NCBI GenBank assembly: GCA_944323205.1
Contig: CALURO010000008.1
Coordinates: forward strand, 42,660 to 106,659
Reading direction: 5' to 3'
Length of the DNA: 64,000 nucleotides
DNA from: an uncultured Mucispirillum sp.
GTDB taxonomy: Bacteria > Chrysiogenota > Deferribacteres > Deferribacterales > Mucispirillaceae
In this document: positions 1-64,000 of the stretch, one piece after another
Layout: the number at the start of each line of letters is the position of its first letter
How positions within the stretch are numbered: position 1 is the first letter of the stretch
Position numbers and translations under genes: made by a program
Notes under the pieces: model-generated
What the model was told of the DNA's origin: nothing
Databases searched by the model: none
The model's input: only the letters and a program-made list of their open reading frames with translations

Positions 1-1
1 A

Positions 2-2818
2 ATGGAATATTCCAGTATGCTTTATGTAAAAAATCCAGACGAAATGTATAATGATTTCAGCTACTGTATAGAAGCTGTTGAAAATACTGTAAAGATAGCA
101 GAAAGATGTAATGTAAGCATAACTTTTGATATAAACCACCTGCCCCAATACGAAGTGCCTGAAGGCTATACTCTTGAATCATATTTTAGAGAACTTTCAG
201 AAAACGGGCTTAGGCAAAGGCTTAAAAATGTGCCTGAAGAAAAGCATAATATATACTGGGAACGGCTTAATTATGAGCTTGAAATTATTATTATGAAAGG
301 CTTTGATGCATACTTTTTAATAGTATGGGATTTTATTAACTATGCAAGAAAAAATAATATCCCAGTAGGGCCGGGCAGGGGCTCAGGTGCTGGCTCACTT
401 GTAGCATATTCATTATCTATTACAGATATTGACCCTATAAGGTTTAAGCTTTTCTTTGAAAGGTTTTTAAACCCAGAGCGTGTAAGTATGCCTGACTTTG
501 ATATAGATTTTTGTATAAGAGGCAGAGAGGAAGTTATAAAATATGTAAGCCAGAAATACGGGGAAGAAAAGGTATCTCAGATAGTAACATTTGGCACATT
601 AAAGCCAAAGAATGCTGTCCGAGATGTATGCAGAGTATATAATACTCCCCTTGTAGAAGTAAACAAGCTGGCAAAATCAATACCTGATGGTCCAAGTATT
701 ACTACTTTTCAAAAAGCATATGATGCAGACCCGGAACTTTACAACAGGTTTGAAAATATAGAGCATGGGGCAGAAATACGCAGACACAGTGAAAATTTAG
801 AAGGTGCAATCCGTCAGGTAGGAATGCACGCAGCTGGAGTTGTGATAGCAGATAAACCACTTGTAGAGTATGCACCCCTTGCAAAAGGTCCAAAAGGCGA
901 GGTAATTGTCCAGTTTGAGAAAAAAGCAGCAGAATCTGTTGGTCTTATTAAGTTTGACTTTTTAGGGCTTAAAAACTTAACTATCATTGATGAGGCAGTT
1001 AAAAGAATACATGCAGCAATAGATAAAGATTTTGATATAAATCATCTTACACTTGATGATAAAGAAGTATATGAAATGCTGCAGCAAGGTGATACATCTG
1101 GTGTATTCCAGCTGGAAAGTTCTGGCATGAAATCACTGCTTAAAAGGCTGCGTCCTACAGTTTTTGAAGATATTATTGCTGCCAATGCATTATACCGTCC
1201 AGGACCTATTGAAAGTGGTATGCTTGACAGCTTTATAAAAAGAAAACATGGTGAAGAAGAAATAATATATCCTTTTGAAGAAATCAAGGATATATTAGAA
1301 GAAACTTATGGCGTTATAGTTTATCAAGAGCAGGTTATGCAGATAGCTCAGGTTTTAGGTGGATATTCCCTTGGTGCTGCTGATATGCTTAGGCGTGCAA
1401 TGGGTAAAAAAGATAAGAAAGAAATGGAGCAGAACAGAGATATTTTTCTTTATGGTGATGAAGAAAAAAATATCCCGGGTGTGCAAAAGCTTGGAAAAGA
1501 TGTGCAGAAAGCATCAGATTTATATGATTTAATAGATAAATTTGCAGGCTACGGCTTTAATAAATCACACTCAGCAGCTTATGCTTATGTTGCATACCAG
1601 ACAGCATATTTAAAACTAAAATATCCAAAAGAATATATGAGTGCTTTATTATCTGTATCTATTGATAATATAGATGATGTAGTAAAATATATAGATGAAT
1701 GTGCAAGAATAGGTATAAAAATCCTTCCCCCTGATATTAATAAAAGTTACTATGATTTTAGGGTGGAAGAAGATGGTATCCGTTTTGGGCTTGGAGCAAT
1801 AAAAAGTGTAGGTCAGGCAGCTATAGAGTCGTTTATAATAGAGCGGGAAAAAAATGGAGCCTACACAAGCATATATGACTTATGCGACAGAATGGATTTT
1901 AAATCAGCAGCTAATAAGAAAACAATAGAAGCATTTATTTATTCAGGCACACTTGACTGTTTTGGTAAATCTCGTCATCAGCATTTATGTGTGTATATGG
2001 AAGCACTTGAAGCAGCAGCAAGAAAAGCGAAGGACAGGGAAAAAGGGTTTGGCTCAATAGAAGATTTCTTAATTGGAGAAAAGGAAGAGTTTTATCCAGA
2101 TGTGGAAGAACTCTCTGCAAGAGAGCTGCTTTCACGGGAAAAAGAAATATTAGGATTTTACTATTCAAGCCACCCGTTAAGGGAATATAACAAATATATA
2201 GAAACTTTTGCAGAAGATATAGAGCTTGTAAACAGTATGCGAAGCGAAGGTGAAGTAGTAGTTGCAGGTATGATTAAAAGCATACGCCAGTATATCACAA
2301 AAACTAAAAAAGAAAAAATGGCTTTTTTAGAGCTGGAAGATGCAATAAATAGTGTAGAGGTGGTAGTTTTTCCAAAAACTTATGCAGATAATATTATGCA
2401 CTTAAAAGAAGATAATATAATCGCTGTTAAGGGAGTATTTACACCAAACCACGAAGAAGGCACAGGCTCTATTACTGCAAGAAAAATTATGACTTTAGGG
2501 CAGGCGTTAGAAGAAAATACTTCCTGCTTAAAAATAACAATAGACACTAAAAAATCAACGCCAGATAGAGTGTTTCAAATAAAAACTCTGCTTGCTCGGT
2601 TTAAAGGCAGTCTTCCTGTGCAGCTTGTATTTATTCTGCCTAATAAATACAGAGTGTTAATGAGTGTATCTGAAGAATATAAAGTATGTCCTGAAACAGA
2701 GTTTTTAGAGCTTTTAAAACAGGTGCCGGGTATTGTAGATATAGAGTTGATGCCGTTAGGTGTTACATATTTAATAAAAGAAGAAGATTATACTATTGAT
2801 ACATGGAGCATAGCATAA
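2..2818 (+). CDS. dnaE: DNA polymerase III alpha subunit (5' end probably outside the window)
   Basis: GPGRGSGAGSLVAY, RVSMPDFDIDF, GLIKFDFLGL, YGFNKSHSAAY motifs and a C-terminal OB fold. Confidence 0.97.
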   Translation: MEYSSMLYVKNPDEMYNDFSYCIEAVENTVKIAERCNVSITFDINHLPQYEVPEGYTLESYFRELSENGLRQRLKNVPEEKHNIYWERLNYELEIIIMKGFDAYFLIVWDFINYARKNNIPVGPGRGSGAGSLVAYSLSITDIDPIRFKLFFERFLNPERVSMPDFDIDFCIRGREEVIKYVSQKYGEEKVSQIVTFGTLKPKNAVRDVCRVYNTPLVEVNKLAKSIPDGPSITTFQKAYDADPELYNRFENIEHGAEIRRHSENLEGAIRQVGMHAAGVVIADKPLVEYAPLAKGPKGEVIVQFEKKAAESVGLIKFDFLGLKNLTIIDEAVKRIHAAIDKDFDINHLTLDDKEVYEMLQQGDTSGVFQLESSGMKSLLKRLRPTVFEDIIAANALYRPGPIESGMLDSFIKRKHGEEEIIYPFEEIKDILEETYGVIVYQEQVMQIAQVLGGYSLGAADMLRRAMGKKDKKEMEQNRDIFLYGDEEKNIPGVQKLGKDVQKASDLYDLIDKFAGYGFNKSHSAAYAYVAYQTAYLKLKYPKEYMSALLSVSIDNIDDVVKYIDECARIGIKILPPDINKSYYDFRVEEDGIRFGLGAIKSVGQAAIESFIIEREKNGAYTSIYDLCDRMDFKSAANKKTIEAFIYSGTLDCFGKSRHQHLCVYMEALEAAARKAKDREKGFGSIEDFLIGEKEEFYPDVEELSARELLSREKEILGFYYSSHPLREYNKYIETFAEDIELVNSMRSEGEVVVAGMIKSIRQYITKTKKEKMAFLELEDAINSVEVVVFPKTYADNIMHLKEDNIIAVKGVFTPNHEEGTGSITARKIMTLGQALEENTSCLKITIDTKKSTPDRVFQIKTLLARFKGSLPVQLVFILPNKYRVLMSVSEEYKVCPETEFLELLKQVPGIVDIELMPLGVTYLIKEEDYTIDTWSIA

Positions 2819-3660
2819 TGGTAAAAAAAGCATTAACCATAGCAGGAAGCGACAGTGGCGGCTGTGCAGGAATACAGGCTGATATTAAAACAATGGGGGC
2901 ATTAGGTGTGTTTGGCATGAGTGTTATTACTGCAGTAACTTCTCAAAATACACTTGGTGTTACATATATTGAAGAATTAAGCACAAAATCAGTTATTACT
3001 CAGATAGAAGCAGTATATGATGATATAGCACCTGATGCTGTAAAATCTGGTATGCTTTTTTCAAAGGATATAATAGAAGCAGTATCTGATGTATTAAAAT
3101 CAAGAAATAAAAGCCCTTATGTTTTAGACCCTGTAATGGTTGCCACAAGCGGCGCAAAGCTTTTAAAAGATGACGCTGTTTCTTATATGGTGGAAAATCT
3201 TTTTCCACTTGCCTTTGTAGTTACTCCAAATATACCAGAGGCAGAGCTTTTAAGCGGCATTAAAATAGAATGTCAGAAACATATAGATACTGCATGCAGG
3301 AAAATAAAAGCATTAGGTGTACAGAATGTTATAATAAAAGGTGGCCATTTTAACGGGGAAGAATCTGTTGATACATTATATGACGGAGAAAACCATTATG
3401 AAATAGCTGCTATGCGTGTAGTAACAAATAATACTCACGGAACAGGCTGCACTTATTCTTCTGCAATATGTTCATATCTTGCATTAGGTTTTACCCTGCT
3501 TGATGCTGTAAAGTATGCAAAACAATATATTACTTCTGCCTTAATTTACGGGGCAGAGATGAATATAGGTATGGGGAGCGGACCTGTAAACCATTTTTTT
3601 GAAAATACAAAAAATAATAATGACGGCACAATATCTTTTGGGAGCTGCACCTGTGGCTGA
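2818..3660 (+). CDS. thiD: Hydroxymethylpyrimidine/phosphomethylpyrimidine kinase
   Basis: ALTIAGSDSGG.AGIQAD, LDPVMVATSG, HGTGCT. The ATG at 2818 overlaps the dnaE stop (TAATG). Confidence 0.95.
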   Translation: MVKKALTIAGSDSGGCAGIQADIKTMGALGVFGMSVITAVTSQNTLGVTYIEELSTKSVITQIEAVYDDIAPDAVKSGMLFSKDIIEAVSDVLKSRNKSPYVLDPVMVATSGAKLLKDDAVSYMVENLFPLAFVVTPNIPEAELLSGIKIECQKHIDTACRKIKALGVQNVIIKGGHFNGEESVDTLYDGENHYEIAAMRVVTNNTHGTGCTYSSAICSYLALGFTLLDAVKYAKQYITSALIYGAEMNIGMGSGPVNHFFENTKNNNDGTISFGSCTCG

Positions 3661-4387
3661 TATATATAAAGAGTATGACTGTTTTGCTTATTTTTATAAT
3701 AAATACTGGACGATTAATGCACCACTTTATTTAGAAAAGGCACTTGATATTCTTCTTCTTGAAAAATTAGAAGAAAATGCACATATTTTAGATGTATGCT
3801 GTGGCACTGGTAATGTGGCAGGTCTGCTTTCTGCAAAGGGATATCATATGACAGGGCTTGACGGCTCAAAGCTTATGCTTGACTATGCAAAGGAAAATGC
3901 TCCAGCTGTTGATTTTATTCATGCAGATGCAAGGTATTTTAATTTAGACAGGAAGTTTCAAGCTGTAATATGCCTTTTTGACAGTATAAACCATCTTTTA
4001 AATCAAGATGATGTATTAAAAGTATTTAAAAATATTTATGAGCATACAGAAGAAAATGGAATATTTGTTTTTGATGTGAACTCGCTTTCATCATCAACTG
4101 ATGTAGATTTAAGTGATTTTTCTGCTGTGGAAGAGAATGAAGTTTTTATTTCTCAGGGCTTATATAACAGTATAGAAAAATTAATAACATACTCTTTAAC
4201 TGCATTTATTAAAGAAGATAATAAATGGGTAAGGTATGATAATAAAATATATGAAAGATATTATGAAGAAGAGCTTTTAATATCTTTACTAAAAGATGCA
4301 GGGTTTAAAAATACTGCTTATACTTACGGGGCAGATATAGGGATAGAGCCTTTTGAAGACAGAGTATTTTTTACAGCGTGGAAATAG
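3653..4387 (+). CDS. Class I SAM-dependent methyltransferase
   Basis: ILDVCCGTG motif I, GLDGS, ADAR. Likely GTG start at 3653 behind GGAG (ORF track starts at 3599). Confidence 0.88.
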   Translation: MADIYKEYDCFAYFYNKYWTINAPLYLEKALDILLLEKLEENAHILDVCCGTGNVAGLLSAKGYHMTGLDGSKLMLDYAKENAPAVDFIHADARYFNLDRKFQAVICLFDSINHLLNQDDVLKVFKNIYEHTEENGIFVFDVNSLSSSTDVDLSDFSAVEENEVFISQGLYNSIEKLITYSLTAFIKEDNKWVRYDNKIYERYYEEELLISLLKDAGFKNTAYTYGADIGIEPFEDRVFFTAWK

Positions 4388-4388
4388 T

Positions 4389-5762
4389 ATGAAAAAGTTA
4401 ACTTTATTTTTATTTATGGTTTTATTTGTATCTAATGTTTACAGTGCAGATTTGCAGGGAGTAGGCTATGGCTCTACAATGGAAGAAGCAAAGCAGGAAG
4501 CATTAGCAGATTTATCTGCATCAGTTAAAGTGCAGGTATTTTCAAAGCATGAGCAGACTACATATAAAACTCAGGATAAATTAGAGTCAGATTATACACG
4601 ATGGACAAGGCTTTCTACAAATGTGCCGCTTTTAAATCCGTCAATATATTATTCAAGAGAACAGGGTAAACATAGAGCAACCGCAGTAATTGATAAGCCA
4701 GCATTATATAGTGAAAAGCTGTCAGATATTGCAAAGCGTATTGATGATATAACAAAAGATGTAAAAGTGGCAGGTGATAAAGCATTAAATTACAGGATAT
4801 TAAAATCAGTTCAGAGCTTATATGATGAATATGAAAGCTATCAGGTGGTGGCAGATGTGCTTGGTATAAAAGATTATCCATCACCACGAATAAGCAGTGG
4901 GGACGCCTTAAAAATGATACTTGAAATGCAGGAAACGCCGCCAAGTCTGGAAGTAGCAGCAGAAGTGCTTACAAAAGATATGAATGAAAAAAATATATAT
5001 GTAGCACCAGTTATGTATGCAGGTAAAGAAAATGTTACAGAGTTTGGAGCATTTTTTAAAGATATGCTTTCAACTAAGGTAAACTCTGTGGAAATAGAAG
5101 AAGACGGTAGAAACAAACTCCGCTGCACATATACTCAAAGCGGCAGTGATATTATTATGGCATGCTCACTTATTACTGGCGTATCAAAAGTATTAAAATC
5201 ATCAGCAGTAAAAATTCCAAAAGAGCTTGTAACAATGGAGACAGTGCCAAAAACAGATGTATCATCTATTTTAAACACATATACTCCACCAAAAACAGAT
5301 TATAAAATATGGATAAAAATATCTACAGATGGTGACGCTTCATTTTTACGGGAAAATGAGCCATTTACTCTGCTTGTAAAAGCTAATAAACCGGGTTATA
5401 TATATTTTCTAACAGTAAATAATGCACCAGACGGAGAGGCTAATATTTTACTTTTAGACTGGAATAATAAGTTTATAAAATATATAGATGAAAATAATGT
5501 AAATAAATGGGTAAGTTTAGGCAAATACAGAGTGCAGGCACCTTTTGGCAGTGAAACATTATATGCTTTTGGTTTAGAAAGAGAGCCGCAGCCTGAATAT
5601 ATTGTACCTGAATATACTCTTGATAAAATAGGTTATTTAAGAAATGTTCGCCCGGAAGTACTTATGCAGGATACACTATATCTTTTTAAAAGACAGCAGG
5701 GAGATAAAACTATGTCATCTATTACATATACAACAGCACCAAACAGAAAGAAAATGCAGTAG
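4389..5762 (+). CDS. Exported protein with an LPP20-like N-terminus and a DUF4384-like C-terminal domain
   Basis: Signal peptide MKKLTLFLF..VYSA; GVGYG..EEAKQEALADLS; C-terminal FTLLVKANKPGYIYFL...APFGSETLYAF. Confidence 0.6.
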   Translation: MKKLTLFLFMVLFVSNVYSADLQGVGYGSTMEEAKQEALADLSASVKVQVFSKHEQTTYKTQDKLESDYTRWTRLSTNVPLLNPSIYYSREQGKHRATAVIDKPALYSEKLSDIAKRIDDITKDVKVAGDKALNYRILKSVQSLYDEYESYQVVADVLGIKDYPSPRISSGDALKMILEMQETPPSLEVAAEVLTKDMNEKNIYVAPVMYAGKENVTEFGAFFKDMLSTKVNSVEIEEDGRNKLRCTYTQSGSDIIMACSLITGVSKVLKSSAVKIPKELVTMETVPKTDVSSILNTYTPPKTDYKIWIKISTDGDASFLRENEPFTLLVKANKPGYIYFLTVNNAPDGEANILLLDWNNKFIKYIDENNVNKWVSLGKYRVQAPFGSETLYAFGLEREPQPEYIVPEYTLDKIGYLRNVRPEVLMQDTLYLFKRQQGDKTMSSITYTTAPNRKKMQ

Positions 5763-5769
5763 GTATTCT

Positions 5770-6894
5770 ATGAAAAAAATATTTATTACAGTAATGATTT
5801 TATATGCATTTAATATATCAGCAGCCCCTAAGATAGATTACAGTAAAGCCTATTATATATCTTGCACAGCGGCAACAGAGCAGTTTGCTGTATTTGGCAG
5901 TTTTGATGGAAATATCAGGCTTATAGATGCAGAAACTTCTGATATTATACTTCTTGATAACGCTCATAAGAAGCCAGTAGTATCTATGAGCGTATCAAAA
6001 GACGGCAGATATTTAGTAAGTGCAGGGCAGGACGATGTAATAATATTCTGGGATTTAGAGAGCTTAAAAGAAATCAAGCGGATAGTAAAGCCGGGCATGG
6101 GAGTTCGTGCTGTGGCATTAAGCCCAAAAGCTGATAAACTATATATTGCTTATCCTGCTGTAATATATGAATACGAAACAAAAGACTGGGTAAATACAGG
6201 GCTTTATGAAGGTTATCAAAACGGTATTTATTCTATTGCAGTAAATGGAAAAGGTAATATATTAGCAGCAGGCTCAAAAAATGGAGATATTTATATTACT
6301 GATTTAGAAAAAGGGGAAATAGTAGATACATACAAAGCAGGCAGAGAGCTTATTATGAGCCTTGATTTTGCAGGTGATAAAGATATTTTAATCAGTGGTG
6401 GATATGATAATACTGTAAGGATATATAATATAGGCAGGGTAAGACCTGTAAAAGAGTTTTCCATTTTTAAAGATGCAGTAAAATCTGTGCAGATAAATGA
6501 TAAAGGCTCTCATGCTGCCATAGGCTCATCAGACGGCACAGCAGTGATATATAACATATCAACTGGGCAGGTAATAAGCCAGACTATATCAGAAGACGGA
6601 GAAGTAACATCACTTTCTGCACCAAAAAGCTTTAATTTTATAGTCTATGGCAAAGGCACAGCATTTCAGGAAGAAAGATATGGTGTTATATCATACCCTA
6701 ATAAAAAGGGAGTATATAGAAAACTTTATGCACTGCAGGAAAGCGATATTATAATATCAGAAAAAGGCTATATAAATGGCAGGGGCAGCTTTGGGCAGTA
6801 TATATCATCATACAGCCACGGCAATAAAGAAACACTGTCAGAAATAATGGAAAACTATTTCAAACAGGACAGGTTGAAAGTAAACCTGCCGTAG
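5770..6894 (+). CDS. Exported WD40-repeat beta-propeller protein
   Basis: Signal peptide; repeats such as AHKKPVVSMSVSKDGRYLVSAGQDDVIIFWD and LISGGYDNTVRIYN. Confidence 0.85.
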   Translation: MKKIFITVMILYAFNISAAPKIDYSKAYYISCTAATEQFAVFGSFDGNIRLIDAETSDIILLDNAHKKPVVSMSVSKDGRYLVSAGQDDVIIFWDLESLKEIKRIVKPGMGVRAVALSPKADKLYIAYPAVIYEYETKDWVNTGLYEGYQNGIYSIAVNGKGNILAAGSKNGDIYITDLEKGEIVDTYKAGRELIMSLDFAGDKDILISGGYDNTVRIYNIGRVRPVKEFSIFKDAVKSVQINDKGSHAAIGSSDGTAVIYNISTGQVISQTISEDGEVTSLSAPKSFNFIVYGKGTAFQEERYGVISYPNKKGVYRKLYALQESDIIISEKGYINGRGSFGQYISSYSHGNKETLSEIMENYFKQDRLKVNLP

Positions 6895-6900
6895 ATTTGC

Positions 6901-7012
6901 TTATTTTAAGATAACGGTAGAAGTTAAAATAAAATATGCCTTATTTTAAGATAATGGCTGAACTTAAAATAACAGCTTGCTTATTTTAAGATAATAGGTT
7001 AACTTAAAATAA
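6901..7012. repeat. Three 32-bp imperfect palindromes at an exact 40-bp period
   Basis: TTATTTTAAGATAA-N6-AA(C/G)TTAAAATAA starting at 6901, 6941 and 6981. Confidence 0.9.
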
Positions 7013-7024
7013 GAAAATAAAAAA

Positions 7025-7044
7025 GGCAGGTTTACATACCTGCC
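7025..7044. terminator. Intrinsic terminator between convergent genes
   Basis: GGCAGGT-TTACAT-ACCTGCC preceded by an A run (a U run on the minus strand). Confidence 0.7.
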
Positions 7045-7052
7045 ATATAATT

Positions 7053-7766
7053 TTACTTGTTTTTATCCTTATTCTTTTTTTGTTTCGGTATTCGTTTATG
7101 TATATTTTTATTAACAATAAGTGCACATATAAAAATCATGATGATTGTTGTATAAAAAATGATATATGCATCTCTTATAGTATCAACAGAATTAATCAAA
7201 CCATATAGTACAATTAAGGAACTAATTATTAATATAATAAAATTAAATATGTTTAAAGATGTAACAACATTACTTGTAGTAGAATAATACCCATTTTCAA
7301 ACAGTTTATAATATTGCTGTTTTTCTTGTTGTTCTATTAAATCAATTAGTCTTCTGCTATTTAGTATTTGCATATAAGTATTAATCATATTTAAATATAT
7401 AAATATAAAAAAAGTAAAAGATAATGAAGCAATAAGATAAAATAAGTACCGAGTCATTTCATCTATATTTTTTGTATCCTTTATGTCTTGCAGTATGTCA
7501 TCATAGAATCCTATAACAATTGAAAAGATAGAAAAGAAAAAGGCAATATACCCAAAGTATATTGCAATATTATGATGATAAACACTATAACTTTTTTCTA
7601 GAACATCTTTTTTGTCATCTCCTAAATTAGCAACATAATCCTCTGTAATTAATGATAATGAATTTGTATCATTAATTTGTTTGTGTTTTACAATACGTAT
7701 CATCATACAAATAATTAATATTACAATAGGAATCATAAATAAAATAAATAAAATTAATTCTTGCAT
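7053..7766 (-). CDS. Hypothetical multi-pass (about 5 TM) membrane protein, paralogue A
   Basis: Five hydrophobic segments, basic C-tail, AAGGAG RBS; shares the NM.N.Y..I.N.R...FENGYY segment with 7830..8567. Confidence 0.75.
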   Translation of the reverse strand: MQELILFILFMIPIVILIICMMIRIVKHKQINDTNSLSLITEDYVANLGDDKKDVLEKSYSVYHHNIAIYFGYIAFFFSIFSIVIGFYDDILQDIKDTKNIDEMTRYLFYLIASLSFTFFIFIYLNMINTYMQILNSRRLIDLIEQQEKQQYYKLFENGYYSTTSNVVTSLNIFNFIILIISSLIVLYGLINSVDTIRDAYIIFYTTIIMIFICALIVNKNIHKRIPKQKKNKDKNK

Positions 7767-7829
7767 AATATTTTCTCCTTGAATGATATTTATATAACAA
7801 TATAAACATAAAGCGACAATAGATGTCGC

Positions 7830-8567
7830 TCATTTATCTTTATCTAGTAATTTATATTCTTTTCTATTTTTATACTGCCAGTTAGCAAGTGAAGCCATTA
7901 GTATTATAAGAGTAAATATTAATAATACTGCTAACTCTTTTACATCTTTAGACAGCATAAAAATACCTATAAATATCCATACTGGAGCTATAAATGCAGT
8001 AAATATGGCAAATAAATTTCTGTCATCATCATAATTCTGCTTATAAAAGCCATTTTCAAAAAAATCCATTAAATGCTGTTTTTTATAACTTTCTACCTGC
8101 CTTATATATATGCGGATATTAGCTATTTTATTATAAACATTTTCCATATTGCTGAATAATAAAAATGTAGTTATACCAAATAACAGCGGGATAAAAAACA
8201 ATATATTGATATAATTATAAAATGATGTAAGGATAAAGGCAAATAAACCGCCAAAAATAACCTGCAAAGAAAAGTAAAAAGCAGCTTTTTTCAGCAAAAT
8301 AAAATTTTGGTGCCTGTATTCTTCATAAGCAGCCTCTAAATGCTTATCAAGCACAATGTTTTCCACCACTTTTTTCTTATAAATTCTTTCAAAAAAATTA
8401 TCAAAAGAGATTTCGCTTAAAGCTTTTTTATTCTTTTTATTTACCTGTGATAAATCTTTAAACCTGCATAATGTTAGTATAAACATAGCAGCAGTGAAAA
8501 CAGATAAAAAAGTAACCAGCAGCACTTCAATAATCTCAATCACATTTGTTTGATTAATAAATTCCAT
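7830..8567 (-). CDS. Hypothetical multi-pass (about 5 TM) membrane protein, paralogue B
   Basis: Five hydrophobic segments, basic C-tail; NMENVYNKIANIR...FFENGFY. Confidence 0.75.
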   Translation of the reverse strand: MEFINQTNVIEIIEVLLVTFLSVFTAAMFILTLCRFKDLSQVNKKNKKALSEISFDNFFERIYKKKVVENIVLDKHLEAAYEEYRHQNFILLKKAAFYFSLQVIFGGLFAFILTSFYNYINILFFIPLLFGITTFLLFSNMENVYNKIANIRIYIRQVESYKKQHLMDFFENGFYKQNYDDDRNLFAIFTAFIAPVWIFIGIFMLSKDVKELAVLLIFTLIILMASLANWQYKNRKEYKLLDKDK

Positions 8568-8775
8568 ATATTTTCTACGTTAACTTGACGTTTCAATTAA
8601 ATATATAAGAAAGTTATCTATAAGCCAATATTATTTGATAATGGAAATGCATATTAGATTATTAAAATGATTTAAATAATTTTTAATACTTTAATTGTAT
8701 AAGTAAATTATATTGTAAATTAACTTGAAAAATAAATAATATTACTATAAAATTATAAAAAATATTAGGTGACAA

Positions 8776-11700
8776 ATGAAAAATAATAACTTATCTGAAG
8801 GCATATATGAGGAGCTAATAAATAATCAGTTAAGTAAAATATTAGAAACGAAAACTGATTATATAGTAGAAATAGAAGATATTGACCGTGAAGAAAGTTC
8901 ACTTATTTTATCAAATTATATTGGTCACCTTATTCGTGAAGGATTGCAATATATCCATAAAAGTGATGAAAAAGACAATATAAATAAAAAAGTAGAAATA
9001 ATAAATAAAATTATCAATATATTAGTAGAAAATACTGATGAAGAATATAGTTCATCTATTATTCCAGTGCCTGCACAACAATTACTGTCACTATATAAAA
9101 AAGAAAATAATATAATTTCTATAAATGATAAAATAAAAGTAGAGCGTCCAGTAACTTCTCTATGTCAAAGTTCTCTTTTTACTGGTGCAAAACATGAGCC
9201 GCAATTATTAAATGAAATAAAAAAAGAAATATCTACTTGTCATCAAATTGATATGTTAATTTCTTTTATTAAATATAGTGGTCTAACACTAATGCTTGAT
9301 AAATTAACTGAGTTTACAAATAACGGTGGTAGATTAAGAATTATTACAACTACATATATGAAAGCTACCGATATAAAAGCCATAAATGTATTAAAAACCT
9401 TAAAAAATACAGAAATTAAAATAAATTATAATACTAAATCAACAAGATTACATGCAAAAGCATATATTTTCCATAGAAATACAGATTTCTCTACAGCATA
9501 TGTTGGCTCATCAAATATTTCTGCCCCTGCTATGACAACAGGAACTGAGTGGAATATAAAGATTACTCAAAAAGATATGAGTGATACTTTTGATAAAATG
9601 AAAGCTACTTTTGAAACATATTGGAATGATAAAGAATTTATAGATTATGATGATACTCAAGAAGAAAAATTAGCGGAAGCACTAGATAAGAATATAGATA
9701 ATTTTAATAATTTTTTTGTAGATATTAGACCATACGGATTTCAACAAGAAATATTAGATGCATTACAAGCTGATAGAGAAATAAGAAATCAATATAAAAA
9801 TTTAGTAATTGCAGCAACTGGAACAGGGAAAACGATAATTTCTGCCCTTGATTATAAAAGGTTTTGTGCAAATAACCCACAAAGTGAATGTAGACTTCTT
9901 TTTATTGTACACAGAAAAGAAATTTTAGAGCAAAGTATAGCAACATATCGTGCTGTGTTAAGAGATAATAATTTTGGTGAACTTTATGTAGATGGGAAAA
10001 AACCTACTCAATTAAATTACTTATTTGCATCAATACAGACATTTAATTCTCAAGAGTTAACTAAAAAGACCAGTAAAGATTTTTATGATTATATAGTAAT
10101 AGATGAAACTCACCATGCAAGTGCTGACACATATCAAAAATTATTAGAATATTATGAGCCAAAAATACTTCTTGGTTTAACAGCCACTCCAGAGCGTGCA
10201 GACGGTAAAGATATTTTTAAATATTTTAATCATAGGATAAGTGCAGAAATTAGACTACCAGAAGCTATAGAAAGGGGATTATTATGTCCATTCCATTATT
10301 TTGGTGTCTCTGATAGTATAGATTATAGTGGTATTACTTGGGAACGTGGTAAATATAAAGAAAGTGAGTTAAATGATGTATTTACTATTGATGAAGCATT
10401 TGCAAAAACAAGGGTTAATACTATATTACAGGCTATAGATAAATATATTACAGATATAGATGAAATAAAAGGTGTTGGATTTTGTGTTTCAAAAGAGCAT
10501 GCAATTTATATGAGTAAACAGTTTAATAGTAGAGGCATTAACTCTATTGCATTAACTGCTGATAGTGAAAGTAGTTTACGAAGTGATGCTCGAAGTAAAC
10601 TAAAAAAGGGTGAATATAAATTTATTTTTGTAGTTGATATATATAATGAGGGCGTAGATATTCCAGAAATTAATACAGTGCTTTTTTTAAGACCTACAGA
10701 ATCTCTTACTATATTTTTACAACAATTAGGGAGGGGCTTAAGAAATGCGGATAATAAAGAATTTTTAACAGTGTTAGATTTTATTGGGCATGCACATAAA
10801 AAATATAATTTTGAAGAAAAATTTACTTCTCTTTTACACAAATCAAGACAAAAAATGGAAAATGAATTAAATAAAGGTTTTATATCTCTTCCTAAAGGCT
10901 GTTATATTACATTAGAGAAAAAAGCATCAGAATATATATTAGAAAATATAAAAGGGTATTTTAATAAAAATAATATTCATATAGAAAGATTAAAAACATT
11001 TAAAGAAGATTTTGGTCTTGAACCTACTTTAAAAAATTATCTTGAAAAATATAATCTTGAAGCTGGTAGTATTTATAAAACATTTTCATTTAACCAATTA
11101 TTATTGAAAGCAGGATTAAGAGAAGAATATAATGAGCCACTTTATGAAAATGCATATAAAATACTTGGTAAAATATCTCAAATTAATTCTATAAGATTTA
11201 TTGATTTTATAATTAATATTTTAAATAATAATATTAATATTACAAATGATTTAGAAAAAAGAATGTTGCAAATGTTCCAGTTTACTATAGATAATAATAT
11301 ATCAAAAGATATAACTTTTAATGAAATATTAAATAATGTAAAATTATTTAAAGAAAATAAAATATTATGTTCAGAAATTATTGAGCTATTAGAATACAAT
11401 AAATCAAAAATTGATTTTATAGATAAAAAAATTGATTTAGGTTTTGATTGTCCATTAGATGTTTATTGCAATTACAGTAAAGACCAAATTCTAACAGCTT
11501 GTGATTTTTTAAGTGTAGGAAGTGTACGTGAAGGTGTAAAATATATTGAAAAGAAAAAAATAGATATATTATTTGTAACATTAAATAAATCTGATAAAGA
11601 TTATTCACCAACTACAATGTATAAAGATTATTCATTAAATGAAAAACTTTTCCACTGGCAAAGTCAAAACCAAACAGCAGAAAATAGCACAGTAGGGCAA

Positions 11701-11916
11701 AGATATATTCGCCATAAAGAAACAGATAATAAAATATTACTTTTTGTAAGAGATGAAAAGAAAAATAAATATGGAGAAACAGCAATATATACTTTTTTAG
11801 GCACAGCAAATTATAAATCACATGAAGGTAGTAAACCGATGAGTATAATATGGGAACTTGATTTTCCAATACCTGCAAAATATATAAAAGAAACTCAAAA
11901 AATGGTTGCTATATAG
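8776..11916 (+). CDS. PLD nuclease-SF2 helicase-DUF3427 protein (SauUSI-like candidate modification-dependent restriction enzyme)
   Basis: LHAKAY..AYVGSSN PLD motif; AATGTGKT; IDETHH; GLTATPER; EGVDIP; QQLGRGLR; C-terminal YKDYSLNEKLFHWQSQ. Confidence 0.85.
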   Translation: MKNNNLSEGIYEELINNQLSKILETKTDYIVEIEDIDREESSLILSNYIGHLIREGLQYIHKSDEKDNINKKVEIINKIINILVENTDEEYSSSIIPVPAQQLLSLYKKENNIISINDKIKVERPVTSLCQSSLFTGAKHEPQLLNEIKKEISTCHQIDMLISFIKYSGLTLMLDKLTEFTNNGGRLRIITTTYMKATDIKAINVLKTLKNTEIKINYNTKSTRLHAKAYIFHRNTDFSTAYVGSSNISAPAMTTGTEWNIKITQKDMSDTFDKMKATFETYWNDKEFIDYDDTQEEKLAEALDKNIDNFNNFFVDIRPYGFQQEILDALQADREIRNQYKNLVIAATGTGKTIISALDYKRFCANNPQSECRLLFIVHRKEILEQSIATYRAVLRDNNFGELYVDGKKPTQLNYLFASIQTFNSQELTKKTSKDFYDYIVIDETHHASADTYQKLLEYYEPKILLGLTATPERADGKDIFKYFNHRISAEIRLPEAIERGLLCPFHYFGVSDSIDYSGITWERGKYKESELNDVFTIDEAFAKTRVNTILQAIDKYITDIDEIKGVGFCVSKEHAIYMSKQFNSRGINSIALTADSESSLRSDARSKLKKGEYKFIFVVDIYNEGVDIPEINTVLFLRPTESLTIFLQQLGRGLRNADNKEFLTVLDFIGHAHKKYNFEEKFTSLLHKSRQKMENELNKGFISLPKGCYITLEKKASEYILENIKGYFNKNNIHIERLKTFKEDFGLEPTLKNYLEKYNLEAGSIYKTFSFNQLLLKAGLREEYNEPLYENAYKILGKISQINSIRFIDFIINILNNNINITNDLEKRMLQMFQFTIDNNISKDITFNEILNNVKLFKENKILCSEIIELLEYNKSKIDFIDKKIDLGFDCPLDVYCNYSKDQILTACDFLSVGSVREGVKYIEKKKIDILFVTLNKSDKDYSPTTMYKDYSLNEKLFHWQSQNQTAENSTVGQRYIRHKETDNKILLFVRDEKKNKYGETAIYTFLGTANYKSHEGSKPMSIIWELDFPIPAKYIKETQKMVAI

Positions 11917-11931
11917 TAATGCTTTATTTCT

Positions 11932-12044
11932 GGCACTGTAAAAAATTTTGTGTAATCAAAAAAACTATGTGATAAAAAAGCATAAGGAGAGTTACATGAA
12001 ATTTGAAGAACAGTTAAAACAATTTAAAGAAAGTCTAAATTTTC
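11932..12044 (+). mobile_element. Left end and first codons of an IS256-family element, interrupted by a second IS remnant
   Basis: GGCACTGTAAAAAATTTTGTGTAA end-like sequence, AAGGAG RBS, ATG at 11996 reading MKFEEQLKQFKESLNF up to the next IS end. Confidence 0.5.
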
Positions 12045-12662
12045 GAGCCTGTGAAAAAAAGTCTGTAAATTCAGTTTTCTATGATTATATTTTTACATAT
12101 CCTGCTCTATGAATACCAGAATAAAGTTATTCAGTCAAGAGCAGGTTTATTTTTCACATTTTTATATCCTATTCAGGCAGCCGTCCTTCATACATAATGC
12201 TTAATTCCCCATAAACTTGAGCCCAGTTCCTAATAGTACCAGTCCATTTTTTAGCTGCTTCAAATGTTGCCAAATAAAGAGCCTTTAAAAGTGCTGTATC
12301 ACTTGGAAATACACTCCGTTGACTGTTTAATTTACGATAGACAGAATTTAATGATTCTATTGTATTTGTTGTATATATGACTTTCCTAACTGACATAGAG
12401 AATTTTTAAATATAGGGAAAATACAATCCCAGTTTTCTTTCCACCGCTTCATAGTATTAGGGTATAACTGGAACGCTCTAATTTGCTGTAACCTAAATGG
12501 GTATCTATTTCTGTTTCCATCATCTCTTTAATGGTGCCACCTAACAGGTCTTTTAAGGCTTCTTGAATATCATTAGCTGATTTAATATCATATTCTGATA
12601 ATAAATTCGATATTATTTGACGCTTACCCTCCGTCATTTTACAGACTTTTTTTCACAGGCTC
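12045..12662 (-). mobile_element. Internally deleted IS256-family element, copy 1
   Basis: Perfect 25-bp terminal IR GAGCCTGTGAAAAAAAGTCTGTAAA; transposase N-fragment (DIQEALKDLLGGTIKEMM) and C-fragment (RKVIYTTNTIESLN). Confidence 0.9.
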
Positions 12663-12739
12663 GCTTAACTGTTGCAATCGTTTTTAGAATTTACTCTTAC
12701 AGGATAGACTAAAAATCTGCATTTTTTTAAAATATTTAC

Positions 12740-12769
12740 TTGACAAACTAACTTATTTCTGGTTATAAA
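12740..12769 (+). promoter_or_regulatory. Sigma70-type promoter of tRNA-Arg
   Basis: TTGACA-N18-TATAAA ending 13 bp upstream of the tRNA. Confidence 0.6.
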
Positions 12770-12782
12770 TACAGTCTAATAT

Positions 12783-12856
<74 letters not shown>

Positions 12857-12861
12857 CTTTT

Positions 12862-12891
12862 AAAAAGCCTGCTTATATAAGCAGGTTTTTT
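12862..12891 (+). terminator. Intrinsic terminator after tRNA-Arg
   Basis: CCTGCTTA-TA-TAAGCAGG followed by a T run. Confidence 0.8.
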
Positions 12892-12981
12892 ATTTTTATC
12901 TTTCTGCACTTTTTTAATATCATCAGATTATTACGTCATCTATTGTCGCGCTGATACTGCATTATGTGTTAATATGTATAA

Positions 12982-13009
12982 TTGACAATACAAAAGAATA
13001 CTGTATAAT
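12982..13009 (+). promoter_or_regulatory. Near-consensus sigma70 promoter of the DUF262 pair
   Basis: TTGACA-N16-TATAAT, with AAGGAG RBS before the ATG at 13036. Confidence 0.7.
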
Positions 13010-13035
13010 AAATATATTCTACAAAAGGAGAAGAT

Positions 13036-14985
13036 ATGGGAGAAACATATTCTGAAAATAACAACATATTAGAGTTAAAATCTATTTCTAATATACATAA
13101 TGAAAAATTTATTATTCCCTCTTTCCAGCGTGGTTACAGGTGGGAACCTGTTCAGGTAATTACACTTCTTGAAGATATAAAAGAATATATTGAAAAAAAA
13201 TTAGATACTTTTATGTGCCTGCAGCCAGTTGTATTTTATAAAAAAAATAATAACGATAATAAATTAGAAGAATTAGTTGTTGTAGATGGGCAGCAAAGAC
13301 TTACTACTATTGCTGTAATTAGTAGATGCTTAGGACTTGATAATATAAATATAGAATATAATAAAAATAATAAGGCATTGCAGGATATACTAAATAATGT
13401 AGAAAGCTATCTTAACACAAATAAGATGGATATAAATAACTTATTTAATGACGATAATAAATTATTATTTGAAAAAACTAGTGAAATATATAAAAAGATT
13501 TATCTATCTGCCAGAAACAATTCTGATAAAGTTAATTTATTAGATGAATATTATATTATTTTATCATATTTAACCATTAAATGCTGGCTGGAAAATGAGA
13601 AAAATATAGAAGAAAGTATTAAAAGTATTAAAAATCTTTTCACATCTGATAAAGATAATTTTTCTATTAAATTTATATGGTATGATGTAACTGGGGAAAT
13701 TAATGGTAAAGAAACAAAAGCCATAAATATTTTTACAAGATTAAATATTGGAAAAATAGAACTTACAGATGCGGAACTAATCAAAGCGTTATTTTTGAAA
13801 AAAGATAATTTTAAAGATAGTGAATTAGATAAAAAACTTCATATTGCATATAAATGGGACGAAATAGAAAAAACCTTAAATAATGACAGTTTTTGGTATT
13901 TTTTAAGCAATGATAAAGATAAACCAAAAAAAGATAGAATAGAGCTGGTACTAGAACTTGCAGCAAATATAAAAAATGATGAACAGCATAACCTGTTTAG
14001 AAATTATGAAAATAAATTAAAAAATAAAAATGAACTTGATAAGCACTGGCAGGCTGTTGAAGAATGCTTTATGACATTAAAAGAATGGTATAATGATAAT
14101 GAAATGTATCACTATATAGGCTTTTTATTAAATAATAAACTTGAATCATTAGAAAATATATATACAAATATATATACAAATAAACTTGAATCATTAGATA
14201 ATATATATAAACGTGATATTATTAAAAATAAAGTAATAGAAAAAATTAAAACAAAAATAAATGTAGACGAAGTAAAGAATTATACATATTATAATAATGA
14301 AGAAGAAATAAAATTAATCTTATTTTTTTCAAATATTTATGAAACAATTCATTCTAATCAAGCACGCAACAAAAAAGGTTCTGTAACTGAAACAATAACA
14401 AATAGATTTCCTTTTGATTTATATATTAAAGAGGATTTTGATGTAGAACATATAGCACCACAAACAGAAAATCCATTAAATAATAAAGAAGACCGTATTA
14501 AATGGTTTAAAGACTCTTATGAATATCTAGAAAAAATAGATTTTAGTAAGATAAATGATGATGAAATAAAAAATAATTTAACAGAAGAAAATATTAAAAA
14601 AATAATTGAAAATGAAGATAACAAGAATATAAATAATATTATTTTTAATAGTGAAAAATGGAATATTATATATAACTATATACTTGAAACTGCAATAGAA
14701 AAAGGTAAAAATATTAATTTAGAAGATGAAGAACATTGTTTAGGCAATCTTGTTTTACTGCCAAGAGATATTAATCGTGCGTATAAAAATGCGCTTTTTG
14801 GTATAAAAAGAAAATATATTATAGATAAGGAAACAGAAAAATATAGATTTATCCCTGTTGTTACAAGGCATGCATTTCTAAAATATTATAGTAAAAATAT
14901 TATAGATTTATGGACACAAGAAGATGCAGAACAATTTAAAAAAACAATCATTAATAACTTAAAAGAATTTTTAGGAATTAATTAG
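13036..14985 (+). CDS. DUF262 + DUF1524/HNH protein (GmrSD-like)
   Basis: IPSFQRGYRW, VVDGQQRLTT, FTRLN; C-terminal DVEHIAPQ...LGNLVLLPRDINRAYKN. Confidence 0.85.
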   Translation: MGETYSENNNILELKSISNIHNEKFIIPSFQRGYRWEPVQVITLLEDIKEYIEKKLDTFMCLQPVVFYKKNNNDNKLEELVVVDGQQRLTTIAVISRCLGLDNINIEYNKNNKALQDILNNVESYLNTNKMDINNLFNDDNKLLFEKTSEIYKKIYLSARNNSDKVNLLDEYYIILSYLTIKCWLENEKNIEESIKSIKNLFTSDKDNFSIKFIWYDVTGEINGKETKAINIFTRLNIGKIELTDAELIKALFLKKDNFKDSELDKKLHIAYKWDEIEKTLNNDSFWYFLSNDKDKPKKDRIELVLELAANIKNDEQHNLFRNYENKLKNKNELDKHWQAVEECFMTLKEWYNDNEMYHYIGFLLNNKLESLENIYTNIYTNKLESLDNIYKRDIIKNKVIEKIKTKINVDEVKNYTYYNNEEEIKLILFFSNIYETIHSNQARNKKGSVTETITNRFPFDLYIKEDFDVEHIAPQTENPLNNKEDRIKWFKDSYEYLEKIDFSKINDDEIKNNLTEENIKKIIENEDNKNINNIIFNSEKWNIIYNYILETAIEKGKNINLEDEEHCLGNLVLLPRDINRAYKNALFGIKRKYIIDKETEKYRFIPVVTRHAFLKYYSKNIIDLWTQEDAEQFKKTIINNLKEFLGIN

Positions 14986-14996
14986 GAAGCGCAATT

Positions 14997-17294
14997 ATGA
15001 ATATAAATAATATAAAAGATAATAAGGTAATTATAAAAACATCTAATATATCACAAATAAAAATTCCTATGATACAGCGTGATTATGTGCAAAGCTTAGA
15101 CGATAAAAAATTTAAAAAATTTCTTAATGTTTTAGTTGATGCATTAAATAATGGTACGGAGCTTTCTCTTGATTTTATATATGGCAATATTAATGAAGAT
15201 GGCGTATTTGAACCAATAGATGGGCAGCAAAGATTAACTACTCTTGCTTTATTAACCGTTTATCTGTATTGCAGACAAAGTGAAAATATTTTACAAAACC
15301 CATTTGAATATATAACTTATGCTACAAGACAAAGTGCAAATAATTTCTGCCAGCTTTTAAGAGGTGATAAGTGGAAAAATAAATTTAATGATACTGATAA
15401 TCCATCAAATATAATAAAAAATGACATAAAATATTTTAAAGAATATGATGAAGATACAACTATTTTTGCAATGTTACAAGCATTAGATAAAATCCATAAC
15501 AGTATAAAAAACCAAGATATAGATAGTTTAACAAAAAATATTAGCAATATATCTTTCCATATTTTTCCAATGGAAAGCTTTAATTTATCAGATGATTTAT
15601 ATATAAAAATGAATGGTCGTGGCAAACAGCTTTCAAGTTTTGATAACTTTAAAGCAGATTATTTTAAATGGTTAGAAGAAAATGAAAAAAATATAGCTGA
15701 AGATATAATAGATATAAAAAATAACTTTAATAATAAATATATTGATATCTTTTGGGATTTTACATTTGAAAATAACAATAAAATACCTGACCCTGAAAGC
15801 TTATTTTTTAGGTTTATAAATAGGTTTATTATAGCTAAAAATGATTTATCACAAAACATTATATCTGATAATTTTATTAATGACTCTGAAGACATGAACT
15901 ATATATATAATTCATTTGAAATTTATAAAATAACTTTTCAAAATCATCATAAAGCTTTCATTACTCTTTTAGAGAATCTAACTAAAATTAGCAATATAAA
16001 TGATTATTTTCAACATAATATAGAAAATTATGAAGAAAATACATCTGTGAAATTTAATATATCTGATAAATTAACTTTTAAAACCAGATTTGCATATAAT
16101 TATATAATGAGATTTTTTGAAGAAACAAATTGTACTGAAAAAGTTGATGAAGCTAAAAAATATGCTAGAATTATCTGGAACATTACTGAACAATATTTTA
16201 CTCTAAATGAAGTTAATAAAAATAGTTATATTACAGCTGTTAATGGTATGATACAAGTTGATAATATAAAGTGGGATAATATTTATCATTCATTTCATAA
16301 ATTAGAAATTAAAGAATGCAAAACACATATGCAAAGAATACTTTGTGATGAAATAAAAAAATGCTCTTATATCATAGAAGAACCTGAATTAGAAGAAAAA
16401 TTTAAGACTCTGGAACAACTTCCTTATTTAAATGGTGCTATTGGATTCCTGCTGGGTAAAGATAAAGATGATTTTAATAAAATATATGATACTGCTTTAA
16501 ATGTATTTAGTGAAAATAAACAACACGTATTCAATATATATAATAATAATTATTTACTTAATAGAGCTGTAGTTAAAAAATTATTTGAAGATTCTAGAGA
16601 AAATGATATATTATTCAACCCATTTAATAATAAATTTTTAAAAGAATACTTAATCAGCAGTGAAAATATTCGCGATATTACTCAAAATATTTTATTAAAT
16701 CATAACTCATATCTAATTAATGATAATGAATATACAGATTTTATCTCTAAATATCATAATGATAATGATACTATTACTAAACACATATGTTTATCTGAAA
16801 TATCTGCATTAATTCACTGTAAAATACAAGATAATTATCTAATTAACAAGTATTTTATATTTAAATATAATAATAATATTTACCTGTGTGAAATTAAGTA
16901 TAAAAAATATCAAAATAATTCATCAGATAAAAAAAAATCATCTTTAATCATTGATAATCAAATATGTAAATTATTATATAATATTAAAACATTATTAGAC
17001 AAGAATAAGTCAAATAATGTAGTAGTGTATGAGCCTTTTAATAAAATAGATATTATAGAAAATGAAATATATGGATTTAATAATGTAGCTAGAACCAGGT
17101 ATGATATAAATATAAACTTTAATATAGGCTCTATTAAATATCAATTTTGGATTTCAGGAGATATAATGGCTATAGAAAAATTTGAAAACGATACTTATAA
17201 TTCTATTGAAGTAAAGTCTAATATTAAATATAGTGATATGGAAGATTATAGTAAAAACATGATAAAGCTTATTGAAGAACTTATTGATTCATAA
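14997..17294 (+). CDS. Second DUF262 protein with an unassigned C-terminal half
   Basis: IPMIQRDYVQ, IDGQQRLTTL, YIKMNGRGKQLSSFDNFKA; no EH.PQ motif seen. Confidence 0.8.
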   Translation: MNINNIKDNKVIIKTSNISQIKIPMIQRDYVQSLDDKKFKKFLNVLVDALNNGTELSLDFIYGNINEDGVFEPIDGQQRLTTLALLTVYLYCRQSENILQNPFEYITYATRQSANNFCQLLRGDKWKNKFNDTDNPSNIIKNDIKYFKEYDEDTTIFAMLQALDKIHNSIKNQDIDSLTKNISNISFHIFPMESFNLSDDLYIKMNGRGKQLSSFDNFKADYFKWLEENEKNIAEDIIDIKNNFNNKYIDIFWDFTFENNNKIPDPESLFFRFINRFIIAKNDLSQNIISDNFINDSEDMNYIYNSFEIYKITFQNHHKAFITLLENLTKISNINDYFQHNIENYEENTSVKFNISDKLTFKTRFAYNYIMRFFEETNCTEKVDEAKKYARIIWNITEQYFTLNEVNKNSYITAVNGMIQVDNIKWDNIYHSFHKLEIKECKTHMQRILCDEIKKCSYIIEEPELEEKFKTLEQLPYLNGAIGFLLGKDKDDFNKIYDTALNVFSENKQHVFNIYNNNYLLNRAVVKKLFEDSRENDILFNPFNNKFLKEYLISSENIRDITQNILLNHNSYLINDNEYTDFISKYHNDNDTITKHICLSEISALIHCKIQDNYLINKYFIFKYNNNIYLCEIKYKKYQNNSSDKKKSSLIIDNQICKLLYNIKTLLDKNKSNNVVVYEPFNKIDIIENEIYGFNNVARTRYDININFNIGSIKYQFWISGDIMAIEKFENDTYNSIEVKSNIKYSDMEDYSKNMIKLIEELIDS

Positions 17295-17320
17295 TCATAT
17301 TATCTGTTCAACTTTCACTT

Positions 17321-17337
17321 TTGGCACTATATTTGCT
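17321..17337 (+). promoter_or_regulatory. Sigma54 (-24/-12) promoter candidate
   Basis: TTGGCACTATATTTGCT matches TGGCAC-N5-TTGC, 50 bp upstream of the ATG at 17387. Confidence 0.7.
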
Positions 17338-17386
17338 TCTTAACTAATAATCATAAAAATGTTTTGTTAGTAGTTGGGAGGCAGAT

Positions 17387-17959
17387 ATGGCAGCATTTAT
17401 ATCAATTTTTCTTGCATTTGTTGCAGCACTTGTTAGTGCATTTGCTCTATATACCGTTAAAAATTCCAAAGAAACTGGTGATAATCACTTAGATGAGATT
17501 ATGCGATTAAAACAGCAGATAAATGAAACTAACGACAGGCTGGCACAGCTGAAACATGACCATAATATGTTACAAGACCAGTTTAAAAAATTACAGGAAA
17601 TATCTATTAATAATGATATGCAGGTGCTTTTAAATACTGCAATTAAAGATTATAATGATATTGCAAGTGTTACTCCAGAAGAAGGCAGCATAGGAAAACA
17701 TGAAAAAGCTAGAAAACAGGCAGCTGAAAAAGTATTACAGGCATGTAATGAAGTATGCCAGCGATTTATAGCAGAAGATTTAAGCCACAATACTTTTGCT
17801 TCTGTTTATAAATCACAGCTGCAGGATATACTAAACAGCGATGATTTAAAGGAAATATATTCCAGTCTTAAAAGCAGGTACCCGTATATTGAACGGGTAC
17901 TACTTGCTCCACTTGATGAAAGTATCACTCCAAACTTTGACCAGATTTCTGCAAACTAA
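17387..17959 (+). CDS. Hypothetical membrane-anchored coiled-coil protein
   Basis: N-terminal hydrophobic helix, heptad-rich segment, GGGAGG RBS. Confidence 0.75.
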   Translation: MAAFISIFLAFVAALVSAFALYTVKNSKETGDNHLDEIMRLKQQINETNDRLAQLKHDHNMLQDQFKKLQEISINNDMQVLLNTAIKDYNDIASVTPEEGSIGKHEKARKQAAEKVLQACNEVCQRFIAEDLSHNTFASVYKSQLQDILNSDDLKEIYSSLKSRYPYIERVLLAPLDESITPNFDQISAN

Positions 17960-17983
17960 TCTTTTACAATTATAATATCTCTA

Positions 17984-20101
17984 TTAAAAATATATACCTG
18001 CACCAAAATATGGTGTTGAACCACTGATTGTATCAGTCATCATACTTTCTAAAAATATGTTTAATCTCATACCTGTTCGCTCCATATTTTTATTTTGAAA
18101 TGCAATACCACCACGAAATACGCCACCAAAACTACTTTTACCATTATCTTCAGCAAAATATGCAGCATTTGCTTCACCAAAAAGTAGAAAATTACTTGTT
18201 AAATAAAAATCAATACCTAAACCAAAAGTAAGGCCTGTATCAATTGTATTGTTTGTGTTTGAAGATGAGCGATAATGGTAATCATAATAATCATCATAGT
18301 TATCATCTCTGCCGATATTGTCTTTTAATCCATCAATGCCAAGTATAACGCTTCCATTTATATAAATACCAAACCATCTATTAAAACGCCAGTGTGGCTG
18401 CATTGAAAATTCTACATTCATTATATCAAGATTAAAACCGCCTGCTGCTTGAAAGCCATAAAGCCAGTAACTTGTTTTATAACTGTTTACTAGTTTTACA
18501 GTATCAGAAGTGTTCGGTTTATATACTGTTTTAGAAGTATCATCTGCTTTAATCTGAATATTATTAACTTCCTGCTGTTTTGGTTTAGGGTTAAGTTCCT
18601 GTTCCAATTGTTCATACTGCAAAATCTCTGGAAAAATATCATATTTAGGATTAACAGAAAAAAACTGTTCTTTATTATTACCAAGATGCACTACTCTAAA
18701 ACCTTTTAAATAAGATTTTGCACCTTTTGCTCCATTTGGCTCTAATGCAAATACAGGCACTGCTTTAAAGCTGGCACGGGTATCATACAGAGCTCTAAAT
18801 TCCTGCAGTGATGTAAATTTATATATAAAATTATATTTTTTAGTTTTATATTTCACTATAATAGGCAGCTCTAAATTATCTAAATCACGCTCCCCAAAAT
18901 CTATTACTGCTTTTGAAGTATTACTTGAAACATACATGCCTGTATTATATTTTTTCAGTCTTTCATAAAGGGGCTTTAATGCTTTTAAAAGTGATGTTTT
19001 TGTATCCTTTTCGCTTTTTGCTTTTTTCTCTGCATATTCTGCATTTAAATCTAAAATATCTTGTTTTTTCTTGTTTTCAAAATCTGATTTTCTCTTATTA
19101 TATGCGCTTTTCTTTTCATTATATGTTGCAGTATTATCCCATTCCCCTTTTTTAGGCATTTCTTCTGTAAATTTTTGTTTTTCCAGTATTGCAAGCTGTG
19201 ATTTATGATACATTTCCATATTTTTGCTGTTTGCATTCATTGCCACATTATATTCATTAACAAGGCTGCTGAAATTTGTACGCACCTGAGCTGCGTCCAC
19301 TGCTGTTATTTCAACAGTGTCATTTGCTGCAATATCCATTGTTTTATCATTAATAAGAGCATTTTGTGCAAGCTCTGCTAAAAGTGCCTGATGCTCCATT
19401 TCTGCCTTTGCCTGAGCATCTTTTTCTGCGGCAATCCTTGCCTGTAATTCTGCATCTTTAGCCATATATTCTTTTTGTATCTGTTCCAATTCTTTAGCTG
19501 CCTGTATCTCTTCTGCCTGCTGTCTGCGTTGAGCTTCCATTAACTGCTGCTTAGCATTTGATATTTCTTTTTCCAGCTGTTTCTGCCTTGCTGCTCGTGC
19601 TTTTGCAATATTTGCAGCCTGTGCACTTAATGTTTTATCATACTCTTCTTTAGATGCACTTTTCAATTTCTTTTCAAGAGCAAGTTTTTCCTTTCTTTCC
19701 TGCTCTAATTCCTGCTTTAATGCTTCATTCTGCATAAGCTGCCTTAAAAATGCATCAAGCTCGCCAGAATCAACTGTTGCTTTAACCTGCACAGTTATAT
19801 AAGTCTGCCCTTTTTCTATTTCCTGCTTTAATATTTTAACATCTTTTTGAGCAATAGCACTTGTCTGCATCTTGATTTCATCTTTAGATACTTTGCCGTC
19901 AACTAATACAGTGCTGCTGGATACTGCGACACCTGCTTCTTCTGCCGCCTCTCTAAAAAGTTTTTCACTTATATACTGCTTAACCTGCTCAACAGACTGG
20001 TTTGCAGGAACTACTACTTTCTCTGTTTTTGTAATAGTCTTAATTTCTGCATAAGAATATATTGGTAAAATAAGTAAAAAAATAATAAATAAAATTCGCA
20101 T
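17984..20101 (-). CDS. Exported protein: LPP20/FlgT-N-like domain, long coiled coil and putative C-terminal outer-membrane beta-barrel
   Basis: Signal peptide; REAAEEAGVAVSSST; A/E/K/Q-rich helix; alternating aromatic strands ending YFGAGIYF. Confidence 0.6.
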   Translation of the reverse strand: MRILFIIFLLILPIYSYAEIKTITKTEKVVVPANQSVEQVKQYISEKLFREAAEEAGVAVSSSTVLVDGKVSKDEIKMQTSAIAQKDVKILKQEIEKGQTYITVQVKATVDSGELDAFLRQLMQNEALKQELEQERKEKLALEKKLKSASKEEYDKTLSAQAANIAKARAARQKQLEKEISNAKQQLMEAQRRQQAEEIQAAKELEQIQKEYMAKDAELQARIAAEKDAQAKAEMEHQALLAELAQNALINDKTMDIAANDTVEITAVDAAQVRTNFSSLVNEYNVAMNANSKNMEMYHKSQLAILEKQKFTEEMPKKGEWDNTATYNEKKSAYNKRKSDFENKKKQDILDLNAEYAEKKAKSEKDTKTSLLKALKPLYERLKKYNTGMYVSSNTSKAVIDFGERDLDNLELPIIVKYKTKKYNFIYKFTSLQEFRALYDTRASFKAVPVFALEPNGAKGAKSYLKGFRVVHLGNNKEQFFSVNPKYDIFPEILQYEQLEQELNPKPKQQEVNNIQIKADDTSKTVYKPNTSDTVKLVNSYKTSYWLYGFQAAGGFNLDIMNVEFSMQPHWRFNRWFGIYINGSVILGIDGLKDNIGRDDNYDDYYDYHYRSSSNTNNTIDTGLTFGLGIDFYLTSNFLLFGEANAAYFAEDNGKSSFGGVFRGGIAFQNKNMERTGMRLNIFLESMMTDTISGSTPYFGAGIYF

Positions 20102-20199
20102 AATTGAACCTTTTTTGTAATCTTTTTACTCTATCATACTATTATGAAAAATCAACATTTTTATTTACTGCTTCACCCCTATTTTCTTAAACACCTTAT

Positions 20200-20460
20200 G
20201 TCACTCAGACGAGCGGTTTATGCGAGGACACTTTTTCCCGACTGAATAAGTAGGAAATAGAAATGTGTAGCTGGAAAGAATTTGAAAATAAAAGTTTAAA
20301 TAGATTCTTCACCTACTATCGTAGGCTCTGAATGACAGTGGTATATTGGCAACTATTACCATTTTGTCACTCAGAGGGAGCTTGCGACCGAAGAGTCTAT
20401 AATTTTTACAAGCTAGAACATTATAAGATTCTTCGCCTACTATCGCAGGCTCTGAATGAC
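20200..20460. repeat. Two tandem REP/REPIN-like hairpin units (20200-20336 and 20366-20460)
   Basis: Both start GTCACTCAGA and end GATTCTTC(A/G)CCTACTATCG(T/C)AGGCTCTGAATGAC. Confidence 0.85.
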
Positions 20461-20560
20461 AGTTATTACAATTATTTCTATTTTTACATATATTATAAAG
20501 TAGTTATAGCATTTTTTAATAAAAAATTGGGATAAAGAAGTTTTATTTTATATATATTTC

Positions 20561-20577
20561 ACGACACTATATGTCGT
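20561..20577. promoter_or_regulatory. Palindromic operator candidate upstream of nrdBA (NrdR-box-like, also CGAC-N7-GTCG)
   Basis: ACGACA-CTATA-TGTCGT; the overlapping ACACTATATGTCGTTT fits the NrdR consensus at most positions. Confidence 0.5.
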
Positions 20578-20644
20578 TTAAAAAATTTTATACTAATATA
20601 TCAATATGTTAGTAGACTTAACAAAATTTATACTTGAATTAAAA

Positions 20645-20792
20645 AAAATTTTCTGATAAAAAATAATCAGAGATAAGCGGAAGCAGGTGAGATGCCTGCA
20701 CTGCCCCCGCAACTGTATGCTAGACAAAACCCATTATGCCACTGATATTCGGGAAGGCGGGTAGAGGTTGAAAGCAAGTCAGGATATGCTTA
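20645..20792 (+). ncRNA. Cobalamin (B12) riboswitch
   Basis: GGAAGCAGGTGAGATGCCTGCACTGCCCCCGCAACTGTA, GCCACTG...GGGAAGGC (B12 box), AAGTCAGGA. Confidence 0.9.
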
Positions 20793-20991
20793 ACTCATTC
20801 ATTATTCTTCGGAGGGAAGCCTATGAGAAAAAACTCTATTTAACATTCTTTTTTACACCACATACATACTCTTAACTAACCAGACAGCAAATATTTCTGC
20901 GTGCATTGACCTCGCCCGTATAAATTATATCTGTAAGTCTATCTGGTTAGTTTTCTTATTTAATATAAATATGCTATAAGGAAGTAATTTT

Positions 20992-22074
20992 ATGAACAGT
21001 AAAATATTGGATATTTCTTTCAAACATGAGAAAGAAAAAATTTTTTTTGGTGATTTTGGCCACTATATACGCATAGATAATATAACCCATGAAATTGCAA
21101 GAAAATTAAAAGAAGCCAGTGAAGGCAATACATGGTTTACAAAAGAGATAGACTATAAATCTGACAAAGTCCGTTTTCAAAGTCTGCCAGATGATGCGAA
21201 GCGTGCATTTAAACTAAATATTGCATACCAAACATTAATGGACAGCGGCGTCACAAGCGGACTTAGTTTTGTAATGAGCAGAGTTGTAACAAGCTCTATA
21301 TGGAGCCTTTTATATGCAAGGATAGCTATAGAAGAAGCAATACATGCAGAATCTTATTCTTATGGCTTATCAGAAGTTTTTGGCCATGAAGCAGCTGAAA
21401 CTTTAGATTTAGTGTATAATGATAACTTTGTAAAAAGACGCATGGAAAAAGAGTGTATGCTTTTTGATAATGTATCTGATTTATGCTTATCTGATGATAC
21501 ATCTGTTAATCTCGATGATAAAAAGAAAGCACTTTTAAGCCTGCTTTTAGGTATATATTACTTAGAAGGTATAAAATTCCCTTTTTCATTTTTAGTTACT
21601 TTCATAATAAATAACAGCTACAATGACGCCATTACTGGCTTTACTAAAACTATTAAGCTGATAGCCCATGATGAACTTTCTGTCCATGTGGTAACTGGCA
21701 AAAATATATTAAATATTTTAGCCCGTGATGAAAATGAAGGGTTTAAGCATCTTTTTGATAACGGATTTTTCAGAGAAACTGCATTAAGCATAGTTAGTGA
21801 AGTAGTTAATCAGGAAATAGAATGGGCAAAATATCTTTTTGATGGTTTTCATGTAGCAGGTATAAACAGCCAGATATCAGAAAATTTTATTAAATACTGG
21901 GCAAATATCCGCCTTAAAGATATAGGCATAGCAGATAACCCATATATGAAAGAAGAAAAAACAGATATTATTGAATGGTTTAATAATTACAGAAATATTA
22001 ACAAGCAGAATGCAGCATTACAGGAAACCTCAAACACATCTTACCAAAAAGGTGTATTGAAAAACGATTTATAG
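20992..22074 (+). CDS. nrdB: Class I ribonucleotide reductase beta subunit
   Basis: YQTLMDS, EEAIHAESY (radical Tyr), LEGIKF, HDELSVH; C-terminal QETSNTSY. Confidence 0.92.
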   Translation: MNSKILDISFKHEKEKIFFGDFGHYIRIDNITHEIARKLKEASEGNTWFTKEIDYKSDKVRFQSLPDDAKRAFKLNIAYQTLMDSGVTSGLSFVMSRVVTSSIWSLLYARIAIEEAIHAESYSYGLSEVFGHEAAETLDLVYNDNFVKRRMEKECMLFDNVSDLCLSDDTSVNLDDKKKALLSLLLGIYYLEGIKFPFSFLVTFIINNSYNDAITGFTKTIKLIAHDELSVHVVTGKNILNILARDENEGFKHLFDNGFFRETALSIVSEVVNQEIEWAKYLFDGFHVAGINSQISENFIKYWANIRLKDIGIADNPYMKEEKTDIIEWFNNYRNINKQNAALQETSNTSYQKGVLKNDL

Positions 22075-22081
22075 GTGTAAA

Positions 22082-24355
22082 ATGGTAATACTTACAGAAG
22101 GTAAAAAACATATAATAATTAAGAGAGACGGCAGAGAAGAGCCATACAGCGAAGAAAAACTTAGGAAAGTTACATCATGGGCAGCTGATGGAAAAACAGC
22201 ATTTGTTGATAAGCTTTTAAAAGATTTAAATATTAAGATAAATAATAAAATGAAAATCACTGATTTATATGATGCACTTATCACTACAGCAGTAAATAAT
22301 ATAAGCCCACTTTATACAGAATATGATGAAATAGCAGAAAAGCTGTATTTAATGAAAATATATAAAGAAACTTATGGTCTTAAAAAAACAGGTCAGTACC
22401 CCCATTTAAGTTTAGTACTCAGCCGTGGAGTAAAGGCAGGCATTTATTCTAAAGAGTTTGTAAACTCATTTTCCCATAAAGAAATAGATTTGTTACACGA
22501 TATGATAGAGCCGGACAGGGATTTTTTATTTACATATAAAGCATTAAATACATTTTTTACAAAATACTGCAAGACTATAAAGAATAAAAAGCTGGAGCTT
22601 CCACAGATTACTTATATGGTAGCTGCTATGTTTTCATTTTATAATGATGATAGGAAAAAAAGAATGCAGTATATAAAAGAAACTTATGATATGTTAAGTA
22701 CTCATAAAATTACATTTGCAACACCGCGTATTATGAACAGCGGCTATAGAAATCCGCAGCTTGCATCATGTGTATTAAATACTCCAGATGATGATACTTG
22801 GAGCTTAAACCAGACAGATGGAAATATTGCTCTTTATTCAAAATTTTCAGGGGGTATTGCCTATGATGTATCAAATATTCGCTCATCAGGCTCAAAAATA
22901 GCTTCTTTTAATGGAATATCTGATGGCCCTGTACCTTTTATTAAACGATTAGAGCAGACTGTTTCTGCCTTTAACCAGCAGAGCAAAAGAAAAGGCTCAT
23001 GTGTAGTAACATTTCCTTTCTGGCATTATGATGTGCAGGATATGGTTATGTTAAAAGATGCAGGCGGTACAGAAGATACACGGGCTAGAAAATTAATGTA
23101 TTCTATCCGCATACATAATATTTTTAAAGAAAGAGTTGAGCAGGACGCAGATATTACTTTATTTGACCCAAAAGATACTCCACTTTTAAACTGTACTTAT
23201 GGCAAAGAGTTTGAAAAAGCATATATAGAGTATGAAACAAAACCCGGTATCCGCAAAAAAACTGTAAAAGCTAAAGATTTACTCTATCTTATACTAAAAG
23301 TCCGAACAGAAAGCGGCAACCTGTATTTTACTTTTGTAGATAATATTAATGAACAGTCTGTATTAAATACATTTATTGGTGCATCTAACTTATGTACTGA
23401 AGTGCTTGTGCCATCATCACCATCTAAACTTGTAAGTGAAGAATTATATCTTAATTCTAAAAACGAATATGAAATACATCAGATACGGAAAAGCGGAGAA
23501 ATTGGTATATGTAACTTATGCTCTATAAACCTTGTATCATGGGATAAAATGACATTAAAAGAAAAAACTGAATTTTCTTATACACTTTTAAGGGGCTGTG
23601 ATAATATAATAGATACACAGTTTTATCCTGTAAAAGAAGCCCTTGCTTCAAATATAAAAAACAGACCTATTGGAATAGGGGTATTAAACTATGCAAACCT
23701 GCTGGCATCTAAAAAAATCAAATTTACAGATGATGCTGCAAAGGAATTTACTAATAAACTTTTTGATGATTTATATTATCACTTATATTCTGCTGCCTGC
23801 ACATTAGCAAAAGAAAGGGGTGCATACCCTGCCTTTAAGCAGTCTAAATGGAGTTCAGGCAAAACACCATTTCATCTTTCCTTATTTAATCATAAGAAAT
23901 TTAATTTATCAGCAGATAAAAAGAAATGGGACAGGTTAGCAGATGATATTAAAACATTCGGCATAAGGTTTTCTTATGTGGCAGCAATCGCACCTACTGC
24001 AACAAGCGGAAAAAGTATTTCTGCCACAGAATCTATTGAGCCTGTTATGGATTTATTTTATATGGAAGAAGGTCTGCAAAATATCCCTACTCTTGCAGCA
24101 AATATTAAGGAAAACAGGCTTTATTATGAAAGATGCTGGGATATTCCTGCAAAAACTATTATTGAGCTTGCAGCAATCAGGCAGAAATATATTGACCAGT
24201 CTCAGTCTGTTACACTTTATTATACAAAGCCAGAATCAGCTAAACTACTATGGGAAGATATAAAATATGCAATGGAGCTTGGATTAAAAACACTTTATTA
24301 TATGAAAACACCAAAATATAATTTTAATGAAGAAATATGTGAAAGCTGCTCTTAA
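22082..24355 (+). CDS. nrdA: Class I ribonucleotide reductase alpha subunit with ATP cone
   Basis: IIKRDG ATP cone; ATPRIMN; LASCVL; SNLCTEV; IAPTATS; TLYYM; terminal CESCS. Confidence 0.95.
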   Translation: MVILTEGKKHIIIKRDGREEPYSEEKLRKVTSWAADGKTAFVDKLLKDLNIKINNKMKITDLYDALITTAVNNISPLYTEYDEIAEKLYLMKIYKETYGLKKTGQYPHLSLVLSRGVKAGIYSKEFVNSFSHKEIDLLHDMIEPDRDFLFTYKALNTFFTKYCKTIKNKKLELPQITYMVAAMFSFYNDDRKKRMQYIKETYDMLSTHKITFATPRIMNSGYRNPQLASCVLNTPDDDTWSLNQTDGNIALYSKFSGGIAYDVSNIRSSGSKIASFNGISDGPVPFIKRLEQTVSAFNQQSKRKGSCVVTFPFWHYDVQDMVMLKDAGGTEDTRARKLMYSIRIHNIFKERVEQDADITLFDPKDTPLLNCTYGKEFEKAYIEYETKPGIRKKTVKAKDLLYLILKVRTESGNLYFTFVDNINEQSVLNTFIGASNLCTEVLVPSSPSKLVSEELYLNSKNEYEIHQIRKSGEIGICNLCSINLVSWDKMTLKEKTEFSYTLLRGCDNIIDTQFYPVKEALASNIKNRPIGIGVLNYANLLASKKIKFTDDAAKEFTNKLFDDLYYHLYSAACTLAKERGAYPAFKQSKWSSGKTPFHLSLFNHKKFNLSADKKKWDRLADDIKTFGIRFSYVAAIAPTATSGKSISATESIEPVMDLFYMEEGLQNIPTLAANIKENRLYYERCWDIPAKTIIELAAIRQKYIDQSQSVTLYYTKPESAKLLWEDIKYAMELGLKTLYYMKTPKYNFNEEICESCS

Positions 24356-24464
24356 ATAGATATTTTTTTCTGATTTGTCTAATCTATTATACTTTTGTAA
24401 TTATTATATTGAGAGTATCAAGATTATATGATATTTTGGTAAATTATATTAACAGGTAATATTT

Positions 24465-26120
24465 ATGGTAGAAATAATTACAGGTATTATAGATTTACTT
24501 ATCATTGCAGGTGTTATTTTTGCAGTATTCTTTATCAGAAAAAGGTTAAAATATAACACTAGGAGAAAATATATGCTTATAGCTTTTTTTATTCTTTTTG
24601 GTATTATCCTTGTTGCCAGCAGTGCAACCGTTATATATTCTACAAAAAATCTGCCAAAGGATTATAAAACACGCATTTCTTCAAAAATTATTATTCCACC
24701 TTATGATACATTAAAAACACCTGTAAGTATGGTGTATGAAGAAGAACTAAAAAATAATCCATCACAAAGCGGTGCTATGCTTATTAAAAGCGGCAAAGTA
24801 TCATTTTTACATAGAATTGCATTAGTGCGAATGGCGCGTCATTCCATAGAATTGCAGACATATATATATGAAAATGATGTTACTTCAAGAATATTAATGC
24901 ATGAAATGAAACTTGCAGCAGACAGGGGCGTAAAAATCCGTATTTTAGTAGATGACCATGGGCTTTCTTCAGATACAAGCGATATTATGCTTTTAAACTA
25001 CCACCCAAATATACAGGTAAAAGTTTTTAACCCATATAAATACCGCTCAAAAATATTAAAATATCCTCAGTTTCTTTTTAATATAAGCAGGCTGAATTAC
25101 AGAATGCATAATAAACTTTTTATAGTAGATAACTCTGCAGTTATAATAGGTGGCAGAAATATTGCCAGCAACTATTTTGATGACAGTACACAGTTAAATT
25201 TTTCAGATACTGATGTACTTTTCATTGGTAAACTGGCTCAAGATGCACTTGGTTCTTTTAATGAATACTGGAATTATCATAAATCAATACCAGTAGATGT
25301 TTTTCCTAACCATAATAATCCGGAAGAATTAAATATTTTAGATAAAGAGATTACTGCAAAAACTGTCTATTATCAGCAGGAAAAAGAAATGTTTAATGCT
25401 GCAATAAAATTATTTATACAAGGCTTTAATGATAAAAAATTCCCTATTTACTGGGGCAGTTCTAAGTTAATTGCAGATAATCCTGAAAAGACAGATGGAA
25501 CAGGATATATAAGCCCTATTATAAGTGCACTTGGCGGGTTATGGCAGGAAACAAAAAAATCTGTACATATATCTGCTGCATATTTTGTACCCGGTAAAAA
25601 CGGTACAAAAAACTTAATTAATGGTGCAAGAAAAGGCATAGATATAAATATTTTAACAAACTCACTTTCTTCAACAGATGCAAAAATAGTATATTCTGGC
25701 TGGGACAGATACAGAGATGAGTTAGTATTAAACGGCATAAATGTTTATGAATTTCGCAACGAAGGTTATAAAGTATATAACAGACATAATTCTGGTGCAT
25801 CACTGCACAGTAAAACAATAGTGGTAGATGATAAAATAAGTTGGATAGGAAGTTTTAATCTAGACGGCAGGTCTGCAATATATAATACAGAAGTTATTGC
25901 CGCCTTTTTCAATGAAGATTTTGCAAAAATCTTAAGAGAAGCTATGGAAAAAGATATGTCTGAATATATTTCCTGGAAACTTTATGCAGAAAACGGCAAA
26001 ACATACTGGAAAACATATAAAAACGGCAAAGAAATCATAAAAAGCCATATTCCAGATACATCTATTTTTATGCAGATAGTTACTTTTATATTAAAAATAG
26101 TTCCAGAAAAGCTGATATAG
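24465..26120 (+). CDS. Phospholipase D family protein (ClsC/YmdC-like cardiolipin synthase)
   Basis: Two HKD motifs, RMHNKLFIVD..GGRNI and LHSKTIVVD..GSFNLD; N-terminal TMs. Confidence 0.88.
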   Translation: MVEIITGIIDLLIIAGVIFAVFFIRKRLKYNTRRKYMLIAFFILFGIILVASSATVIYSTKNLPKDYKTRISSKIIIPPYDTLKTPVSMVYEEELKNNPSQSGAMLIKSGKVSFLHRIALVRMARHSIELQTYIYENDVTSRILMHEMKLAADRGVKIRILVDDHGLSSDTSDIMLLNYHPNIQVKVFNPYKYRSKILKYPQFLFNISRLNYRMHNKLFIVDNSAVIIGGRNIASNYFDDSTQLNFSDTDVLFIGKLAQDALGSFNEYWNYHKSIPVDVFPNHNNPEELNILDKEITAKTVYYQQEKEMFNAAIKLFIQGFNDKKFPIYWGSSKLIADNPEKTDGTGYISPIISALGGLWQETKKSVHISAAYFVPGKNGTKNLINGARKGIDINILTNSLSSTDAKIVYSGWDRYRDELVLNGINVYEFRNEGYKVYNRHNSGASLHSKTIVVDDKISWIGSFNLDGRSAIYNTEVIAAFFNEDFAKILREAMEKDMSEYISWKLYAENGKTYWKTYKNGKEIIKSHIPDTSIFMQIVTFILKIVPEKLI

Positions 26121-26247
26121 TTATATGTTGATTTGTTAAATTTAGATAATACATTTATTTATATTATTTTCTTGACTATACTTTTTATCAGGTATAAAAT
26201 TTATACATTAAAATTTTAATTGTAATATTATATTGAGAGAACAATTC

Positions 26248-26736
26248 ATGCATAAAATTTATATATTTTTTTTACTAATTTATACTTTTACTTTTTTCAC
26301 AGGCTGTGCATTAAAACCAGTTGATGTTATTAAAAATGCAGATTACACAAAATATAAATTCATATATGTTTCTCCAACAAATACAGTAACTTCAAGCAGC
26401 GAATCAATTTATACTGGTTATAACGGCTATGTTTATGGTTCAACATATACACAGCAGACAAATCCAAGCGATATTATTACAGGTTTTTTTATGAAAAAAA
26501 ATTTTTTGCTTGTAAATGAAATTCGTAATCCTGAAAATACAATTATAATTAATTATGGACAAAGTGGAAAACGCAATATTGCAGGTGGACTTGCATATAC
26601 TCTTGAAGTAACAATACAATTACTCGATGCAAAAACTCATAATCTTATTTTTCAATGTTCTGCAGAAGGTATGGGATCAACAGAAGCAGAAGATATTAGA
26701 ATAGCAGTAAATAGGTGTTTAGATAGTTTGCAGTAA
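26248..26736 (+). CDS. Putative lipoprotein (DUF4136-like)
   Basis: Lipobox FFTGC; EVTIQLLDAKTHNLIF. Confidence 0.65.
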   Translation: MHKIYIFFLLIYTFTFFTGCALKPVDVIKNADYTKYKFIYVSPTNTVTSSSESIYTGYNGYVYGSTYTQQTNPSDIITGFFMKKNFLLVNEIRNPENTIIINYGQSGKRNIAGGLAYTLEVTIQLLDAKTHNLIFQCSAEGMGSTEAEDIRIAVNRCLDSLQ

Positions 26737-26738
26737 TA

Positions 26739-27447
26739 GAGTCTGTGAAAAAAAGTCTGTAAATTCAGTTTTCTATGATTATATTTTTTATATCCTGCTC
26801 TATGAATACCAGAATAAAGTTATTTAGTCAAGAGCAGGTTTATTTTTCACATTTCTATATTCTATTCAGGCAACCGTCCTTCATACATAATGCTTAATTC
26901 CTCATAAACTTGAGCCCAGTTCCTAATAGTACCAGTCCATTTTTTAGCTGCTTCAAATGTTGCCAAATAAAGAGCCTTTAAAAGTGCTGTATCACTTGGA
27001 AATACACTCCGTTGACTGTTTAATTTACGATAGACAGAATTTAATGATTCTATTGTATTTGTTGTATATATGACTTTCCTAACTGACATAGAGAATTTTT
27101 AAATATAGGGAAAATACAATCCCAGTTTTCTTTCCACCGCTTCATAGTATTAGGGTATAACTGGAACGCTCTAATTTGCTGTAACCTAAATGGGTATCTA
27201 TTTCTGTTTCCATCATCTCTTTAATGGTGCCACCTAACAGGTCTTTTAAGGCTTCTTGAATATCATTAGCTGATTTAATATCATATTCTGATAATAAATT
27301 CGCTATTATTTGACGCTTACCATCCGTCATTACTACTTTGTGTACTGGTTTCTTCCTTTGTGCCATACTTAAGCTCATTTAATATATTTTTATTATATCA
27401 TAGAAAACTTAAATTTGCACTATTTACAGACCTTTTTTCACAGGCTC
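26739..27447 (-). mobile_element. Internally deleted IS256-family element, copy 2
   Basis: Ends GAGTCTGTGAAAAAAAGTCTGTAAA and TTTACAGACCTTTTTTCACAGGCTC; near-identical to 12045..12662 with the same internal junction. Confidence 0.9.
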
Positions 27448-27513
27448 ATTGTCAAATTATTTTTTCGGCAGCCTGAAAAATGCAGTATCATTTATCTAAT
27501 ACTGCATTTTATT

Positions 27514-38537: not shown

Positions 38538-39083
38538 TTATATTTCTTCTATAATAATATTTTTGTTAGTATATATACATATACCGCCTGCTATATTTAT
38601 AGCTTTTTCAGCTATCTCTCTAACGGAAAGTTCAGTGTTTTCTACCAATGCTCTGCCTGCAGCAAGTGCATAAGGGCCGCCTGAGCCGATAGCTGTTACA
38701 CCGTCATCTGGGTCTATAACATCGCCGTTTCCTGAAACCACATACATTCCTGTTTTATCTGCAACTATCATCATAGCTTCAAGTTTGCGAAGGTATCTGT
38801 CATTTCGCCAGTCTTTTGCAAGCTCTACTGCAGAGCGTTCAAGATTAAAATTATAGCTGTTTAATTTTGCTTCAAATCTATCCATTAATGTAAAAGCGTC
38901 AGCTGCTGAGCCTGCAAAGCCACAAAGAACTTTCCCGCCAGCTAAACGGCGAACTTTTCTGGCATTATCTTTCATAACCATATTGCCAAAAGTAACCTGG
39001 CCATCTGCTGCCATGGCAACATGTTCGCCTTTTCTGATTGCAACAACTGTTGTTGCCTGTATTGAATTATTATTATGCTCCAT
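38538..39083 (-). CDS. hslV: ATP-dependent protease peptidase subunit
   Basis: [30 protein letters not shown]; ATG at 39083 preferred. Confidence 0.97.
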
Positions 39084-39230
39084 TCTAACCTCAAAATAAT
39101 TTGTATGATTTATCAGTAAATTTAACCATATAATAAAAAAGTGTAAGTAATATGTCAAACTGTTATATTATTTTTTTGAATATTTTTTACAAATTTACTT
39201 TATTTATTAAAAATATTATAATAAAATAGT

Positions 39231-39899
39231 ATGAATAATTTTTTAAGGTATAGTATGAAATTAAGTCGCAGAATAGGTTATGCAGTTACATATTATTTAG
39301 GCACTGCACTTTTAAAAACATGGAGAATAAAAAATATTAATAAAGAACATTATAATAAAAGTAGACAAGAAGGAAGACGCCCTGTGCTTGTATTGTGGCA
39401 TGATTCTCTACTTCCTTTATCATTCAGCCATTATAAAGATAGTATTGCAACAATAGCTTCTGATTCAAAAGATGGTGATTTAATAGCCTATATACTTGAA
39501 AAATGGGGCTATAAGCTGGCAAGGGGTTCATCTACCCGCGGTGGAATAAAGGCAGCTATGAAACTTGTAAAGTTATGTAAAACATATAATATCTCTGCAG
39601 CTATTACTGTTGACGGACCAAAAGGCCCCCGCCATGAAGTAAAAAGCGGAGCAGTATTTATTGCAAAATGTCTTGATAATGAAATATATGCCGTTACACT
39701 AAAAACTGACAGCTTTATAAGATTTAACAGCTGGGACAAGTTTATTTTCCCAAAGCCATTTGCAAAAGTAGAAGTATGGTATTCTGATGCTTTTTATGTC
39801 AGTGAAGATAAAGATGAAAAAGCATTAAAAGAAGATACTGAGAGACTGCAGAAATTTATGATGCAGAGAACAAGTGAAGTATACAGCGAATTTTTATAA
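39231..39899 (+). CDS. DUF374 lysophospholipid acyltransferase family protein
   Basis: LWH, S.DGD.IA, RGSSTRGG, TVDGPKGP, SWDKF..PKPF. Confidence 0.85.
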   Translation: MNNFLRYSMKLSRRIGYAVTYYLGTALLKTWRIKNINKEHYNKSRQEGRRPVLVLWHDSLLPLSFSHYKDSIATIASDSKDGDLIAYILEKWGYKLARGSSTRGGIKAAMKLVKLCKTYNISAAITVDGPKGPRHEVKSGAVFIAKCLDNEIYAVTLKTDSFIRFNSWDKFIFPKPFAKVEVWYSDAFYVSEDKDEKALKEDTERLQKFMMQRTSEVYSEFL

Positions 39900-39913
39900 T
39901 AATATGGTGAAAT

Positions 39914-41143
39914 ATGCGGATTTTGCTTTTTATATATAATTTTATACTTATTATTCTTACACCAGTGTTAAGCATAGCTGGCTACTTTATTCTTCGCAGG
40001 AAAAATAAGCACCAGTATTACTGGGAACGGTTTGGTTTTATAAAAGTTGATGATTTTAAGCCTGTAAAATCTGTGTGGTTTCACTGTGCCAGTGTAGGCG
40101 AAGTAAGAAGCATAAAAAAGATTGCTGATATTTTAAGGCAGAATAACCCTGAAATAAGTATTGTTGTTTCTACAATGACATCAACAGGCAGGCAGACTGC
40201 CATAGATTATATAAAGGCAGATAAGGCATTTCTGCTGCCTGTTGAAAATTCAAGAGCAGTAAGTATGATTATATCATACATGAATGTATCTGTATTAGTT
40301 ATAGTAGATACAGAATTATGGCCAAATCTTATTTTTACAGCATCAAATCAGGTGCCAGTATTTCTTATAAACGGTAGAATATCAGATAAAACTTATAAAA
40401 CATATAAACGATTTAAGTTTATTTTTAAAAGTGTGCTTAAAAGGTTTAGTGCCATTATGACTAAAAGTGAGCTTGATGAAGAAAGGTTTGTAACTATTTT
40501 AGGTAAAAGCAGTAAAATAATAACAGCAGGCAATATTAAATTTCAGGAACGAAAAACAAAGGACAGTGTAAAAACTATAAAAGAACTTGATAATGTAAAA
40601 TTTTTCTTAGCGGCCTCTACCCATAAGGGCGAAGAAGAAATAATTATTTCATGGTTTGATGGTAAAATGGAAGGCTTTGATAAATTAATTTTTGTGCCGC
40701 GCCATATAGAAAGAAGTGCAGAAGTAAAAGAAATAATTGAGAAACAAGGATATACTGTATCATTTTATTCTGAAAATGATTTTTCAAAACAGGTAATAAT
40801 TATAGATGCTTTTGGACTTTTGGAAGGGCTTTATGTTACAGCTGATAAAATATTTATAGGCGGCTCTTTAAAAGAGATTGGCGGTCATAATATATATGAA
40901 GCACTGCAGTTTGAAAAAACTGTTGCAGTAGGTAAATATATGTTTTCTTTTAAAGAAATATTTGATGAAGCAAAAAAGTTTGGGTTAGTTACTGTCATAA
41001 ATAATAAGGAAGAAGCATTACATTTTTTGCTGACATTAGAACAAAATAATAATTTTATTGATTTTTTCAATAGAATAGATAAAATTAACCAAAATACTGT
41101 ATCTACAATAACAGAGACTATTAATGCAGTAATCAGCAGATAA
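39914..41143 (+). CDS. waaA: 3-deoxy-D-manno-octulosonic acid (Kdo) transferase
   Basis: VWFHCASVGEV, TELWPNL, INGRISD, ASTH.GEE, PRH.ER, GGHN..EA. Confidence 0.93.
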   Translation: MRILLFIYNFILIILTPVLSIAGYFILRRKNKHQYYWERFGFIKVDDFKPVKSVWFHCASVGEVRSIKKIADILRQNNPEISIVVSTMTSTGRQTAIDYIKADKAFLLPVENSRAVSMIISYMNVSVLVIVDTELWPNLIFTASNQVPVFLINGRISDKTYKTYKRFKFIFKSVLKRFSAIMTKSELDEERFVTILGKSSKIITAGNIKFQERKTKDSVKTIKELDNVKFFLAASTHKGEEEIIISWFDGKMEGFDKLIFVPRHIERSAEVKEIIEKQGYTVSFYSENDFSKQVIIIDAFGLLEGLYVTADKIFIGGSLKEIGGHNIYEALQFEKTVAVGKYMFSFKEIFDEAKKFGLVTVINNKEEALHFLLTLEQNNNFIDFFNRIDKINQNTVSTITETINAVISR

Positions 41144-41153
41144 GGAAGTATAT

Positions 41154-42053
41154 ATGATACTATATTATATACTAAAACCGTTAGTAATAATTTTAAACCA
41201 TACACCACGAAAAGTGCTGCATGGCATAGCAAAATTTATGGCTTTCTCTCTTTGGCATTTATCAAAAGACAGGCGTCATGTAGCTGTAACAAATGCAAAA
41301 ATCTTAGGTGCTAAGGACCCTTATAAAACAGCAAGAAAATCATTTGATTATACATTTATGGCTTATCTTGATATTTTTTATGCCCACAGGATTGGTGATG
41401 ATTATATTAAAAATCATGTTACACTAGAGGGCAGGCAGATATATGATAAAGTAAAAAATGAAGATAATAAATTTGTATTTATTGGCGGTCATTTTGGCAC
41501 ATGGAGCCTGCTTGCAACTATTGTACCACAGGTGCTGGATACTCAGGTTATAACAATAGGCCGTTCTACTAAAAATGCAGCTCTTGATAAAATATTAGAC
41601 GAGCTTAGAACATTTGACAGAGTAAAATATGTTACTCACAGGGGTGCTATGGAAAAACTTTCTTCATATATTAATGAAGGCTGTATTCCCGGTGTATATA
41701 TAGACCATACGGCTACTCCAAAAGACTGTATAAATGTAAATTTCTGTGGCTATAAAGTGCCTGTTATTGCAGGTATTCCAGCACTTTGTGCAAGGAAAAA
41801 TTATCCTATAATATTTTTCTTTGGTCTTTATGATGGCTTTGATACAAAAGTTATTTTAAAAGGCCCTGTTTATCCTGATAAAAATTTAAAACCTAAGGAA
41901 AGAATTATAAAAATAGCTGAAGATATAAATAAAGTATATGAAGAAGTTTTCAAAGAGTATCCAGAGCAGTGGTATTTAATCCACAGGCGTTTTAAAAGAG
42001 TGGAATTAGAAGATGGAACAATGAGCGACCATATTTATAAGGAGAGCAGATAA
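41154..42053 (+). CDS. Lipid A late acyltransferase (HtrB/LpxL family)
   Basis: GGHFGTWSL, IDH, PEQWYLIHRRFK; adjacent to waaA. Confidence 0.85.
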   Translation: MILYYILKPLVIILNHTPRKVLHGIAKFMAFSLWHLSKDRRHVAVTNAKILGAKDPYKTARKSFDYTFMAYLDIFYAHRIGDDYIKNHVTLEGRQIYDKVKNEDNKFVFIGGHFGTWSLLATIVPQVLDTQVITIGRSTKNAALDKILDELRTFDRVKYVTHRGAMEKLSSYINEGCIPGVYIDHTATPKDCINVNFCGYKVPVIAGIPALCARKNYPIIFFFGLYDGFDTKVILKGPVYPDKNLKPKERIIKIAEDINKVYEEVFKEYPEQWYLIHRRFKRVELEDGTMSDHIYKESR

Positions 42054-42634
42054 TGGCTGAATTAAAACCTGTTGTATTTTTAGATAGAGATGGCACAATA
42101 AATTATGATGCGGGATATATTAATGATATAGATAATTTTGTTATGTATCCTTATGCAGCTCAGGCGATTAGAATGCTGAATATAAATGGATTTCTAGTTG
42201 TTGTTATCACTAACCAGTCAGGGCTTGCAAGAGGTTTTTTTACAGAAGAAACATTATCAGAAATACATAATAAAATGCTGCATGATTTAAAAAAACAGGG
42301 CGCTTTAATTGATGCAGTATATTTCTGTCCCCATGACCCAAATGCTAAGTTGGAAAAATATAAGGCAGTATGTTCTTGCAGAAAACCTGAAACAGGGCTT
42401 ATAGATATGGCTTTAAAGGATTTGCAGATAGATAAAAGCAGAATGTATTTTATAGGCGATAAACATTCAGATATTATGGCTGGATATAAATCAGGCTGTA
42501 AAACAATAATGGTAAAAACAGGCTACGGAAAGGGAGATTTAATTAATAAATCACATAAATGGGAAGTTAAGCCTGATAAAATAGCAGACACTTTGCTAGA
42601 TGGTGTCAAATTAATATTAAAAAAACAAATATAA
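42053..42634 (+). CDS. gmhB: D,D-heptose 1,7-bisphosphate phosphatase
   Basis: FLDRDGTIN, ITNQSG, CPH.P...CSCRKP, IGDK.SD. Confidence 0.9.
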   Translation: MAELKPVVFLDRDGTINYDAGYINDIDNFVMYPYAAQAIRMLNINGFLVVVITNQSGLARGFFTEETLSEIHNKMLHDLKKQGALIDAVYFCPHDPNAKLEKYKAVCSCRKPETGLIDMALKDLQIDKSRMYFIGDKHSDIMAGYKSGCKTIMVKTGYGKGDLINKSHKWEVKPDKIADTLLDGVKLILKKQI

Positions 42635-42694
42635 GCCTTGAAAATATTTTTATAGTGTAATACTATATAGAGATACAAAGGGAAGAGGTAATTT

Positions 42695-43090
42695 ATGAAA
42701 ATGAAAACATTATTTTTCAAGCTTTTTATGGTGGTAGTGTTGCTTGTTCCTGCATTTGCTTTTGCAGAAATCAAAAATGAAGATGTTGCAAAAGTAGATG
42801 AGCTTATTAAGTCAGGAAAATATACAGTGCTTGATGTTAGGACAAAAGAAGAATATGATGCTGGTCATATTGCAGGTGCTCTTAACTTTGACTATTACAG
42901 TGACGATTTTGAAGAAAAAGTAGAAGCACAGCTTACAGATAAAAAGAAACCATACATTATTTACTGCCGTTCAGGTATGAGAAGCCTTTATTCTGCTGAA
43001 ATATTAGAAGAGCTGGGCTATACTGATGTTACTAATATGAAAGGCGGCCTTTTAGCATGGCAGAGTGCAGGTAAACCAGTAGCGAAATAG
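42695..43090 (+). CDS. Exported rhodanese-like domain protein
   Basis: Signal peptide; LDVRT..EY..GHI.GA; YCRSGMRS; MKGG...W. Confidence 0.9.
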   Translation: MKMKTLFFKLFMVVVLLVPAFAFAEIKNEDVAKVDELIKSGKYTVLDVRTKEEYDAGHIAGALNFDYYSDDFEEKVEAQLTDKKKPYIIYCRSGMRSLYSAEILEELGYTDVTNMKGGLLAWQSAGKPVAK

Positions 43091-43124
43091 CGTAAAATAG
43101 TTTGGTTTATTTTTAGAGGGAAAT

Positions 43125-43490
43125 GTGGATTACGAAAAATTAAAAGAAATAACAGTTCTCTATGTAGAAGATGAAGATATGATGAGAGAATCTGTTGTTA
43201 TGCTTCTTAAAAGACGATTTAAAAAGGTGCTTGTTGCAGCAAATGGTCTTGAAGCTATAGATGTTTTTAAAGCTGAACATCCTGATATTGTAATCACTGA
43301 TTTACAGATGCCTGTTATGGATGGTATGGAGCTTGCCCGCCAAATTAGAGCATTAGGCAGCACTCCAATTATTGTTGTTTCTGCATTTAATGATGACAGC
43401 CATAAGGTGCCTGAAGCAAACGGCAGACTGCTTAAACCTATTAGAAAAAACGATTTATTTGATATAGTGCTGGACTGCATAAGTAGATAG
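43125..43490 (+). CDS. Single-domain response regulator
   Basis: VEDE, ITDLQMPVMDG, VSA, LKP. Confidence 0.9.
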   Translation: MDYEKLKEITVLYVEDEDMMRESVVMLLKRRFKKVLVAANGLEAIDVFKAEHPDIVITDLQMPVMDGMELARQIRALGSTPIIVVSAFNDDSHKVPEANGRLLKPIRKNDLFDIVLDCISR

Positions 43491-43506
43491 TCCAGTGCTT
43501 GTATTC

Positions 43507-43836
43507 TTATAAATTATAAGCCTTTCTTAAAATATTTTCAGGATTTTCTTTAATAATGTTACTGAAAAATCTGATTATTCTTTTATTATCTTCTATATTA
43601 TTGCCACGGGCTATATTCTCTAATGCATTATTTATTACATTATCTACATAGATTTTTGTTGGTGTAGAAAGTGTCTTTGGAGTTTGAGATATAGAAAAAG
43701 TATCAGTATTAACTCTCTCTTTTTCAACTGCATATTCATCATTTGATGGTGTCTGTGAAATAATATTTGTATTATTTTCTGTTTTTGCAGTATAAAAACT
43801 ATTTTGAAAAATTCCGCTTATATTTTGAGTAACCAT
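43507..43836 (-). CDS. Hypothetical protein
   Basis: 109-aa ORF with GGAG RBS; low-complexity N-terminus. Confidence 0.6.
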   Translation of the reverse strand: MVTQNISGIFQNSFYTAKTENNTNIISQTPSNDEYAVEKERVNTDTFSISQTPKTLSTPTKIYVDNVINNALENIARGNNIEDNKRIIRFFSNIIKENPENILRKAYNL

Positions 43837-43874
43837 AGCTCTGCTCCGTAAAAATAATTTTGTAATAAATCACT

Positions 43875-43891
43875 ATCAAAAAACATGCCAA
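43875..43891 (-). promoter_or_regulatory. Possible sigma54 promoter (GG-N10-GA variant)
   Basis: The minus strand reads TTGGCATGTTTTTTGAT, 39 bp upstream of the 43836 start. Confidence 0.35.
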
Positions 43892-44120
43892 AATAAGTAT
43901 ATGAAATAATTTTTAAAAATAAACTAAACTAAATAGTGGTTTTGGTAGTATGCATATACAGATAAGAAATAAAGACTTAAAGGATGTAAAAGTATAAAAA
44001 AAAGCACATTTGAAAAAGATTAATTTTTAGAACAATTGGAAAGTAAATTTGGTTTTCTACTAAAATACATTTAAATTTTAAATCTTCAAATGAGATTGTT
44101 AAAAAAAATGTGGAAAATAT

Positions 44121-45071
44121 TTACTTTTGTAGTTTTTTAAGACCTTCTCTTATCCGTGATGAGTTGCATTCTCCATGATCGTTATCTGTATGGCTGCATG
44201 GCTCCGGATGGATTGTAATATCTGCTCCCGTGATTTCCTTTGATATAGCATTTTCTATTACATCTGTTATTTGGTGCACTTCATCAAGAGTTAATTTTCT
44301 GCACAATGTTAAGTGCATATCAATAAATATTTCATTGCCTGCACTCCTTGTACGCAGTCTGTGAAAATCAAGATGATAGCTGCCAAAGCTGTCTAACACT
44401 TTTAATAGTTTATTATATGCTTCCTCTTCGATACTTGAATCAAGCAGCTGCTTTGAAACCTGCAGGCTTAATTTAATGGCTGAAAACATAATATATATTG
44501 CAACTACTGCTGCAACAATAGAATCTATCACTGTCCAGCCTGTAAATTTTATAATAAAAAGAGCTAAAAGTATGCCTATATTTGTATATAAATCTATAGA
44601 ATAATGCATTGCATCAGCTTCTAAAACCGATGATTTTTCTTTTTTTGCCATATATCTTAAATATATAGTTAAAAATATTGTTGCTGCAATAGATATACCC
44701 ATTACAACAAACCCTGCACTTGAAACTTCCGAGTGTTCATTATTTATAAACTTATTCCAGGCAGAAAGCAGAATAAAAAGTCCTGATACAAAAATAATAA
44801 TAGACTGAATAAATGTTGCCATAGCTTCATATTTACCATGACCATACTGGTGGCCTGTATCTGCCGGCTCTTCTGCTTTCTTTATTGCTATAAAGTTAAA
44901 AAATGATGCTGCAATATCTAAAATAGAATCTACCGCAGAAGAAAGAATAGATAATGAACCAGTAAAAAAACCAACCGCCGCTTTTGATACTGCAAGACTA
45001 AATGCTACAATTATTGCTACTTTTGTCGCTTTTGTTTTGCTGCTCTTATGGGACTGCTGGTTAGTTTCCAT
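44121..45071 (-). CDS. Cation diffusion facilitator (FieF-like)
   Basis: DSILD, P.D..H.YGHGK.E, ADAMHY.ID, IFIDMHL, TIHPEP. Confidence 0.92.
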   Translation of the reverse strand: METNQQSHKSSKTKATKVAIIVAFSLAVSKAAVGFFTGSLSILSSAVDSILDIAASFFNFIAIKKAEEPADTGHQYGHGKYEAMATFIQSIIIFVSGLFILLSAWNKFINNEHSEVSSAGFVVMGISIAATIFLTIYLRYMAKKEKSSVLEADAMHYSIDLYTNIGILLALFIIKFTGWTVIDSIVAAVVAIYIMFSAIKLSLQVSKQLLDSSIEEEAYNKLLKVLDSFGSYHLDFHRLRTRSAGNEIFIDMHLTLCRKLTLDEVHQITDVIENAISKEITGADITIHPEPCSHTDNDHGECNSSRIREGLKKLQK

Positions 45072-46092
45072 TATCCTGATCCTTTTTATCTGTATCGCTG
45101 CTGTCTTTTTCAAGCCATTTTGGTTTAAACCAAATGCTGAATATTCCTATTAATACTACAATAGTGGCTACAACAGTAAAATAAAGAAATATAAATAAAA
45201 GAAGAAGTGACCTTATAAAGATTGAAACTTTAAATTTATCAAATGCATTATTTACTACCTGCAAACCTTGAAAAAAATACAGCAGTGCAAATAAGGCAAG
45301 TATATTGTATGATACATATTTTAATCCATCATATGGTGCAAGTATTAAAAAACCACCTAATATTAATATCCATACTAAATTATCAGGAAGTCTGAACTCT
45401 CTTATTATAACAGCATTATCTCTAAAAACAGGTTTCATTCTGTCACACATATATGTAATCAAAATAAATATAGAAGAAAATGCAGCAGGTATCATATAAA
45501 CAGTCTGTTTTGCAACTGATTCTTTATTTAATATAAGATATGAAAGCATATCTGCATAATAATCTGGTATCTGCATTGTTTCTTTCATCTTTACTAATGT
45601 GTCAATAATGCTTGCCTGTATAATATTTGCAACTGCTGAAACTGCACTTGTTCTTATATCTTCAAAAAATATTAATAATGTTCCAGTTAATAATGCAGGT
45701 AGAACAGCTGAAAGCAATACAGGTATATATAATGGCTTATTACCAACTCTATTTTTATAAAGAAAAAATACAGGTATAAAAATTGTAACAATATATACAG
45801 GCATCCACCATATTTTAATATTTTCACTGTTTAATAAAATCCCAGTTTTTTCTATCATACTTCCCGCACTAGGAAGTATAAAAAATAATACAGTAAAAAG
45901 TGTATATACTATAATAGATATAACATCTGATTTTCTGTTTCTTTCGCTGGATTCAAGATATGCAAGCAAAGCAACGCCTGCAGCAATATATAAAAATATA
46001 CCAAAAACTGCAAAATAAGTTTTTGATGATATTTGTATCATATAAAATGTTAAAAAACTTAAAACAGGGTAAAGTTGAACTGATTTACTCAT
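45061..46092 (-). CDS. DUF2232/YybS family membrane protein
   Basis: Multi-TM protein downstream of rpsR; FRLPD.LVW..I, YFFQGL. Confidence 0.8.
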   Translation of the reverse strand: MSKSVQLYPVLSFLTFYMIQISSKTYFAVFGIFLYIAAGVALLAYLESSERNRKSDVISIIVYTLFTVLFFILPSAGSMIEKTGILLNSENIKIWWMPVYIVTIFIPVFFLYKNRVGNKPLYIPVLLSAVLPALLTGTLLIFFEDIRTSAVSAVANIIQASIIDTLVKMKETMQIPDYYADMLSYLILNKESVAKQTVYMIPAAFSSIFILITYMCDRMKPVFRDNAVIIREFRLPDNLVWILILGGFLILAPYDGLKYVSYNILALFALLYFFQGLQVVNNAFDKFKVSIFIRSLLLLFIFLYFTVVATIVVLIGIFSIWFKPKWLEKDSSDTDKKDQDNGN

Positions 46093-46112
46093 TGACTGCC
46101 CGATATATTAAT

Positions 46113-46135
46113 TAAGCTGGCATAAAGCCAGCTTA
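46113..46135 (-). terminator. Hairpin after rpsR
   Basis: TAAGCTGGC-ATAAA-GCCAGCTTA. Confidence 0.55.
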
Positions 46136-46150
46136 TATATTAAAAATTAA

Positions 46151-46381
46151 TTATTTATTAAGAGTGAATGGAACAAGAGCAATAATTCTTGCAGTTTTAA
46201 CTGCTGCAGCTAAGTTCCTTTGGTGTTTTGCGCAAGTGCCTGTTAATCTTCTAGGCATAATTTTGCCTCTTTCTGTGATAAACTGGCGTAAAAGTTTTGC
46301 ATCTTTATAATCAATATCTATTTTGTCTACACAAAAGCGGCAGACTTTTTTCTTTTGAAATCTTTTTTTAATAACAGCCAT
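46151..46381 (-). CDS. rpsR: 30S ribosomal protein S18
   Basis: [33 protein letters not shown]. Confidence 0.99.
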
Positions 46382-46410
46382 AACTGTCCTCCGTTGTATT
46401 TAAGCTAAAT

Positions 46411-46824
46411 TTAAAAAGGGACGTCTTCGTCACGAACCATATTATCGTCAGCAGGCATTTTTAAATCATCTTTATCTACCATGCTTTCATCGAAATCCGC
46501 CCTGTCTTTGCGTCCTCCAATCATTTGGAAAGACTCAACTATGACTTCATGCTTACTGCGTTTTTGACCTTCCTGCTCCCACTGTCTAAAAGACAGCCTT
46601 CCTTCAACTAAAAGTGGTGTGCCTTTAGTAACATACATACCCATAGTTTCTGCCTGCTTGCCATAAACCACAATATCTATAAACATAACTTCTTCTTTAT
46701 CTTTATATTTGCGGTTAGTAGCAATCCCTGTTGTTGCAATAGTTGTTGCACTGCCCGGCAGGTTTCTAACATCTGGTGTTCTTGTAACATTGCCTAATAA
46801 AACTACTTTATTGTAAGAAGCCAT
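46411..46824 (-). CDS. ssb: Single-stranded DNA-binding protein
   Basis: NKVVLLGN.TR.P, KG..LLVEGRL, acidic tail DEDVPF. Confidence 0.97.
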   Translation of the reverse strand: MASYNKVVLLGNVTRTPDVRNLPGSATTIATTGIATNRKYKDKEEVMFIDIVVYGKQAETMGMYVTKGTPLLVEGRLSFRQWEQEGQKRSKHEVIVESFQMIGGRKDRADFDESMVDKDDLKMPADDNMVRDEDVPF

Positions 46825-46846
46825 AATTTACTCCCTGCTGAAAAAA

Positions 46847-47287
46847 CTATTTTTCTTCGTTTTCAGCTGTTTCTACAGTTTCTTCTAACTGTATATCGTC
46901 TGTGTCTTCTTCGTTTTCGCTTCTTGGTTTACTTACTTTTTCACCGGCTGGACGCTCTTTACGAACTGGCTCTTTGCGTGGGTTTTGTTTAAACCTTTTT
47001 TCGTCAAGCATAACAATAACATAACGAATAACATTTTCATTAAATTGAAAGCGTTTTTCCAACTCATTATTAGTATAGTTAGTGTCTGCTTTAAATTGGA
47101 TTAAAACATAATATCCATCATTATGTTTTTCAATAGGATAAGCAAGTGCCTGCCTGCCCCATACATCAACTTTTACGATTTCGCCACCGTTAGAAGTGAT
47201 GTTTTCTTTGTAAAACTCAATGTGTTTTGCGTGTTCTTCTGCCGATAATTCTGGCTTCAGAATAAAAATTGTTTCATATGTCCTCAT
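46847..47287 (-). CDS. rpsF: 30S ribosomal protein S6
   Basis: MRTYETIFILKP, WG.Q.LAYPI.K..GYY; acidic C-terminal extension. Confidence 0.97.
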   Translation of the reverse strand: MRTYETIFILKPELSAEEHAKHIEFYKENITSNGGEIVKVDVWGRQALAYPIEKHNDGYYVLIQFKADTNYTNNELEKRFQFNENVIRYVIVMLDEKRFKQNPRKEPVRKERPAGEKVSKPRSENEEDTDDIQLEETVETAENEEK

Positions 47288-47467
47288 TAGGACCTCCCTT
47301 ACGGTTTTTAGCCACAGGCATGTAATATCCTGCAGCAAGAGTGAACTGTATTTTTATCAATTTATTCTAATATAGTCAAGTAAAAAATAGCAGTAAATGT
47401 GTAATTTTTTTAAATATTTTATATTTTGCTTGTTTTATTTTCTTTTTTGCTTATAACTATTATTAAT

Positions 47468-48367
47468 ATGGAAGAAAAAGATTACATAAACGATATAGAT
47501 AATGAAAGAGCAGACGCAGCCTGTGCAAGACTTTCTGAAAAAAGCAGGTCACTTATTATAAACCTTTTTGAAAAGGGTCTTATTTTAGTTAATAATGAGC
47601 CTGTTAAAAAATCTGCTAAATTAAAAGCAGGCGATAAAATACATATCACTTTTCCAGATGAAGAACTGCCTAATCTTACTCCACAAAATATTCCTTTTGA
47701 TATTATATTAGATAAAGAAAATTATGCAGTTATAAATAAACCTGCTGGCTTAACAGTGCACCCTGCACCTGGAAACTATGATAATACACTTGTAAATGCT
47801 CTGCTTTATACATTTGTTATAGAAGATGAAGATAACGATTTCCGTCCGGGTATTGTTCACAGGCTTGATAAAGACACCTCCGGTCTTATGATAATAGCTA
47901 AAAATACAGAATATAGAATGAAACTTTCAGAGCTTTTTTTAAACAGAAATATTACAAAAAAATACCTTGCATTATGTCAGGGAACACCTGCATTTTTAGA
48001 AAAACGGATAGAAGCCCCTATTGGAAGAGATAAATATAACAGGCAGAAAATGGCTGTTAGAGATGATGGCAAAATGGCTGTAAGTCATTTTAAAGTTATA
48101 GAAAAATATAAGCGTGCTTTTTTAGCAGAAGTTACCATTTTTACAGGCAGAACTCATCAGATAAGAGTGCATGCTGCAAATATGGGGCATGCTTTAATTG
48201 GTGATACTCTATATGGCGGTAAAGAATTATACGGATTTAAACGACAGGCACTCCATTCTGCATTTTTAGAATTTCATGAGCCTGAAACAGATGAACTTAT
48301 TTCTATTTCTTTACAACTGCCGGAAGATATGGTATTCTTGCAGAGAAATTTAAAGCAGGAGGGCTGA
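47468..48367 (+). CDS. rluD: RluA/RluD family pseudouridine synthase
   Basis: S4-like N-terminus; NKPAGL.VHP; GIVHRLDKDTSG; TGRTHQIRVH. Confidence 0.88.
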   Translation: MEEKDYINDIDNERADAACARLSEKSRSLIINLFEKGLILVNNEPVKKSAKLKAGDKIHITFPDEELPNLTPQNIPFDIILDKENYAVINKPAGLTVHPAPGNYDNTLVNALLYTFVIEDEDNDFRPGIVHRLDKDTSGLMIIAKNTEYRMKLSELFLNRNITKKYLALCQGTPAFLEKRIEAPIGRDKYNRQKMAVRDDGKMAVSHFKVIEKYKRAFLAEVTIFTGRTHQIRVHAANMGHALIGDTLYGGKELYGFKRQALHSAFLEFHEPETDELISISLQLPEDMVFLQRNLKQEG

Positions 48368-48368
48368 T

Positions 48369-49106
48369 ATGGATAAACTGCATGCTGGTATTGATGAATA
48401 CTTATCTGGTGATTTACATAAAGCAATAAAACTCTTAACTGAACATATAAATGAGCAGGGCTATGACACAGCTTCTGCCTATTACCATATTGGGCTATGT
48501 TTTAGCGACTTAAATCAAATGACTCCTGCATGCCAGAATTTTGCAAAAGCTTCTGAACTTGCACCAGATAAATCAATGTATCTTTATAAGCTGGGGCTTT
48601 CCTATTTTCGTCTTATGGCTCTTGATAAAGCTGCTGCCGCCCTAAAAAAAGCCATAGATTTAAACCCTGAACATCAGCGTTCCAGATTTTTACTAGGGCA
48701 GGTTTATTTTCAGCAGGGGTCTATGGAGAAGGCAGAAAATATTTTTTCTGATGTGATTGCAAAAAGTCCAGATTTTGCTGATGCTTACTATCACAGAGCA
48801 TTAACAAGATATCAGCTTTCAAAAGATGAGGAAGCGCTAAATGATTTACAAAAAGCAATAGAGATAAACCCGGATTATAACGAAGCACTGCTTGAAGCTG
48901 CTAAAATTAACTTTGAAAACTCTAATTTTGAGCAGGCAGCTGCTGACTGCAAAAAAATATATGAAAAAGGATACAGAAATTTCTCATTTATAAAATATTA
49001 TTTAACAGTGCTTTTAAAAGCATGCAAAAAAGAAGAATTTGATAATTTAAAAGCAGAAGCATCTGCTCTTTTTCCTAACAATATAGATATTGAAAATATA
49101 AAATAA
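48369..49106 (+). CDS. Tetratricopeptide repeat protein
   Basis: Repeated AYY..G..A...P motifs. Confidence 0.9.
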   Translation: MDKLHAGIDEYLSGDLHKAIKLLTEHINEQGYDTASAYYHIGLCFSDLNQMTPACQNFAKASELAPDKSMYLYKLGLSYFRLMALDKAAAALKKAIDLNPEHQRSRFLLGQVYFQQGSMEKAENIFSDVIAKSPDFADAYYHRALTRYQLSKDEEALNDLQKAIEINPDYNEALLEAAKINFENSNFEQAAADCKKIYEKGYRNFSFIKYYLTVLLKACKKEEFDNLKAEASALFPNNIDIENIK

Positions 49107-49119
49107 TACTGGAGCAGCG

Positions 49120-50229
49120 ATGAAATTTAATGAAATTGATTTTAATATTAGAAATATTGTAATATTTGCCACAGCTATAGGTATACTTTTACTGCTTTAT
49201 GCTACAAGAGATATACTTTTATTATTCGTTGTATCTGTTTTAATTGCCTATCTTTTAAATCCACTGGTTGAAATATTTGTGCGACTGCATATACCAAGGT
49301 TTTTAAGTGTGCTGCTGCTTGTTATTATTTTACTGTTTATTATTATAGTGCTTGTTGCTGGTATGGTGCCTTCAATGATAAACGATATTACATATATTAT
49401 TAACCATACTCCCCAGTATATCAATAATATTTTTGTATGGATTGAAAAAACACTTGCAAAATTTGATATACAGTCATCATTTGATTTAGAAACAAGTAAA
49501 AACTATATTACAGAACGGCTTGGTGTTATTTCAAAATATATTTTAAATACTCTTTCTTCTGCTGCAGTATCTGTTAAAAATATTGCAGGTGTTTTAATGA
49601 ATATTGTTATAGTGCCGGTGCTTGTTTTCTTTTTACTTACAGATTTTCCTGATTTTAAAAATTTTACAAATAAACTTGTTGAGAGATTTAATATGCAAAA
49701 AATAGTTGAACATTTATCACAGTTTGAATCACTAATAGGCAAATATTTCAGAGGTATGTTCCTTGTAGGTATTATACTTTCATGCCTTTACGGATTAGTG
49801 CTTTTTATTGTAGGTGTTAAAGGCTGGCTTTTCTTTGGTATGCTTACAGGCTTTGGGGCTATGATACCTTATGTTGGCTTTACAATAGGCTTAATAAGCT
49901 CTGTTATTGCCACAATATACACATTTCATGATTTTATCCACCCGCTATATACTGTTATAGGATTTGTAATAGTGCAGGTACTTGAAAGTATGGTCATCAC
50001 ACCAAAAATAGTTGGAGACAGCTTAGGGATAAGCCCTGTGGTAGTTATTGTAGGCTTAATGATAGGCGGTGCATTGGCTGGATTTTTGGGAATGATTATT
50101 GCCCTGCCTATTGCTGCATTTATTAAAATCTTAATAGATACTTATGTATTTAAAAAACCTATGCCGCAGTTACAGAAGAAATCTGCAGATAAATCAGAAA
50201 ATACTTCTCAAAAAGAAAAAATAAGATAG
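49120..50229 (+). CDS. AI-2E family transporter
   Basis: IAYLLNPLV, IPYVG, QVLES..I.PKIVG..LG.SP, G.IIALP..A. Confidence 0.9.
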   Translation: MKFNEIDFNIRNIVIFATAIGILLLLYATRDILLLFVVSVLIAYLLNPLVEIFVRLHIPRFLSVLLLVIILLFIIIVLVAGMVPSMINDITYIINHTPQYINNIFVWIEKTLAKFDIQSSFDLETSKNYITERLGVISKYILNTLSSAAVSVKNIAGVLMNIVIVPVLVFFLLTDFPDFKNFTNKLVERFNMQKIVEHLSQFESLIGKYFRGMFLVGIILSCLYGLVLFIVGVKGWLFFGMLTGFGAMIPYVGFTIGLISSVIATIYTFHDFIHPLYTVIGFVIVQVLESMVITPKIVGDSLGISPVVVIVGLMIGGALAGFLGMIIALPIAAFIKILIDTYVFKKPMPQLQKKSADKSENTSQKEKIR

Positions 50230-50231
50230 TA

Positions 50232-50256
50232 AAAGCTGGTTTTTATAACCAGCTTT
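50232..50256 (+). terminator. Intrinsic terminator
   Basis: AAAGCTGGTT-TTTAT-AACCAGCTTT. Confidence 0.7.
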
Positions 50257-50414
50257 ATTATTATAACATACTTATAAACATATATTTTTTTATATTATAT
50301 TAATTTAATATGTATTTATATATAATTTTCTAATGTATTTTATAATTATTTTCTTGCATAAACTATAATATTGTTCTATAATTAGTATATATTATATATC
50401 CAATGGAGTTGTAT

Positions 50415-51197
50415 ATGTATAAGCCTAATGTAAAACCTATCCAATCAGTTCAGCATGCCCTGCAGCTGTTTGAAGTATTTAGAACAAACTATGATAAAGA
50501 TGAGTTTGGTGTTACTGAGCTTTCTAAAACTTTAGGACTGCATAAAAATAATGTGTTCCGTCTGCTTGCTACATTGTCTTCCTGCGGATATATTGAGCAA
50601 AACCCTGCTACAGAAAATTACAGGCTGGGTATTGGTATATTTAATCTGGGGCAGAAGTTTATTAATAAATTAGGTTTTCTTCGCCTTGCCCATCCATTTA
50701 TGGAAAAAATAGTATCAGAAATTAGCGAGTCATGCTATATCGGCATACTTCGCGAAGGTAATGTGATATATCTTGATTTAGTAGAAGCAGACCATCCTGT
50801 TCGTATTGTATCCCGTGTTGGTAAAGATGTACCTGCATACTGCACTTCCATTGGTAAAGTTCAACTTGCATTTTCTGGAGAAGATGAGCTTAATAAAATG
50901 TATCTTGGAGCAAGGCTTAAAAGATATACTGACTATACTATTACATCACTTCCAGAATTAAAAAAACATTTAAAAGAAGTAAATGCAAATGAATATGCAA
51001 TAGACAATCAGGAATTTGAAAAAGATGTATGCTGCATAGCTGTGCCGATAAAAGATTATCTTGGCACACCTGTTGCAGCAATAAGTGTAGCAGGTCCAAG
51101 TTACAGAATGAGTCAGGAAAGGCTTATTAATGATATACTCCCTATTGCTAAAAAATATGCAAAAGAAATATCTAAACGCTTAGGATATCAAAATTAA
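50415..51197 (+). CDS. IclR family transcriptional regulator
   Basis: SVQHALQLFE..GVTELS..LGLHKNNVFRLL HTH; P.YCTSIGK; CIAVPI..AAISV.GP. Confidence 0.93.
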   Translation: MYKPNVKPIQSVQHALQLFEVFRTNYDKDEFGVTELSKTLGLHKNNVFRLLATLSSCGYIEQNPATENYRLGIGIFNLGQKFINKLGFLRLAHPFMEKIVSEISESCYIGILREGNVIYLDLVEADHPVRIVSRVGKDVPAYCTSIGKVQLAFSGEDELNKMYLGARLKRYTDYTITSLPELKKHLKEVNANEYAIDNQEFEKDVCCIAVPIKDYLGTPVAAISVAGPSYRMSQERLINDILPIAKKYAKEISKRLGYQN

Positions 51198-51667
51198 TGA
51201 GCAAAAAAGACAGAATAGTTACTGATGAAAATATAAAAATAGAAGCATTAAAATCTATGGATATTATCCGCTTAGGTCTTATAGATAATGGTTTATCTTA
51301 TATAGTGCCTGTTAATTTTGCATATTATGATAATGCCATATACTTTCATACAGGGCTTAATGGCAGAAAAATACCACTTTTAAGAAATGCTGAAAAAATA
51401 TCCTTTCAGGCAGACAGATTTGACGGCTTAAAAACTCATGATACAGCCTGCGGTCATTCTTCATACTTTACTTCAGTGTATGGCGAAGGGATACCTGTAT
51501 TTTTAGAAACAAAAGAAGATAAATATTTCGGCTTAGACTTACTTATGGAAAAATACACTGGGAAAAAATGGAAGGATTTTCCAGAAAAAATACTTAATAT
51601 TACTAATGTTATCCGCATAAATATTACTAAACTTGAGGCAGTTATACATAAACCAAAAGAAATATAA
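51197..51667 (+). CDS. Pyridoxamine 5'-phosphate oxidase-like (NimA) flavin-binding protein
   Basis: YIVPVNF, IYFH...GRK, SV...G. Confidence 0.82.
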   Translation: MSKKDRIVTDENIKIEALKSMDIIRLGLIDNGLSYIVPVNFAYYDNAIYFHTGLNGRKIPLLRNAEKISFQADRFDGLKTHDTACGHSSYFTSVYGEGIPVFLETKEDKYFGLDLLMEKYTGKKWKDFPEKILNITNVIRINITKLEAVIHKPKEI

Positions 51668-51668
51668 T

Positions 51669-51902
51669 CTACTTTTTATTATCTTCAATATTTTTAATTA
51701 ATTCAGATAAAGAAATCACTAACCCGCGGGAAAGTTTTTCAAGCACTGATAATGTAGGCGATGAAGGATTTTTACTTTCCAGCTTTTGCAGATATTTATA
51801 ATCAATATCAGACATTTCCGCCAGCTTTTCCTGAGTAAGCCCTTTGCTTTTTCTTAAATTCCTAAGCCTTTCTGCAAAAATATTATTTATATCCATTGAC
51901 AA
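51669..51902 (-). CDS. XRE-family HTH regulator (C-protein-like size)
   Basis: LRNLRKSKGLTQEKLAE...YLQKLE...PTL..L.KL. Confidence 0.88.
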   Translation of the reverse strand: MSMDINNIFAERLRNLRKSKGLTQEKLAEMSDIDYKYLQKLESKNPSSPTLSVLEKLSRGLVISLSELIKNIEDNKK

Positions 51903-52349
51903 ATATTAATTAAAATAGTATCATTCAAACACCACATATATGCGGTTATATATTTTTAGATTACAGGTGCTTATAATGCGCGATGGTCTCTTTTTATACT
52001 TACTGCTTTATTTGTGTTTATAGGCTATGTAGTTTCATGTTTCATATATAATTAGTAAACAAAATAATACTTAATATCCAATATAACATCAGAAAATCAT
52101 TTATCAAGTATGCAGTATCTAATACATACCCAACCAAGAGATTTCATCCTGCCTTATATAAAAATCTTCATAAAATTATATATAATAATATAAAGGTTAC
52201 TTCTATGAAAAAGATAGTGCTTATTATGGTGTGTCTTATGATTAGATAATAATCAATATATTTTAATTTATTTTATTCTTCATATTAGATATTCATTACT
52301 TTTCTGTATTTTAAATACACATTAATATTAATTTTACCATAAAAACAGC

Positions 52350-52376
52350 TTGACATTCCCCCCCCCATGATATAAT
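52350..52376 (+). promoter_or_regulatory. Sigma70 promoter with a C9 tract in the -35/-10 spacer
   Basis: TTGACA-TT-C9-ATGA-TATAAT: 15-bp spacer and extended -10 TG. Confidence 0.85.
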
Positions 52377-52406
52377 GGGCGAAAAGAAAAGGAAAAAGAG
52401 GGGTTT

Positions 52407-52928
52407 ATGAAGAAAATAATTATCACACTTTTTACTATTTTTGCACTATTTGGCTGTGCTGAAGATGAAAAAAATCAACCAATACCACTTCCATATCCAC
52501 AAGATAATAATACTGGTGGTGATAACAATACTAATAATATAGATAAATATTATAAAGTGTTGTTAAGTTGTATTTCAAATATTTCTACAAGCGACAATGT
52601 ATCAACATGGGGTTTTGAGCCTTATAATCCAACTAATTATTTACATGTTTACATCGCAGATAAATTAGGTAGACCTAGTATAAACTCCAAAAAGATTGTA
52701 TATGTTTCTGGTGATTGGGGATATACATCCTTAAATTTTTTTTATAATTTCAATATATATGATAACAATACAGCTGATCCATCATATCTTCATCAAATGA
52801 CATTTGATTCACCAGATAAAACTTCTTTATCCAGTATTGAACATAATATTATTGATTATTATACAAAATTTATAAAAACCGAGCCATATAAAAACTTATA
52901 TGAACATATTATTTACGTAAAAGAATAA
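52407..52928 (+). CDS. Putative lipoprotein
   Basis: MKK, h-region, lipobox LFGC, then a P/N-rich linker. Confidence 0.8.
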   Translation: MKKIIITLFTIFALFGCAEDEKNQPIPLPYPQDNNTGGDNNTNNIDKYYKVLLSCISNISTSDNVSTWGFEPYNPTNYLHVYIADKLGRPSINSKKIVYVSGDWGYTSLNFFYNFNIYDNNTADPSYLHQMTFDSPDKTSLSSIEHNIIDYYTKFIKTEPYKNLYEHIIYVKE

Positions 52929-52942
52929 TATGCGAGAATTAC

Positions 52943-53533
52943 ATGAATAATATATTATTACCCAATAAAGATAATTATATCTTTGTAGATTTTGATGACA
53001 CAATAATATATACCAGCTATGCAAATTTCCTTGCGTATAAAAGAGCAGTGCATGAAATATTAAATATAGATATTACTTTCATTGACGAAAGATTTACGCA
53101 TAATACTTTATTTCAATTAGAAAAGGATAAAAATATAATAAATAAAATTATCAACTTAAAAAATCACTATTATACTACATTCTTACAATATACTTACATT
53201 AATGATTTTTTGCTTAATATTTTAAAAAATCTTAATAACAATAAAATCATTTTAGTTACAAATGGAAATAAAGACAGGGTTGAAAATACATTAAAATATC
53301 ATAATATTCATACCTTGTTTCACAAACAATTTTATATAAAACCTTCCAATAAATCTTTTAGTAAATATTTTGAAGTCTTTAATCAAATTTATGAAAACAA
53401 TATTAATATAGAAGATATATTTATATATGAAAACAGTGAAGTAGAAATATTAAAAGCTGTAAACTGTGGTTTTACAATAGATAAAATATATCAAATACCA
53501 CTGAAAATATATACAAAAAAGGAGATAATATGA
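52943..53533 (+). CDS. HAD-family hydrolase (ShosT N-half-like)
   Basis: FVDFDDTII DxD motif; LVTNG; IYENS. Confidence 0.78.
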   Translation: MNNILLPNKDNYIFVDFDDTIIYTSYANFLAYKRAVHEILNIDITFIDERFTHNTLFQLEKDKNIINKIINLKNHYYTTFLQYTYINDFLLNILKNLNNNKIILVTNGNKDRVENTLKYHNIHTLFHKQFYIKPSNKSFSKYFEVFNQIYENNINIEDIFIYENSEVEILKAVNCGFTIDKIYQIPLKIYTKKEII

Positions 53534-54186
53534 ATGAATTCATTATTAGAAAAAATAATTTTTTAAAAAAGGATATAAAAGGATATTATCATACAGATTA
53601 TCTTGGGTGGCAATGTCCTGGCAACCCTGATTATCTAAATATTTTCAAAAATACATATAACTCATATAGCATAGAAAAATTAAAAGATGCTTATAAAATT
53701 ACTGAAGATATTTTATTCCATGAAATATATGAAATATATAATAGACTAAATGAATATAAAATTACAGTATGTGTTGTGCCTCGTTCAAAAACAAATCTTC
53801 AAGATACACAATTGTATTTTTTAAAATCTGTTTCAGATGCTATCAGTAGTATTTTTGATGAATATGCCCTTGTTGATTATAAAAGCGAGGAAGTTATATC
53901 ACTTATAGATGATGGAACAGATTTTATCACTAGACACACAAATACTTATACCACACATTTAGGCGAAAAAGCACCTAACTATATTAATGATGGACTAAAA
54001 CCATATCCTGGAATTACCAAAGATACATGCCATATTTCTCCAGAAATAAAAGGTAAACATATATTATTAATTGATGATATTTATACTAAAAATGTAAATA
54101 TTGATGAAGATACAATACAAGCATTGTTAGATAATGGAGCAACTGGTGTTACCTTTTACGCTGTTGCAAAAACTATTGATAGATAA
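53530..54186 (+). CDS. Phosphoribosyltransferase-fold protein (ShosT C-half-like)
   Basis: VVPRSK; PRPP loop ILLIDDIYTK; ATGA overlap with its own GGAG RBS. Confidence 0.8.
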   Translation: MNEFIIRKNNFLKKDIKGYYHTDYLGWQCPGNPDYLNIFKNTYNSYSIEKLKDAYKITEDILFHEIYEIYNRLNEYKITVCVVPRSKTNLQDTQLYFLKSVSDAISSIFDEYALVDYKSEEVISLIDDGTDFITRHTNTYTTHLGEKAPNYINDGLKPYPGITKDTCHISPEIKGKHILLIDDIYTKNVNIDEDTIQALLDNGATGVTFYAVAKTIDR

Positions 54187-54219
54187 TATAATCACAAATA
54201 ATATTTTTTGGAGTATATA

Positions 54220-55176
54220 ATGAAATATTCTGATAATGTAGTAAACATTTTAGCATTAAAGCAATATAAAGGTATAGGAAACAGCTGGATTTCAAAAAAT
54301 ATACATGGTAATGAAACGATTGAAGATATTGTTTATATGCTTAATAGTAAGTCAAATATTACATCTGCACAAGAATTTAGCAATATTAGGTATAAAATAT
54401 TAAATGAGTTATCAGTCATATCACAACATATTGATGGCGCAATTGCCATTGGTGATAGTAATTTTCCAGTATGTAGAGGAAATGTAAAAGACAGCGAACG
54501 CCCTGTTGTTCTTTTTTATCGTGGAAACATAAATTTATTAAACCATGACAATAAAAATATTGCAGTAATTGGAGTTTTAAAACCAGACATCTATACTGAA
54601 AATTTTGAAAAAAAAGTAGTTGAAGAATTAGTAAAACAAAATAATACAATAGTTAGTGGTCTTGCTTTAGGCTGTGATAGTATTGCACATATACAAACAT
54701 TAAAATCAAAAGGTAAAACTATAGCAATACTTCCGAGTCCTATACATAATATATTACCTGCTTCTAATAAACAACTTGCAGAAGAAATTGTTTTAAATGG
54801 TGGTTTATTAATTACTGAATATTACACTGATGCAAAATATAAAGAATTAAACAGCAGATATATTGAAAGGGATAGATTACAGGCTTTATTTAGTGATTGT
54901 GTAATTTTATCAGCAAGTTATGCAAAAAATGACTTAGGAAATGACAGCGGGTCAAGACATGCAATGAATTATGCAAAATCATATTCTATTAAAAGAGCGG
55001 TATTAGAACCAAAAGACAATAATGCAATGTATGATTTAAATAGACAACTTATTAATGAAGATAAAAAAATAATTATTATAAAACAAAATAATATAGAAGA
55101 ATCTATTCAGAAATTTGAAAATGTAAAAGGCAGTGTTACTTATAAACAACTAGATTTATCGTCTTTTTTATCATAG
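54220..55176 (+). CDS. DprA/Smf-like protein (ShosA-like)
   Basis: P.VLFYRGN, IVSGLALGCDSIAH, TIAILP, LLITEY, ERDRLQA, SGS.HA. Confidence 0.88.
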   Translation: MKYSDNVVNILALKQYKGIGNSWISKNIHGNETIEDIVYMLNSKSNITSAQEFSNIRYKILNELSVISQHIDGAIAIGDSNFPVCRGNVKDSERPVVLFYRGNINLLNHDNKNIAVIGVLKPDIYTENFEKKVVEELVKQNNTIVSGLALGCDSIAHIQTLKSKGKTIAILPSPIHNILPASNKQLAEEIVLNGGLLITEYYTDAKYKELNSRYIERDRLQALFSDCVILSASYAKNDLGNDSGSRHAMNYAKSYSIKRAVLEPKDNNAMYDLNRQLINEDKKIIIIKQNNIEESIQKFENVKGSVTYKQLDLSSFLS

Positions 55177-55237
55177 TTATGATATCTTTTCATTAATAAA
55201 TCATACCATTCTCTTATATTACAAACAGGGAGAAGGT

Positions 55238-55390
55238 ATGAAAGCTATTGATATTGCCAATTTTTTTATTGATTACAATGCACATTCTATAGATGATACT
55301 ATTACAAATTTAAAACTCAATAAAATGCTGTATTCTGGCAAAGTAAACTATTTACTTTATATATATTATATAGTTTTATTTCCAATTTAA
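55238..55390 (+). pseudogene. Truncated Panacea/DUF4065 (SocA-like) antitoxin fragment
   Basis: MKAIDIANFFI...ITNLKLNKMLY followed by unrelated sequence and a stop at codon 51. Confidence 0.65.
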
Positions 55391-55703
55391 AAAATACTCC
55401 CATGTTATTTCATTTTCTTTGCGACTTAATTTCTTATGAACTGTTTTTTAGGAACGCTTTGCCAGCTACTTGTCTGAACGAAGTGAGTTGTAGTGGCAGT
55501 GGAGAAAAAACAGTGAATGTCTAAGGAATTGGAGCATAAGAAATGAAATAACTAACATAAGATTTATGAGATTTGCGGCGGTCTGATAGTGTAAACTTCA
55601 TTTTGTAAATATATTTATGATTATACTTAATTATAACATTAAAATAAGAGTGATATTATAATCTTTAAATTGACTTAAATAATTTATTTAATATAATTAC
55701 TTT

Positions 55704-56468
55704 ATGATTTTAAGTGTTTCCCGAAGAACAGATATTCCTGCATTTTATGCTGAATGGTTTATGGAAAGGTTAAGGCAGAAATATGTGCTTGTCCGTAACC
55801 CCTTTAATATTCACAGTATTTCCCGTATTCCTTTATCACCAGAAAATGTTGATGCTATTATATTCTGGACTAAAAACTCTAAACCAATTCATAAATATTT
55901 AGATGAAATAGATAAACTTGGATATAAATATTATTTTCAATATACTATTACTCCATATAAAAAAGATTTAGAAGAAAAAGTGCAGGATAAAAAAGAAATT
56001 GTAGAGACATTTAAAAATCTATCTGAAAAAATAGGCAGTGAAAAAGTGATACTGCGGTATGACCCTGTAATATTAAGTGATAACTACACTATAGATTTTC
56101 ATAAAAAAGCTTTTGCAAGGCTTTGTGATTTGCTGGCACCTTATACTAAAAAGATTGTATTCAGCTTTCTTGATGACTATAAAAAAATATCTAAAAATAT
56201 AAAGCAGTTAAATATTAAGGAAATTTCAGCAGAAGAAATGTGTATAATGGCAGAATATTTTGCAGACACTGCCAAAAAATATAACCTTAAAATAGAAAGT
56301 TGTGCAGAGCAGATTGATTTAGAAAGATTTGGTATAAATCACGGCAAATGTATAGATAATGAATTAATAGAAAAAATTACAGGATATAAATTATCTGTTG
56401 GCAGAGATAACCAAAGAAATGCCTGCGGCTGTATAAAATGTATAGATATTGGAGACCATATATGGTAA
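55704..56468 (+). pseudogene. DUF1848 family protein, apparently C-terminally truncated
   Basis: MILSVSRRTDIPAFY, FWTKN, RYDP, QRNACGCIKCIDIG, then a stop before the usual terminal Cys motif. Confidence 0.7.
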
Positions 56469-56485
56469 AAGTTAAAAATTTTTTC

Positions 56486-56514
56486 TTGACAATACTGAAA
56501 AAAAGTATTATAAG
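56486..56514 (+). promoter_or_regulatory. Sigma70 promoter of the tRNA cluster
   Basis: TTGACA-N17-TATAAG. Confidence 0.75.
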
Positions 56515-56538
56515 TTTTAACTCTAATGAGAATAGCAC

Positions 56539-56612
56539 GGTGGATGTAGCTCAGTTGGTAGAGTCCAGGATTGTGGCTCCTGTTGTCGCGGGTTCGAGCC
56601 CCGTCATCCACC
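56539..56612 (+). tRNA. tRNA-His(GTG) with encoded G-1, CCA not encoded
   Basis: GGTGGATG...CATCCACC; anticodon loop TTGTGGC. Confidence 0.96.
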
Positions 56613-56628
56613 CTTTATTTAATTATAC

Positions 56629-56709
56629 GCGGATGTGGCGGAATTGGTAGACGCGCTAGACTTAGGATCTAGTGTCTTCGGCGTGGGGGTTCGAGTCCCT
56701 TCATCCGCA
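56629..56709 (+). tRNA. tRNA-Leu(TAG)
   Basis: GCGGATG/CATCCGC; CTAGA-CTTAGGA-TCTAG; long variable arm. Confidence 0.96.
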
Positions 56710-56738
56710 TACACAATTTAGTCATTTCTTGCATATAA

Positions 56739-56811
56739 GCGGGTGTAGCTCAGCTGGTAGAGCGTGACCTTGCCAAGGTTGAGGTCGCGGGTTCGAGTCC
56801 CGTCACCCGCT
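56739..56811 (+). tRNA. tRNA-Gly(GCC)
   Basis: GCGGGTG/CACCCGC; anticodon loop TTGCCAA. Confidence 0.96.
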
Positions 56812-56870
56812 CTTTTTGTTTCTAATAATTCATAATATATATTACTTTTTGTTTATTTTAAGGAGTCCTT

Positions 56871-58340
56871 ATGAAAGTTCAAGTTAATGATGCAGAACGT
56901 TCCCAAAAAGAACTTTTGGTAGAAATACCTTATGAAGTTTTTGAAACAGCAGCAGATAAAGAGCTGGACACACTGCTTCCAAAAGCAAAAATACATGGTT
57001 TCCGCCCAGGTAAAGCACCGAGAGAAATTGCTAGAAAACAATTTTCTCATCAAATTAAATCACAGGCTATTGAAAAGGTTATAAATGAAGCCGTGCAGGA
57101 CGCATTAACTTCTAATAATATAGTACCTATATCTCAGGCTCATATATCAGATGTAGTATTTGAAGAAAATAAGCCTATTACTTTTACTGCCAAAGTTGAT
57201 GTATTTCCAAAAGTAGAGCTTAATAAATATAAAGATTTTAACTTTAAGAAAGTTACTGTAGAAATCAGCGATGGTGACATTGATGATGCTCTTATCACTT
57301 TACAAGAAAGAGATATGACTTATGAACCTGTAGAAAATAGAGATACAGTTCAAAAAGGTGATGTAGCCGTTATTGATTTTGAAGGTAAAAAAGATGGTGT
57401 TGCTTTTGATGGCGGCACAGCAAAAGGCTTCTCTTTAAATATCGGCAGCGGTCATTTTATCCCTGGTTTTGAAGAGGGCGTTATAGGTATGAAAAAAGGT
57501 GAAACAAAAGATTTAAACCTTACTTTCCCTAAAGAATATAATAATGCAGAACTTGCAGGAAAAGATGTTGTTTTCACTGTTACAGTGCATGAAATAAAAG
57601 AAAAAGTAAAACCAGAACTTAATGATGATTTTGCTAAAGATATAGACCCTAACAGTAAAGGCTTAGAAGATTTAAAAGTTAAACTTAAAAAAGGTTTGCA
57701 GATAGAGGCTGATAAAGCTACACAGTTAGAGGCTTTTGGTCAAATATTAGAACAGATAGTTAAAGAAAACCCATTTGAAGTGCCATACTCATTTGTAAAA
57801 GAGCAGTCAGACCGTATTGCATTTAATGCAATGAACCAGTTTTATCAAATGGGCTTAAATCCAGAACAGGTTGGCATATCTTTTGAAATGATGGCTCAAA
57901 GATATCTTGCTCAGGCTGAAGAGCAGGTTAAACAGGCTATCGTTATTAATGAAGTAGCTAAACTTGAAAACATTGCTGTTGAAGAAGAAGATATTAATAA
58001 CTTCCTTTCTTTCCATGCTGAGCTTCAAGGCAGAACTGTAGAAGAAATCAGAAAAGAGCTTGAAGCACAAATGCAGATGGAAACTGTCCGCAATGATATT
58101 TTAGGTGATAAAGTATATAAATTCCTAGCTGGAGTTAATAAGGCTGAAGAATCTAAAATGACTAAAAAAGAATATGAAGCATCTAAAGCAGCAGCTGCAG
58201 CAGAGCAAAAAGAAGATAAAAAAGAAGAAAAACCTAAGAAAAAATCATCTGCTAAAAAAGCAGAAACAGAAGAAACTGAATCTGAAGAAAAACCTAAAAA
58301 AACTAGAACTTCTAAAAAGAAAGAAGATTCAGCAGAGTAA
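56871..58340 (+). CDS. tig: Trigger factor
   Basis: GFRPGKAP; IDFEGK.DG..F.GG; FIPGFEEG; F.VTVHEIK; Lys/Glu-rich tail. Confidence 0.97.
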   Translation: MKVQVNDAERSQKELLVEIPYEVFETAADKELDTLLPKAKIHGFRPGKAPREIARKQFSHQIKSQAIEKVINEAVQDALTSNNIVPISQAHISDVVFEENKPITFTAKVDVFPKVELNKYKDFNFKKVTVEISDGDIDDALITLQERDMTYEPVENRDTVQKGDVAVIDFEGKKDGVAFDGGTAKGFSLNIGSGHFIPGFEEGVIGMKKGETKDLNLTFPKEYNNAELAGKDVVFTVTVHEIKEKVKPELNDDFAKDIDPNSKGLEDLKVKLKKGLQIEADKATQLEAFGQILEQIVKENPFEVPYSFVKEQSDRIAFNAMNQFYQMGLNPEQVGISFEMMAQRYLAQAEEQVKQAIVINEVAKLENIAVEEEDINNFLSFHAELQGRTVEEIRKELEAQMQMETVRNDILGDKVYKFLAGVNKAEESKMTKKEYEASKAAAAAEQKEDKKEEKPKKKSSAKKAETEETESEEKPKKTRTSKKKEDSAE

Positions 58341-58358
58341 TATTTAAGGAGCTGTTAG

Positions 58359-64000: not shown

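Follow-up and report, generated by a model that had tools for sequence, protein, structure and literature searches.

SLATT domains are two-TM effector modules of the SMODS, SLOG and TIR conflict systems, and Csx28 forms an octameric pore, which strengthens defence by Cas13b and depends on Cas13b as its partner sensor. The RipA/8xMP family (PF24838; NCBI 'RipA family octameric membrane protein', e.g. WP_124937281.1) is large and catalogued. Literature searches on 8xMP/PF24838 and on a RipA structure found no primary description of the family, the papers retrieved being those on RipA and LpxA only. In these, Francisella RipA, the one namesake that has been studied, is tied to LpxA by genetic and physical interaction and to the physiology of the envelope, and not to phages (PMC4322802, PMC12444477). 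The connection between Francisella RipA and PF24838 consists of the NCBI name only.

Two adjacent genes of an uncultured Mucispirillum sp., here called A and B, were compared with these systems. The window is the whole stretch of DNA that was analysed, 64,000 nucleotides of one contig. The best explanation of the locus as a whole, to which a probability of roughly 0.45 is assigned, is that A and B are stand-alone, homo-oligomeric conflict effectors of the inner membrane, carried as separately transcribed cargo genes. This overall figure leans to the functional part of the explanation, which is the weaker one.

Genes A and B

The two genes and their divergently transcribed neighbour are located as follows.

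7053..7766, (-) strand: paralogue B, 237 aa, five TM helices, predicted N-out; B-clade of the Mucispirillum RipA/8xMP-like family
7830..8567, (-) strand: paralogue A, 245 aa, five TM helices, predicted N-out; A-clade of the same family
8776..11916, (+) strand: type IV PLD-helicase-DUF3427 restriction enzyme, divergent from A; a neighbour, not an obligate partner

A and B are real genes and old full-length duplicates. They are 29% identical over 240 residues (BLASTP, E 3e-12), and because this match covers the full length, the similarity extends beyond the single shared helix. By direct count, 16 residues of that 36-residue helix are identical without a gap. Hydropathy (Kyte-Doolittle) marks five TM segments in A and five in B. 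Both proteins have an acidic N-terminus free of K and R; their two long soluble segments are rich in K/R, and the C-terminal tail is basic (6 K/R per 15 residues in A and 9 per 19 in B). This charge pattern fits proteins that are oriented N-out and have the tail and the two conserved soluble helices on the cytoplasmic side. Conservation across the family is highest in the cytoplasmic helix, residues 139–176. The AlphaFold2 (AF2) monomer model of A is all-helical and of low confidence (pLDDT 64), with helices at residues 70–115, 122–162, 166–174, 179–205 and 210–234.

The GC content is 0.23–0.24 across the region from 7 to 9 kb, against 0.32–0.37 in the flanking core genes. The earlier note had described, from the letters alone, a five-TM pair with a shared helix and basic tails, lying in an AT-rich island divergent from the PLD-helicase gene; all of this is borne out, as is its view that the two are diverged paralogues. 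They belong to a small family, itself uncatalogued, whose best-kept part is the conserved helix. Homologues of A are 35–93% identical to it, and those of B 27–75%.

Relation to the RipA/8xMP family

Searched as single sequences, neither A nor B has a significant match in Pfam, NCBIfam, PADLOC or PHROGs, and no component of PADLOC-DB 2.0 matched at E ≤ 0.1. The statement that no known family could be recognised was therefore fair at the level of single sequences, but it fails at the level of profiles, which reach 8xMP. In hhalign the A/B family matches a set of 78 true 8xMP sequences with 93.4% probability (E 2.4e-7) and a set of 57 with 89.4% (E 2.1e-6, 152 columns), compared with E 0.035 for a reversed control and E 0.16–0.74 for ten column shuffles. 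When the bridge sequence P0052 is removed, the probability is 82.5% (E 1e-5). When three singletons are removed it drops to 60%, so that divergent 'bridge' sequences supply part of the signal, and for the A-clade by itself the match to 8xMP has an E value of only 0.07. Colinear, sub-threshold matches to PF24838 occur in 14 of 22 family members, the top one being P0052 (27.1 bits, E 4e-6). None of the family reaches the PF24838 gathering cut-off of 30 bits, and A and B of the window have no 8xMP match themselves.

The architecture of 8xMP is present in A and B according to hydropathy, charge and AF2: a cytoplasmic helix, a TM hairpin, a second cytoplasmic helix and two C-terminal TM helices, in the same order and in a colinear core. 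The AF2 model of a true 8xMP member (pLDDT 85) agrees with this in the order and the lengths of its helices. It has helices at residues 18–62, 69–108, 113–118, 129–135, 142–165 and 176–195, of which that at 129–135 is short, extra and without a counterpart in A. A and B differ from 8xMP in bearing an additional N-terminal TM helix and a charged linker. The signature motifs in the sampled 8xMP sequences, RKFE..YW.R, NRGSK.WQENWE.H and GPLYK, are replaced in the A/B family by L..AY.EY.H, NM.N.Y..I.N.R...E and FENG.YK. The columns that are invariant in the 57 sampled 8xMP sequences (R-K-F-E, Y-W-x-R, G-S-K, Q-E-N-W-E-x-H and G-P-L) are not kept; only the Asn at the hairpin end, one helix Glu and a Y-K-like end are common to both in the alignment. 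Sequence searches of the PDB with the family profile and two 8xMP profiles found no solved relative, and Foldseek searches of the PDB with the A model and the 8xMP model returned generic helical-bundle noise (E ≥ 0.9 throughout).

Judged from these profiles, A and B are a remote branch of the catalogued RipA/8xMP superfamily, and not the new family proposed earlier. The branch differs from 8xMP in being hypervariable and confined to a single genus. This evolutionary and structural classification is considered very probable. A and B also resemble 8xMP in being single genes without a fixed partner: no recurring partner of true 8xMP genes was found among 146 flanking ORFs, and the neighbours of those genes elsewhere are heterogeneous, housekeeping genes among them.

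With SLATT the A/B family shares a helix-TM-TM-helix core and the cytoplasmic position of the conserved parts. The matches, however, are weak (SLATT_5, E 0.011, for P0034, one of 22 members; SLATT_1, E 0.22, for a true 8xMP protein), and no TIR, SMODS, SLOG or cyclase gene is directly linked to any A/B-family copy in about 20 loci. The sole TIR-like gene in these loci (CAP12-PCTIR_TIR) lies about 6 kb off in L003, inside a type I RM cluster. Membership in SLATT is thus unsupported. Like A and B, effectors of the Csx28 type are small helical inner-membrane proteins of defence loci for which oligomeric rings are proposed, but they show no match to A and B in sequence or fold, and for A and B no partner is evident.

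The variable slot, its alleles and its neighbours

An exhaustive profile search of 1.84 billion representatives recovered 22 proteins at E ≤ 1e-3. All the recovered loci except one (L028) lie in the same Mucispirillum slot; P0052 is the sole member outside the genus slot and has no close relatives. The family is present in four of 13 Mucispirillum species genomes at E ≤ 0.001, while a fifth, G010, has a frameshifted copy, and it was found in none of 28 genomes outside Mucispirillum. In the Deferribacterota outside Mucispirillum, no copy of the A/B family was found, but there are three 8xMP-type matches (two genomes above the Pfam cut-off and one weak). An origin as a prophage moron or superinfection-exclusion gene is unsupported, since no copy turned up in 50,697 phage records (tblastn with A and B) or in a pattern scan of IMG/VR.

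A and B lie just inside the edge of a restriction/defence hotspot of the chromosome, with a WD40 gene on one side and ppx/ppk on the other. As all loci examined but one lie in this hotspot, the expected association with a defence island was found, but it concerns one hotspot in one genus and is effectively a single evolutionary observation, so that the loci do not count independently. At this one chromosomal position there are at least eight mutually very divergent TM alleles (17–50% identity), occasionally two of them stacked. Three loci, L003, L031 and L044, are 97–98% identical in nucleotide sequence through hsdR-ygjP, and on the side of the WD40 gene identity to L003 is 98% for L044 and 93.5% for L031. 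Yet the TM alleles of the three loci cannot be aligned with one another. In L016 the WD40 gene is 92% identical to that of the window and the TM protein merely about 21–26%. Comparisons of this kind show that TM alleles are replaced as cassettes between strains by recombination.

The dN/dS ratio is 0.23–0.30 for A and 0.32 for B (against L006), compared with 0.07–0.21 for the core flanks, so that selection on A and B is purifying. In the closest genome pairs (L020, L022, L023 and L024), A, B and the PLD-helicase have a dS of 0.007–0.17 against 0.23–0.56 for core genes of the same pairs; with values so far under those of the core flanks, the exchange is recent.

Such a pattern might also be expected if A, B and the other alleles were orphan immunity proteins against membrane-targeting toxins of competitors (of T6SS, contact-dependent or bacteriocin type), swapped in the manner of immunity-gene arrays. 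Hypervariable alleles replaced as cassettes in near-identical backgrounds, tandem stacking of diverged paralogues, patchy presence over the genus, and small polytopic proteins under purifying selection are all in keeping with this explanation. In about 20 loci, however, no toxin, Rhs, CDI or T6SS effector gene adjoins any copy, and the neighbours are all nucleic-acid-directed defence genes, TA genes or Fic. Moreover, conservation peaks in the cytoplasm and not in the membrane or periplasm, and the homology indicates 8xMP and not a known immunity family. An immunity function is therefore considered unlikely, though it survives better than the other alternatives.

The neighbouring enzyme of the window contains PLDc_2/RE_NgoFVII, ResIII, Helicase_C and DUF3427 domains and matches PADLOC mREase_IV with E 7e-220. 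In the slot as a whole, the systems adjoining the TM genes are type I RM, type IV PLD-helicase or Dcm-Vsr-AIPR-Z1. Each of the three also occurs without a TM gene: hsdR-ygjP in G008 and G012, the PLD-helicase in G001 (an orthologue of 81% identity) and Dcm-AIPR in G007. Thus the earlier note was right about the adjacency to a restriction-like nuclease, but a functional link between the two does not follow, as adjacency to a restriction enzyme need not mean partnership.

The possibility that the TM protein is an accessory subunit, tethering or regulating HsdR (A-type, transcribed together with hsdR-ygjP) or the PLD-helicase (B-type, from a divergent pair of promoters) at the membrane, draws on local gene order. 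In L001, L003 and L031 the TM gene follows ygjP by 18–24 nt with an RBS alone between them; B-clade genes are divergent from the PLD-helicase with fixed spacing in L017–19 and L039–40, and L038 and L020 share this divergent arrangement. Such a subunit is nevertheless quite improbable, given the systems that lack a TM gene. In addition, A adjoins the PLD-helicase in the window and L022 but Dcm-Vsr in L006 and L023, and the combination of 97% identical hsdR-ygjP with wholly different TM alleles is ill-suited to a co-evolving interface. As far as can be read from the gene arrangements, TM genes swap independently of whichever restriction system fills the slot.

The elements flanking and separating A and B bear on whether the two act together.

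6900..7019, unstranded: array of three 40-bp units, each with the palindrome TTATTTTAAG-N12-CTTAAAATAA, at the WD40-proximal edge of the variable slot
7025..7044, unstranded: bidirectional intrinsic-terminator-like hairpin after B, with a 7-pair stem, 5 G-C pairs and T runs on both strands
7775..7780, (-) strand: Shine-Dalgarno AAGGAG of B, read from the intergenic sequence and conserved in L006, L020 and L022
7813..7829, unstranded: palindrome GCGACAATAGATGTCGC, straight after the stop codon of A and 46 nt upstream of the start codon of B
8600..8628, (-) strand: candidate sigma-70-type promoter of A, TTGGCT-17-TATATT, from a consensus scan

The array is unique in the genome. Of 18 related loci, 12 have one to four copies of its unit at this boundary, and it is within or beside the array that the homology of different genomes ends. 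The palindrome at 7813..7829 is also picked out as a terminator-like hairpin of A. It is not solely a terminator of A, however, because it also precedes B-clade genes that have no A upstream: the pattern CGACA-N5-TGTCG (with at most one mismatch) is found 42–52 nt upstream of the B-clade gene in all ten B-carrying loci, and in none of nine checked loci without a B-clade gene. It is a B-clade-specific cis-element and a candidate operator. The same palindrome is also present in this genome upstream of a GmrSD-like DUF262 operon and of nrdBA; as an odd-length GACA/TGTC palindrome, it is a poor fit to the NrdR box. The block of the candidate promoter of A, TTGACTTATAGATAA..TTATATAT, recurs upstream of A-clade genes in L005, L006 and L020. 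With a conserved upstream region belonging to each clade, A and B have separate regulatory regions.

These elements, together with the configurations in Mucispirillum (A alone, B alone, A followed by B, and B' followed by A), speak against the heteromeric pair of the earlier note. A mixed membrane complex, that is an obligate A:B hetero-oligomer, would account for the recurrence of A followed by B with a 63–65 nt spacer in two lineages (the window and L022; L006–9), between which A is 58% and B 75% identical. But single-gene loci are the majority, with A-clade genes solitary in at least six loci and B-clade genes in at least three, and the order is reversed in L020, where B' precedes A across a 474-bp spacer. 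Each gene has its own upstream element, with a hairpin between A and B. Finally, B is 99.9% and A 95% identical in nucleotide sequence to L022, which implies separate exchange histories. An obligate hetero-oligomer is as improbable as the accessory subunit. From the sequence comparisons, A and B are not an obligate pair, and neither is a partner of the nuclease.

Proposed function

If A and B are stand-alone effectors, each would consist of an 8xMP body preceded by one extra N-terminal TM anchor and would form a homo-oligomeric ring in the inner membrane. The ring is suggested by analogy to the name of the family and by the conserved residues, all of which face the cytoplasm; the cytoplasmic face would then be its business end. 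Such a ring may serve in conflict by itself, excluding phages or aborting infection, for example through a change in membrane permeability when it is triggered. No sensor domain or trigger is evident in A or B. The minimal periplasmic exposure of the two proteins counts against a classical injection-blocking mechanism. Since A and B are located in a restriction/defence island, a role in conflict with phages is a reasonable guess, and an anti-phage effector function is regarded as plausible, though tentative and short of even odds.

An envelope-physiology protein like Francisella RipA, which would modulate lipid A or envelope biosynthesis and have defence genes as neighbours by chance, is suggested by the profile homology to RipA/8xMP and by the interaction of RipA with LpxA (PMC4322802, PMC12444477), but it is very doubtful, because most species of the genus have no copy and that of G010 is frameshifted, because the genes lie in low-GC accessory DNA, and because horizontal exchange and hypervariability are unlike a housekeeping regulator.

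Without a role in conflict, A and B would be of modest interest, as variable membrane proteins specific to one lineage. Much more speculatively, and with little confidence, RipA/8xMP rings might be widespread, uncatalogued single-gene membrane immune effectors, whose Mucispirillum alleles compete as promoter-to-terminator cassettes in the manner of immunity or specificity genes, so that the genus would display their population biology with unusual clarity; one host regulator, acting through the palindrome upstream of B, might couple nucleotide metabolism or DNA stress to the induction of several defence genes.

The locus is a natural experiment, in which divergent alleles occupy one slot in closely related gut bacteria. 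Divergent alleles, independent exchange and purifying selection together are the pattern expected of genes in conflict with phages or competitors, and they give a concrete reason to examine 8xMP-like proteins as defence effectors.

Genes A and B

The two adjacent five-TM membrane-protein genes, A and B, lie beside the gene for a type IV PLD-helicase-DUF3427 restriction enzyme (PLD-helicase), and the following features are found in and around them.

Window features at A and B
6900-7019: array of three 40-bp units, between the WD40 stop codon and the B terminator
7025-7044: strong bidirectional terminator of B, predicted
7053-7766 (-): B, ORF of 237 aa
7813-7829: palindrome CGACA-N5-TGTCG upstream of B, also scoring as a terminator-like hairpin directly behind A
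7830-8567 (-): A, ORF of 245 aa
8776-11916 (+): PLD-helicase

What the earlier note had observed is sound. Both ORFs are present as described, in DNA of 23-24% GC against 32-37% in the adjoining core genes, and the divergent neighbour encodes a PLD, SF2 helicase and DUF3427 protein that matches the PADLOC type IV methyl-directed restriction model (E 7e-220). The proposed paralogy also holds, with 16 identities in the 36-residue segments of the common soluble helix by direct count and five TM segments in each protein by hydropathy. Because the BLASTP similarity spans 240 residues (29% identity, E 3e-12), the paralogy is whole-length and goes beyond that helix. As single sequences, A and B match no model in Pfam, NCBIfam, PADLOC or PHROG.

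The N-termini lack K and R, in which both long soluble segments and the C-terminal tails are rich. The predicted topology is therefore N-out, and places the tail and the two conserved soluble helices in the cytoplasm. Conservation peaks in the cytoplasmic helix behind the TM hairpin. Considering that the conserved polar residues (N140, N143, N150, E159 and FENG-Y) all fall on the predicted cytoplasmic face, and that the periplasmic loops have only 2-8 residues, the active or sensing surface is probably cytoplasmic.

The family and its relation to 8xMP

By word-indexed search of 5.8 billion proteins, A has 23 relatives and B has 10, and the exhaustive profile search, run on 1.84 billion cluster representatives, brought up no more than 22 proteins at E <= 1e-3. 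In Mucispirillum, a gut genus of Deferribacterota, the family is present in 4 of 13 species genomes at E <= 0.001, and a fifth (G010) has a frameshifted copy. Outside the genus, the 28 genomes tested from the same order have no copy, nor have the phage records and viral contigs searched. Three groups may be distinguished: the A clade (35-93% identity), the B clade (27-75%), and the highly divergent singletons P0040, P0050 and P0052, which are about 16-27% identical to all other members.

At a permissive threshold, 14 of the 22 members match PF24838 ('8xMP'), colinearly across positions 2-135 of the 136 in the profile. The highest score is 27.1 bits (E 4e-6), just under the 30-bit cut-off, and by Pfam's own criterion A and B are not members. 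For comparison by hhalign with the family alignment, true 8xMP proteins were taken both from within the phylum and from 80 genomes that span many phyla. The probability is 93.4% (E 2.4e-7) against 78 of these proteins and 89.4% (E 2.1e-6, 152 columns) against 57, while the reversed alignment gives E 0.035 and ten column shuffles give E 0.16-0.74. The signal drops as divergent sequences are taken out, to 82.5% (E 1e-5) without P0052, which bridges the two families, and to 60% (E 9e-5) without the three singletons; for single clades it is E 6e-4 (B) and E 0.07 (A). A confident AF2 model (pLDDT 85) of a true member, named 'RipA family octameric membrane protein' by NCBI, agrees with a weaker model of A in the order and lengths of the main helices, but has a short helix (129-135) in addition. 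A and B therefore probably form a distant branch of the 8xMP/RipA superfamily, to which a single N-terminal TM anchor has been added; the signature residues found in the sampled 8xMP proteins are not conserved in the A/B family. This new variant is hypervariable and extended at the N-terminus, and the superfamily itself is catalogued but obscure in function. A literature search found no primary description of 8xMP, and searches by sequence and by fold found no solved structure.

No recurrent partner emerges from the 146 ORFs that flank 79 true 8xMP genes. In raw tallies the neighbours include Mrr (3), integrases (3), HamB, SduA, reverse transcriptases, RM genes, AAA_21 and Abi_alpha, together with plain housekeeping genes. 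In another Deferribacterota genome (G041, locus L034, 1429-3423), a gene for an Mrr-type restriction endonuclease stands two genes downstream of a true 8xMP gene (142 bits); Mrr_cat is one of the few families that turn up more than once beside 8xMP genes in other phyla (3/146).

The hotspot and its configurations

Every recovered locus occupies the same chromosomal slot, with the exception of L028, where P0052 (171-908), the only member found outside the Mucispirillum slot, lies on a contig of 28% GC with DUF6261, DUF2971, Abi_2, AAA_15/21 and Peptidase_M78 genes. The conserved side of the slot is SSF-dnaE-thiD-methyltransferase-LPP20-like-WD40, and the far side in most genomes is ppx-ppx-ppk. 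Its other content consists of restriction, TA, Fic and ATPase defence genes.

Configurations of family (TM) genes in the slot (L, compared loci)
L001, L003, L005, L024, L031, L016: A-clade or singleton gene alone, directly behind type I RM hsdR-ygjP
L023: A alone behind Dcm-Vsr plus a HATPase/Z1/DUF4420/AIPR system
L006-9: A->B behind Dcm-Vsr plus a HATPase/Z1/DUF4420/AIPR system
L017-19, L039-40, L038: lone B-clade gene, divergent from PLD-helicase
L020: its B-clade gene B' in the order B'->A, 474-bp spacer, adjoining PLD-helicase
Window, L022: A->B adjoining PLD-helicase

Genomes G008 and G012 have hsdR-ygjP, G001 has PLD-helicase and G007 has the Dcm-AIPR system, in each case with no TM gene. 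These varied configurations, and the restriction systems that lack a TM gene, indicate that the TM genes are not obligate partners of any one nuclease or of each other. The earlier readings as a heteromeric pair and as nuclease partners are thus unsupported, as A alone, B alone, A->B and B'->A all occur and all three types of system are also found without a TM gene. An obligate A:B heteromer is improbable.

A-clade genes have a conserved upstream block, TTGACT-N17-TATATA, in L005, L006, L020 and the window; where a TM gene lies directly behind ygjP, only an RBS intervenes. CGACA-N5-TGTCG (<=1 mismatch) is found 42-52 nt upstream of the B-clade gene in 10 of 10 loci, including those with no upstream A gene, and is absent in all nine checked loci without a B-clade gene. 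The RBS of B is AAGGAG. With separate upstream elements and terminators, A and B look like self-contained cassettes from promoter to terminator. The window has three copies of the palindrome (0.18 expected; 0 of 100 shuffles reached three), the other two (12934-12948 and 20562-20576) being upstream of a DUF262/GmrSD-like operon and of nrdBA, respectively. Across the whole genome, matches with one mismatch are no commoner than those of the reversed control, so that a regulator common to B, this operon and nrdBA is possible but unproven.

Each 40-bp unit of the array at 6900-7019 has the palindrome TTATTTTAAG-N12-CTTAAAATAA. The array marks the WD40-side boundary of the slot and is unique in the 2.36-Mb genome; of 18 related Mucispirillum loci, 12 have such units (one to four copies) at this boundary. 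Since homology between genomes breaks within or beside it, the array may serve the hotspot as a recombination or boundary element.

One frame of the L020 spacer (4326-4798) resembles the C-terminus of a Vsr endonuclease, and an A-type promoter block comes after it. This vsr remnant fits a mosaic origin through recombination, and suggests that L020 derived from a Dcm-Vsr-A arrangement into which PLD-helicase and B' recombined. In the window, fragments of a Mutator/IS256-family transposase (12169-12637, -) precede tRNA-Arg(TCT) (12783-12857), and nrdBA takes the place of the relatives' ppx-ppk beyond the far side, which suggests rearrangement at the IS remnant. Two neighbouring GmrSD_N (DUF262) proteins are encoded at 13036-17294; the first matches PADLOC Orf5, HEC-06 and SspE-type models, and the second (765 aa, C-terminal half unassigned) has no PADLOC match. 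The far end of the low-GC island (17387-20101) holds a 190-aa ORF (+) and a 705-aa ORF (-), neither with a Pfam match at E <= 1e-4.

Allele turnover and proposed function

Between the compared genomes, core neighbours are 56-94% and restriction genes 70-99% identical, while TM proteins range from 17% to 100%. For example, L003, L031 and L044 are 97-98% identical in nucleotides across hsdR-ygjP; on the side of WD40, identity to L003 is 98% for L044 and 93.5% for L031. The homology reaches about 21 nt into the TM gene, beyond which three mutually unalignable alleles follow (an A-clade allele, P0050 and a B-like frameshifted allele). Similarly, L016 and the window are 92% identical in WD40 and 94% in the LPP20-like protein, but only about 21-26% in the TM protein. 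The L044 allele (G010, 996-1746) resembles B at its N-terminus and carries some 45 inserted residues in the periplasmic loop from TM2 to TM3. A frameshift within an A/T run splits it, the sign of either a pseudogene or an assembly error.

Despite this turnover, dN/dS values of 0.23-0.30 (A) and 0.32 (B) indicate constraint; those of the core flanks are 0.07-0.21. In the closest genome pairs (L020, L022, L023, L024), dS is 0.007-0.17 for A, B and PLD-helicase and 0.23-0.56 for adjacent core genes, and the window and L022 have B genes that are 99.9% identical. By these dS values, the island genes have moved between lineages since the lineages split.

Accessory status, low GC, a defence-filled hotspot and cassette-like allele turnover with purifying selection together point to a conflict function rather than housekeeping. 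The leading reading, to which we give a probability of about 0.4, is a stand-alone effector; we infer its entire mechanism, in which the protein would form a homo-oligomer in the inner membrane, act without a partner and, once triggered, compromise the membrane. That A and B are orphan immunity proteins is unlikely, no toxin gene being found nearby. Still less likely are membrane accessory subunits of restriction enzymes, beside which the TM genes often lie, as this is contradicted by the presence/absence patterns and by the swapping of alleles beside 97%-identical hsdR-ygjP. The family namesake, Francisella RipA, is an inner-membrane protein required for intracellular growth; it interacts with LpxA, and lpxA mutations suppress the ripA deletion (PMC4322802; reviewed in PMC12444477). 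There is little probability that A and B are envelope regulators of this kind.

The most useful contribution here is the allele-turnover pattern, by which a conflict role of 8xMP-like proteins becomes testable.

What the first reader, a model, noticed from the sequence alone, without database searches (positions are those of the whole stretch)
7812..20577. Recurrent CGAC-N7-GTCG palindrome in three upstream regions: possible regulon linking defence genes and ribonucleotide reductase
Seen: GCGACATCTATTGTCGC (7813-7829, minus strand, 46 bp before paralogue A), ACGTCATCTATTGTCGC (12933-12949, 32 bp upstream of the -35 of the DUF262 promoter) and ACGACATATAGTGTCGT (20561-20577, minus strand, upstream of the nrdBA leader). 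Consensus RCGACATMTAKTGTCGY. All three are intergenic, in very CG-poor DNA. Established, as I recall it: the ssDNA-sensing WYL activator DriD binds ATACGAC-N7-GTCGTAT, and WYL regulators often control defence loci. Inference: a DNA-damage or phage-responsive regulator co-controls these promoters. Alternatives: site 1 may be a terminator hairpin and site 3 also fits an NrdR box.
Basis: partly seen in the sequence, partly recalled or inferred. Interest (0 to 1): 0.7.

Follow-up and report, generated by a model that had tools for sequence, protein, structure and literature searches.

The report
WYL (DriD/DdaA-type) regulator binding sites
The three palindromes are very probably binding sites of this gut Mucispirillum's single WYL-type DNA-damage regulator, which appears to co-control DNA-repair, nucleotide-supply and anti-phage genes, as already shown experimentally for related regulators in Caulobacter and Acinetobacter.

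Summary
CGAC-N7-GTCG occurs 7 times in the 2.36-Mb genome against 0.19 expected. Only the 7-bp spacing is enriched, and all 7 copies lie in the roughly 10% of the genome that is intergenic.

The genome, a Mucispirillum (Deferribacterota), has one HTH-WYL gene, on contig C2 outside the window. The motif sits 36-37 bp upstream of its start codon, and it is present in the promoters of all 11 orthologues in the genus.

Across 13 Mucispirillum species, 50 of the 57 exact sites have the extended form CGACA-N5-TGTCG. They recur upstream of recA, an AddB-like nuclease, a 5'-deoxynucleotidase-like HD gene and defence genes (an SNF2 helicase, McrB-like, hsdM and hsdR, GmrSD).

The motif matches the published operators of DriD (ATACGAC-N7-GTCGTAT) and DdaA (CGWCA-N5-TGWCG). 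DdaA activates both DNA-damage and anti-phage genes. The predicted structure's best PDB matches are DriD.

Two alternatives fail. NrdR is absent from the genome. LexA is present in the one complete genome that lacks both the WYL gene and the motif, and the lexA promoter carries a different palindrome. Site 1 may also act as a terminator.

This is a new member of a known kind, of moderate interest.

The parts
7813..7829 (-). Site 1: GCGACATCTATTGTCGC. Predicted WYL operator 46 bp before paralogue A, and also a possible terminator hairpin for paralogue B.
   Evidence: Sequence. Exact CGACA-N5-TGTCG. The identical 17-mer occurs at C7:65740. The same site lies 47 bp before the orthologous gene in relative G017 (L075). 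Terminator-like: 8-pair stem, centroid -11.4 kcal/mol, tail UUUAUGUUU.
7053..7766 (-). Paralogue A (237 aa, no family match), the predicted target gene of site 1.
   Evidence: ORF. No Pfam or PADLOC match.
7830..8567 (-). Paralogue B (245 aa). Its stop codon abuts site 1.
12783..12856 (+). tRNA gene, followed by its terminator (12861-12892), bordering the DUF262 cassette.
   Evidence: Rfam tRNA match. Terminator scan.
12933..12949 (+). Site 2: ACGTCATCTATTGTCGC. Predicted WYL operator with a CGTCA distal arm, which the DdaA consensus CGWCA allows.
   Evidence: Sequence. It cannot form a hairpin. A motif version is kept at the same place upstream of the DUF262 gene in 4 other species while the flanks diverge: CGTCATCTATTGTCG, CGACATCTATTGTCA, GCCACCTATTATCGC, CGCCACCTATTGTCG.
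12982..13009 (+). Consensus sigma-70-type promoter TTGACA-16-TATAAT of the DUF262 operon. The centre of site 2 lies about 75 bp upstream of its inferred transcription start.
13036..17294 (+). Two DUF262/GmrSD-family genes (649 and 765 aa), a type IV restriction-like defence cassette.
   Evidence: Pfam GmrSD_N at 4.9e-27 and 3.3e-18. PADLOC SspE/Orf5/HEC-06-like for the first gene.
20561..20577 (+). Site 3: ACGACACTATATGTCGT. Predicted WYL operator upstream of the nrdBA leader.
   Evidence: Sequence. Exact CGACA-N5-TGTCG. In the alignment of 12 genus genomes this position keeps a degenerate rCGACA-N5-TGTCGy or AGACA-N5-TGTCT palindrome at a fixed distance from the conserved TAyTAATATAT block. 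No nrdR gene in the genome.
20590..20600 (+). Candidate -10 elements of a distal, site-3-dependent promoter: TATACT 12 nt and TAATAT 17 nt after the site.
   Evidence: Sequence. Block conserved in the genus. This assignment is an inference.
20634..20662 (+). Conserved proximal promoter TTGAAT-17-TAAAAA (with TG before the -10), just ahead of the riboswitch core.
   Evidence: Conserved in all 12 aligned genomes. Read by eye; the scan listed a neighbouring register.
20628..20807 (+). Cobalamin riboswitch in the nrdBA leader.
   Evidence: Rfam RF00174, 79.8 bits, E 5e-18.
20992..24355 (+). nrdB (360 aa) and nrdA (757 aa), a class I ribonucleotide reductase.
   Evidence: Pfam Ribonuc_red_sm at 3.4e-31 and Ribonuc_red_lgC at 1.4e-132.

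Best explanation
The RCGACA-N5-TGTCGY palindromes are operators of the genome's single wHTH-WYL regulator, a homologue of Caulobacter DriD and Acinetobacter DdaA. The gene lies outside the window at G000:C2:158152-159069.

By analogy with DriD and DdaA, the homodimer reads the two guanines of each CGAC/GTCG half-site with two arginines of its recognition helix. Here these would be the invariant R40 and R44. It would be switched on when its WYL domain binds single-stranded DNA, which is produced by DNA damage or by phage attack. It would then recruit RNA polymerase to promoters that lack a good -35 element.

In this species the predicted regulon contains:
- the regulator itself;
- an AddB-like nuclease;
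- a small Cys-rich protein;
- the membrane paralogue A (site 1);
- the GmrSD/DUF262 cassette (site 2);
- a KAP-NTPase gene next to hsdM, a PDC-S26 gene pair and an SNF2 helicase;
- probably the class I RNR operon nrdBA (site 3), where the site would add a damage-inducible promoter upstream of the B12 riboswitch.

What is shown: the motif statistics, its conservation, its link to the WYL gene and the homology of the regulator. What is inferred: binding, ssDNA sensing and the sign of regulation (activation).
For: 1. Non-random, position-specific motif. There are 7 exact sites against 0.19 expected, only the 7-bp spacing is enriched, and all 7 are intergenic.

2. Unselected positions agree. Of 57 exact CGAC-N7-GTCG sites in 13 Mucispirillum species, 50 have A at position 5 and T at position 11, and the flanking bases are R and Y. 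Of 48 distinct sites inspected, 44 are intergenic.

3. Link to the regulator.
- The genome has only one WYL gene.
- The motif is in its promoter in all 11 orthologues, and in 5 of 9 remote homologues from other Deferribacterales families.
- The one complete genus genome without the WYL gene (G010) has no site, although it has LexA.
- Eight genomes of sister genera have 3 sites in total.

4. The motif equals the experimentally defined operators: DriD ATACGAC-N7-GTCGTAT (PMC10853764) and DdaA CGWCA-N5-TGWCG (PMC12392091).

5. The regulator resembles DriD.
- Pfam WYL at 7.5e-12 and HTH_11 at 9.6e-5.
- AlphaFold model with pLDDT 72.6.
- Top Foldseek PDB hits are DriD (8tp8, E 5e-12), ahead of PafBC, BrxR and CapW.
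- R40-x-x-Q43-R44 is invariant in the predicted recognition helix, against DriD R37-x-x-E40-R41.

6. The regulon content is typical of this family. Sites recur before recA (8 species), AddB-like (6), HD 5'-deoxynucleotidase-like (7), SNF2 helicase (6), McrB-like, hsdM and hsdR. This parallels DdaA's control of recA, a dGTPase, restriction-modification, Zorya and CRISPR.

7. Geometry. TAnnnT hexamers are enriched 10-16 nt downstream of the site on the gene side, 43 against 8 on the far side. This places the site over the -35 position, as for DriD (PMC13004042).

8. Sites 2 and 3 are conserved in position in other species while their flanks change.
Against: - There is no binding or expression data for this organism.
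- Sequence searches did not align the protein to DriD. PDB profile hits were only marginal matches to PafBC, so the arginine correspondence rests on pattern and predicted helix position.
- The model's linker (residues 71-125) has low confidence.
- Site 3 is exact only in this species. Relatives have 1-4 mismatches there. It lies about 100 bp upstream of the start of the conserved proximal promoter.
- Site 2 lies about 75 bp upstream of a consensus promoter that should not need an activator.
- Site 1 also scores as a terminator.
- The recA site has decayed in this genome (GATACATTTAATATTGC).
- G012 has 4 sites but no detectable WYL gene; it is a fragmented assembly. G013 has the gene but no exact site.
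- The -10 assignments in this AT-rich DNA are ambiguous. The promoters counted are partly orthologous, so they are not independent.
Confidence: 0.8

Rival explanations
1. The same WYL protein binds the sites but acts as a repressor, as BrxR and CapW do. It would keep defence and repair genes off until ssDNA releases it.
For: BrxR and CapW are WYL repressors of defence loci and are also structural neighbours (PMC11662680 listed). Several sites overlap the core promoter region, 10-16 nt before -10-like hexamers. The SNF2 site lies downstream of a promoter-like TTGAAA...TACAAT.
Against: The best structural matches, and the identical operator, belong to the activators DriD and DdaA. Target promoters lack a good -35, which is typical of activator-dependent promoters.
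Confidence: 0.15
2. The palindromes are RNA hairpins: intrinsic terminators or stability elements between genes, not protein-binding sites.
For: Site 1 and the C7 copy fold into 8-11 bp stems (-11 to -15 kcal/mol, z about -4). Site 1 is followed by a U-rich tail directly after paralogue B. Many recA sites lie 7-16 bp after the preceding gene.
Against: Site 2 cannot fold (-2.7 kcal/mol, worse than shuffles). Several sites sit in divergent promoter regions with no upstream gene to terminate, namely WYL/comEC and HD/Hpt. The stem sequence itself, not merely its complementarity, is fixed as CGACA/TGTCG across 50 sites. The motif is absent from the genome that lacks the WYL gene.
Confidence: 0.03
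3. Site 3 is an NrdR box and unrelated to sites 1 and 2.
For: It is a palindrome with an AT-rich centre upstream of an nrd operon, and its left half resembles the NrdR box as recalled from the literature.
Against: TIGR00244 (NrdR) has no match in this 98%-complete genome, while it is found in 9 of 14 control genomes. There is no tandem second box at the usual spacing.
Confidence: 0.02
4. The motif is the LexA (SOS) box of Mucispirillum.
For: LexA is present, and the motif precedes recA and repair genes in the genus.
Against: G010 has LexA but no site. The lexA promoters of 10 species carry a different conserved palindrome, TGTTC-N4-GAACA, right after the -10, and no CGAC-N7-GTCG.
Confidence: 0.02

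Closest known systems
DdaA, the WYL activator of Moraxellaceae/Acinetobacter (Song et al., NAR 2025, PMC12392091)
   Same: The operator CGWCA-N5-TGWCG is the extended motif seen here, and its W position covers the CGTCA arm of site 2. It has wHTH-WYL-WCX architecture. Its regulon mixes DNA-damage genes (recA, a dGTPase) with anti-phage systems (restriction-modification, Zorya, CRISPR). It is self-regulated and coexists with LexA in basal lineages. A homologue from Chrysiogenes binds the motif in vitro.
   Different: The organism here is a Deferribacterota gut bacterium. The predicted targets differ: GmrSD/DUF262, KAP-NTPase, PDC-S26, a membrane paralogue, a small Cys-rich protein, and a B12-riboswitch-controlled nrdBA. 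LexA is retained. recA is a target in most Mucispirillum species but its site has decayed in this one. Placement in the DdaA clade rather than the DriD clade was not tested, because no DdaA sequence was at hand. [quoted passage not shown]
DriD, the Caulobacter crescentus WYL activator (PMC9186387, PMC10853764, PMC13004042)
   Same: The consensus ATACGAC-N7-GTCGTAT matches; one relative's AddB site is exactly ATACGACACTTATTGTCGTAT. It is autoregulated and controls recA. Two arginines four residues apart read the guanines. Its site overlaps the -35 position at a fixed distance from the -10. It gives the best structural matches to the model.
   Different: Aligned identity is only 12-16%, and no sequence-level hit was obtained. 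Glu40 of DriD is Gln43 here. The DriD regulon described in those papers has no defence genes. The ssDNA effector and the contacts of the helical-bundle linker with RNA polymerase are only assumed here, and the linker is the low-confidence part of the model.
PafBC (mycobacteria) and BrxR/CapW (defence-island WYL repressors)
   Same: They share WYL-domain sensing of ssDNA and control DNA-damage genes (PafBC) or defence genes (BrxR, CapW). They are structural neighbours.
   Different: PafBC is a heterodimer or fusion protein that uses a -26 element and sigma adaptation. BrxR and CapW are local repressors encoded beside their own system and have other operators. Here one unlinked regulator has sites dispersed over the genome.

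Membership tests
DriD/DdaA-type homodimeric WYL transcription activators | N-terminal winged HTH, WYL domain and C-terminal extension in a protein of about 300 aa | tested here: met
   305 aa. Pfam WYL at 7.5e-12; HTH_11 at 9.6e-5, below its cut-off. The AF2 model shows H-H-H-wing, helical linker, beta-barrel and C-terminal domain. Foldseek top hits are full-length DriD.
DriD/DdaA-type homodimeric WYL transcription activators | Palindromic operator CGAC-N7-GTCG / CGWCA-N5-TGWCG | tested here: met
   Genome-wide and genus-wide motif. Published motifs. Physical binding was not tested.
DriD/DdaA-type homodimeric WYL transcription activators | Motif in the regulator's own promoter (autoregulation; true for DriD and for basal DdaA lineages) | tested here: met
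   Present in 11 of 11 orthologue promoters in the genus and in 5 of 9 remote homologues in the order.
DriD/DdaA-type homodimeric WYL transcription activators | Two base-reading arginines in the recognition helix (DriD R37 and R41) | tested here: inconclusive
   R40 and R44 are invariant in 14 orthologues and lie at the start of the predicted helix 39-53. No residue-level alignment to DriD could be obtained.
DriD/DdaA-type homodimeric WYL transcription activators | DNA-damage genes such as recA in the regulon | tested here: met
   recA in 8 species and AddB-like in 6, including this genome. The recA site has decayed in this genome.
DriD/DdaA-type homodimeric WYL transcription activators | ssDNA binding by the WYL domain switches on DNA binding or activation | not testable with these tools
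   Only the canonical F-W-Y-L motif and the invariant R185/Y187/R188 were seen.
DriD/DdaA-type homodimeric WYL transcription activators | Activation (not repression) from a site over the -35 position | tested here: inconclusive
   TAnnnT is enriched 10-16 nt downstream of the sites. The -10 assignments are ambiguous, and sites 2 and 3 also lie far upstream of strong or conserved promoters.
DdaA clade specifically (as against the DriD clade) | Phylogenetic placement with DdaA; Ala in place of the first ssDNA-contacting Arg | not tested
NrdR box (site 3) | An nrdR gene in the genome | tested here: not met
   TIGR00244 has no match in the genome's own assembly, which is 98% complete.
LexA/SOS box | Motif present wherever LexA is, and in the lexA promoter | tested here: not met
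   G010 has LexA but no site. The lexA promoters carry TGTTC-N4-GAACA instead.
Intrinsic terminator (site 1) | Stable G+C-containing hairpin followed by a U tract, downstream of a gene | tested here: met
   8-pair stem, -11.4 kcal/mol, tail UUUAUGUUU, directly after paralogue B. Not met by site 2. Site 3 has a weak stem and no upstream gene end.

The most novel reading that the evidence does not exclude
In this Mucispirillum species the DriD/DdaA-type regulon may have shifted from DNA repair towards immunity and dNTP supply. recA has dropped out. At least five of about ten sites precede defence genes: GmrSD, a KAP-NTPase gene next to hsdM, a PDC-S26 pair, an SNF2 helicase and a membrane paralogue beside a type IV restriction enzyme. 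One site stacks an ssDNA-inducible promoter on top of a B12 riboswitch for the class I RNR. The regulator would then act mainly as an ssDNA-triggered phage alarm that runs alongside an intact LexA system.
Probability: 0.3. Interest if true: 0.6.

Novelty: new member of a known kind. Interest (0 to 1): 0.42.

Why it matters
This analysis gives it a testable DNA-damage and phage-alarm regulon.

It extends the DriD/DdaA operator-regulator pair to the phylum Deferribacterota. The pairing of repair genes with dispersed defence islands, shown experimentally only in Moraxellaceae, appears to recur in a distant phylum that still has LexA.

It also predicts a two-layer control of a class I ribonucleotide reductase: a damage-responsive promoter plus a B12 riboswitch.

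Finally, it documents rapid turnover of regulon membership between sister species, with recA gained or lost and defence cassettes carrying their own operator.

Tried and rejected
- **PDB sequence searches.** phmmer and hmmsearch of the WYL protein, its profile and its N-terminal domain found no DriD alignment, only marginal PafBC hits. The link to DriD therefore rests on fold search.
- **Word-indexed homologue search.** It returned only Mucispirillum-like proteins with at least 52% identity, so the DdaA-versus-DriD clade could not be resolved.
- **PWM scan.** The matrix was built from the sites it then ranks, so it is circular for the top 7. I used only the ranking of the lower tier and the intergenic fraction.
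- **Built-in control of the genome search.** The control is the pattern read backwards. It has no CpG and is far commoner in this CpG-depleted genome, so it is not a valid control. I used 4-mer-based expectation and other spacings instead.
- **-10 assignment by eye.** It gave spacings of 10 to 17 nt and is ambiguous in 70% A+T DNA. Only the positional enrichment is reported.
- **Near-match at 20239-20253** (CGACTGAATAAGTAG). I treated it as chance: its right arm is broken, and it lies beside the repeat units at about 20300-20465.
- **Lower-tier sites.** C10:45071, C9:5412, C4:6837 and C6:40336 were left undecided.

Full report
**Observation**

- Site 1 (7813-7829) reads GCGACATCTATTGTCGC towards paralogue A. 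It lies 46 bp before that gene's ATG and immediately after the stop codon of paralogue B.
- Site 2 (12933-12949, ACGTCATCTATTGTCGC) follows a tRNA gene and its terminator. It lies 32 bp upstream of a consensus TTGACA-16-TATAAT promoter of the first DUF262/GmrSD gene.
- Site 3 (20561-20577, ACGACACTATATGTCGT) lies upstream of a cobalamin riboswitch (20628-20807; 79.8 bits) and nrdB-nrdA. These genes are on the + strand.

**Is it more than chance?**

The window belongs to a 2.36-Mb genome with 31.5% G+C and CpG observed/expected of 0.45.
- From the frequencies of CGAC and GTCG, 0.19 exact CGAC-N7-GTCG are expected genome-wide. Seven occur.
- Every other spacing from 0 to 15 gives 0 or 1.
- All seven lie in the 9.7% of the genome outside long ORFs.
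- Five genomic copies share not only the arms but most of the spacer (GCGACAATAG[A/G/T]TGTCGY). Two weaker copies keep the GCGACAATA half.

**Finding the regulator**

One of the seven sites (GCGACTTGTATTGTCGC) lies 36-37 bp upstream of a 305-aa ORF with an HTH and a WYL domain. A whole-genome search shows that this is the only WYL protein encoded.

Titles of related contigs identify the organism as Mucispirillum, phylum Deferribacterota. All 11 orthologues of the regulator in the genus have a version of the motif at the same place:
- [G/A]CG[A/T]CTTGTATTGTCGC in six species;
- GCGACATCTATTGACG[C/T] in four;
- GAGACATTGTTTGTCGT in one.

Remote homologues (E 1e-30 to 1e-39) in other Deferribacterales families carry GCGACA-N5-TGTCGC upstream in 5 of 9 loci inspected.

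**Genus-wide regulon**

Thirteen species genomes hold 57 exact CGAC-N7-GTCG sites. Fifty of them have the extended form CGACA-N5-TGTCG, although positions 5 and 11 were not part of the query. The flanking bases are R and Y. Of 48 distinct sites inspected, 44 are intergenic.

Genes facing the sites cluster into recurrent families:
- recA in 8 species, with the site about 44 bp before the ATG;
- a 5'-deoxynucleotidase-like HD gene, divergent from an Hpt gene, in 7;
- an AddB-like PD-(D/E)XK nuclease in 6, including this genome;
- an SNF2 helicase in 6, including this genome;
- a double-AAA ATPase in 4 and a McrB-like protein in 3;
- hsdM, hsdR and paralogue A.

In this genome further sites precede a KAP-NTPase gene (PDC-S20/PifA-like) next to hsdM, a PDC-S26 gene pair, and a 34-aa Cys-rich ORF. 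Site 2 is kept upstream of the DUF262 gene in four other species although the surrounding sequence differs.

At the site-3 position, the alignment of 12 nrdB upstream regions shows a degenerate palindrome (rCGACA-N5-TGTCGy, or AGACA-N5-TGTCT in the distant species). There are no indels between it and a conserved TAyTAATATAT block. A second conserved promoter, TTGAAT-17-TAAAAA, follows just before the riboswitch.

**Phyletic test**
- G010, a complete one-contig genome, lacks the WYL gene and has no site.
- Eight genomes of sister genera without the orthologue have three sites in total.
- There are two exceptions, both fragmented assemblies. G012 has 4 sites and no detectable WYL gene. G013 has the gene but no exact site.

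**Rivals**
- **NrdR.** TIGR00244 has no match in this 98%-complete genome.
- **LexA.** It is present here and in G010. The lexA promoters of 10 species carry a different conserved palindrome (TGTTC-N4-GAACA) and no CGAC-N7-GTCG.
- **Terminators.** Site 1 and the C7 copy do fold well, and site 1 has a U-rich tail, so a dual role at site 1 is plausible. However, site 2 cannot fold. Several sites lie in divergent promoter regions. The arm sequence itself, rather than its pairing, is what is conserved.

**Comparison with what is known**

The consensus is ATACGAC-N7-GTCGTAT, the guanines are read by Arg37 and Arg41, and Glu40 contacts C1 (PMC10853764).

A 2025 paper describes DdaA, a sister clade of DriD, with the operator CGWCA-N5-TGWCG.
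- It activates recA, a dGTPase and other damage genes, as well as restriction-modification, Zorya and CRISPR-Cas systems.
- It coexists with LexA, and regulates itself, in basal lineages.
- Homologues from Chrysiogenes, Geoalkalibacter and Haemophilus bind the motif in vitro (PMC12392091).

The Mucispirillum protein has an invariant R40-S-A-Q43-R44 at the start of its predicted recognition helix and a canonical FWYL motif. Its AlphaFold model (pLDDT 72.6, with a weak linker at residues 71-125) matches DriD structures best (8tp8, E 5e-12), ahead of PafBC, BrxR and CapW. Sequence-only searches did not reach DriD.

**Mechanism**

On the gene-proximal side of the sites, TAnnnT hexamers are enriched 10-16 nt downstream, 43 against 8 on the far side. 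The promoters counted are partly orthologous, so they are not independent. This places the proximal half-site over the -35 position.

That matches the DriD cryo-EM work. There the DriD site sits at a fixed distance from the -10, the promoters lack a good -35, and DriD recruits RNA polymerase through the alpha-CTD and beta (PMC13004042).

I therefore favour ssDNA-triggered activation. Repression by the same protein, as with BrxR and CapW, is the main alternative.

The geometry of sites 2 and 3 is less clear. Each lies far upstream of a good promoter, with its centre about 75 bp (site 2) and about 100 bp (site 3) before the inferred start. Each may instead drive a weak promoter of its own.

**Verdict**

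The object is a new member of a known kind: a DriD/DdaA-type WYL regulon in Mucispirillum. My confidence that the sites are WYL operators is about 0.8 overall: roughly 0.8 for site 1, 0.7 for site 2 and 0.6 for site 3. Nothing here has been tested at the bench.

Noticed in passing
G000:C7:65594-65756 (L001 about 2854-3017): The best palindrome in the genome (TATATGCGACATCTATTGTCGCATATA) lies 44 bp before a 34-aa Cys-rich ORF, MAFYCKYCGRDYKDVKYMLTCSCPKSPTKKHELL. Relatives encode a 73-aa protein made of two such CxxCG...SPTKKH modules, with a more or less degenerate motif at the same upstream position. By analogy with the small division inhibitors under DriD control, it might be a damage-induced small effector.
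   Followed up: partly
G000:C13, about 28210-28290 (recA upstream): The recA operator found in 8 other Mucispirillum species has decayed in this genome to GATACATTTAATATTGC, with four core mismatches. recA has probably left the regulon in this species.
   Followed up: partly
G000:C7:143155 (lexA promoter; L010): A conserved palindrome TGTTCTAGTGAACA lies directly after the -10 of lexA in 10 species. It is a candidate LexA box of Mucispirillum. In this genome it is the only intergenic copy of GTTC-N4-GAAC.
   Followed up: partly
window 20300-20465: Two copies of a REP-like unit of about 35 bp (ttcacctactatcgtaggctctgaatgacag / ttcgcctactatcgcaggctctgaatgacag) lie between the 705-aa gene and site 3. 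A similar TCGCCTACTATCGTAGC occurs on contig C11.
   Followed up: no
window 8776-11916 (+): A 1046-aa protein with PLD-nuclease, helicase and DUF3427 domains matches the PADLOC type IV methyl-directed restriction enzyme model (E 7e-220). It is divergent from the paralogue pair. No motif was found in its own upstream region.
   Followed up: no
G010 (relative genome, one contig): This complete Mucispirillum genome lacks the WYL regulator, the motif and also nrdB, so it has no class I RNR match.
   Followed up: no
G000:C6:40336 and C9:57782: Lower-tier or atypically placed sites. AAGCCATCTAATGTCGC lies 53 bp before a 716-aa kinase-phosphatase-ligase (Pnkp-like) gene. An exact site lies between a 1052-aa P-loop protein and the SNF2 helicase, downstream of a promoter-like element.
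   Followed up: partly
window 5644-6894 (+): A 416-aa WD40 beta-propeller protein lies just upstream of the island.
   Followed up: no

Follow-up and report, generated by a model that had tools for sequence, protein, structure and literature searches.

Positions 52943 to 55176 of the window, by which we mean the whole 64,000-nucleotide stretch of uncultured Mucispirillum DNA analysed here, probably (at a likelihood of about 65%) encode a three-gene toxin-antitoxin module of the ShosTA kind and of the abortive-infection type, in which a HAD phosphatase would help a PRTase toxin and a DprA-like protein would serve as the antitoxin. The cassette represents, in Mucispirillum, a three-gene form of ShosTA that occurs widely but seems not to have been described, its phosphatase being a separate protein, and comparison with related loci suggested that the module is the cargo of a Mucispirillum cassette that can be swapped by recombination. 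The features of the locus are as follows.

51669..51902, minus strand: XRE-type HTH regulator, divergent from the cassette (Pfam HTH_3, 8e-13)
52350..52376, plus strand: promoter TTGACA-TT-C9-aTGaTATAAT (extended -10; spacer of 15 nt), as read from the sequence
52407..52928, plus strand: lipoprotein-like gene, 173 aa, first gene of the operon; signal peptide ...FALFGC, lipobox ...LFGC
52943..53533, plus strand: HAD-IA phosphatase, 196 aa
53515-53523 and 53565-53573 (span 53515..53573), plus strand: two 9-nt direct repeats, AAAAAAGGA
53530..54186, plus strand: stand-alone ShosT-like PRTase, predicted toxin, 218 aa
54220..55176, plus strand: ShosA-like DprA-family protein, predicted antitoxin, 318 aa; alternative TTG start at 54208
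55238..55390, plus strand: remnant of a SocA/Panacea-domain antitoxin gene, about 47 codons
55357..55635, unstranded: copy of a dispersed genomic repeat, following the Panacea remnant (blastn against the whole genome)
55704..56468, plus strand: DUF1848 gene, C-terminally shortened (Pfam DUF1848, 1e-96)

The four genes from the lipoprotein-like gene to the DprA-like gene lay at the positions given by an earlier sequence-only reading, in agreement with the ORF coordinates. The separation of the HAD and PRTase genes, which that reading had regarded as genuine, was confirmed by the ATGA overlap at 53530-53533 together with a GGAG of the PRTase's own at 53521-53524. For the DprA-like gene, the ATG at 54220 was considered a more likely start than 54208, because a GGAG is found at 54210-54213 and the product called in each of two independent assemblies has 318 aa. 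The G+C content was 22-27% within the cassette and 31-36% in the flanking DNA, and a scan found no terminator within the cassette.

The DprA-like protein matched PF02481 at 3.6e-41 and, over its full length, the PADLOC ShosA model PDLC03961 at 2.9e-53. Among the solved structures, its best match was ShosA (9vzo/8zva, 8e-20), ahead of DprA (1.5e-14), and it also matched PsyrA at 1e-18. The PRTase was a remote match to the PADLOC ShosT model PDLC03962 (1.1e-7) and a weak one to Pfam (0.087). The same ShosT model recognized all 30 of the 30 family PRTases, and the value of only 5e-13 reached by the best member suggested that it had been built on a sister family. In the PRPP loop of the PRTase, ILLIDDIYT, residues D182, D183, and T186 were invariant in the 30 sequences of alignment A1; the D331A/D332A change in ShosT, which is equivalent to D182/D183, abolishes toxicity (PMC11961720). 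The AF2 model of the PRTase (pLDDT 86) adopted a PRTase fold, for which Foldseek returned HGPRTs and ShosT as the top matches, with 8zvc/8zvd at ranks 2 and 4, the match to ShosT being weak (E 5e-4, TM 0.40-0.44) and no better than those to the HGPRTs. ShosT was not found when the single PRTase sequence was searched against solved structures, nor was it reached when profiles A1 (PRTase; E <= 1) and A4 (fused relatives; E <= 10) were compared with 8zvb-8zvd.

The catalytic motifs of the HAD protein were intact (D16, D18, T20, T106, K141, and E163 in alignment A2), including the full DxDxT phosphatase motif. Its match to Pfam was weak (HAD_2, E 0.009) and a single-sequence search of the solved structures gave no meaningful match; the family profile matched HAD-IA phosphatases of solved structure at 1e-15. 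The AF2 model (pLDDT 94) folded as a capped HAD-IA protein, with TM values of up to 0.74 and without ShosT among its 50 best fold matches. Furthermore, the profile of the fused family (A4) matched the HAD-type pyrophosphatase BT2127 at 2.5e-6, a structural neighbour that has also been reported for the N-terminal pyrophosphatase-like domain of ShosT (PMC11961720). PADLOC models matched 0 of the 32 family HADs examined.

The survey of split and fused forms proposed along with the earlier reading covered 62 loci of the PRTase family from more than ten phyla, 58 of them with intact context. A DprA-like gene was located directly downstream of the PRTase gene in 58 of the 62, and a separate HAD gene was present in 54 of the 58 intact loci, being placed before the PRTase gene in 34 and after the DprA-like gene in 20, so that two gene orders, HAD-PRTase-DprA and PRTase-DprA-HAD, could be distinguished. 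This conservation, together with the PADLOC matches to ShosA and ShosT, bore out the assignment of the trio as ShosTA-like. Fusions recurred within the same family: among the 150 best cluster representatives there were 20 HAD-PRTase and 3 PRTase-DprA fusions, the former having at least 4 origins and being nested among split relatives. In two Bacillota members the fusion partner was instead an SF1 helicase about 1,000 residues long. In the near-identical relative L092, the two proteins form a single HAD-PRTase polypeptide of 396 aa, of which the HAD part was 83% and the PRTase part 94% identical to the window proteins (BLASTP). The DNA alignment (A3) showed a gap of 50 nt; the fusion results from a 50-bp deletion between the two AAAAAAGGA repeats and has lost residues 1-14 of the PRTase, among them the invariant F4 and L12. 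The PRTase family, in which the two activities are separated by nature, has hundreds of members, shows two conserved gene orders, and has re-fused repeatedly, and these three features argue for the phosphatase as a third, integral component.

ShosTA itself, a characterised anti-phage toxin-antitoxin system, is known from E. coli APEC O1 and from P2-like prophage hotspots (Kimelman 2012; Rousset 2022; Millman 2022; PMC11961720, PMC12961424), and its structures have been solved (8zva-8zvd, 9vzo). The window module and the E. coli system have in common a PRTase bearing the PRPP-loop DD, which in the window is the predicted toxin, a hydrolase of HAD fold as its partner, a DprA-like protein encoded directly downstream as the known or predicted antitoxin, and an accessory, island-borne distribution. 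In contrast, E. coli ShosT is a 424-aa polypeptide comprising both the hydrolase and the PRTase domains (PMC11961720), whereas the window hydrolase is encoded by a separate, translationally coupled gene; the ShosT hydrolase site has been described as Mg-independent (PMC11961720), whereas the window HAD possesses a classical DxDxT Asp-nucleophile site and a cap domain; and the PRTase, at 218 aa, is only a distant relative of ShosT (PADLOC 1e-7, with the solved protein not reached by profile). PsyrTA and RqlHI, which pair a helicase-PRTase toxin with a DprA-like antitoxin, resemble the module in their DprA-like partner and in the helicase fusions of the two Bacillota relatives, but the window PRTase carries no helicase and matched PsyrT at only 0.015. 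As for the suggestion that the architecture was undescribed, none of the literature searched describes a split or three-gene ShosTA, and a paper on SAR11 interpreted a short ShosT as the result of domain loss; the family is, on the other hand, a large one, and the ShosT and ShosA models of PADLOC-DB v2 already recognize two of its three genes, the PRTase and the DprA-like gene. The HAD gene escapes current detection models, and annotation pipelines thus under-describe such loci.

By analogy with E. coli ShosT, the 218-aa PRTase would be the toxin, using PRPP and disturbing nucleotide metabolism with consequent replication stress. The separate HAD-IA phosphatase would take the role that the hydrolase domain at the N-terminus has in the fused E. 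coli protein, most likely removing pyrophosphate or another phosphorylated product and so driving the transferase reaction. The DprA-like ShosA homologue would act as the antitoxin through ssDNA binding and damage repair with RecA, and would fail once infection halts its production or fills the cell with ssDNA. We infer in this way the toxicity of the module, its rescue, its action in phage defence, and the substrate of the HAD protein, whereas the domains, the catalytic residues, the conserved linkage of the three genes, the recurrent fusions, the accessory distribution, and the exchange of cassettes come from the sequence comparisons themselves.

The HAD protein could alternatively be a safety valve or second antidote that dephosphorylates the toxic product of the PRTase, and its intact classical phosphomonoesterase site and its nearest relatives, which are sugar-phosphate and nucleotide phosphatases, would suit such a role, as would the Bacillota clade, in which the HAD gene follows the antitoxin gene and not the toxin gene, and the E. 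coli hydrolase-domain mutant, whose toxicity was barely changed (PMC11961720). We nonetheless regard this as unlikely, given that the repeated HAD-PRTase fusions and the ATGA coupling fit a single enzymatic unit better and that the published ShosT data favour a positive role for the hydrolase domain (PMC11961720). It is this part played by the hydrolase domain, the mutation of which has so little effect on E. coli toxicity, that lends interest to a split family separating both activities, and the family offers simple material for asking about the role of the phosphatase and the acceptor of the PRTase. Far less probable still is that the genes are housekeeping ones for competence (comF/dprA) or nucleotide salvage. 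The C-terminus of the PRTase did show weak matches to NCBIfam ComF/GntX (E 0.003-0.006), and the DprA-like protein matched TIGR00732 at 119 bits, below the cut-off of 191. However, a better, housekeeping dprA (237 bits) was found separately on contig C20, the module was carried by only 3 of 61 related genomes, the PRTase was found in 0 of 12 species of the same genus, the G+C content is low, and the slot is interchangeable with DarT-NADAR. A single copy conserved across the lineage, as would be expected of DprA/ComF competence genes, was not what these comparisons showed.

While the preferred reading places the three enzymes in one module, the lipoprotein appears from the comparisons to be a fast-evolving cassette leader, or local add-on, rather than a conserved part of ShosTA, and its mature part would have a role of its own. 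Its 16 homologues among 5.8 billion proteins were, in every context examined, at Mucispirillum-type loci, and none was associated with the 62 family loci outside Mucispirillum; in the syntenic relative L003 it is missing and the same promoter directly precedes the HAD gene. Its identity to relatives was 33-61%, compared with 84-97% for the flanking core genes, and in L092 it was only 53% identical as against 94% for the PRTase and 91% for the DprA-like protein. The promoter and signal peptide recur with a different lipoprotein that leads a cassette of DarT-NADAR, a mechanistically unrelated toxin-antitoxin pair. The idea of an added envelope component was thus not supported. A four-component system, in which the lipoprotein would be an envelope sensor or effector working with the HAD, PRTase, and DprA-like proteins, is accordingly judged quite improbable, all the more as these three are cytoplasmic enzymes. 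In its favour are the co-transcription suggested by a gap of 14 bp to the HAD gene, in which promoter and terminator scans detected no strong promoter or terminator, and the correspondence of lipoprotein type to cargo: type 1 occurs at six loci together with ShosTA-like cargo (the window, L001, L091, L092, L093, and L106) and type 2 accompanies DarT-NADAR at two different chromosomal sites.

The cassette has a frame consisting, on the left, of the C9 promoter and the lipoprotein signal sequence and, on the right, of the Panacea gene and DUF1848, and the same chromosomal slot is occupied by DarT-NADAR in another strain. The C9 tract (52358-52366) lies between TTGACA (52350-52355)-TT and an aTGaTATAAT ending at 52376; the promoter was not listed by the consensus scan because the latter was limited to spacers of 16-18 nt. 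The tract read TT-C9 in the window, L092, L106, L107, and L003, and T-C8 in L094, while paralogous promoters ranged from C8 to C10. Under a strict pattern, C9-type promoters occurred at 7 loci of the genome, ahead of lipoprotein, secreted, or membrane genes, with at least 6 further, looser C8/C9-spacer promoters among the matches listed for the same genome; a pattern scan of the metagenome yielded no additional contig. Poly-G tracts of Campylobacter jejuni are simple-sequence contingency loci. Like these, the 60 C/G runs of 7-10 (modal length 9) in the Mucispirillum genome are found both in promoters and in genes of a low-G+C genome, where only about 0.3 nine-base C/G runs would be expected by our estimate; unlike them, the tract was a constant C9 in the four assemblies of the window locus. 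Control of the C9 promoter by slippage is plausible from these sequence features, and we found no description of phase variation in Mucispirillum in the literature searched. A more elaborate proposal, that cassettes with a shared frame exchange their cargo by homologous recombination and are perhaps switched on and off with a variable surface lipoprotein among the approximately 60 poly-C/G contingency loci, is put forward only tentatively and as rather unlikely in its entirety. The Mucispirillum context may provide an example, in a gut symbiont, of defence genes placed behind a promoter of the contingency type.

The divergent XRE regulator matched PADLOC models of capH-like and control-protein-like type. 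Of the six relatives that have the lipoprotein gene, five also carry the regulator gene, the exception being the paralogous cassette on contig C4; the two were found together in L001, L091-L094, and L106, and neither L003 nor the C4 cassette has the XRE gene. A search for HTH operators gave AT-rich near-palindromes alone, such as 51931-51946, from which no conclusion was drawn. On the right side, the Panacea remnant lacks its toxin partner; L092 and L094 have full-length Panacea proteins, to whose N-terminus it was 73% identical. The DUF1848 gene lacks the C-terminal ~65 residues, including the CxxxCxxC motif, whereas its relatives of 317-326 aa continue with ...EYNTCxHKCLYCYAN. In view of this decay of the neighbouring cassette genes, activity at the window locus is not guaranteed. 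The shortened DUF1848 gene was 96% identical at the DNA level to an intact paralogue on contig C4, and the dispersed repeat had 16 other matches in the genome at 72-96% identity (blastn).

The cassette consists of four genes, at the positions expected from the sequence-only reading:

52407-52928, plus strand, lipoprotein-like gene (173 aa, lipoprotein signal ...FALFGC)
52943-53533, plus strand, HAD gene (196 aa)
53530-54186, plus strand, PRTase gene (218 aa)
54220 (probable ATG start) to 55176, plus strand, DprA-like gene (318 aa)

The HAD stop and the PRTase start overlap in an ATGA (53530-53533), and the PRTase has a separate GGAG (53521-53524), as that reading had also described. The DprA-like gene probably starts at ATG 54220, since a GGAG is located at 54210-54213 and the same call was made in two independent assemblies of the locus. 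The G+C content of the cassette was 22-27%, versus 31-36% in its flanks.

The earlier assignment of the trio as ShosTA-like was corroborated by the PADLOC models, of which ShosA (PDLC03961) matched the DprA-like protein over its full length at 2.9e-53 and ShosT (PDLC03962) matched the PRTase at 1.1e-7. The DprA-like protein also matched PF02481 at 3.6e-41 in Pfam, and its closest solved relative was ShosA (9vzo/8zva, 8e-20), which scored better than true DprA (1.5e-14). The Pfam match of the PRTase was marginal, and all 30 aligned members of its family matched the ShosT model (best 5e-13). An AF2 model of the PRTase (pLDDT 86) showed the PRTase fold, and its top structural matches in a fold search were HGPRTs and ShosT 8zvc/8zvd (E ~5e-4, TM 0.40-0.44), with ComF only at rank 14. 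In the family alignment, D182, D183 and T186 of the PRPP loop ILLIDDIYT were invariant; the ShosT substitutions D331A/D332A, equivalent to D182/D183, abolish toxicity (PMC11961720). The HAD retained its catalytic residues in the alignment (D16-x-D18-x-T20, T106, K141 and E163), its family profile matched HAD-IA phosphatases at 1e-15, and its predicted structure (pLDDT 94) was a HAD-IA fold with a cap. None of the 32 HADs was matched by any PADLOC model.

A housekeeping (comF/dprA) identity of these genes is very unlikely, as a better dprA (237 bits) is present on contig C20 of the same genome. Furthermore, only 3 of the 61 related genomes carried the PRTase, and it was absent from all 12 other species of the genus.

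At E ≤ 0.001, at least 919 of the 1,000 candidates scored (90% clusters) proved to be relatives of the stand-alone PRTase (~205 aa), and its profile retrieved 439 clusters from 1.84 billion cluster representatives, with E ≤ 1e-10 for 337. We surveyed 62 loci of species representatives in which the PRTase is full-length, drawn from Bacteroidota, Pseudomonadota, Bacillota, Chloroflexota, Planctomycetota, Thermodesulfobacteriota and other phyla. The DprA-like gene lay directly 3' of the PRTase in 58 of the 62, and a homologue of the HAD occurred as a separate gene in 54 of the 58 loci with intact context (93%), either immediately upstream in the order HAD-PRTase-DprA (34 loci) or immediately after DprA in the order PRTase-DprA-HAD (20 loci); the latter loci formed one well-supported Bacillota clade (99/95). 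A fused HAD-PRTase was found in none of the 62. The split is a trait of the PRTase family, and this prevalence, together with the ATGA overlap and its own GGAG, bore out the earlier view that it is genuine rather than a frameshift.

Among the best 150 cluster representatives, 96 were stand-alone PRTases, 20 carried a window-type HAD fused at the N-terminus, 3 were PRTase-DprA fusions and 31 had other extensions. The HAD-PRTase fusions arose at least four times independently, nested among split relatives in the tree, and such fusions inside the family point, by the Rosetta-stone (gene-fusion) argument, to the two proteins working as one unit. A natural fusion also occurs in the near-identical relative locus L092 as a single in-frame 396-aa protein (L092:1384-2574), whose HAD and PRTase parts share 83% and 94% identity, respectively, with the corresponding proteins of the window. 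The alignment revealed a 50-nt deletion in L092 between two 9-nt direct repeats, AAAAAAGGA (53515-23 and 53565-73), by which PRTase residues 1-14 were lost, among them the invariant F4 and L12 as well as the model's first β-strand; this allele may be an active fusion or, alternatively, an inactivated toxin.

Three cluster representatives (P0168, P0255 and P0268) combine the PRTase and a DprA-like domain in single polypeptides as candidate toxin-antitoxin fusions. In the loci L025 (1684-5349) and L043 (Christensenellales, Evtepia), proteins of 1,221-1,251 aa with a UvrD-like SF1 helicase carry the PRTase of this family as their C-terminal domain, and the DprA and HAD genes come next; these proteins are a bridge towards PsyrT-like architectures.

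In E. coli ShosT, an N-terminal HAD-like pyrophosphatase domain (1-164) is fused to a PRTase domain (165-424) (PMC11961720), whereas the window encodes the two in separate genes. The relationship to E. coli ShosT is remote: it was not reached by sequence with any profile, including those of the PRTase family and of the fused proteins, and the HAD model did not have ShosT among its 50 best fold matches. The fused-protein profile matched BT2127, a HAD-type inorganic pyrophosphatase, at 2.5e-6; the same protein has been reported as the structural neighbour of the N-terminal domain of ShosT (PMC11961720). The literature searched describes ShosTA as two genes with a fused toxin (PMC11961720), or short ShosT forms taken as domain loss, and no description of a separate HAD gene was found in it. 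The module belongs to an apparently undescribed variant of the known ShosTA system and sits in an unusual cassette context; the proposed novelty of the architecture held to this extent, but the arrangement is widespread and not specific to the window.

By analogy with published ShosTA work, the PRTase would consume PRPP and thereby damage nucleotide and DNA metabolism, the HAD would take away PPi or another phosphorylated product, and the DprA-like protein would bind ssDNA, recruit RecA and neutralise the damage up to the point at which infection shifts the balance. Less probably, the HAD may instead be a safety valve that detoxifies.

The lipoprotein had been proposed as a possible envelope component of the system, which the family survey did not support. 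Only 16 homologues were found among 5.8 billion proteins, each context examined being a Mucispirillum-type locus, and none occurred in the 62 PRTase-family loci. The relatives share a chromosomal frame of RluD, TPR protein, AI-2E transporter, IclR, Pyridox_ox_2, slot and DUF1848, with the slot occupied as follows:

L001, L091, L092, L093: HTH (minus strand), lipoprotein, HAD, PRTase, DprA
L003: HAD-PRTase-DprA without HTH or lipoprotein, the same C9 promoter lying directly 5' of HAD
L094: HTH (minus strand), different lipoprotein, DarT, NADAR antitoxin, Panacea antitoxin, PemK-like toxin

Identity to the window was 84-97% for flanking core genes, 59-94% for the PRTase, 76-91% for DprA and 33-61% for the lipoprotein; even in L092, where the PRTase was 94% identical, the lipoprotein reached only 53%. 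This far faster divergence and the arrangement of L003 argue against cooperation of the lipoprotein with the HAD-PRTase-DprA module, which we regard as very unlikely and retain because the lipoprotein type tracks the cargo type. The preferred reading is that of a rapidly evolving leader gene of the cassette that has its own role, which may be a surface or exclusion function. In L094 (7051-7937), the SocA/Panacea antitoxin and PemK-like toxin adjoin DarT-NADAR, and thus the slot stacks several toxin-antitoxin modules.

A paralogous cassette was identified on contig C4 of the same genome (40700-44900; L108:2221-6393), with a C9 promoter, a type-2 lipoprotein, DarT and NADAR, followed by a Panacea fragment, a dispersed repeat and a DUF1848 gene that is intact (325 aa). 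Its lipoprotein is 75% identical to that of L094 and has solely the signal peptide in common with the window's lipoprotein. Only three blocks of DNA homology connect this cassette with that of the window:

52341-52467, promoter, 5'UTR and signal peptide, 88%
55183-55337, 94%
55363-56462, 96%

Accordingly, 52468-55182 behaves as exchangeable cargo between common anchors. Downstream, a Panacea-domain antitoxin gene (55238-55390) is cut to ~47 codons and has lost its toxin partner, and DUF1848 (55704-56468), just before tRNA-His, lacks its C-terminal ~65 residues, including a CxxxCxxC motif. A dispersed repeat (55357-55635) has 16 other matches in the genome (72-96% identity), and C9 tracts adjoin some of the related copies at other sites.

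The cassette promoter, TTGACA-TT-C9-aTGaTATAAT, has a 15-nt spacer with C9 at 52358-52366 and an extended -10. Under a strict pattern, the same promoter occurred at seven loci of the genome, 5' of lipoprotein, secreted or membrane genes (C9 in six, C10 in one), and six further promoters had a C8 or C9 spacer. The genome (31.5% G+C) contains 60 C/G runs of 7-10, 47 of them exactly 9, against an estimated ~0.3 nine-base runs expected from base composition. These runs sit in promoter spacers, within genes and at the termini of a dispersed repeat; as a set they resemble contingency loci and may constitute a phasome, although the run lengths may be an assembly artefact. At the cassette locus, however, TT-C9 was present in the window, L092, L106, L107 and L003, and only L094 differed (T-C8); slippage may plausibly control the cassette promoter.
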